From positions 1-32,000 of the forward strand of contig CAZPUN010000033.1 in assembly GCA_964589775.1 (NCBI GenBank): 32,000 bases of DNA. The letters are read 5' to 3'. This stretch comes from an uncultured archaeon. Its GTDB lineage: Archaea > Asgardarchaeota > Thorarchaeia > Thorarchaeales > CAZPUN01. The notes under the pieces were generated by a model. That model saw only the letters and a program-made list of their open reading frames with translations. It was not told where the DNA came from and searched no databases. The translations under genes and the position numbers were made by a program. Of the stretch, positions 1 through 32,000 are shown piece after piece. How positions within the stretch are numbered: position 1 is the stretch's first letter; every line of letters begins with the position of its first letter.

Positions 1-1
1 T

Positions 2-265
2 ATATATGTAGATAATCGTGAGGTTGAGATTAATTTTTACGGTGAAGGTCTCAAGGACGGGCGAGAGATTATAATTATAGGCGAATCCAAGAATCGAATC
101 TATAATAAGGATGTGAAACAATTCATCAAGAATTTAGAGCTAATATTGAAATACTTTGAAGGTAAAGAAGTCTGTACATTTATGTTCGGATTTGCAATCC
201 ATCCCAGTGCAGTCGAAATTGCCGAAAAACACAACATTCATCTCATTGTTTCTTATAAGCGATAG
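2..265 (+). CDS. 3' end of a PD-(D/E)XK-like (restriction endonuclease-fold) domain protein, truncated by the window start
   Basis: Not in the ORF track. Frame 2 is open from base 2 to TAG at 263-265: IYVDNREVEINFYGEGLKDGREIIIIGESKNRIYNKDVKQF...FGFAIHPSAVEIAEKHNIHLIVSYKR*. It has EIN...GExK spacing and an ending typical of these domains. A T-tract follows. Confidence 0.65.
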   Translation: MYVDNREVEINFYGEGLKDGREIIIIGESKNRIYNKDVKQFIKNLELILKYFEGKEVCTFMFGFAIHPSAVEIAEKHNIHLIVSYKR

Positions 266-373
266 CCCTTTTTCTTTAATCTTAGACGATATAATAAAAG
301 GAAATGCATAACTTATTATATAATTGTGTAATAACTATATTTTAGAATAATATGATTTGGAGGAATATTATAT

Positions 374-1615
374 ATGGAAATACCGTTTCTATCTGATTTT
401 ATTAGAAAATTACGATTATTCTTTTCATCAAATGTTATGAAATGGTACACATTAATTTTTATTTTGGTAATATTACTTGAACGAGTAATAACGGGAGTAG
501 ATACTGTATTACAAGGGCAACCCATTCAAGGTACGCTGTTTGTCATGCTATTCATAGGTGGCGGCGGTATGACCCTATTTCTAATTACAGGGATATTAGT
601 CGCACTTAACATGCAGAAGTTAATCTACAATGATGAGAACATACTGATTACAATAATCCAAACTGCGATTTGGTACATGATTTCAGCATTTTTGTTTATT
701 GTAATGATTAATATATTTGCATGGGGCCTTTTAATGTTCTTATTTGTTTTTAGTTGGATAGGGTGGCTGATCTATCAATCATATACAGCTTCCGAGACAA
801 GTGTAAAATTAGCTACAATTGCAAAGATTCCGGAGATTACCCCATTACATGCAACAATAGCAAAGATAGCAAGCTACTTAACAATAATAATAACATTTGG
901 TTCTATTGGCATGATATTACTATCAATTTTACATCTAACACCATTTTTGTCAGGTTTAGCATTAATTGGAGCTACATTTCTACTTATGTTCTTCATATGG
1001 GATTATGCAAACTATAGGTATTCACTCTCTAACAAGCAAGCAGTAGCGTTTAATTATTCATTACTTGGAGTATTCGTAACGGGATACGCAGGCTATTTCG
1101 CATATAACCTCTTCATGGCAAAAGATCCTGGCTTGGACCCATTATCAATTACAATTTCGGTAGTTACAATTTTCTACTCCATGGCAGGCGCAGGAGACCT
1201 CATTTCAAGAAAAATGGTAGAATCTGAAGTACTAAAGAGTCGTTGGCAGGCAGGAATTTTCGGAGTGTACTTCTTTGCATCAGGATTCTTCTTTATGGAT
1301 TCATTAATTACAGTGCTTGCCCCAGACCCAGGTGCTGGCGCAGCCCTTAAGAACTTGGTAAAAATTGTAGTGTTCCCATTAGTAGCAGCAATTGTCGGAT
1401 TTATTAGATTAAGGAAAGTCCAAAGAGGTATTTTGGCTAGCATGAGAGGAGAACCCGAAGAGCCTACCTATGAGATTCCAGAAGAACCAGAACCGGATGA
1501 AGCACAAGATGAAACGTTAGAACCACCAGAACCGGAACCATTAGAACCAGATGAAGCACAAGATGAAACGTTAGAACCACCTGAGCCACCAAAAGTAACA
1601 GATGATGATGAATAA
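374..1615 (+). CDS. Uncharacterised polytopic membrane protein (~10-11 TM) with an acidic, Pro-rich, repetitive C-terminal tail
   Basis: 413-aa ORF with many hydrophobic helices, then the tail GEPEEPTYEIPEEPEPDEAQDETLEPPEPEPLEPDEAQDETLEPPEPPKVTDDDE. Confidence 0.8.
   Translation: MEIPFLSDFIRKLRLFFSSNVMKWYTLIFILVILLERVITGVDTVLQGQPIQGTLFVMLFIGGGGMTLFLITGILVALNMQKLIYNDENILITIIQTAIWYMISAFLFIVMINIFAWGLLMFLFVFSWIGWLIYQSYTASETSVKLATIAKIPEITPLHATIAKIASYLTIIITFGSIGMILLSILHLTPFLSGLALIGATFLLMFFIWDYANYRYSLSNKQAVAFNYSLLGVFVTGYAGYFAYNLFMAKDPGLDPLSITISVVTIFYSMAGAGDLISRKMVESEVLKSRWQAGIFGVYFFASGFFFMDSLITVLAPDPGAGAALKNLVKIVVFPLVAAIVGFIRLRKVQRGILASMRGEPEEPTYEIPEEPEPDEAQDETLEPPEPEPLEPDEAQDETLEPPEPPKVTDDDE
1489..1581 (+). 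repeat. In-frame direct repeat with a 54-bp period (18 aa, EPDEAQDETLEPPEP..)
   Basis: gatgaagcacaagatgaaacgttagaaccacc occurs identically at 1496-1527 and 1550-1581. The match extends to 39 bp with one mismatch. Confidence 0.95.
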
Positions 1616-1624
1616 ACTTATACA

Positions 1625-1639
1625 TTCCTTTTTTTATTC
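1625..1639 (+). terminator. Archaeal oligo-T terminator candidate
   Basis: Run of seven T (1629-1635) just after the stop at 1615. Confidence 0.5.
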
Positions 1640-1691
1640 AAAGAGCTAAAATTATAAGTATTTTTTTAATTTCAAAACATGTGAGTTAAAA

Positions 1692-2243
1692 ATGTATGAA
1701 GGTGAGTTAGTATTCTTAAGAGAATTGGAAGTATTTGATGTAGACGAAATTATTCGCGAAATAAATAATGTAGAGCTAAGAAAATACATGAACTCAATAG
1801 TTCCAATTTCAGCAGAATCTGAAAAAGAATGGATTATTAGAAAAAACAAATTAATGCAAGACGGAAAAGAATATACATTTGCGATATGTCGCAAGTCGGA
1901 TGGCCAAATCATTGGAACGACTTCTTTATTCAATTTTAATCACATAATACGAAGTGCAGAATTGGGTATTATGATCTATTCTCCAAAGAATTGGGGTAAA
2001 GGCTATGGCACAGATGCATTACGAGTGCTATTGAATTTTGGTTTTAATACTCTAAATCTTCATAAAATATCATTATATACCTTTGAATATAATGAGCGTG
2101 CAATAAGCGCATATAAAAAAGTAGGATTTAAAGAAATGGGAAGACTTAGAGATGAACGATTCTGGAATGGTAAATACTATGATGCAATATACATGGAAAT
2201 ACTAGAAAAAGAATGGAAAAATTTAGAACATAACAACAAATAA
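1692..2243 (+). CDS. GNAT family N-acetyltransferase, RimJ/RimL type
   Basis: Contains AELGIMI, the acetyl-CoA motif WGKGYGTDAL, FGFNTLNLHKISL and NERAISAYKKVGFKEMGRLR. Confidence 0.92.
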   Translation: MYEGELVFLRELEVFDVDEIIREINNVELRKYMNSIVPISAESEKEWIIRKNKLMQDGKEYTFAICRKSDGQIIGTTSLFNFNHIIRSAELGIMIYSPKNWGKGYGTDALRVLLNFGFNTLNLHKISLYTFEYNERAISAYKKVGFKEMGRLRDERFWNGKYYDAIYMEILEKEWKNLEHNNK

Positions 2244-2260
2244 AATCGGTGATAAAAAGC

Positions 2261-3457
2261 TTGAAGTACGACATAACAGTAATAGGTGGAGGACCTGCAG
2301 GATCATCAGCTGCGTATTTTCTCGCAAGAAGAGGATTTAAAGTTGCATTAGTTGATAAGAAGAAGTTTCCTCGAGATAAATTATGTGGAGGAGCTTTTTC
2401 ACCGGACCTAATCAAGAGATTCCCGACCCTATTTAAAAATCATGATGAGTTTGTTGAAGCCGTTAGTACGGAAGGAATAATACATTCTACAAATTTGCAG
2501 ATAGAACTTTCAGGAAAAGTTTCTATGATTACAGTTCTTAGAAAGAAATTTGATAATTATATTCTAAATAGAGCAAGAGATTCTGGAGCCGATATATTTG
2601 AGAAATGGCATGCTAAGAATATAAAAATCAATAAGAATAAAGCAATTGTACAATCTAAGAAAGAAGAAATCATATCAGATATTGTGATAATAGCTGAGGG
2701 AGCTTCAGGAACACTTGCTGAAAGAGCAAAAACTAGAAAATCATGGTCGAGAAAAGACCTCATTGTATCATTTGCAAATGAAATCTATGTGGGTAAAAGT
2801 ACTGTTGATGAAATATATAGCGATTCTAAACCATTTCACTTTTTCATAAATTTTGGAAATAAGCCAGGTTATGCATGGATCTTTCCAAAAAAGGAGCATA
2901 TAAACATAGGATTGGGAACGTATCTCGCAACATCAAAAGATGCAAAATACACCTATCAAGGATTTTTCAAATTTTTATTAAAGAACAAATATTTACCGAA
3001 GATAAATATGCCACGATTTAGAGCAGCAATGATACCAATTCGAGGCCCACCTAATAAAACATATAGTAACAGAATATTACTTGTTGGTGATAGTGCAGGC
3101 ATGGTAAGCCCAATCACAGGCGGTGGAATAAAGCTTGGAATAATATCTTCCGATATCGCATCTAAAACAATTATTAAATTACACAACGAGGGCAAAGAAT
3201 ATACAGAAGAAAATCTTGCATTGTATGAAACCATTTGGAAAAAGAAATTACTCAAGAAATTTAAATCGGAATTAATAGTACAGAAAGTATTTACATCATC
3301 ATTTGTCGATGCGTTATTCAGAATAGGAGCATCAGATGAAATACTGCAAAAAATGACTGTAGACATGCTATCTGAGGATAAGAAAGCCAAACCCTCTACA
3401 AGTTCATATTTATTAAGAGTTGGAATCGCTTTACTAAAAGGAACATTCCATATTTAA
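2261..3457 (+). CDS. Geranylgeranyl reductase family FAD-dependent oxidoreductase
   Basis: Contains GGGPAGS (Rossmann), FPRDKLCGG, PGYAWIFP (YxWxFP) and GDSAGMVSPITGGGI. The ORF track starts at GTG 2249, but GGTGA at 2248-2252 looks like the SD for TTG 2261, giving MKYDITVIGGG. Confidence 0.9.
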   Translation: MKYDITVIGGGPAGSSAAYFLARRGFKVALVDKKKFPRDKLCGGAFSPDLIKRFPTLFKNHDEFVEAVSTEGIIHSTNLQIELSGKVSMITVLRKKFDNYILNRARDSGADIFEKWHAKNIKINKNKAIVQSKKEEIISDIVIIAEGASGTLAERAKTRKSWSRKDLIVSFANEIYVGKSTVDEIYSDSKPFHFFINFGNKPGYAWIFPKKEHINIGLGTYLATSKDAKYTYQGFFKFLLKNKYLPKINMPRFRAAMIPIRGPPNKTYSNRILLVGDSAGMVSPITGGGIKLGIISSDIASKTIIKLHNEGKEYTEENLALYETIWKKKLLKKFKSELIVQKVFTSSFVDALFRIGASDEILQKMTVDMLSEDKKAKPSTSSYLLRVGIALLKGTFHI

Positions 3458-3474
3458 CTAAAGAAGGCATAAGC

Positions 3475-4989
3475 ATGACAGAAGAACAAAAAGTCATCCG
3501 TGGAGCTACATATTTGTTCATAAAAGACATAATAACAAACGGCTCATCAATTATATTTTTCATGTTCATTGCGAGAATTCTAACAAAAACTGAAGTTGGT
3601 GTGCTAATTGCACTAACAATGATCGTGACATTCTTTAATTACTTTGGAACCCTTGCACTCCCAGAAGCCGCTTCAAAGTATATTTCCGAAAGCATTGGTA
3701 AGAAGGATCTTGATTCTGCAAAAGGCTATACAATGCGGATTATCTCAATAGGGCTTATTCTAAGCACAATTTCAGCTGTTTCATCATTTATGTTTTCAAA
3801 TGGAATCTCATTATTATTGTTTAAGACAAATACCTACAATGAAATAATAATGATCTTATCTATTGATGTGTTCTTCTTTGTGCTAATTAATTTTCTACGT
3901 GGAACGGCAAGAGGTTGGCAGAACTTTTCGGCTATCGCAGTTTCAGATACTATAGAATATGTTTTGAAATTTGGAATTGCACTCATATTAGTATTTACAG
4001 GATTGGGAATTTATGGAATCATTATTGGTTGGATATTAGGTGATTCGATAGGTGCTGGCGCTTATTTCATGGCGTTAGGCACAAAAGATTATTCCAAGTC
4101 ACATGTTCCAATAAAGCATCTTCTTGTTTATTCATTTCCGCTTTACGGTTCATTAATTGCGGAATATTTAACGATGAATATCGATAAGTTCTTTGTACTT
4201 ACATATTTAACTACAGCAGAACTGGGAATATATGGTGCAGTAGTAACAGTTGTAGGAATCGCAAGCATTGTATATGCATCTATGTCTGGAGTCCTCTTTC
4301 CAAAATTTTCGGAACTAAATGCAGATAGGCATGAAAAAATGATTTCAGCGGCTAAAAAATCATCAAAATTCGTCGCGTTAGTTAGTGCACCTATAGCATT
4401 CGGACTTGCGTCAATATCTTATGAAGTGCTTGTACTATTTCTAGGACCTGCATATGGTGAAGGAGCCCATGCATTAACATTAATTTCGTTAAGTTTGATT
4501 CCAGTAAGCTTAACAGCAGTTGTGAATTCTCTATTATTGTCAAAAGGTCATACACAAGATATATTAAAAAGCCAATTATTAGGCGTTTTTACAGGTACCG
4601 CAGCATCAATATACTTTACAGCATCATTAGGACTAATAGGCGCTGCAATAAGTCGAGTTATATTAATGATTTCGATCTTTTCTCTTGCAGCATATCTCGC
4701 ATATAAGAAATTAGGAAACTTTCTAGACCTTCATAACATTAAGAAGATTTGGATTGCATCTTTTGGAATGTTTCTATTCGTTATTGTGGGTAGATTGATT
4801 TTTCAAGTATATATATCATCGTTGATACTATTATCTATAACTGAAATCATAATAGGCATGTTTTCATATGGTGCCTTATTACGTATAGGGCATGTAATTA
4901 CAGAACAGGATATCAAGACCATATCATCGATGCTACCTGCAAAATTAAGAGGAATTTTCGTAAGAACTTTGACGATCATTTTCAGTTAA
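3475..4989 (+). CDS. MOP-superfamily oligosaccharide/polysaccharide flippase (Wzx/AglR-like)
   Basis: 504 aa with ~12-14 TM. Motifs: ARILTKTEVG, LALPEAASKYISE, YSFPLY...NIDKFFV...ELGIYG, LFPKFSE and LGLIGAAIS. Confidence 0.88.
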   Translation: MTEEQKVIRGATYLFIKDIITNGSSIIFFMFIARILTKTEVGVLIALTMIVTFFNYFGTLALPEAASKYISESIGKKDLDSAKGYTMRIISIGLILSTISAVSSFMFSNGISLLLFKTNTYNEIIMILSIDVFFFVLINFLRGTARGWQNFSAIAVSDTIEYVLKFGIALILVFTGLGIYGIIIGWILGDSIGAGAYFMALGTKDYSKSHVPIKHLLVYSFPLYGSLIAEYLTMNIDKFFVLTYLTTAELGIYGAVVTVVGIASIVYASMSGVLFPKFSELNADRHEKMISAAKKSSKFVALVSAPIAFGLASISYEVLVLFLGPAYGEGAHALTLISLSLIPVSLTAVVNSLLLSKGHTQDILKSQLLGVFTGTAASIYFTASLGLIGAAISRVILMISIFSLAAYLAYKKLGNFLDLHNIKKIWIASFGMFLFVIVGRLIFQVYISSLILLSITEIIIGMFSYGALLRIGHVITEQDIKTISSMLPAKLRGIFVRTLTIIFS

Positions 4990-4999
4990 TATATATTAG

Positions 5000-5017
5000 A
5001 AATAAAAAAATAAAAAA
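5000..5017 (-). terminator. Oligo-T terminator candidate for the minus-strand gene ending at 5018
   Basis: The plus-strand A-tract aaataaaaaaataaaaaa reads as T-runs on the minus strand immediately after the stop. Confidence 0.5.
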
Positions 5018-6028
5018 TTAAATTTGTGAGAGTAGATTTAATGGAAAGTCTTTGGCTATCCGACTCTGAATGAGCTGATAAACTTCGTCACTAATGATGT
5101 TTTTGTCTTTTATTTGCGCATCTAAATCGCATATTGCCCGTTCGATTAAAGCATATAATACACGATTATATTTTCTTGAAAGAAAGAATACAATGAGTTC
5201 GCTGCATTTAATAAACTGCAATATGTATCCTTCAAAGATAACATAGCGAATGTCGATTTGTGCTTTCCCGAGTGATTGTGAAATCAGATAAAATATTTCA
5301 GATAATTTATCAATCGACTTTTCAGAAAGTAATGTCTTTGAAAATAACTCAACACCAGTTATATGATATATATGAATTGATTGGACCTTTATTGACACAA
5401 CATAGATAAGAAGTGGTTCTTTTATTACTGCGATTAATAGAAGTGAATCGGCTATTGCAACTACAATTGGAATATATAACTGCAGAGTTTCAAATAACAC
5501 TGATGCAAGCTGAAGAGAAATTTCAGAGCTAAAGCCAAATAATAGAGATACTATGAAAAGATTTGAATACTTTTTATTTAACTTATAAATTTTTGAGGCT
5601 TTGTAGATCTCGTAAGATAGATACATTACAAAAATACCAACAATAATGAACATAATGCCACTTATTAAGTTCAAAGTATCGCTAAACTGAACAAAAATGC
5701 CAATTACAACGTTTTCATCAAAGCTCTGCATAAATAAAACTCCAAAAAGAAATGCAAGAGCAATTTCAATAGGTACAAACCTTTGAAAAATCAATTCTAT
5801 GAAAATAAAAAAAATCAATACGCTAATAATCCCTGAAAAATAGCCGATTATTCCAAACAAAGAAATTCTTGTCAAAATAGCCATCGTTTCGAAAAAGCCT
5901 CTGACACCTAAAAGGATAGAAAATAACGCAAATGATAATAACAACTTACTGCTTCTGCGTATTGAAAAATGTGTTAAAACAAGCCCATTCATAAATAGGA
6001 TTAGCCCACAAACTAATGGAACTATTAT
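5018..6028 (-). CDS. Probable 7TM membrane protein with a C-terminal soluble longin/roadblock-like domain
   Basis: The ORF track gives 5018-5992 (ATG). The frame stays open for 12 more codons to ATA 6028, which lies 6 nt after GGAGGTG. This gives seven hydrophobic segments followed by EPLLIYVVSIKVQSIHIYHITGVELFSK... The fold call is inference. Confidence 0.7.
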   Translation of the reverse strand: MIVPLVCGLILFMNGLVLTHFSIRRSSKLLLSFALFSILLGVRGFFETMAILTRISLFGIIGYFSGIISVLIFFIFIELIFQRFVPIEIALAFLFGVLFMQSFDENVVIGIFVQFSDTLNLISGIMFIIVGIFVMYLSYEIYKASKIYKLNKKYSNLFIVSLLFGFSSEISLQLASVLFETLQLYIPIVVAIADSLLLIAVIKEPLLIYVVSIKVQSIHIYHITGVELFSKTLLSEKSIDKLSEIFYLISQSLGKAQIDIRYVIFEGYILQFIKCSELIVFFLSRKYNRVLYALIERAICDLDAQIKDKNIISDEVYQLIQSRIAKDFPLNLLSQI

Positions 6029-6034
6029 ACTCTA

Positions 6035-6041
6035 CACCTCC
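6035..6041 (-). promoter_or_regulatory. Shine-Dalgarno GGAGGTG
   Basis: Plus strand cacctcc. It lies 6 nt upstream of the in-frame ATA at 6028 and 42 nt upstream of the first ATG. Confidence 0.65.
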
Positions 6042-6082
6042 TGATAATAAAAGTGAAAAACTCATTTAAAATTATTTTTATC

Positions 6083-6123
6083 AAAAATATCAAAAAATAA
6101 ATAAAAAATAGAGAAAAAGGAAA
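6083..6123 (-). terminator. Multiple oligo-T tracts terminating the giant-gene transcript
   Basis: The minus strand reads tttcctttttctctattttttatttattttttgatattttt just after the stop at 6127. Confidence 0.55.
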
Positions 6124-6126
6124 GAT

Positions 6127-9100
6127 TTATTTCAGACCCAAAGTCTTCAAAAGTTCCTCAGCATCTGCGCGACTAAGTTCCCTTGCTTGTTCGACTACAA
6201 GTTCAATTTCATCTATATCCATACCCATTTCCATGAGCCTACGTCGCATTTCGTCGAGCTCCTCTGGTGAAAGCTTATCCTCTTTCTCTGCTTCTTTAGG
6301 TACTTCAACTGCAGATTCGGCCTTTCTCTTAGCGATCTCTTCAGCTCTACGGGCTTGCTCTTGCTTGATAACCTCTTTGACGAACCCAACTCGCTCACTT
6401 GGTCTCATCTTATACAAGTCTTGCTTGAATGCTTCAATTTCTTCTGGGCCTAAATCAGTTAATTCTGCAAGTTCTCTTAGTAGGTCATCAAGTTCTGGAA
6501 TCTCGATCTTTATTGTTTCCGGCTCAATGTCTTCATCAGTCTTTGTAATTGAATATGGAGCCAAGAACTCATTTACGATATGGAGCAATATCTTTCCACG
6601 ACTGGGAGCCAAGGGAGCCTTAGGTATCTTACCCTTAGAGAGCGATTTAATCAATCTGTTAATCACACGAATTTCTTTTGGTACGCTAAGTACCTTGACA
6701 TAAACTATTACAAATAAGGATATGAACAGAATTGCAATTCCAGCACCAAACATAGTTCTAACTGCAGCTGCCTGCGCTTCAGAGATCTGTGAAATAACTG
6801 TTACCTGAATTGATTGAGGCTCATAGTTTTCCTTCGCTAAACCAATAGTAATAGGGATACTACCCTGACCAGTTATGTGAAGATATATGACGTAAGTTCC
6901 ATTATTGTAATCAATTGTAGCATTGTAATCTACTTCAACACGGTTATTGTCAGCATTAATTGTAACGGTAGCATTTGATATTCCAACATTGTGGAAAGTA
7001 TCCCAGTAGGTAACACGAATCGATAGATAAGCACCAGGTGAACTTTCAATTGATGTCTTAGGTGTGGTTAAGCTCGTAGGAATGGGTACAATTTTAAGAG
7101 TAATTACTGCAGTACTACGTGAATAGTTTGTCTTTTCAAATGTTAAGTCCAAGGTGTAAATTCCAAGTTTCAGGGTTGAAAGCACTGGAAATACATAAGT
7201 TCCATTGCCGAGATCATATAATTGTGTAATTCCACCGATCCAGCTGGCAATTGCAAATGCATTCGGAATTGTCTCATTATTTAGAATGTCTTTGTAGGTA
7301 AATGTCAAATTCTTTGCTACTGTGACCGGTACAGTGTATGTGTAATTTGCAATAATAGTTGTAGGAATTTCATTGACGACTAATGTTACAATTCCAGTAG
7401 AAATACGATAGTTGGATTTTGCAAATCGGATCTTTATATTATAATCTCCGGGTACAACCGCACCAGTATTTATCGTGAAGTAATAGAGACCATTTCCAAG
7501 TTCGGTAAGAGTTCCAGAGCCACCATCCCAAGTGAATGTAGCATCCGCATTTTCAACAGGAACGTCATTATGCGTGTCATTGTAGCGTAAGTAGAATGTG
7601 ACATTTCTGCCATAGTATTCTGTAATCGTAGAATTCAATGCAGTGAATTTGGTAGGTATGTCTTGAATATTAATTGTTATTGTAATAGTAGCTACAGAGT
7701 AGCCGGGCTTGCTAGCACGAATTGTTAGGAAGAATGTACCTACAGATAGTGTTGTTGTATCAATTGTAACTGAATACCAACCACTTCCAAATTCATTTAG
7801 AGATCCTTCAAGTCCAGTAGTCTTGTAGGTTACATTTGCATGAGTAATTGCCAAATTATGTGCAGTATCATTAAAGTATACAAGTATAGAGAGCGTATCA
7901 GTATATATCGGGTCGTAAATTAATTGACCATTGAGTACATTCAATGTAGTGGGTATTGGAGTAACACGAACTGTGATGTAAATCGTTGCATCAACACGAT
8001 CATGAATGCTTGCAGATACTGTGAGTACATATGTACCGATGCTCAGTGGTGAAGTATCAATATTTGCAACATAAAATCCTGCTGTTCCATTTTCAGCCAT
8101 AGTACCAGTTACATTTCCAATTGAGTATGTAATGTTAGCACCTACAATAGGTTGTCCAGTGTTTGTCTGGTTATAGAACACCCACAGTGGTAGATGTACA
8201 CCTTCAATGACTGAGATAGAGTAATGTTCAGTAATGAGTTCTGATTCAGCTTTATATACTACCACATTAATCTGTGTAATTCGGGTCTGATGATTTGTTT
8301 TTGCGGCAGTGATAGACGCAACATAAGTTCCAATTGGATTTGTAGAAGTATCTAAGATCAAGCGATAATATCCATTACCAAGTTCTGTGAAGTTGTATTC
8401 GTTTGTATTCCAAATTAAGGTAAGAGTCACATTGAGTACTGGTTCGTTTGCATACGTGTTGTTAATATAGGCATCAATTTGAATTAAATCGCCCCAATAT
8501 GCTGTGTATGTTGTCTTAGTTAAGACAATTCCCATTGGAATTGCACCGGGCTGGATTGAAAGTCTGGAAGTTATGTTTGCATAAAGATACTTGTTAGCAT
8601 AAACGTTGAAGCTATAAACAATAGCACCAAGACCCGTTGTGTTAATTGTGAGCTGATAAACTCCATTACCTATCTCTGCAACTGTTGTACTCGTATGATA
8701 TAGTTCAGTCCAATTAGAGCTAATGGTAGCACCAATTATTGGAACATTATGATCAATATCAGTGAGTGTAAGATTAATTATTATTGGGTCGCCCACTGGT
8801 ATTGAAGCTGGCTCAGGAATATCTGCTTGAATCTTCATCTGAATTGCACGAACTGTCGCAGGAATCGCACTTGTAGTGATATTAGAGTAGAACGGAGCTA
8901 TATCACTAACATTGAGCGAGAATACAAACATGAAATTACCAATTTTGTTAAATTGACCTGAAGGCACGATTAGGCGATACAAACCATTTCCGAGTGCTAT
9001 TGTGTAATTTATAATGGAACTCTTGTTCAAACATACGAAATACATTTGTGCATTATTAATCGGCTTGCTATTAATGTAATCACGGAATAATAGGGTGATA

Positions 9101-12100
9101 GATAAATTGTCACCGTATGGAACAGTGGTAACTTCTTGAATTAATACTTCTGTGGGTCTTCGAGTCGTACTAAATGTTGCTTGGATACTACGGGTATCAT
9201 AATATGGAACAACATTTCCCCAGACAACGGTTACATTGATCAGATATCTATTTAGAAGAGTTGTACTGGAGAATATCGAAGTGTTGATCGATATAGTATA
9301 AACGCCATTGCTACCAGTTAGACTGTAATCACCGGAAGCTAATATTGTATTTGACGGACCATGCCCTATAATTATATTTGATTTATCGATACTTAGACCA
9401 GAGCCATTCAAATAGTCACTATAACTTATGATAAACGTAATGTTTTCATTGAATGGCACGTCTGCAGGAGTCTTTACAAAGTGTAAATCTACAGGACGAT
9501 GCACAACATTCACATTAATGATTTTTGATCGTGTCTGATAATATGGCGAGCCAGACTTTGAAATCGTAACATTAATTGCAAATGTATCTACACTACCAAG
9601 TGCAACAGAGGATATTGAAATGAGATACCATCCATTGCCATTATCCTGTACCCAATAGTTAACGTCTTTGACAAGTACTTCTGCAGAAGTATCACAGGAT
9701 ATTACAACTAATGCATTACTTATTCCTGCACCAGTTGTATCATCACTATAGCTAACGGAAATATTTACTAATTCAAGGTATGGAGTATCTTCAGGAAATT
9801 CGTATCCCAATTGAGTTGAACGACCAACCACGGTAATATACAAGAAATCTGTTGCATTGTTGCAAAAGTTCGTTCCAGTATAGGCAATGTGCACACTAAT
9901 ACCGAACAGGCCTGTTCCGTTAAGTATTGTAGTATTTAGATGCACAACATATGTACCATCACCATTATCATCCACAGTGTACCAGCCTGCTAATGTGTCA
10001 TTAAGTGTAATAATTCCACCATACATATTACTGGAACTTCCAGATTCAAGATCTGTGAATGTAAATGGAATATCAATTATGTTGCCATATTGTACTGGCT
10101 GATAACCACCATGAGATAATTGAGTGTGCCTACGAATAACAACTATTTGGATGGCTTCATATGTTTGATTTGCATAGAATGGTGCACCACTCCATGTTAC
10201 CGATAGATGGAACGTAAATGTACCAATGTTGTTCCAACTTGATGCATTTATCATAACTACAAATTTTCCGGTATCATCACCCAGATATACAACAGAGTAG
10301 ATCACATTTCCTTCCACAATTGAAACAGTAATTGAACTCGAATTACGAATGAATTCATTCTTAAGAACATCAACAAATGTGAATGTAAGATTGCCAATTT
10401 CAGCATATGGTGTGGTTGGAATTGGATTGAATGAGATGTACGTAGGTCGTGATTGAATCATCACGGTAACAATCATGGTTTTATTTTCATAAAGTGGTGA
10501 TTGCCCGCGAGTCCAGTTCGCATAAATTCTGAACTGATATGTTCCATAGCTCATTAGTAGAGATGAATTAAGTGTGAATGAATACTCACCGGGAGATCCA
10601 GCTGGATCAACTTCTGCAATTACAAAATCGGATTGTGATACTGTTTCACCAGGATTTAGAACAACAACATAAAGATGTACATTTCCGGGATAAAGCCCTG
10701 TGCTATTTACAATTCCTGTACTATTTACAACATCATAATAAATAACTGTGAATGTAATATTATCAAGATAATAAATTGTTCCAGGGCTTTGTCCGATATA
10801 CAGGTCAGTTTGAGTACCAGTAATTCTGACACGTATGGTGAGTGTTTTGTTTTCATATTTGGGTTCTGCACCAGTCCAATTCACATAAACTGTAAACTCT
10901 TTCCAACCAATACTACCCCATTGGGCTGTAGGAATGGTTATATTATAATGTCCATCACCAGTTGTAGCATTAGCTACATAATAAATCGGCGAAGCAACTT
11001 CGGGTATTACAACATAAATTAAGACATTATGCCCATTTGCAGTTCCATTCGCAATACCTTCGTCTAAATCAGCATCGTAATAGTATACAAGAACGGTAAT
11101 ATTTGAACCATAAGCGGTCTGGGATACAGGTTCATCTAGAGTAAAACTTGTAGCATGAGAACGAACTTCAATGGTAATATATATCGTATGGTTTTGACAA
11201 CCATAGCGGGATACCGTAATTGCTACAGTCCAGCTTTTGAGAGGATCTGTATTGACCGTATAGAAGGTCATATTGTATACTCCATTTCCGAGTTCTGTAA
11301 GAGTATAATTTGGATCCCCTAAAGAGTGATAAGAAGTCCAATTAGCAGTGATGTTTGAAACTGCCCCAGTAATTGGTTCATCATGATCGATATCCCAGTA
11401 TGTTAGATTTATTGATACGGCCTCACCCAAAGGTATCGGGAGATAATTTGCAGACGTCGTAAATGAAGTGTATAGTTCATGAACAGTAACATACATGGAT
11501 AATGTTACAGTATGATAGAATTCCTTTGCGAATGTTATATCGACAACATAGCTCTTTAGTTCTACTGAACTCGTATTCAGTTCTACTTTATAATGTCCGG
11601 GGCTTCCAGTAATGGGATATATAGTGTATGCATTTGCGCTCCAATTACAACTTAGTGGAGCATTACTAATTGGATTACCCATCTGGTCTTCAAGATACAC
11701 GTTAAACGAAATATTCCAGCCTTTTGGACCAGAAACTCCGGGATATTGTGGCGAGGACATATGGGATTCATAATATACGTAGATTATAAGATCTTGAACT
11801 ACAGCATCAAAATATTGTCTTTGCCAAGAGATTCGTATGACAAACTTTCCATTACTTCCTAACTGAGTCGTATTGAGAATTGTTGCATATTCTCCGTTTC
11901 CATTATCATCCATATACTCGGTTCCAGTGGTCCAATTGTAAGTCATTACTCCAGATGGAACTAGAATACCACTATCAGTATCATGAGCCCTAATTCTCAA
12001 TAGAACCAAGTCGCCATATGTTACATTTGTATTCCAGTCAGAAGATGCATCTGAAGGATCTACAACAGATAGAGCGGTTGCATGAGTCACTGTGAACTTT

Positions 12101-13932
12101 CTAAGGAAGAATCCAACATCGTATATACCACCTGCACTAACAGTACTGTTTGTATATGCTTGAATTGTCCATTCTCCTGCTGATGCATTACTTCCCGCTA
12201 AATTAAATACGCCTGTAGTAGCGATTCCTGAGGATACTGTTGCGATAGTTGTCGCCCATACAGAACCATCAGGAGCAAAAATCGTAAAGTTAACTTTATC
12301 ACCATCAAATGATGTACCCACATAGGCACGAATCTGTATTGAATCACCAGCTCTGAAGTTTCCTGTTTTAGACCACGTGGAAGTACTTGAATCATATATT
12401 TCAAGATTAGTAATCATATTTGGAGAAACACCTTTAATTGGCCAGAATCCAATCTTGTCTGCAAATGGAATCGTATCTACAGATACATTGAGATATCCGT
12501 CGCCATAATCTCCACCAGACCACCCACTAGTAAGATTTGTATTGGGATCCAATGGTTTTGCAACAAACCGCACATCACGCGTTGTAGGAATTGTTAGATT
12601 ATAGAAGTAATCATCTTCATATCCAACTGGAATCTGAACAAGGAAATATGAAGACCAAGATGCATCACTACCATTACTTATTTCGAAGTTTTCGCCTATA
12701 GCTGACGGGTCTGCAGCATATACAGTCTTATTCACTTCGTTTCTAGCGTATAGGTTTAGAGAGACATCAAACTCAACTTCAATGTATAAATCGGGATCAG
12801 GTGGATTAGGAGATGGCGTCCATGTGAAGTTTGCAATTGCTGAAGTACCAGTCCATAAATATGATTGAGATACTGCACCAGTACCGTAAATAGCTCCATC
12901 ATTTACGGTAAGAGAATTCATCTTCAGATTAATTTGACTGGGGGCAACTTTAGTTTTCATATATAATTTTACATTGTCAATTCGTGCAGCGGGTAAAATA
13001 TCTGGATTATATCCAACACTTTGAGTTGTTAGAAGACCTATTTCAATAGTGAATGTATCGCCATTATCAAGGTCTAATAAACTTGGATCTAGATTAATTA
13101 ATCCAGTATTATACCAGACATTTTCCGCTCCAATTTGACTGAAGGCTAATGTCCAATCACGATCATTTACATTTGTTGAATTTATGATCATATAGAGAAC
13201 AAATGAACCAGTCATACCATAGTGAGTTGTATCTCGAGTCTCGGCTTGATAATCCATCGAGAATGCCATCCATGTTATAGTGCCACGGTCCACAGTTACA
13301 GTTTGACGAGCATATACATGATCTCCATTATCATACCAATAGTTTCCACTACTGTATCGTCCATCAATTGTGAAACGAACGTCATCATCATTTGTTCCGT
13401 GGCCATCATCTTCCCAGAAGGAATTCATTGTGTTTGCAGAACCTGCATCTGATGTACCAAGAGTCCAACCAGTTGCGCTTCCTTGAAATCCGGGATTTGT
13501 AACCCATGTCCGGTTTTCAGTAATATGAGTTAGATGAGCATCCATGTAATATCCAGTCCAATCTTTACCAATGGGTACAGAGGGCGTTGCATAGCTTGTA
13601 CCACTTGCGGGGTCATAGTGGATTTTTATGTCTTCATAAGACACAGTACGATTTGCATATTGCCCCGCAGGATTTCCTGCGCCAATACCGGAATAAGATT
13701 TCCATACGCCTGATGCAACATCATATTCCCAAAGTATTTCATCAGGTGAGATATTGACCTTAGTCCCATCATCTAGTACAATAGTACTTGATGGAGGCGA
13801 AGAGCTCTTATGTTCAGCCCCAGGATACACGGGAATGCCATTTCCAAAATAGGAAATTGAAAATAGCATAATCATTACTAATACCATTGCATTGACTTTA
13901 TTTATTTTCCGAATATTCTTTCCCATCTTCAT
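6127..13932 (-). CDS. Giant single-pass cell-surface (glyco)protein, paralog B: signal peptide, CBM/jelly-roll-like head, ~17-18 Ig-like repeats, TM helix, cytoplasmic helical domain
   Basis: 2601-aa uninterrupted ORF. It has a basic-then-hydrophobic N-terminus and an NPGF...W to IDNVKLY head. The ~100-aa modules carry T-x-L starts and YxD..GIxxA and ELGNGxY motifs. The TM helix GAGIAILFISLFVIVYV lies near 6690-6750, followed by a charged tail. Confidence 0.93.
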   Translation of the reverse strand: MKMGKNIRKINKVNAMVLVMIMLFSISYFGNGIPVYPGAEHKSSSPPSSTIVLDDGTKVNISPDEILWEYDVASGVWKSYSGIGAGNPAGQYANRTVSYEDIKIHYDPASGTSYATPSVPIGKDWTGYYMDAHLTHITENRTWVTNPGFQGSATGWTLGTSDAGSANTMNSFWEDDGHGTNDDDVRFTIDGRYSSGNYWYDNGDHVYARQTVTVDRGTITWMAFSMDYQAETRDTTHYGMTGSFVLYMIINSTNVNDRDWTLAFSQIGAENVWYNTGLINLDPSLLDLDNGDTFTIEIGLLTTQSVGYNPDILPAARIDNVKLYMKTKVAPSQINLKMNSLTVNDGAIYGTGAVSQSYLWTGTSAIANFTWTPSPNPPDPDLYIEVEFDVSLNLYARNEVNKTVYAADPSAIGENFEISNGSDASWSSYFLVQIPVGYEDDYFYNLTIPTTRDVRFVAKPLDPNTNLTSGWSGGDYGDGYLNVSVDTIPFADKIGFWPIKGVSPNMITNLEIYDSSTSTWSKTGNFRAGDSIQIRAYVGTSFDGDKVNFTIFAPDGSVWATTIATVSSGIATTGVFNLAGSNASAGEWTIQAYTNSTVSAGGIYDVGFFLRKFTVTHATALSVVDPSDASSDWNTNVTYGDLVLLRIRAHDTDSGILVPSGVMTYNWTTGTEYMDDNGNGEYATILNTTQLGSNGKFVIRISWQRQYFDAVVQDLIIYVYYESHMSSPQYPGVSGPKGWNISFNVYLEDQMGNPISNAPLSCNWSANAYTIYPITGSPGHYKVELNTSSVELKSYVVDITFAKEFYHTVTLSMYVTVHELYTSFTTSANYLPIPLGEAVSINLTYWDIDHDEPITGAVSNITANWTSYHSLGDPNYTLTELGNGVYNMTFYTVNTDPLKSWTVAITVSRYGCQNHTIYITIEVRSHATSFTLDEPVSQTAYGSNITVLVYYYDADLDEGIANGTANGHNVLIYVVIPEVASPIYYVANATTGDGHYNITIPTAQWGSIGWKEFTVYVNWTGAEPKYENKTLTIRVRITGTQTDLYIGQSPGTIYYLDNITFTVIYYDVVNSTGIVNSTGLYPGNVHLYVVVLNPGETVSQSDFVIAEVDPAGSPGEYSFTLNSSLLMSYGTYQFRIYANWTRGQSPLYENKTMIVTVMIQSRPTYISFNPIPTTPYAEIGNLTFTFVDVLKNEFIRNSSSITVSIVEGNVIYSVVYLGDDTGKFVVMINASSWNNIGTFTFHLSVTWSGAPFYANQTYEAIQIVVIRRHTQLSHGGYQPVQYGNIIDIPFTFTDLESGSSSNMYGGIITLNDTLAGWYTVDDNGDGTYVVHLNTTILNGTGLFGISVHIAYTGTNFCNNATDFLYITVVGRSTQLGYEFPEDTPYLELVNISVSYSDDTTGAGISNALVVISCDTSAEVLVKDVNYWVQDNGNGWYLISISSVALGSVDTFAINVTISKSGSPYYQTRSKIINVNVVHRPVDLHFVKTPADVPFNENITFIISYSDYLNGSGLSIDKSNIIIGHGPSNTILASGDYSLTGSNGVYTISINTSIFSSTTLLNRYLINVTVVWGNVVPYYDTRSIQATFSTTRRPTEVLIQEVTTVPYGDNLSITLLFRDYINSKPINNAQMYFVCLNKSSIINYTIALGNGLYRLIVPSGQFNKIGNFMFVFSLNVSDIAPFYSNITTSAIPATVRAIQMKIQADIPEPASIPVGDPIIINLTLTDIDHNVPIIGATISSNWTELYHTSTTVAEIGNGVYQLTINTTGLGAIVYSFNVYANKYLYANITSRLSIQPGAIPMGIVLTKTTYTAYWGDLIQIDAYINNTYANEPVLNVTLTLIWNTNEYNFTELGNGYYRLILDTSTNPIGTYVASITAAKTNHQTRITQINVVVYKAESELITEHYSISVIEGVHLPLWVFYNQTNTGQPIVGANITYSIGNVTGTMAENGTAGFYVANIDTSPLSIGTYVLTVSASIHDRVDATIYITVRVTPIPTTLNVLNGQLIYDPIYTDTLSILVYFNDTAHNLAITHANVTYKTTGLEGSLNEFGSGWYSVTIDTTTLSVGTFFLTIRASKPGYSVATITITINIQDIPTKFTALNSTITEYYGRNVTFYLRYNDTHNDVPVENADATFTWDGGSGTLTELGNGLYYFTINTGAVVPGDYNIKIRFAKSNYRISTGIVTLVVNEIPTTIIANYTYTVPVTVAKNLTFTYKDILNNETIPNAFAIASWIGGITQLYDLGNGTYVFPVLSTLKLGIYTLDLTFEKTNYSRSTAVITLKIVPIPTSLTTPKTSIESSPGAYLSIRVTYWDTFHNVGISNATVTINADNNRVEVDYNATIDYNNGTYVIYLHITGQGSIPITIGLAKENYEPQSIQVTVISQISEAQAAAVRTMFGAGIAILFISLFVIVYVKVLSVPKEIRVINRLIKSLSKGKIPKAPLAPSRGKILLHIVNEFLAPYSITKTDEDIEPETIKIEIPELDDLLRELAELTDLGPEEIEAFKQDLYKMRPSERVGFVKEVIKQEQARRAEEIAKRKAESAVEVPKEAEKEDKLSPEELDEMRRRLMEMGMDIDEIELVVEQARELSRADAEELLKTLGLK

Positions 13933-13936
13933 GATC

Positions 13937-16900
13937 TCACCCTCTTAGAATTGTATCCAGCAAGGCGTCTAAATCGGCTCTTGAGAGCTCTTTCGCCTGC
14001 TCAAGTATTAATTCGATCTCAGAGTCTGAAATTCCTTTTTCTTTAAGTTTCTTTCTTAATTCTTCAATCTCTTCTTCTGTCAAATGTTCGGGTTTCTCCT
14101 TAGGCTTAGGCTTCTCAATAGGAGTCTTCCCTTCGGCAATAGCTTTCGCCCGCCGAGCCCGCTCTTGTGCTATTACCTCCTTAACGAATCCTATTCTCTC
14201 ACTTGCTTTCATCTTGTATAGATCTTCCTTGAATTCTTCAATGTCTTCCTCAGATAGACCTGTAATAGATGCCAACTCTTCAAGTAGTGCACTAAGCTCT
14301 GGGACTTTGATACTAATCGGAAATTCAACAATGTCATCTGGTGTCTTCGTAATTCCAAAAGGCTCTAGATATTGCTGTATAATGGAAATAAGTATTTCAT
14401 GACGGGACGGTGCGGGAGGTACAGGAGGTATCTTACCTTTCTCAAGTCTTTTAACAATCTTGTTAATTCTTCGAACGGGCTTTGGAATACTAAATACCTT
14501 AATCCATAACGCACCAAGAATTACAATAACAAAGATTCCTACGAAGCCATAAGAGATCATTCTGAAGAATGCCATTTGCTGTTCATTGTATTGAGAATAA
14601 ACTATGATTTGAATTTCACTAGTTCTGTAATCCTGCTTGTGAGCTTTGATATTTATGAAGAATGTTCCGATATCATTAATTGTAAAGTTCATAGCATATG
14701 TTCCGTTGTTGTAGTCTATGACTTTACCCTCAAAATGAATTCTATCTGAAGAAGTATCGACATCAATCGTTGCATTAGGTATAGATCTATTGTGATATGT
14801 GTCGTAATAGACAAATCTTAGAGTATATAGATCTCCAGGCGAGAAGTACACCTCAGTTACAGATATCTTAATTTCTGTAGGAATCAAAATGATTGAGAGA
14901 ACAACTTCTTCTTGCTTAATAGAGTAGTTCATCTTAGAGAATACGAGCGTCAATGTGTAATTATTAGGTTCTAACTTGAACTGATCCTCAAATGATGATG
15001 AACTGAATACGTATGTTCCATTGTGCATATCTGTGAGTTCAACGATTCCAAATGTCCATAACAATGAGACAGAGGCATTAGGAATTCCAAGATCATTAAG
15101 AGAATCCATGTAGGTAAATCTTAAATTGAATGGGTCTCCAACAGGATAAATCAATTTCTGCGGTAGAATTACAGTTGTCGGAATCTCCTTAATTCGTAAT
15201 ATGACAGACTTGCGTGCTGAATCATGATACTTTGCATCAAGAACAATTGTGATACTATATTGTCCGGGTCTTGCTTCACCAGTATTGACAATAATATAGA
15301 AGGTTCCGTTTCCATAAGAATATACATTTCCAGAACCAATAATCCAGCGATAAGTTCCATTTGCTGCTAAAATTGCTTTGTTATTTAACGTGTCATTAAA
15401 GTATACTTTGAATGTAACATTTCGTCCATAATATTCCTCAATTACGGGGTTTAGTGTTATTATTTCCGTAGGAATAGACAGTACATTTAATGTTGGACGA
15501 ATATACGCGGAACGATATCCAGTTTTCTGAGCAGTGATAGAAATGTAAAAGCTTCCAATTTCTGCTTTTGATGTGTTTATAATTGCAAAGTACCATCCAT
15601 TGCCAAGTTCTGTTAAGTTTCCAGAAGCGAATGTAGAGGAATACATTACTGTTGCATGTAATACTGGAATGTTCAACTTGGTGTTGTATACATATACAGT
15701 AATATTCACGGTTTGACCGTGATAACAATTGATAATTTGAATTCCGTCTTTTATACTAATTGCAGTAGGTACAGACTCGATTGTTAATGTCATGAATACA
15801 CTTGATTCTGCATAGTTATCTTTCTTTGCACTGATATATAACGTATAGGTTCCAATTGGATATTCATTGATCGTAATATTTCCAACATAATAACCTGCGG
15901 TTCCATTTGCAATTAATGTACCACTGCCAAATTCCCACTCGAATGTAACAGTCGCACCACTTATGGGATGACCAAAATATGTGTCGTTATAGAAGACCCA
16001 GAAGGTAATTGTTTCTTGATCGACTGCTTCAAATGTAAGCGTGTCACTTGAAAGTGATGTACTAACCTTTATAATCGTCAGCGTAACTTGAGCAACAGGT
16101 GAACGATAATTTGTTTTATTTCCGGAAATTGTAATGATATAGGTACCCACAGGCTCAATTTGTGTATTAAATGTCAAACTGTATGTTCCATTTCCATATG
16201 AAGTGAAATTCGTATATGTATTACCTGCCCAGACTGCTTGTAAATCGAATCCGGTTAATGGAAGTACATTGTGGCTATCCCATACTGTAAGAACTATAGT
16301 AACATTCTCAGTCCATACTACTGAAATTACAGATTTCTTCAAATCAATTGATGTAGGAATTGGTGCTAACTCAATATCGACATCCGCAGTCTTATTAAGG
16401 TGTGTTTGCTTGCCTGCCCAAACTGTAAATGAATATACTTGAGCATTCAACCCTACAGTTGAAATATTTAATTGATAAATACCATTTCCAAGTTCTGTAA
16501 TTGTAATTGAAGTACCATAGAGCTGCTGCCAGTTTACAGTAATATTTGCACCTTCAATTCCAGTATCACTATCAATATTCCAATAGGTCACGTTTGCAAT
16601 TACATTGTCGCCGACAGGGACGGTACCAGGAGTTGGAACACTCACTTGTAATAAAGTACTAATAGATCGTAAAGTAGCATATACATGACCGTTTAATTGA
16701 TCTTGATAGTATGGACTTGGTGTGTATGTGAAATTGACAGAGAACAAGTATTTTCCTAGATTCGGTAATTGTGAGCTGTTAACTATGAATGAGTAATATC
16801 CATTGCCAAGATATATTACATCATAAGTAATTGAACCCGTTGCATTGATACATATAAGTGATGTATTAGCACCACTAATACCACGGGTTGTGTAAAAGTC

Positions 16901-19900
16901 TTCATATCGAATAGTAATTGTAATATTATTTCCATACGCAACTGAAGGCACCTGCAAGAACACAAGCCTAGTTGGTCGTTCAACAATACTAACTTCTGTA
17001 GTAACACTAATGTTGTCATAGTATGGAGCAATATTACCCCAGATTATTGTTATGTTGATTATATGACCAGATACTAAGACTGATGTAAGTATTGTCGAAT
17101 TCAAAGATATAGTGTATAAGCCAGAACCACCTGTGAGTACATATTGGTTTGCAGTAATCAAAGTATTGGACGTACCATGAGTAAGGATTATGTTCGCTTT
17201 CGTAATGTCGATTCCACTATCGGTAAGACCATCACGGAATGAGAACTGGAATGTGACATTATTCATGAATGGTGTGTCGACAGGTGTCTTCACGATAGTT
17301 AATTTCGCATTTCTTAATGTGACAACAACTTCAACAGTACGAGAATTATCGGTATAATAAGGTATTCCAGTCCAACTTGCTACAATATCAATCTCATAGG
17401 AACCAAGACCACCAAGGGCAGTAGTATTAATGGATACAAGATACCATCCATTACCTTGGTATGATACAAAATAGTTAACATTTAATTGTAATGTCTCATT
17501 TGCTGTTGCACAGCTTGCAGTAATAGTTGCACCATAAATTCCACGGCTTGTAGTATCATCATAGTATCGTACCGATATATTTGCGAATTCAAGATATGGT
17601 GCAGGGTCTGGAATCTCATAACCAAGCTGAGCTCTTCTTTGTATTACAACAACATAAAATACATCTACAGCGTTATCGCAATAATTCGAACCATTATAAG
17701 TGACCGTAGCAACAACTGCAAATGTACCGAGATTCTGGAATCCAGATGAGTTCAAATATAATGTAAATGATCCGTCACCATTGAACGTGTACGTGTAATA
17801 TCCAGCTAAGCTAGCATTAAGTTCTAAAGTTCCAGACATACCAGTAGTAGAACCAGAATCAAGATCGGTATATGTGAAACTGAGAGTTAGCACATTTGCA
17901 AATTGAACGGGTTCATAAGAGCCATGAGTTAGCTGAGTATGACGATAACGGATATTTATTGTGATTTCCTGACCTGTGTGATTTTGATAGAATGGCCACC
18001 CAACTAACGTAACATTTAGATGAAATACAAATGTACCAGGATTGCCCCAGCTTGTTGTATTAATTTCAAAATGGAACATACCAGTATCATTTCCATCGTA
18101 ATAGATGACGTAAATTATACCGCTTTCTACAATAGATACATACATATTAGAAGAATAATTAATGTGATTACCACTTAACAGATCTACAACCTTGAATGAG
18201 AAGTTTACTAACTCATTGTATGGCGTAGTAGGTATAGGAGTCCAATCAATATATGTTTGTCTCTGAAGAACTCTGAATATTATCTCAATTGTTTGATTTT
18301 CATATAGTGGAAGTTGTCCCTTCGTCCAATTGAATTGGATACGAACTGTAAATTCACCTATACGAGAAAGCTTAGAGGTGTCCAGTTTAAATTCGTAGTA
18401 TCCGGCTTGAGTTTCATTAATCCAGAAATCAGATTGTGTAACACTCTCACCACTGGTTATCATTGTAATGAATACGTGTACATTTCCAGCATAAGCTCCG
18501 GTTGAATTTGCAATTCCAGTATTATTGGCTGTGTCCCAATATGCTAAAGTCCAAGAAGTATTTGTCATATATTGGACAGCATCAGGACTATGTATGATTT
18601 TTATCATTGTTTCGGAGCCTGTAATTCGCACTTTGATATCCAACGTCTTATTATAGTATTTTAATGAAGAGCCGGTCCAATTTACATAAACTGTAAACTC
18701 TTTCCAGCCAATACTACCCCATTGGTCTGCAGGTAGTGTAATATTATAATGACCTGCACCAGTAGTCGCATTTGTTACAACGTATTGCAGATTGATACCA
18801 GAAGCAACTAAATAAATCAGTACATTATGACCATTAGCAGTGTCATTGGCAATTCCAACGTTCATAGATGCATCATAGTAATAGACAGTCACAACAATCG
18901 TTCCGGTATATGGCGTAGGATTAACGGGATTATCTAGTGAAAATGACGTGAGGTGTGTCTTTACATCAATATGAATTGTAAGCGTGTGATTCTGATAACC
19001 ATATTTTTCAATATTAATCTGAACCGTATAACTACCAAGTGGATCATTATTGTATGAGTAAAATCGAATTCTATAAACTCCATTTCCATAATCAAATATA
19101 GTGTAATTTATTTGCCCTGAAGTATGGAAGCTACACCAATCTGTTGAAAATGCATCACTATCACCAATCATCGGCAAGTCTTGATCTGTATCATGATAGG
19201 TAATATTCAAATCAACGTATCCACCCACGGGTAACGTTAAGAATGATGCGGACGGTGTAGCAGAAGTATATAGTTCTCGAACTGTGACTTGAAGAATTAT
19301 TTTCTTGGAATATACATATTCCTTCGATGCATTAATTTCTATCTTGTAAGTTCCTAAGTCATATGGCTCTGCATTTATATGAATTCGATATGAGCCAGGA
19401 GTTCCAGTTGCAATAACAGAATAGTCAGACCAATTACATGTAATTGTAGCTCCCGTGATTCCATTATTGTTTTGGTCTACAAAATCAACATAAATATCAC
19501 CGTAAGCCGTCTTAGGAACTGAAATTCCGGGTGATGATGATGAAGTTAATTGTGAGTCATAATAAACTTCGAGATAGAAATAATGCTGTTTTGAATCATA
19601 ATATGCTTTACTCCAAGAGATGCTTAAGGTAAATCGCCCATTACTACCCAGTTGTGTTGTATTAAGAACTACGCTGTATTCACCAGTTCCAAGATCACTT
19701 AACTGTTCGATTCCGGTAGTCCAATTATATGTCATTACACCGCCAGGGACACTCTCACCCGCATCAACATCCTGAATACGGATTTTTACAAGAATATTAT
19801 CACCAAAAGTTGCTGTTGTAGTCCAAGTACTCTGTGCTGATAATGGATAGTAAAGGGTAATATCAGTAGCATGTGTTATTGTGAATTTTCTTAAGAAGAA

Positions 19901-21751
19901 ACCTACATTATTTAGTGCTCCAAGAGCCGAATCATTTGCCCAGACTTGAATTGTCCATTCACCCACAGTTGCATTAGTACCACCTAATGTAAAAGCATCA
20001 GAGTACGCATAACCAGTAGCATCAACTGTGGAAGTGCATGAATACCATAAGTTTCCACTCGGGTCGTAGATTGTAAAATTAACTACTGCGTTTGCATAAG
20101 CAGTACCAATATATGCACGTATTTTAGTCCGATCATTTGCTCTGAAATTGTATGTCTTAGAGTAAGTACTAGTACTTGGAACTAAAACTTCAACGTTTGA
20201 AATCATGTTAGGTGATGTGCCTTTAAGTTTCCAATAACCATTTATTCTCTGTGAGGTTTCACCATATTCTGTGTAAATAATTTCAGCTGCACTAATATTT
20301 ACCAAACCGTCGCCAGGATCTCCATAACTCCACCCACTTGTTTGATTCAGCCAGGGCTTAGAAGGTTCAGCTAAGAAATTAATATCTCGATTTTGAGGTA
20401 TTGTAACATTGAAGAAGAAATGTGGGTCATATCCTGACGGCACCGCAACATAATAATAGAAGTTCCATTGAACATTCGTGCCATTTTGCACTGAGAAATG
20501 CTCACCTAATGCACCAGGATCAATATCATAAATTGTCTTTCCATTTAATCGTCGTGCATATAATGTTAATTGAACGTCCATTTCAACAATAATTGTCAGG
20601 TCAGGGTCAGGTGGATTAGGAATTGGAGTCCATGTGAATACTGCATCAACACTTGATCCAGTCCAGGGTGTTGAAGGTACTTGAGTTACTTGACCCATGC
20701 CCCATAAGGTATTACTACCACTTTGTACATCTGAAACATCAATATTATTCATTTTCAAATTCAGGTTAGAGGGCTTTGCTTCAGTTTTCATATACAGATG
20801 TACATTATCAAAATACGCACGTGGAGAAATATCAATATAACCATACCATTCGGTTTGAGTAGTATTTAAACCAAGCTCAATTGTTACATCAGGTAATGTA
20901 AATATATCTGGAGAAACGGGAATCAAACCAGTATTATACCAATTTTCAGAGGGAATAGCATCATAGACTCTGCTCCAGACTTTATGTCTAACACCATTAG
21001 AAATTATCGTAACATAAATTTCAAAGAATCCAGTGGGAGTATATCCATATCTATCCCAAGCCGTAGTAACTCGATAGCTTAAAGATACAGCCGCCCAAAA
21101 TACATTCCCACGATCTATTGACATAGATTGTTGTACATATGCATAATCACCTGCATCGTACCAGTACCACGTGTTACCGCCGCCAGAACCATCATAGCTG
21201 TATGAAGTGTATTCACCATCTATACCTAAGGATGCAACACCAGAATCAACCTGATGAATGAAACTATTTACATAATGAGGGTTCCCACTATCGTCAGTAT
21301 ATGGTTGAAGATCATTATGCCCAAAAGTCCAGTAGCTGGTATCATCAAAACCAGGATTTCGAACCCATGTACGGTTCTCAGATAAATTAGTAATATTAGC
21401 GAAAAGACGATAACCTTCCCAGTTAGAACCAAGAGGGACTGAATCTGTTGCACTTGTAGTTCCGCTTCCGGGAATATACCGCAGTTGCGTAGCCGCAAAC
21501 GTATCAGTACGGTCACCATATTCATACACATCAAGTGCATCACCAGTACCTGAATATTCGCTTAATGCTTGCGATATAGTAAATGTGTCTATATCAGGTA
21601 CTGAATTTTGGTTATCGATTTCAGTATCCGCATTTGACTCAACCACTCTATCATCAGTATTTCTATTTAGATTAATAATTGGAAATACAGCTAGAGTGGG
21701 CAGAACAAGAATAACCAATAGTAATATCATCTTTTTATTTTTCAATAGCAA
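13937..21751 (-). CDS. Giant single-pass cell-surface (glyco)protein, paralog A, same architecture as 6127-13932
   Basis: 2604-aa ORF collinear with paralog B. Shared blocks include ENRTWVxNPGF, PNPPDPDL, GFFLRKFT, QWGSIGWKEFTVYVNWTG and ELSRAD. The TM helix lies near 14495-14560. GAGGTG at 21754-21759 favours a start at TTG 21745. Confidence 0.93.
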   Translation of the reverse strand: MLLKNKKMILLLVILVLPTLAVFPIINLNRNTDDRVVESNADTEIDNQNSVPDIDTFTISQALSEYSGTGDALDVYEYGDRTDTFAATQLRYIPGSGTTSATDSVPLGSNWEGYRLFANITNLSENRTWVRNPGFDDTSYWTFGHNDLQPYTDDSGNPHYVNSFIHQVDSGVASLGIDGEYTSYSYDGSGGGNTWYWYDAGDYAYVQQSMSIDRGNVFWAAVSLSYRVTTAWDRYGYTPTGFFEIYVTIISNGVRHKVWSRVYDAIPSENWYNTGLIPVSPDIFTLPDVTIELGLNTTQTEWYGYIDISPRAYFDNVHLYMKTEAKPSNLNLKMNNIDVSDVQSGSNTLWGMGQVTQVPSTPWTGSSVDAVFTWTPIPNPPDPDLTIIVEMDVQLTLYARRLNGKTIYDIDPGALGEHFSVQNGTNVQWNFYYYVAVPSGYDPHFFFNVTIPQNRDINFLAEPSKPWLNQTSGWSYGDPGDGLVNISAAEIIYTEYGETSQRINGYWKLKGTSPNMISNVEVLVPSTSTYSKTYNFRANDRTKIRAYIGTAYANAVVNFTIYDPSGNLWYSCTSTVDATGYAYSDAFTLGGTNATVGEWTIQVWANDSALGALNNVGFFLRKFTITHATDITLYYPLSAQSTWTTTATFGDNILVKIRIQDVDAGESVPGGVMTYNWTTGIEQLSDLGTGEYSVVLNTTQLGSNGRFTLSISWSKAYYDSKQHYFYLEVYYDSQLTSSSSPGISVPKTAYGDIYVDFVDQNNNGITGATITCNWSDYSVIATGTPGSYRIHINAEPYDLGTYKIEINASKEYVYSKKIILQVTVRELYTSATPSASFLTLPVGGYVDLNITYHDTDQDLPMIGDSDAFSTDWCSFHTSGQINYTIFDYGNGVYRIRFYSYNNDPLGSYTVQINIEKYGYQNHTLTIHIDVKTHLTSFSLDNPVNPTPYTGTIVVTVYYYDASMNVGIANDTANGHNVLIYLVASGINLQYVVTNATTGAGHYNITLPADQWGSIGWKEFTVYVNWTGSSLKYYNKTLDIKVRITGSETMIKIIHSPDAVQYMTNTSWTLAYWDTANNTGIANSTGAYAGNVHVFITMITSGESVTQSDFWINETQAGYYEFKLDTSKLSRIGEFTVRIQFNWTKGQLPLYENQTIEIIFRVLQRQTYIDWTPIPTTPYNELVNFSFKVVDLLSGNHINYSSNMYVSIVESGIIYVIYYDGNDTGMFHFEINTTSWGNPGTFVFHLNVTLVGWPFYQNHTGQEITINIRYRHTQLTHGSYEPVQFANVLTLSFTYTDLDSGSTTGMSGTLELNASLAGYYTYTFNGDGSFTLYLNSSGFQNLGTFAVVATVTYNGSNYCDNAVDVFYVVVIQRRAQLGYEIPDPAPYLEFANISVRYYDDTTSRGIYGATITASCATANETLQLNVNYFVSYQGNGWYLVSINTTALGGLGSYEIDIVASWTGIPYYTDNSRTVEVVVTLRNAKLTIVKTPVDTPFMNNVTFQFSFRDGLTDSGIDITKANIILTHGTSNTLITANQYVLTGGSGLYTISLNSTILTSVLVSGHIINITIIWGNIAPYYDNISVTTEVSIVERPTRLVFLQVPSVAYGNNITITIRYEDFYTTRGISGANTSLICINATGSITYDVIYLGNGYYSFIVNSSQLPNLGKYLFSVNFTYTPSPYYQDQLNGHVYATLRSISTLLQVSVPTPGTVPVGDNVIANVTYWNIDSDTGIEGANITVNWQQLYGTSITITELGNGIYQLNISTVGLNAQVYSFTVWAGKQTHLNKTADVDIELAPIPTSIDLKKSVISVVWTENVTIVLTVWDSHNVLPLTGFDLQAVWAGNTYTNFTSYGNGTYSLTFNTQIEPVGTYIITISGNKTNYRSPVAQVTLTIIKVSTSLSSDTLTFEAVDQETITFWVFYNDTYFGHPISGATVTFEWEFGSGTLIANGTAGYYVGNITINEYPIGTYTLYISAKKDNYAESSVFMTLTIESVPTAISIKDGIQIINCYHGQTVNITVYVYNTKLNIPVLHATVMYSSTFASGNLTELGNGWYFAIINTSKAEIGSFYISITAQKTGYRSAYIRPTLNVLSIPTEIITLNPVIEEYYGRNVTFKVYFNDTLNNKAILAANGTYRWIIGSGNVYSYGNGTFYIIVNTGEARPGQYSITIVLDAKYHDSARKSVILRIKEIPTTVILPQKLIYPVGDPFNLRFTYMDSLNDLGIPNASVSLLWTFGIVELTDMHNGTYVFSSSSFEDQFKLEPNNYTLTLVFSKMNYSIKQEEVVLSIILIPTEIKISVTEVYFSPGDLYTLRFVYYDTYHNRSIPNATIDVDTSSDRIHFEGKVIDYNNGTYAMNFTINDIGTFFINIKAHKQDYRTSEIQIIVYSQYNEQQMAFFRMISYGFVGIFVIVILGALWIKVFSIPKPVRRINKIVKRLEKGKIPPVPPAPSRHEILISIIQQYLEPFGITKTPDDIVEFPISIKVPELSALLEELASITGLSEEDIEEFKEDLYKMKASERIGFVKEVIAQERARRAKAIAEGKTPIEKPKPKEKPEHLTEEEIEELRKKLKEKGISDSEIELILEQAKELSRADLDALLDTILRG

Positions 21752-21759
21752 AGCACCTC

Positions 21760-21907
21760 TAACCTATTGATAATCAATCATAAAGTCTCAATTGTAATAA
21801 ATTTCTAATTATGAATATATAAATAAAATTTGTATGTATAGAACAAACACTCACATTTTGAAATAAAAAAGGAAAAAAATATTAATGAAAAGAGTTTACG
21901 GACACTC
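21760..21907. promoter_or_regulatory. AT-rich divergent promoter region between the giant-protein operon and GAPDH
   Basis: Very AT-rich gap between divergently oriented genes, with TATA-like tatataaata near 21816-21825. The exact boxes cannot be assigned. Confidence 0.45.
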
Positions 21908-21920
21908 GGAGGAACCGAAT

Positions 21921-22922
21921 TTGGTAAGAGTCGCAATTAACGGTTTTGGCCGTATAGGACGAAACTATATGAAAGCCGCACTGGAACACAAGGATATTGA
22001 GATCGTCGCAATTAATGACCTAACATCGCCGGACATGCTCGCATATCTTTTCAAATATGATAGTGTTTTTGGCAAATTCAAAGGCGAAGTAAAGGTTGAA
22101 GGCGATCATTTAACGATTAATGGGCGTAAAATCAAGGTTCTCTCTGAACCAGATCCTTCAAAGCTTCCATGGAAAGATTTGAACATTGATATTGTAATTG
22201 AAAGCACTGGAAGATTTCGAAAGAGAAAGGACGCACAGAAACATCTAGAAGCGGGAGCTAAGAAGGTGATAATTTCTGCACCAGCTACAGATGAGGATAT
22301 TACGATCGTTTTAGGGGTAAATGATAAGGACTATGAACCTGAGAAGCACCATATTATATCAAATGCAAGCTGCACAACAAATTGCCTTGCACCAATTGCA
22401 AAAGTCCTTCATGAAAAGTTCAAAATCATAAAGGGTACAATGACCACTGTACATGCCTATACAAATGACCAAAGAATCTTGGATTACCCACATAAGAAAT
22501 TCACACGAGCCAGAGCCGCCGCACAAAACATTATCCCGACAACTACAGGAGCTGCAGAAGCCATTTCAAAAGTACTACCGGAACTTGAAGGAAAACTAAT
22601 AGGTGTTGCATTACGTGTTCCGGTACCTGATGCTTCAATTGTAGACCTAGTTGTCGAAGTCGAAAAGGAAACAACTGTTGAGGAAGTAAAGAAGGCATTC
22701 AAAGAAGCAGCTGAAGGAAGCATGAAGGGAATACTGGGATACTGCGAAGAGCCTTTAGTATCTTCAGATTATATAGGAGATTCTAGAAGTTCTATTGTCG
22801 ATGCAAATAATGTATGGGTAATAAATAAAAACATGGTCAAGGTCTTTTCGTGGTATGATAACGAGTGGGGTTACTCATCTAGACTTGTGGACCTGACCAA
22901 ACTAGTTGCATCGAAATTGTAA
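21921..22922 (+). CDS. gap: Class I glyceraldehyde-3-phosphate dehydrogenase, probably NAD-dependent
   Basis: Contains [18 protein letters not shown], catalytic [45 protein letters not shown] and [15 protein letters not shown] at 21908-21912 lies 8 nt before TTG 21921, so the ORF-track start at 21885 is probably too long. Confidence 0.96.
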
Positions 22923-24115
22923 TCTTCTTCTTTCTCTTTTTTATTTCTGTTGCACTGGATCAATGATCCGATTCCAAGCGCTATAAAATTCAATAAGCTC
23001 GCCATGTAGAAAAGTCTACTTATCAAGCCCAAGTAAGTATCTACAAGATATCCACCAATTACAGGACCAATAGACGTACCAATACCTTGTGCCATTGAAA
23101 CTGCAGACATTGCACGTGCTCGCTGCCTATCAGATGTAAGCTGAGCTGCAAGAAGAGAACTACCTGCCATGTACATTGGGAACACTGGACTCATCCAGAT
23201 AATAGCTGCAATAAATGGATCGTGTACATTCGATAAGACAATGTAAATCAGCCCGTAAAGTGTTGGAGCCGCTAGGTATATCTTTTTACCTCCGAATTTA
23301 TCGCCTAAACGCCCTAATACAGGCATCAGAAATGCGCCAGAGATGGCAGCAACAGAATTTCCCATGCCCACGTAAATTGGAATACCTCCGAGCTCGGTTA
23401 TCATCCAAACAGGCATGAGATATCCAATCATTTGAACAGCAGACATCATGATCAAAACAGATATGAATAAAAGAAATACTGAACGAATTCGTACGACTTC
23501 TGTAAAGGAAACTTGTTCAGTCTCAGGGATTTCTTCGATTTCAATGTCTTTTACTCTAAATGTAATTACAAGTATAGCTATAAACATTAGCATAAATGAG
23601 ATTAAGAATAGATTTCGCATACCACCAGCTTCAATCGGAACTACATAAGTGAGGTATAGCCCACCAACAAGAGCGCCAGTCCAACCAAAGGCCCGTGAGA
23701 ACATATAATTTCCAATTACTTTGCCTTTTTCATCAACCCCATGAGTAATCAAAGCAAGCGCTGAAGGATCTGCAGCAACACCAAATGCCATAGACACTGC
23801 AGAGATAAAAATAAACAGATAGACATTATTCACAAATGCCAGAAGCAAGTAGGAAATACCTGTGCCGATAAAACCCAATAATAAAAATGGCTTTCTCTTT
23901 CCGAGCTTATCGGACCACTTGCCCCAAATTCCTACGGTAAATAAGCCTACAAATGGAGGGATGCTACCTGCTAGAGCATTTATGGTTAGGGATGTTTCAC
24001 CAAGACCAGTATTAATAAAATATGAATAGAATTGAAGAATCAAACTCATTGCAAAGCTATTAAAGAAATATGCGAGATATATCCATCTTGAATTTGATGA
24101 GTTATCGGCGGTCAT
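22871..24115 (-). CDS. Major facilitator superfamily transporter
   Basis: 414 aa with ~12 TM. Motif A appears as [11 protein letters not shown] and again as [11 protein letters not shown]; [10 protein letters not shown] is also present. Confidence 0.92.
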
Positions 24116-24192
24116 TGTAGTTCTTAGAAAGCAATTCTTAATAGGATATTAATATTCTTTTTGTAAGTGCAATTCTTTGAGAGGCACTAATA

Positions 24193-25239
24193 ATGTCAGA
24201 CGAAATAATTTTAGAAGTGAAAAACCTTACCGCAACATATCCATATGAAGAACGAAAAGCGATAGCTTTGGAAAATGTTTCCTTTAAAGTATATAAAGGA
24301 GATACATTTGGAATCCTAGGCGAATCAGGTTCTGGAAAATCCACATTAGGCTATGCAATATTAGGATTGGGCGCAAAACCCGGAGAGATTCAACCTGCAG
24401 GAAAAACTATGCCTGTAATCGAATCCGGCGAAATCATATTTATGGGTAAAGACATCCTAAAGCTTTCAAAGGAAGAATTACTACAAATCCGCGGTAAGGA
24501 TCTAACGTATGTATTTCAAGGGCTTCATTCGCCTCTAAATCCGATGTTTGAAATTGGAGATCAGACAGGAGAACCTGTTGAGGTTCATGAGAATCTTGAT
24601 GAATATAAAATACAAAAGCGTGTCATTGAATTTCTTGGACATGTACGAATTGCAGATGCGATCGCTAGATATATGCAACATCCGCAACAATTCTCAGGAG
24701 GAGAAGCACAAAGAATTCTAATAGCAATGGCACTTATAGAAGGACCTAAGCTAACGTATTTTGATGAGCCAACATCAGCATTAGATGTTACTACACAACG
24801 CCAAATTATGAATCTGATTATTGACCTTCGAGAACAATTTGGATTTACTTCAGTTATCACAACTCATAATGCAGGTATAATCGGCGAAATGACTACTAGA
24901 ACAATGGTCCTATATGGCGGTAGAGTAATGGAAATTGGAGATACAAGAACTATCTTCAAGAATGCAGGACATCCATACACAAGAGGATTAATATTGGCAA
25001 ATCCATCCTTAATTAGACTAGTTGGTCGCAGATACAGAATTCGGGGAATTCCTGGAAATCCACCATCCGCATTTGAAGACGAACGCCCCAGAGGGTGTAT
25101 CTTTCATCCCCGATGCGAGTTCGCAACAGACGAATGCAGGGAGAAAATTCCTGAACTAAAAGAGGTTGAGCCGGGGCATTTCGTGGCATGCCATCGATAT
25201 GAAGAATTGCCAGAATTTCAAGATATGTTCAAACGCTAA
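24193..25239 (+). CDS. Oligopeptide/dipeptide/nickel ABC transporter ATP-binding subunit (OppD/DppD type)
   Basis: Walker A GESGSGKST, signature FSGGEAQR, Walker B/D-loop YFDEPTSALD, H-loop TTHN and HPYTRGL. The C-terminal GCIFHPRC...C...VACH motif is the [4Fe-4S] site. Confidence 0.93.
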   Translation: MSDEIILEVKNLTATYPYEERKAIALENVSFKVYKGDTFGILGESGSGKSTLGYAILGLGAKPGEIQPAGKTMPVIESGEIIFMGKDILKLSKEELLQIRGKDLTYVFQGLHSPLNPMFEIGDQTGEPVEVHENLDEYKIQKRVIEFLGHVRIADAIARYMQHPQQFSGGEAQRILIAMALIEGPKLTYFDEPTSALDVTTQRQIMNLIIDLREQFGFTSVITTHNAGIIGEMTTRTMVLYGGRVMEIGDTRTIFKNAGHPYTRGLILANPSLIRLVGRRYRIRGIPGNPPSAFEDERPRGCIFHPRCEFATDECREKIPELKEVEPGHFVACHRYEELPEFQDMFKR

Positions 25240-25260
25240 TTTTATTGTCTTTTTTTATTT
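25240..25260 (+). terminator. Oligo-T terminator candidate
   Basis: tttttattgtctttttttattt directly after TAA 25239. Confidence 0.55.
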
Positions 25261-25553
25261 ATCTAAAGAGAATCCAGTTACTTATTGTGTGGATATCAGA
25301 CCCGAATCGAGATGTAAGGGCTCTGCATATAGGATATCATACAATAGCCATTTCTGGTAATATACGCATCATGCCCCAACGAGAAAGCTTTGATTAGCGT
25401 TACAGTTCTTTTCTGAAAATCTTTTTGTATGCAATACATTCATGTCGTAAGCAATTTTGAGATTTAGATAGGTTGATTTATGACGTAGGCCTACACTTTC
25501 AAGGACTTCTATACGATCCATCACCACTTTCTAAAGGAATCTGGCCTCACATC

Positions 25554-27179
25554 TTATTGGTAAAATGAAAAATATGATTCAAATTGATTATACCAATCAT
25601 TCCATGTAGGAGGATGTTTAAATTCTTGATTTATTGTATCCCAATATTCAACTGGAAGATTCCTAAAGAATTCCATTTTACGACCTACAAAATATATTGA
25701 GAATGATAAATCTTCAAAGTCTTGAAGGTAAATTCTGAGCATATCACCGATTTTGATTGAGGTACCATAGGGAATTTTTATTCGCACTAATGTAGAGTTT
25801 TCATTATCTGAAATGATATATATTAGCGGTAATTTTCTTAATCCATTTAATACACCTTTTTGCTTTGAGATAGGCCCACGTATGAGAAGATATAGGGTAT
25901 CATGAAGACCTAAATTTCCAAGAATAGTGTAGTCTTTAACATATCCAAAATGATATAATTCACGCTTAATGCTTCTAACTTCAGACTGGCTTAGTTTGAG
26001 ATTTTTCGCAATTTCCGAAATTGTCGAATTTTCTTTGAGAAGTTCATTTGCGATGTAAATATATTTTTTACTTAATGTTGTAGAGATGTAAATCGAGTAT
26101 TGTGGAAAGTTAAACTTGCACTTTGCTGCTCTCTGTGCTTGCTTTAACCATATTGCCCAATTAAAATCCCACTTATCCTTAATTAACTTTAAAATTGCAA
26201 AATTGGTGTGAATACTATAACTTCTTCGTTGCAGAGATATAATATTATAATAATCTCTAAGTTTTGAGAGCATATGATTAAATTCTCTGAGAGAACGATT
26301 TCGATTATATAATTCAAAAACAGCTATTATACCACCAGCATGTGAAATTATTGGCCAATATGCCCATAAGAATGGATTCCCTACAAAAATTTCACTCGGA
26401 TGAATCAATTCAGTTCGCTTACGTTGAAAAATTACATAGAAGATAGGCATATTAAATTTTTGAGAAATATATACTGGTTTTTCTATCAATAATCCTTTTG
26501 CTTTCAATCTTGATATCGCAGAGAAAATTGTCCGTTTAGCAAGACCAGTCGTTAATAATAAATGGTCTATATCGATCTCTTGCGTATAATCAATATTATC
26601 AAGAATTTTCAATTCACTTGGACTCACTCGTGGTGGGATTTCATAAATGATTTCATCAATAAAACGATAATAATTTACTTCATCTAAGGTATTGCACATT
26701 TCAGAATATTTGTTGAGAGATTCAAAGACTATTTGTACAAATTTGTTTGCAGTATATTTATTATAAAGAGGAAATTTTTGGGGGGCATCATATTCAACAT
26801 AGCCATCCGTAAATCTCTTTGAATGCAATTTCCATAATTCATGCCAATATTTTGATTCGACTTCACTTAAATGTATTCGAGCGAATTCGTTTCCAAGATC
26901 TGCTGTTGATGGGATATTTTTACAAAATGATGGCAAATATTGCAGGAAAACTTCTCTTAGAACAATTCCTTTTATTATTTTATCGAGATTATATTTCGTA
27001 TTTAGTAACAGTATATTATCTTTTAGGAATCCAGCAAAACGAGGTCCAATTTCTTCTTTTTGTACATATGAAATGTTGTCAATCTGTATTTTCTTGGCAG
27101 GCACCTTTAGATATTGTGAAACAACATTATTTGACCAAAGCAAGAGATCTTTAATATCATCTTCATCCATTGCTATCAT
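25554..27179 (-). CDS. Putative transcriptional regulator: ~180-aa N-terminal domain plus two winged-HTH/Lrp-AsnC-like modules
   Basis: HTH1: SPSELKILDNI..DIDHLLLTTGLAKRTIFSAISRLKAKGLL. HTH2: LSKKYIYIANELLKENSTISEIAKNLKLSQSEVRSIKRELYHFGYV. Each is followed by a beta-alpha RAM-like segment. Confidence 0.72.
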   Translation of the reverse strand: MIAMDEDDIKDLLLWSNNVVSQYLKVPAKKIQIDNISYVQKEEIGPRFAGFLKDNILLLNTKYNLDKIIKGIVLREVFLQYLPSFCKNIPSTADLGNEFARIHLSEVESKYWHELWKLHSKRFTDGYVEYDAPQKFPLYNKYTANKFVQIVFESLNKYSEMCNTLDEVNYYRFIDEIIYEIPPRVSPSELKILDNIDYTQEIDIDHLLLTTGLAKRTIFSAISRLKAKGLLIEKPVYISQKFNMPIFYVIFQRKRTELIHPSEIFVGNPFLWAYWPIISHAGGIIAVFELYNRNRSLREFNHMLSKLRDYYNIISLQRRSYSIHTNFAILKLIKDKWDFNWAIWLKQAQRAAKCKFNFPQYSIYISTTLSKKYIYIANELLKENSTISEIAKNLKLSQSEVRSIKRELYHFGYVKDYTILGNLGLHDTLYLLIRGPISKQKGVLNGLRKLPLIYIISDNENSTLVRIKIPYGTSIKIGDMLRIYLQDFEDLSFSIYFVGRKMEFFRNLPVEYWDTINQEFKHPPTWNDWYNQFESYFSFYQ

Positions 27180-27223
27180 GACCCATCATGAAACAATGAT
27201 TTACGCATAGAATTTTCTTATTT

Positions 27224-27257
27224 AAAAAATAAATCAATAAGGCGGGTACACACCGCC
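27224..27257 (-). terminator. GC hairpin plus T-tract downstream of the small charged ORF
   Basis: The minus strand reads GGCGG-TGTGTAC-CCGCC followed by TTATTGATTTATTTTTT. Confidence 0.5.
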
Positions 27258-27269
27258 AATATAAAAAGG

Positions 27270-27458
27270 TTATTCTTCTGGTTTTTTCTTCATTTTTTCC
27301 TCGAGATGCCCTTCTAGAGTTTCTCCGATTTTGTGCATTTCCTCGATGCGTTTCTGTTTTTCTTCCTCCTTCTTCTTCTTCATTTCTTCAATGCGCTCTT
27401 TGCCTTCAATTAATTCCTTTTTAAGTTCCTCGGGGATCTTCTTTTCTTCTTCGCTCAT
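27270..27458 (-). CDS. Small, highly charged (E/K-rich) helical protein, 62 aa
   Basis: MSEEEKKIPEELKKELIEGKERIEEMKKKKEEEKQKRIEEMHKIG... GGTGA lies 5 nt before ATG 27458; the ORF-track GTG start at 27467 is part of that SD. Confidence 0.7.
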   Translation of the reverse strand: MSEEEKKIPEELKKELIEGKERIEEMKKKKEEEKQKRIEEMHKIGETLEGHLEEKMKKKPEE

Positions 27459-27592
27459 TATATTCACCTTCTAAGCTATCGTTAGAACGTAGCAGCGTAT
27501 ATTATTATAGGAAAGAGGTGATATATATTATTTTCTTCAAATAACTTATAAGCGGCTTATAAAAAAGAGAAAAAAGGGATTTTAAATATAAA

Positions 27593-29782
27593 TTATCGCC
27601 TTTTGATTTTTATTAATACAATGATTGCAGAAATAGCAGCAATCGCCAATATTCCATACAACAGAGGCGTAGGCATTTGTGCTACTGGTTCACCTTGTAC
27701 AGTATATGTTGCACTTTGTACAGCATTATCCATTATATCCAGTGCTAATATGTAATAACTAAGTGTATAGTTTTCAGATACGGGTGGCACTTTAAGTTCC
27801 CAATGATCTCCTTTGTTATCCATAAGTATTTTTGTTTCATGCTCATAGGGAGTTGTAATAACGACATAAACCGCATAAACAGCAGTTTCATTATCACGAA
27901 CAACTGCACAAATTGTAAATCCATCAGAAACTTTGGGATGCTCGGGTATGGTATATACTGAGACTATTTGAGGTGCATAATGGTCGTCCCACATTTTGTT
28001 AAGCAACAGGTATTGCTCATAAGCTTGCTTCGCATAGAGCACTGCAGCAGTGTAATTCATCTTGAAGAAATAATAATCAGACATTGTCAAACTTTCATTA
28101 ATTTCATTTAGCTGGCGTTCGATCGGTGATATATATGGACCAGCGCCGTGCAAATCAACCATGACACTAAGACCGTGTTTCACTTCACCATAATACCAAT
28201 TAGCATATTGTCGCTTTAACCAATCCTGATAAAATGAATTATATTTTACAGCAGTAGTAAAGTAGCCCATTGAGCCGTCTGTGAAGTCTGCCGCCATATG
28301 GCCATAAGTCCAGGGATGCCCAAGACCAAGGTTATGACCAGTCTCATGAATTAGAACATGACTTATTCCAGATTTTGGAGTCACACCGTCCGGCATGTAG
28401 TATCGGTCTCTCGATTTTAGAATGATTGTCTGACCGCCACCGCCTAAACCTGTAAAGTTGCCAAGACCTGTAATCACCATTGTTAATTTAGAACGCACAA
28501 TGATGATACTAGTAACTACTAAATCTGCCCGATTTAGATCAAATATTTCGCCTCGCAAGGCATATAATTTGTTGAACAAACTATTTCCATCGATCATCCA
28601 CCAATCAGGATCATTACTTGGAAGTTTTGATTCATTGACCTGTTCATAGATCATGGGATAATCTTCAATATCACCAAGGGTTACATCCATGGACCAATTT
28701 ACGAAAGGTAATGCGTCATATAATGGTCCCAATAGTCGCTTGGGATTCGTAAGCCATCGGAGTTCATTTGCAGTATGACCACTCTTTTTGTCTCCATTCA
28801 GAATAAGAGTTTGAATAGATATTGAATCTTTAACAGGTGTTGCCCAATTATGCTGCCCAGCAAATAAAGGTCCTACAAGATCATTTATCCACCGACCTAA
28901 ATAATTGGCAAGTGCATCCTGACCCGCAGAGGTAGATAAATTATACGAACGTTGAATGTCATCTAGGTCATGGAAGAAATATGTTGGACATTTAGAATAT
29001 TCATAAACATTACTCCACCATATTGCGCCCCATTTCAAATACCATTGCGTTGCGGATGGGTCCAAAATGTATACACGCCCATTTCCACCAATACCGGGAT
29101 ATGTATATTTGACATCAGGATTTAATGCATTGTCCCATTCTAATCTGAACCAATTCACTGTTCGATTAGAGTCAGGATCTTTAGTAGCATAAGTAAACCA
29201 ATGTTCCCAGCTATGGTCTGGTGAATCCCATTCAGAGTAATTCAGGATATAAATTGTATATCCATTTGTAGGAGGCTTTACCAACGGATGCTCAATAAAA
29301 TAGTTTTCGATTTTCGTTGCATTTATGGAAATACCATTTTGTGGTAAAAATATGGAACGAGGTACGCCGTCATTTCGCTGAGCCCATAGTGCAGTTTCAT
29401 TAAGCTTTGAACCAGTTCCAGTTGCATTTATAGAGTTATTTAGCAAAAGGGAGCCAATATAAGATTTCATACTACTATTCATAAAGATATATTGAAAATC
29501 AAAATTTATCCTTAGAGTCCAATTTGGGTATAACGATTGCATATATGAGTGCTCTAAATATGAATCTAGTCGCGAAGTGTTCATAACATTAGAATCCCAG
29601 CCAATAAAGGCAATTTTGACCGTCATATCATTTACTCGTGAATAAATTGATGAGGAAATTGATTTATTTTCTTCCAATTGAGAAGTATGAATTGAATTTG
29701 TGTTTAGAGTGTTTAATGGAATAATAGGTAAAATAAACAGAAATATAACCAAAAAAGTAATTCGTCCTCTCACTTTTATCAC
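27593..29782 (-). CDS. Secreted, C-terminally membrane-anchored zinc metalloprotease (metzincin)
   Basis: Signal peptide, then HETGHNLGLGH (HExxHxxGxxH) and a downstream Met-turn GSMGY. An Ig-like C-terminal domain leads to TM LLYGILAIAAISAIIVLI and KIKRR. Confidence 0.87.
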   Translation of the reverse strand: MIKVRGRITFLVIFLFILPIIPLNTLNTNSIHTSQLEENKSISSSIYSRVNDMTVKIAFIGWDSNVMNTSRLDSYLEHSYMQSLYPNWTLRINFDFQYIFMNSSMKSYIGSLLLNNSINATGTGSKLNETALWAQRNDGVPRSIFLPQNGISINATKIENYFIEHPLVKPPTNGYTIYILNYSEWDSPDHSWEHWFTYATKDPDSNRTVNWFRLEWDNALNPDVKYTYPGIGGNGRVYILDPSATQWYLKWGAIWWSNVYEYSKCPTYFFHDLDDIQRSYNLSTSAGQDALANYLGRWINDLVGPLFAGQHNWATPVKDSISIQTLILNGDKKSGHTANELRWLTNPKRLLGPLYDALPFVNWSMDVTLGDIEDYPMIYEQVNESKLPSNDPDWWMIDGNSLFNKLYALRGEIFDLNRADLVVTSIIIVRSKLTMVITGLGNFTGLGGGGQTIILKSRDRYYMPDGVTPKSGISHVLIHETGHNLGLGHPWTYGHMAADFTDGSMGYFTTAVKYNSFYQDWLKRQYANWYYGEVKHGLSVMVDLHGAGPYISPIERQLNEINESLTMSDYYFFKMNYTAAVLYAKQAYEQYLLLNKMWDDHYAPQIVSVYTIPEHPKVSDGFTICAVVRDNETAVYAVYVVITTPYEHETKILMDNKGDHWELKVPPVSENYTLSYYILALDIMDNAVQSATYTVQGEPVAQMPTPLLYGILAIAAISAIIVLIKIKRR

Positions 29783-29867
29783 GAGCTTCGAAATTACAAA
29801 ACAAGAATATAAAACTAACCTTCTAAGTATTTGTAGAAAGCTTCAAAATAATAATAGAAGGCAATCT

Positions 29868-30569
29868 CTATGTACGTGCTTTCGATTTTAAGTCTTCAGC
29901 ATGCGTTAGGCAAGTCTGCGCTTCGCTATGCCTTCCAAGTTTGTTTAGAGCATTTGCCATATATACCCAAAGTTCAGGATTATCTGTATCTAATTTTAAT
30001 GCCTCATTGATAGTGATAATGGCTTCTGAGGAGCGTCCAAGTTCGATCAGAGCAATGCTCTTATGAACGAGTGCTTCAATATTTTTTGGTTCAACTTCTA
30101 AAACTTTATTGAAATACTCTAATGCTTCTTCATTGCGACCCAAAACTGCTAAAATTTCTGCTTTCCTCAACATGAATTTTACATCACAACACTCGTAGGA
30201 TTCTAAAGTGTTTATGGATTCCAGAGCTCGTAAGTAATTATTTTGTACAATTTTTCGCGGTGCATTTTCTTTGCGAGACATATTTGCGATTTCAAAATAT
30301 GCTACAGCTAATAGCTTAAGCCCTAGAATTGAATCCGGCTCGAGCTCCAATGCGTGAATAAAATCTTCAATAGCTCCACCGTAATCTCCAAGAGCTCTAT
30401 TAGCCTGACCACGAATTAGATAAAATTCACTATCAAATTTATGAACGACCAACATGGCATTCTCTAATATCTTTAATGCCTCTTTTGGGTGATCATTATA
30501 TAATTCCAGTTTTGCTTGTTGAAGTATTCGGGCGTATTCAACTTTATTCGGGCTTTCAGCTCGCGTCAT
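29868..30569 (-). CDS. Tetratricopeptide repeat protein
   Basis: Repeated TPR consensus: RGQANRALGDYGGAIEDFIHALELEPD, KAEILAVLGRNEEALEYFNKVLEVEPKN and KSIALIELGRSSEAI. Confidence 0.92.
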   Translation of the reverse strand: MTRAESPNKVEYARILQQAKLELYNDHPKEALKILENAMLVVHKFDSEFYLIRGQANRALGDYGGAIEDFIHALELEPDSILGLKLLAVAYFEIANMSRKENAPRKIVQNNYLRALESINTLESYECCDVKFMLRKAEILAVLGRNEEALEYFNKVLEVEPKNIEALVHKSIALIELGRSSEAIITINEALKLDTDNPELWVYMANALNKLGRHSEAQTCLTHAEDLKSKART

Positions 30570-30724
30570 CTGATAATATCCCCATACAATAATTGCGAAT
30601 ACTGAGATAGATGCCTTTAAAAAGTTTCACTTTTTATCTATATTTTGAAATAAAGAAGCGAATTGTTTATTAGATAGATATACAATTAAAAATATTAAAT
30701 ATGAGGAAGAGAGAAGTGGTATAA

Positions 30725-30874
30725 ATGGTTGGCGAGATAGTTAGTTTAGCCCAACTTGTCATAGGCTGGTTTCTAAACATTAGAATTGTAATATCAGCCA
30801 CAGGAGTACCACTACTAAGCAAAGGTCCTATAATGCTAATTAGTTTATTATTGTATCTACACAAACGAAAATAA
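30725..30874 (+). CDS. Putative small membrane protein, 49 aa, below the ORF-track cutoff
   Basis: ATG 30725 to TAA 30874 encodes MVGEIVSLAQLVIGWFLNIRIVISATGVPLLSKGPIMLISLLLYLHKRK. A purine-rich gaagtggt lies upstream and a T-tract lies downstream. Confidence 0.4.
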   Translation: MVGEIVSLAQLVIGWFLNIRIVISATGVPLLSKGPIMLISLLLYLHKRK

Positions 30875-30964
30875 TTCTATTTTTTTATTAGACACGAATT
30901 TTTTCGAAAACGGAATTATTAAAAGTATCAAATGGCATGCTAATTTTAGATTGCTTAAACAGCT

Positions 30965-30971
30965 GAGGTGA
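30965..30971 (+). promoter_or_regulatory. Shine-Dalgarno GAGGTGA
   Basis: Lies 4 nt before ATG 30976. Confidence 0.7.
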
Positions 30972-30975
30972 TTCT

Positions 30976-32000
30976 ATGAGCGACCTCACGCAATTTAGTC
31001 ACGATAGAATTTCTATTGACAAAGAAAAAATGAATGAAATAATATCACAATTAGAAAAAATTGTTGGCAAAAACGATGTTGCATCAGATCCATCTCAGAT
31101 TTACGCTTATTCAATGGATGCCTCAATTCATAGAGAACTACCACATGTAATTGTACGACCGGAGTCAGCTCAAGAAGTTAGTGAAATTCTCAAATTGGCA
31201 AATAAATACATCATACCAGTTATTCCAAGAGGTGCGGGAACTTCCCTCTCCGGACATGCTACGCCATGGCGAGGCGGAATCGTATTAGATATGATGAAAA
31301 TGAATAAAATTAAAGAGATCAACATTCAAAATCTCTGGGTCGTAGTAGAACCAGGTGTTGTATTCGATGACCTAAATAGAGAACTCGCAAAATACGGCTT
31401 TATGTTCCCGACAGGACCGGGAAGCGGAGATACTTGTACAATTGGAGGCATGGTTGCAGTAAACGCCTCAGGAATTAGAGCTCTGAAATATGGAGCAACT
31501 CGAGATTTTGTACTCGCGATGGAAGTAGTTATGCCAACCGGAGAAATAATAAGAACAGGTTCTAAAACACTAAAGAATTCTTCCGGATATCAAATTGCAA
31601 AGTTAATGGTAGGTTCCGAGGGAACATTAGGCGTTATAACAGAGATCACATTAAGAATTGTACCGATACCCGAAGCTGAAGCAACGATCCTTGCCGCATT
31701 TAAGACAACTAAGGATGCAGGAAAGGCAATTGCAGCTATTGTTAAGGCAGGGCTAATCCCAGCCAAAATGGATATAATGGGCTTAACAACAATTCAAGCA
31801 GTAAATAAGGCATATGATATTGGATTACCCGAAGTACAAGGGCTATTACTCATTGACGTTGATGGAACAAAAGAGGAAGTCGAACGCCATCTTCATGAAA
31901 TTGCAGAAATATGTAAGAAAATGGACCCTGTAGAACTAAAAATGTCCAAAGATCCTGAGGAGCGAGAGAGGATCTGGGCAGGCCGTAAAGCAGTGTTACC
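30976..32000 (+). CDS. FAD-linked oxidoreductase, GlcD/D-2-hydroxyacid (glycolate/D-lactate) dehydrogenase family, truncated at the window end
   Basis: Not in the ORF track because it has no stop in the window. It reads MSDLTQFSH...LPHVIVRPESAQEVSEIL...PRGAGTSLSG...VEPGVVF...CTIGGMVAVNASG..ALKYGATRDFVL...GSEGTLGVITEITLR...IWAGRKAVL and stays open to base 32000. Confidence 0.92.
   Translation, partial: MSDLTQFSHDRISIDKEKMNEIISQLEKIVGKNDVASDPSQIYAYSMDASIHRELPHVIVRPESAQEVSEILKLANKYIIPVIPRGAGTSLSGHATPWRGGIVLDMMKMNKIKEINIQNLWVVVEPGVVFDDLNRELAKYGFMFPTGPGSGDTCTIGGMVAVNASGIRALKYGATRDFVLAMEVVMPTGEIIRTGSKTLKNSSGYQIAKLMVGSEGTLGVITEITLRIVPIPEAEATILAAFKTTKDAGKAIAAIVKAGLIPAKMDIMGLTTIQAVNKAYDIGLPEVQGLLLIDVDGTKEEVERHLHEIAEICKKMDPVELKMSKDPEERERIWAGRKAVL

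Follow-up and report, generated by a model that had tools for sequence, protein, structure and literature searches.

The described systems that come closest to the locus reported here are membrane-anchored glycoproteins of archaeal S-layers and stalks (Haloferax volcanii csg, SlaAB and tetrabrachion), which combine an N-glycosylated beta-sandwich ectodomain with a C-terminal anchor and stand at a fixed height. In the Sulfolobales, SlaA and SlaB form a layer encoded by two genes, the products of which assemble together and are unrelated to each other, and the tetrabrachion of Staphylothermus has a coiled-coil stalk of ~70 nm. Integrins join two type I membrane proteins with short cytoplasmic tails, the alpha and beta subunits being non-homologous and not paralogues of equal design. 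The receptors RPTPmu and RPTPkappa (MAM-Ig-FN3) and the Eph receptors carry a jelly-roll tip and beta-sandwiches above one transmembrane (TM) helix, and have a folded portion in the cytoplasm. In bacteria, giant Ig-repeat adhesins (Periscope proteins and the Big_1 arrays of intimin, invasin and FdeC) use a rod of repeats to hold a head far off the cell. Within Periscope proteins, the repeats are reported to be near-identical and to vary in number between strains (PMC9704523).

The locus lies in a window of 32,000 nt (the whole stretch of DNA that was analysed) and consists of two adjacent giant genes, A and B. Like SlaAB they form a two-gene unit, and like the archaeal glycoproteins in general each product has beta-sandwiches outside and an anchor at its C-terminus. 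For both, sequons, from which glycosylation is predicted, and a single C-terminal TM helix indicate an S-layer-type plan in which an N-glycosylated outer part is anchored in the membrane at its C-terminus. Unlike SlaA and SlaB, however, A and B are paralogous to each other, their stalk is built of 17 Ig-like domains rather than a coiled coil, and in place of the short or PGF-CTERM anchor of S-layer glycoproteins they have a structured cytoplasmic tail of ~183 aa. No PGF motif precedes the TM helix in either protein, and no sequence homology to S-layer glycoproteins was detected with Pfam or NCBIfam. Bacterial Ig-repeat adhesins differ in being anchored in the cell wall or outer membrane, whereas A and B are held by the TM helix and tail. 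The A and B repeats are also old and fixed at 17 across the order, in contrast to the Periscope repeats.

The resemblance to RPTPmu, RPTPkappa and the Eph receptors is one of fold and layout rather than of shown homology, since whole-chain TM-scores of the head against RPTP and Eph are low (0.12-0.25) and identity is ~10%; A and B moreover have no kinase or phosphatase domain, and their stalk is far longer. With integrins the likeness (two type I membrane proteins, here proposed to act as a single adhesion unit, with short tails) is by analogy only. Pfam scans of the whole proteins and of head halves (E up to 0.1-10) returned no FG-GAP propeller, betaI/VWA, PSI or EGF domain, neither protein has an NPxY or GFFKR motif, and unlike the integrin subunits A and B are paralogous (44.6% identity, collinear). 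Whole-protein and per-module Pfam scans likewise gave no Cadherin-family match. The 'integrin/cadherin-like logic' that a first-pass annotation had read into the pair was reduced to an analogy, with no integrin, cadherin or signalling domain in the profile scans and two subunits that are paralogues.

A tandem gene pair and the design of its products

Open reading frame analysis bore out the sizes and spacing first given for the pair, 2604 and 2601 aa with 4 nt between the genes, both on the minus strand (Table 1). For gene A the more likely start is the TTG at 21745, giving 2602 aa and the N-terminus MKNKK, since this codon lies 8 nt past the GAGGTG Shine-Dalgarno motif and the TTG at 21751 only 2 nt past it; GAGGTG is complementary to the 16S rRNA 3' end of the same genome. 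Further upstream, the AT-rich TATA-like stretch may serve as the promoter. At the junction of the two genes, the 7-nt stretch GGTGATC is fully complementary to the 3' end of this genome's 16S rRNA (...GGATCACCTCCT), and the stop codon of A sits within this Shine-Dalgarno of B. The translational coupling that had been suggested from the overlap is thus supported, both by the 16S complementarity and by the conservation of coupling signals in relatives. The oligo-T tracts behind B likely mark the end of a two-gene transcript, given that oligo-T terminators are used in archaea. A sigma-70 promoter and terminator scan of the window, a model not applicable to archaea, gave counts equal to those of shuffles, and Rfam returned no match within the window. 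A downstream gene for a 324-aa multi-TM protein (5018-5992) was considered as a third member and rejected, as it has its own Shine-Dalgarno, is separated from B by the oligo-T tracts, has no Pfam match and was not found beside the pair in relatives (within flanks of 1-2 kb).

Table 1. Features of the gene pair, in positions of the window
Feature	Position	Strand	Description
Gene A upstream region	21752..21830	-	AT-rich TATA-like stretch ~21814-21828 and Shine-Dalgarno GAGGTG 21754-21759; read from sequence
Gene A (upstream, A-type)	13937..21751	-	2604 aa counted from TTG at 21751; predicted type I membrane glycoprotein
A head	19847..21664	-	aa ~30-635; predicted CBM/MAM-like jelly roll, then beta-sandwiches including MG2-like; by homology to B head
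A stalk, 17 Ig-like modules	14579..19846	-	aa 636-2391; own module HMM, one-to-one match to B
A TM helix and juxtamembrane motif	14480..14575	-	aa ~2393-2424; hydropathy scan, alignment
A cytoplasmic tail	13940..14479	-	~180 aa
Coupling junction	13930..13944	-	GAGGGTGA 13944-13937, A stop TGA 13939-13937, GATC spacer, B ATG 13932-13930
Gene B (downstream, B-type)	6127..13932	-	2601 aa; predicted type I membrane glycoprotein
B head	12058..13845	-	aa 30-625; jelly-roll tip aa ~139-327 and beta-sandwich domains; AlphaFold2 pLDDT 88.5
B stalk, 17 Ig-like modules	6775..12057	-	aa 626-2386; own module HMM, one-to-one match to A
B TM helix	6676..6765	-	aa ~2390-2419; hydropathy scan
B cytoplasmic tail	6130..6675	-	182 aa; AlphaFold2 pLDDT 90.5
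Oligo-T tracts 3' of B stop	6085..6126	-	read from sequence

Both proteins begin with a signal peptide, followed by the head. In the AlphaFold2 model of the B head, residues 109-299 matched the MAM domain of meprin (Z 13.0, rmsd 2.8, 144 aa), and the tip matched carbohydrate-binding modules at similar levels (CBM70, Z 12.6; CBM16, Z 12.0; CBM61, Z 11.9; CBM4, Z 11.6); over the meprin and RPTPmu MAM domains and CBM16/61/4/70, values ranged from Z 11.3 to 13 and rmsd 2.8 to 3.6 across 134-146 residues. Foldseek ranked Eph and RPTPmu ectodomains highest for the B head (E 2e-8 to 1e-5), and one head domain aligned over 101 residues with 7ptp, an S-layer protein of Haloferax (Z 11.2). In this model the tip is a galactose-binding-like jelly roll of the CBM/MAM type; Pfam gave no CBM match above threshold in the heads. 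The head-proximal module resembles an MG2 beta-sandwich, with the Pfam MG2 match falling below threshold.

A hidden Markov model derived from the modules found exactly 17 per protein, at matching positions in A and B, and for every A module the best-scoring B module was its positional counterpart (17/17; diagonal mean 232, off-diagonal mean 59), upholding the by-eye count of 17 Ig-like modules in one order, matched one for one. Repeats within a stalk are ~13-33% identical to one another. Against the PDB, the module profile matched the Ig-like Big_1/intimin-type domain of FdeC (4e9l, E 5e-6) and filamin repeats (E 1e-3); the Pfam matches of the modules (Big_1, Filamin, Invasin_D3 and MG4) were weak, the first three lying below curated cut-offs. 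If extended, the stalk would stand roughly 70-80 nm high. The two proteins contain 76 and 80 N-x-S/T sequons compared with ~34 expected (2.3-fold excess) and the tails none, and the ectodomains are accordingly predicted to be heavily N-glycosylated.

Hydropathy scans placed a single TM helix near the C-terminus of each protein. The A tail is laid out as a basic amphipathic helix, a Pro-rich loop ending in Arg and two small three-helix units with a charged linker between them, and the B tail is modelled as all-helical with two three-helix bundles. With an MG2-like domain, one helix each and tails that are 55% identical, the head-proximal module, single TM helix and homologous tail described at first reading were all recovered. 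Fold searches of the PDB with the tail gave only generic helical or three-helix-bundle matches (Z 7 or less), a search of the Protein Atlas by features gave no usable match, and in Pfam the tails gave no UBA or CUE match, with a sub-threshold RecX_HTH1 match in 12 of 38. More generally, nothing passed the curated cut-offs of Pfam, whether the query was a whole protein, a head, a tail or any of the full set of 38 tails, or those of NCBIfam with A and B as queries. An SH3 partner for the conserved Pro-rich loop of the tail was also considered and rejected, as searches for SH3_1 and SH3_2 found neither in the 96.75%-complete genome.

Conservation and age of the pair

The genome belongs to an order whose relatives are titled Thorarchaeota, bearing out an earlier guess of Asgard origin, and 87 genomes of this order were examined. 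The pair was found on a single contig in 35 of the 87, with pair-type tails 7.6-7.8 kb apart on that contig, and in four additional genomes with the second gene cut by the contig end. One genome of the order that is assembled as a single contig (86% complete) lacked it, and another genome carried two whole pairs. In relatives the B-type gene always lies downstream and the start/stop overlap is usually ATGA. The upstream gene ends in GGAGG...TGA in 16 of 19 relatives, with the start codon of B (ATG; GTG in three) overlapping the stop, and two further relatives of the 19 have a TAATG junction. The same housekeeping genes flank the pair in different genera. Its neighbours in relatives, within the 1-2 kb flanks, are TyrRS/TrpRS-type and lipid-related genes.

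All 19 extracted pairs contained 17 modules, with stalks of 1741-1772 aa. In 14 pairs, A stalks measured 1754-1772 aa and B stalks 1741-1760 aa, and the standard deviation of length per module was 3 aa or less. A refuting observation named at first reading, homologues that are mostly solitary or vary freely in module number, was not borne out by the orthologues, which were found throughout the order as coupled tandem genes, with the module number unchanged in all 19 pairs. Whole proteins are less uniform: about half of the complete A-types (7/16) are ~290 aa longer owing to an NHL propeller in the head (in one of them, Pfam NHL E 6e-33, 111.7 bits, cut-off 20), an insert missing from both window proteins. 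The earlier claim that the two members keep matched lengths consequently holds for the stalk but not in every pair for total length. As A-type heads gain or lose this propeller, the tips of A and B need not be in register.

Global alignment of A and B, a check put forward with the first-pass annotation, showed two collinear proteins with 79 gap columns in 2642, only ~19 of which fall inside the 1750-aa stalk. At the 44.6% identity given above, the sequences are diverged, though moderately rather than strongly as had been stated. Third-codon-position identity is ~0.4 and the longest exact DNA match 23 nt, so the two copies are old and not collapsed repeats; gene conversion between them was not evident. 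Phylogenetic trees separated upstream and downstream copies into two reciprocal clades of mirrored topology (support 100 with FastTree and 99 with IQ-TREE), and in both trees gene A grouped with the upstream and gene B with the downstream copies of relatives.

Descent from one ancestral duplication is the favoured though unproven origin, an AU test for independent duplication in this lineage giving p = 0.056. A pair that arose by recent, redundant duplication or by misassembly, or in which one copy is decaying, so that the two share no function, would fit this lack of firm rejection, as well as the closer likeness of A and B in this genome (44-45%) than of B and its orthologues in another family (36-42%). 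We nevertheless consider such an origin very improbable in view of the codon-position divergence, the short longest match, the strong support for the upstream/downstream split and the intactness of both genes here and in nearly all relatives.

Joint or separate action at the cell surface

We propose that A and B constitute a two-gene operon yielding two ancient paralogues in what may be roughly equal amounts, as 1:1 synthesis would imply. Each protein has, after its signal peptide, a lectin-type, CBM/MAM-like head on a rigid-looking stalk of 17 Ig-like domains, continued through the TM helix into a conserved, family-specific helical tail inside the cell. Acting together, the two would form a core cell-surface structure of fixed height, whether a hetero-oligomer, a mixed layer or a canopy, the heads perhaps binding glycans, neighbouring cells or particles and the tails tying the structure to a cytoplasmic partner. 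The retention of pairing and stalk length throughout the order points to such a two-part structure, and we give this proposal an even chance of being correct.

Pairwise distances of A and B across relatives were closely correlated (r = 0.975), and the partial correlation given six linked neighbour genes was 0.85, control genes yielding values from -0.01 to 0.75. Instead of contact between A and B, the correlation could reflect selection that acts on both because both are at the cell surface. A complex prediction combining the TM helix and tail of A with those of B (score 0.01, mark 0.32) spoke neither for nor against an interface.

A lesser though real possibility is that the two paralogues serve as adhesins or lectins independently of each other, made together without touching and directed at different ligands, with coupling securing co-expression only and their stalk length being fixed by a need for equal reach, for example past a glycoprotein coat. 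The head tip has diverged further between the paralogues (36% identity) than between orthologues (47-49%), as would be expected of this arrangement, and the acquisition of the NHL propeller by A-types only also suggests different ligands. Every module of both stalks carries a net negative charge, leaving no complementary charges that would favour a lateral zipper between A and B, and in another Asgard family tail-bearing giants stand in tandem arrays of unmatched length. Separate action leaves unexplained, however, why the unit has been kept in strict order with a stop/start overlap in at least 16 genera, why both genes were duplicated together and why neither member has gained or lost a module while relatives vary freely.

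The first-pass annotation, which had offered a co-assembled layer as an alternative, went in its strongest reading further than the two-part surface structure preferred here, to a 1:1, side-by-side heterodimer. As an in-register receptor signalling across the membrane in the manner of an integrin or cadherin, such a heterodimer appears improbable. Its appeal lies in the equal stalks, the conserved coupling, the structured and conserved tail and an overall plan like that of Eph and RPTPmu ectodomains, with a jelly-roll tip followed by beta-sandwiches. Equivalent regions of A and B also co-vary block by block (diagonal mean 0.50, off-diagonal -0.07), a pattern that was not counted because it is a distal-versus-proximal split that also appears within A alone and can arise when slow and fast regions respond differently to linear correction. 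On the other side, the searches turned up no domain of an integrin, a cadherin, a kinase, a phosphatase or any other signalling protein, the tail offers only its generic three-helix-bundle matches, neither SH3_1 nor SH3_2 was found in the genome for the Pro-rich motif, the stalks are acidic throughout and head size differs within some pairs.

A stronger version of the two-part surface structure would make A and B an obligate hetero-oligomeric transmembrane unit of ~80 nm, core to the Thorarchaeal cell and linking whatever its tip touches, glycans or partner cells, to the interior through a tail family found almost only in Asgard archaea. We regard this as rather unlikely; if true, it would represent an independently evolved prokaryotic counterpart of the paired adhesion receptors of eukaryotes, in the lineage closest to eukaryotes.

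The Asgard cell surface and other tail-bearing giants

Of all known prokaryotes, Asgard archaea are most closely related to eukaryotes. Cryo-electron tomography of a cultured Lokiarchaeon revealed no S-layer and numerous surface proteins of unassigned identity; a role in cell-cell contacts, of relevance to eukaryogenesis, was proposed for these (PMC9834061). The A/B pair is an order-wide candidate in Thorarchaeota for a surface structure of this kind, of a size that would be visible in tomograms, and its fixed length predicts a defined height. Its conserved, foldable cytoplasmic tail could in turn be used as bait for an interior partner. It is unusual for a long Ig-repeat stalk to keep a single repeat number throughout the long divergence of two paralogues when relatives vary freely, and the case allows a direct test of whether stalk length is under selection.

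Database homologues of A and B are all named 'hypothetical protein', some tail-bearing relatives are called LamG-domain proteins, and no paper on the pair or the tail family was found in the literature. Archaeal proteins that reach or exceed 5000 aa and begin with an N-terminal Laminin_G_3 domain have been described as 'not understood' (PMC11573180).

Tail-bearing giants occur in Thorarchaeota and in the second Asgard family with unmatched arrays, and have in common the TM helix, the juxtamembrane motif and the first tail unit. Proteins other than A and B that carry this tail range from ~1,100 to 6,500 aa, combine Ig-like repeats with lectin-type heads and are often solitary or placed in unequal arrays; among tail-bearing giants the fixed coupled pair is confined to the A/B lineage. 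One paralogue in the same genome reaches 4428 aa with 32 modules, and in the tails of some relatives the C-terminal unit is repeated, with four copies at most.

The coupled gene pair and the anatomy of its products

At the junction between the upstream (A) and downstream (B) genes of the giant surface protein pair, GATC separates the TGA stop of A (13939-13937) from the ATG of B. The 3' end of this genome's own 16S rRNA reads ...GGATCACCTCCT, which makes GGTGATC a perfect 7-nt Shine-Dalgarno match; this motif includes the stop of A and adjoins the ATG of B, bearing out the first-pass annotation, which had placed the TGA of A within the Shine-Dalgarno sequence of B across a 4-nt gap. The true start of A is probably the TTG at 21745, giving 2602 aa, because this codon lies 8 nt past GAGGTG (only 2 nt for the first TTG) and yields an N-terminus resembling those of relatives (MKNKK, then a hydrophobic run). 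Several oligo-T tracts lie 3' of B, followed by a new Shine-Dalgarno sequence belonging to the next gene, and, judged from the sequence, the unit is two genes, A and B. The 324-aa product of that next gene had no Pfam match, and the gene did not turn up next to the pair in relatives (1-2 kb flanks). Among the ORFs scanned, no permease or binding-protein genes were recognised adjacent to the ABC ATPase gene (Table).

Table. Genes in the window and related loci in this and other genomes
Feature	Coordinates	Strand	Description
Gene A	13937-21751	-	ORF, 2604 aa counted from TTG
Gene B	6127-13932	-	ORF, 2601 aa
Gene directly 3' of B	5018-5992	-	324 aa; several TM segments, soluble C-terminal domain; own Shine-Dalgarno after the oligo-T tracts
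GAPDH	21885-22922	+	Gp_dh_N (E 1e-41), Gp_dh_C (E 2e-68); bacterial/eukaryotic class I type, here in an Asgard genome; divergent from gene A
ABC ATPase	24193-25239	+	Lone, oligopeptide type (ABC_tran + oligo_HPY)
Antisense ORF in gene B	6233-6703	+	156 aa; most likely spurious
Antisense ORF in gene B	10675-11022	+	115 aa; most likely spurious
Third family member, this genome	G000:C21:141985-155271	+	4428 aa, 32 modules, 130 sequons; solitary; homologous head and tail, long acidic linker
Unrelated ORF, this genome	G000:C1:4591-12390	-	2599 aa; no module, head or tail HMM match; like length apparently coincidence
Double pair in a relative (L030, L031)	G021:C22:9-30108		Four giant genes in a row, two complete A/B pairs
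Interrupted A-type in a relative (L037)	G028:C3:350500-370000		A-type in three ORFs (1418, 915, ~316 aa), B intact; pseudogene or assembly frameshift errors
NHL propeller example in a relative	L021:16607-17719	-	Six-bladed, inside CBM-like tip domain, upstream protein only
Other long A-types with NHL propeller			G006, G008, G009, G014, G019, G020, G029, L110

Both proteins carry an N-terminal hydrophobic signal and a single C-terminal TM helix with a strongly basic stretch after it, and none of their N-x-S/T sequons (76 and 80 in the two proteins versus ~34 expected) lies past the helix, a pattern from which we infer type I topology and N-glycosylation at the cell surface. An HMM seeded with the last modules recovered exactly 17 repeats per protein at matching positions, and all 17 A modules scored highest against their positional partners in B (mean 232 on the diagonal, 59 off it), confirming the suggestion that both stalks contain 17 modules in the same order. 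From the module profile, similarity extends to Ig-like repeats of the Big_1/intimin type and to those of filamin. Identity between modules of one protein is only ~13-33%; the array is hence old, and A and B descend from one gene that was copied with all 17 modules in place. In global alignment the two share 44.6% identity, with ~19 gap columns within the 1750-aa stalk; at the DNA level, third codon positions approach saturation and long identical stretches are absent.

The head of B, modelled on an alignment of 35 heads, is all-beta (pLDDT 88.5), and its tip (model residues ~110-298) superposes on MAM domains, CBM16, CBM61, CBM4 and CBM70 (Z 11.3-13), whilst as a whole it resembles Eph and RPTPmu ectodomains in layout only. 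The tail model (38 sequences, pLDDT 90.5) shows two small three-helix bundles with a charged linker between them, alongside the TM helix, an amphipathic helix and a loop conserved as KG-x-IP-x-PA-x-V-x-x-R, in which G, P and R never vary. No Pfam or NCBIfam family matched the tail, and matches in the PDB were generic only. The integrin- or cadherin-like logic first proposed for A and B was not borne out, as no domain evidence supports it, and a signalling heterodimer of specifically that kind appears quite improbable. In the tails of some database relatives, the ~45-aa C-terminal three-helix unit occurs in up to four tandem copies (P0118 and P0124, fragments; P0057, P0061, P0062, P0084) and is thus a repeatable module.

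Distribution and constancy of the pair

The genome that contains the window, 2.16 Mb long and 96.75% complete, falls within the same order as its Thorarchaeota relatives but is, of all genomes searched, the only one of its family. Full-length relatives of B were found in 40 of the 41 genomes of the order, and tail-profile relatives in 81 of the 86 genomes of the sister family. Two pair-type tails share one contig and strand, at a spacing of 7.6-7.8 kb, in 35 genomes; in 4 further genomes the partner gene is cut by a contig end, and in the rest the genes are mostly on short contigs. The pair is absent from one single-contig genome (86% complete), and a second such genome has an apparent mis-join within the paralogues. 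An independent database protein, P0004, also belongs to such a pair. All database relatives are annotated 'hypothetical protein', the tail profile matches just 167 proteins among 1.84 billion representatives, and no publications on the pair's relatives were found in the literature searched.

In 16 of 19 relatives, a GGAGG-type motif lies ~8-10 nt before the upstream TGA, which overlaps the downstream start (ATGA; GTGA in three), and two more have TAATG at the junction; the coupling signal is therefore conserved, its exact form differing in this genome with its 4-nt spacer. In the trees, the upstream copies and the downstream copies separate into two reciprocal clades whose internal topologies mirror each other (FastTree 100, IQ-TREE 99), with A and B of this genome each at the base of its own clade. 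Placing these two closest to each other cost 46.6 log-likelihood units but was only borderline rejected (AU p = 0.056); a single ancestral A/B duplication is favoured, not proven, by these trees. The two pairs of G021 group with different subclades, so that one pair was duplicated or acquired in its entirety. In the sister family, the pair is flanked by housekeeping genes that are syntenic across genera (class I tRNA synthetase, LPG_synthase_TM, PHP, UbiA and DUF362), unusual neighbours for giant adhesins, which argues for a core rather than accessory role.

Across the 19 extracted pairs, downstream proteins measure 2557-2626 aa and upstream proteins either 2564-2618 or 2879-2914 aa. The ~290 aa extra in the long form is an NHL beta-propeller inserted within the tip jelly roll, never found in B-types and patchy on the tree, so that it was gained or lost repeatedly. 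The expectation of coupled, length-matched homologue pairs accordingly held for tandem coupling and near-constant stalks but failed for total length, 7 of 16 complete A-types being longer through this insert. Module number is 17 in all extracted pair proteins, HMM counts of 16 in a few, with stalk span unchanged, being read as HMM misses. Where both genes are complete (14 pairs), stalks span 1754-1772 aa in A and 1741-1760 aa in B, with a length SD of <=3 aa for each module; pair-type tails are ~181-191 aa long. Other tail-bearing proteins, unlike the pair, vary freely in length: open frames of ~1,100-6,500 aa with the same tail occur in relatives and a second Asgard family, frequently as tandem arrays of unequal members, and database lengths range from 1,520 to 5,543 aa. 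In the Asgard family f14 (G142:C15, G141:C24, G145:C3), tandem arrays of 3-4 large proteins have unequal open frames of 745-2325 aa, each protein terminating in the same TM helix and first tail unit (E 1e-11 to 1e-17).

Joint or separate action of A and B

We hold with roughly even confidence that A and B act jointly as a single surface structure of fixed height, whether a hetero-oligomer or a mixed layer. Its tips would be lectin-type, and the tail, common to the wider family, would link it to an intracellular component. Several features count for A:B contact: the genes are strictly paired in a set order and translationally coupled, the pair has been duplicated as one unit, the two proteins evolve at equal rates, and their stalk architecture is identical and frozen while relatives vary. 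A/B pairwise distances also correlate at r = 0.975 (partial r = 0.85 given six linked genes), above the control genes (-0.01 to 0.75), although such distances are mutually dependent, and the same correlation could stem from shared selection. Two features speak against a full-length lateral zipper: both stalks are acidic in every module, and head sizes are not always equal. Conserved positions comprise 46 that are paralogue-specific versus 355 shared, and the 46 are spread out with no obvious interface patch among them. The main alternative, that A and B are two lectins or adhesins, co-expressed but separate, is possible but rather unlikely.

The component parts of A and B are of known kinds, namely a CBM/MAM-like tip, Ig-like repeats and an archaeal C-terminal membrane anchor along with heavy glycosylation. 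What is new is a translationally coupled, order-wide paralogue pair with a frozen 17-module stalk, together with a cytoplasmic tail family restricted to Asgard. The closest functional parallels include archaeal stalked or two-component S-layers. Bacterial Ig-repeat 'Periscope' adhesins are also a close functional parallel, but their repeat number varies between strains (PMC9704523), whereas that of A and B is fixed at 17. Cryo-ET of a Lokiarchaeon, to which nothing comparable for Thorarchaeota was found in the literature searched, was reported to show complex surface proteins without assignment and no S-layer (PMC9834061).
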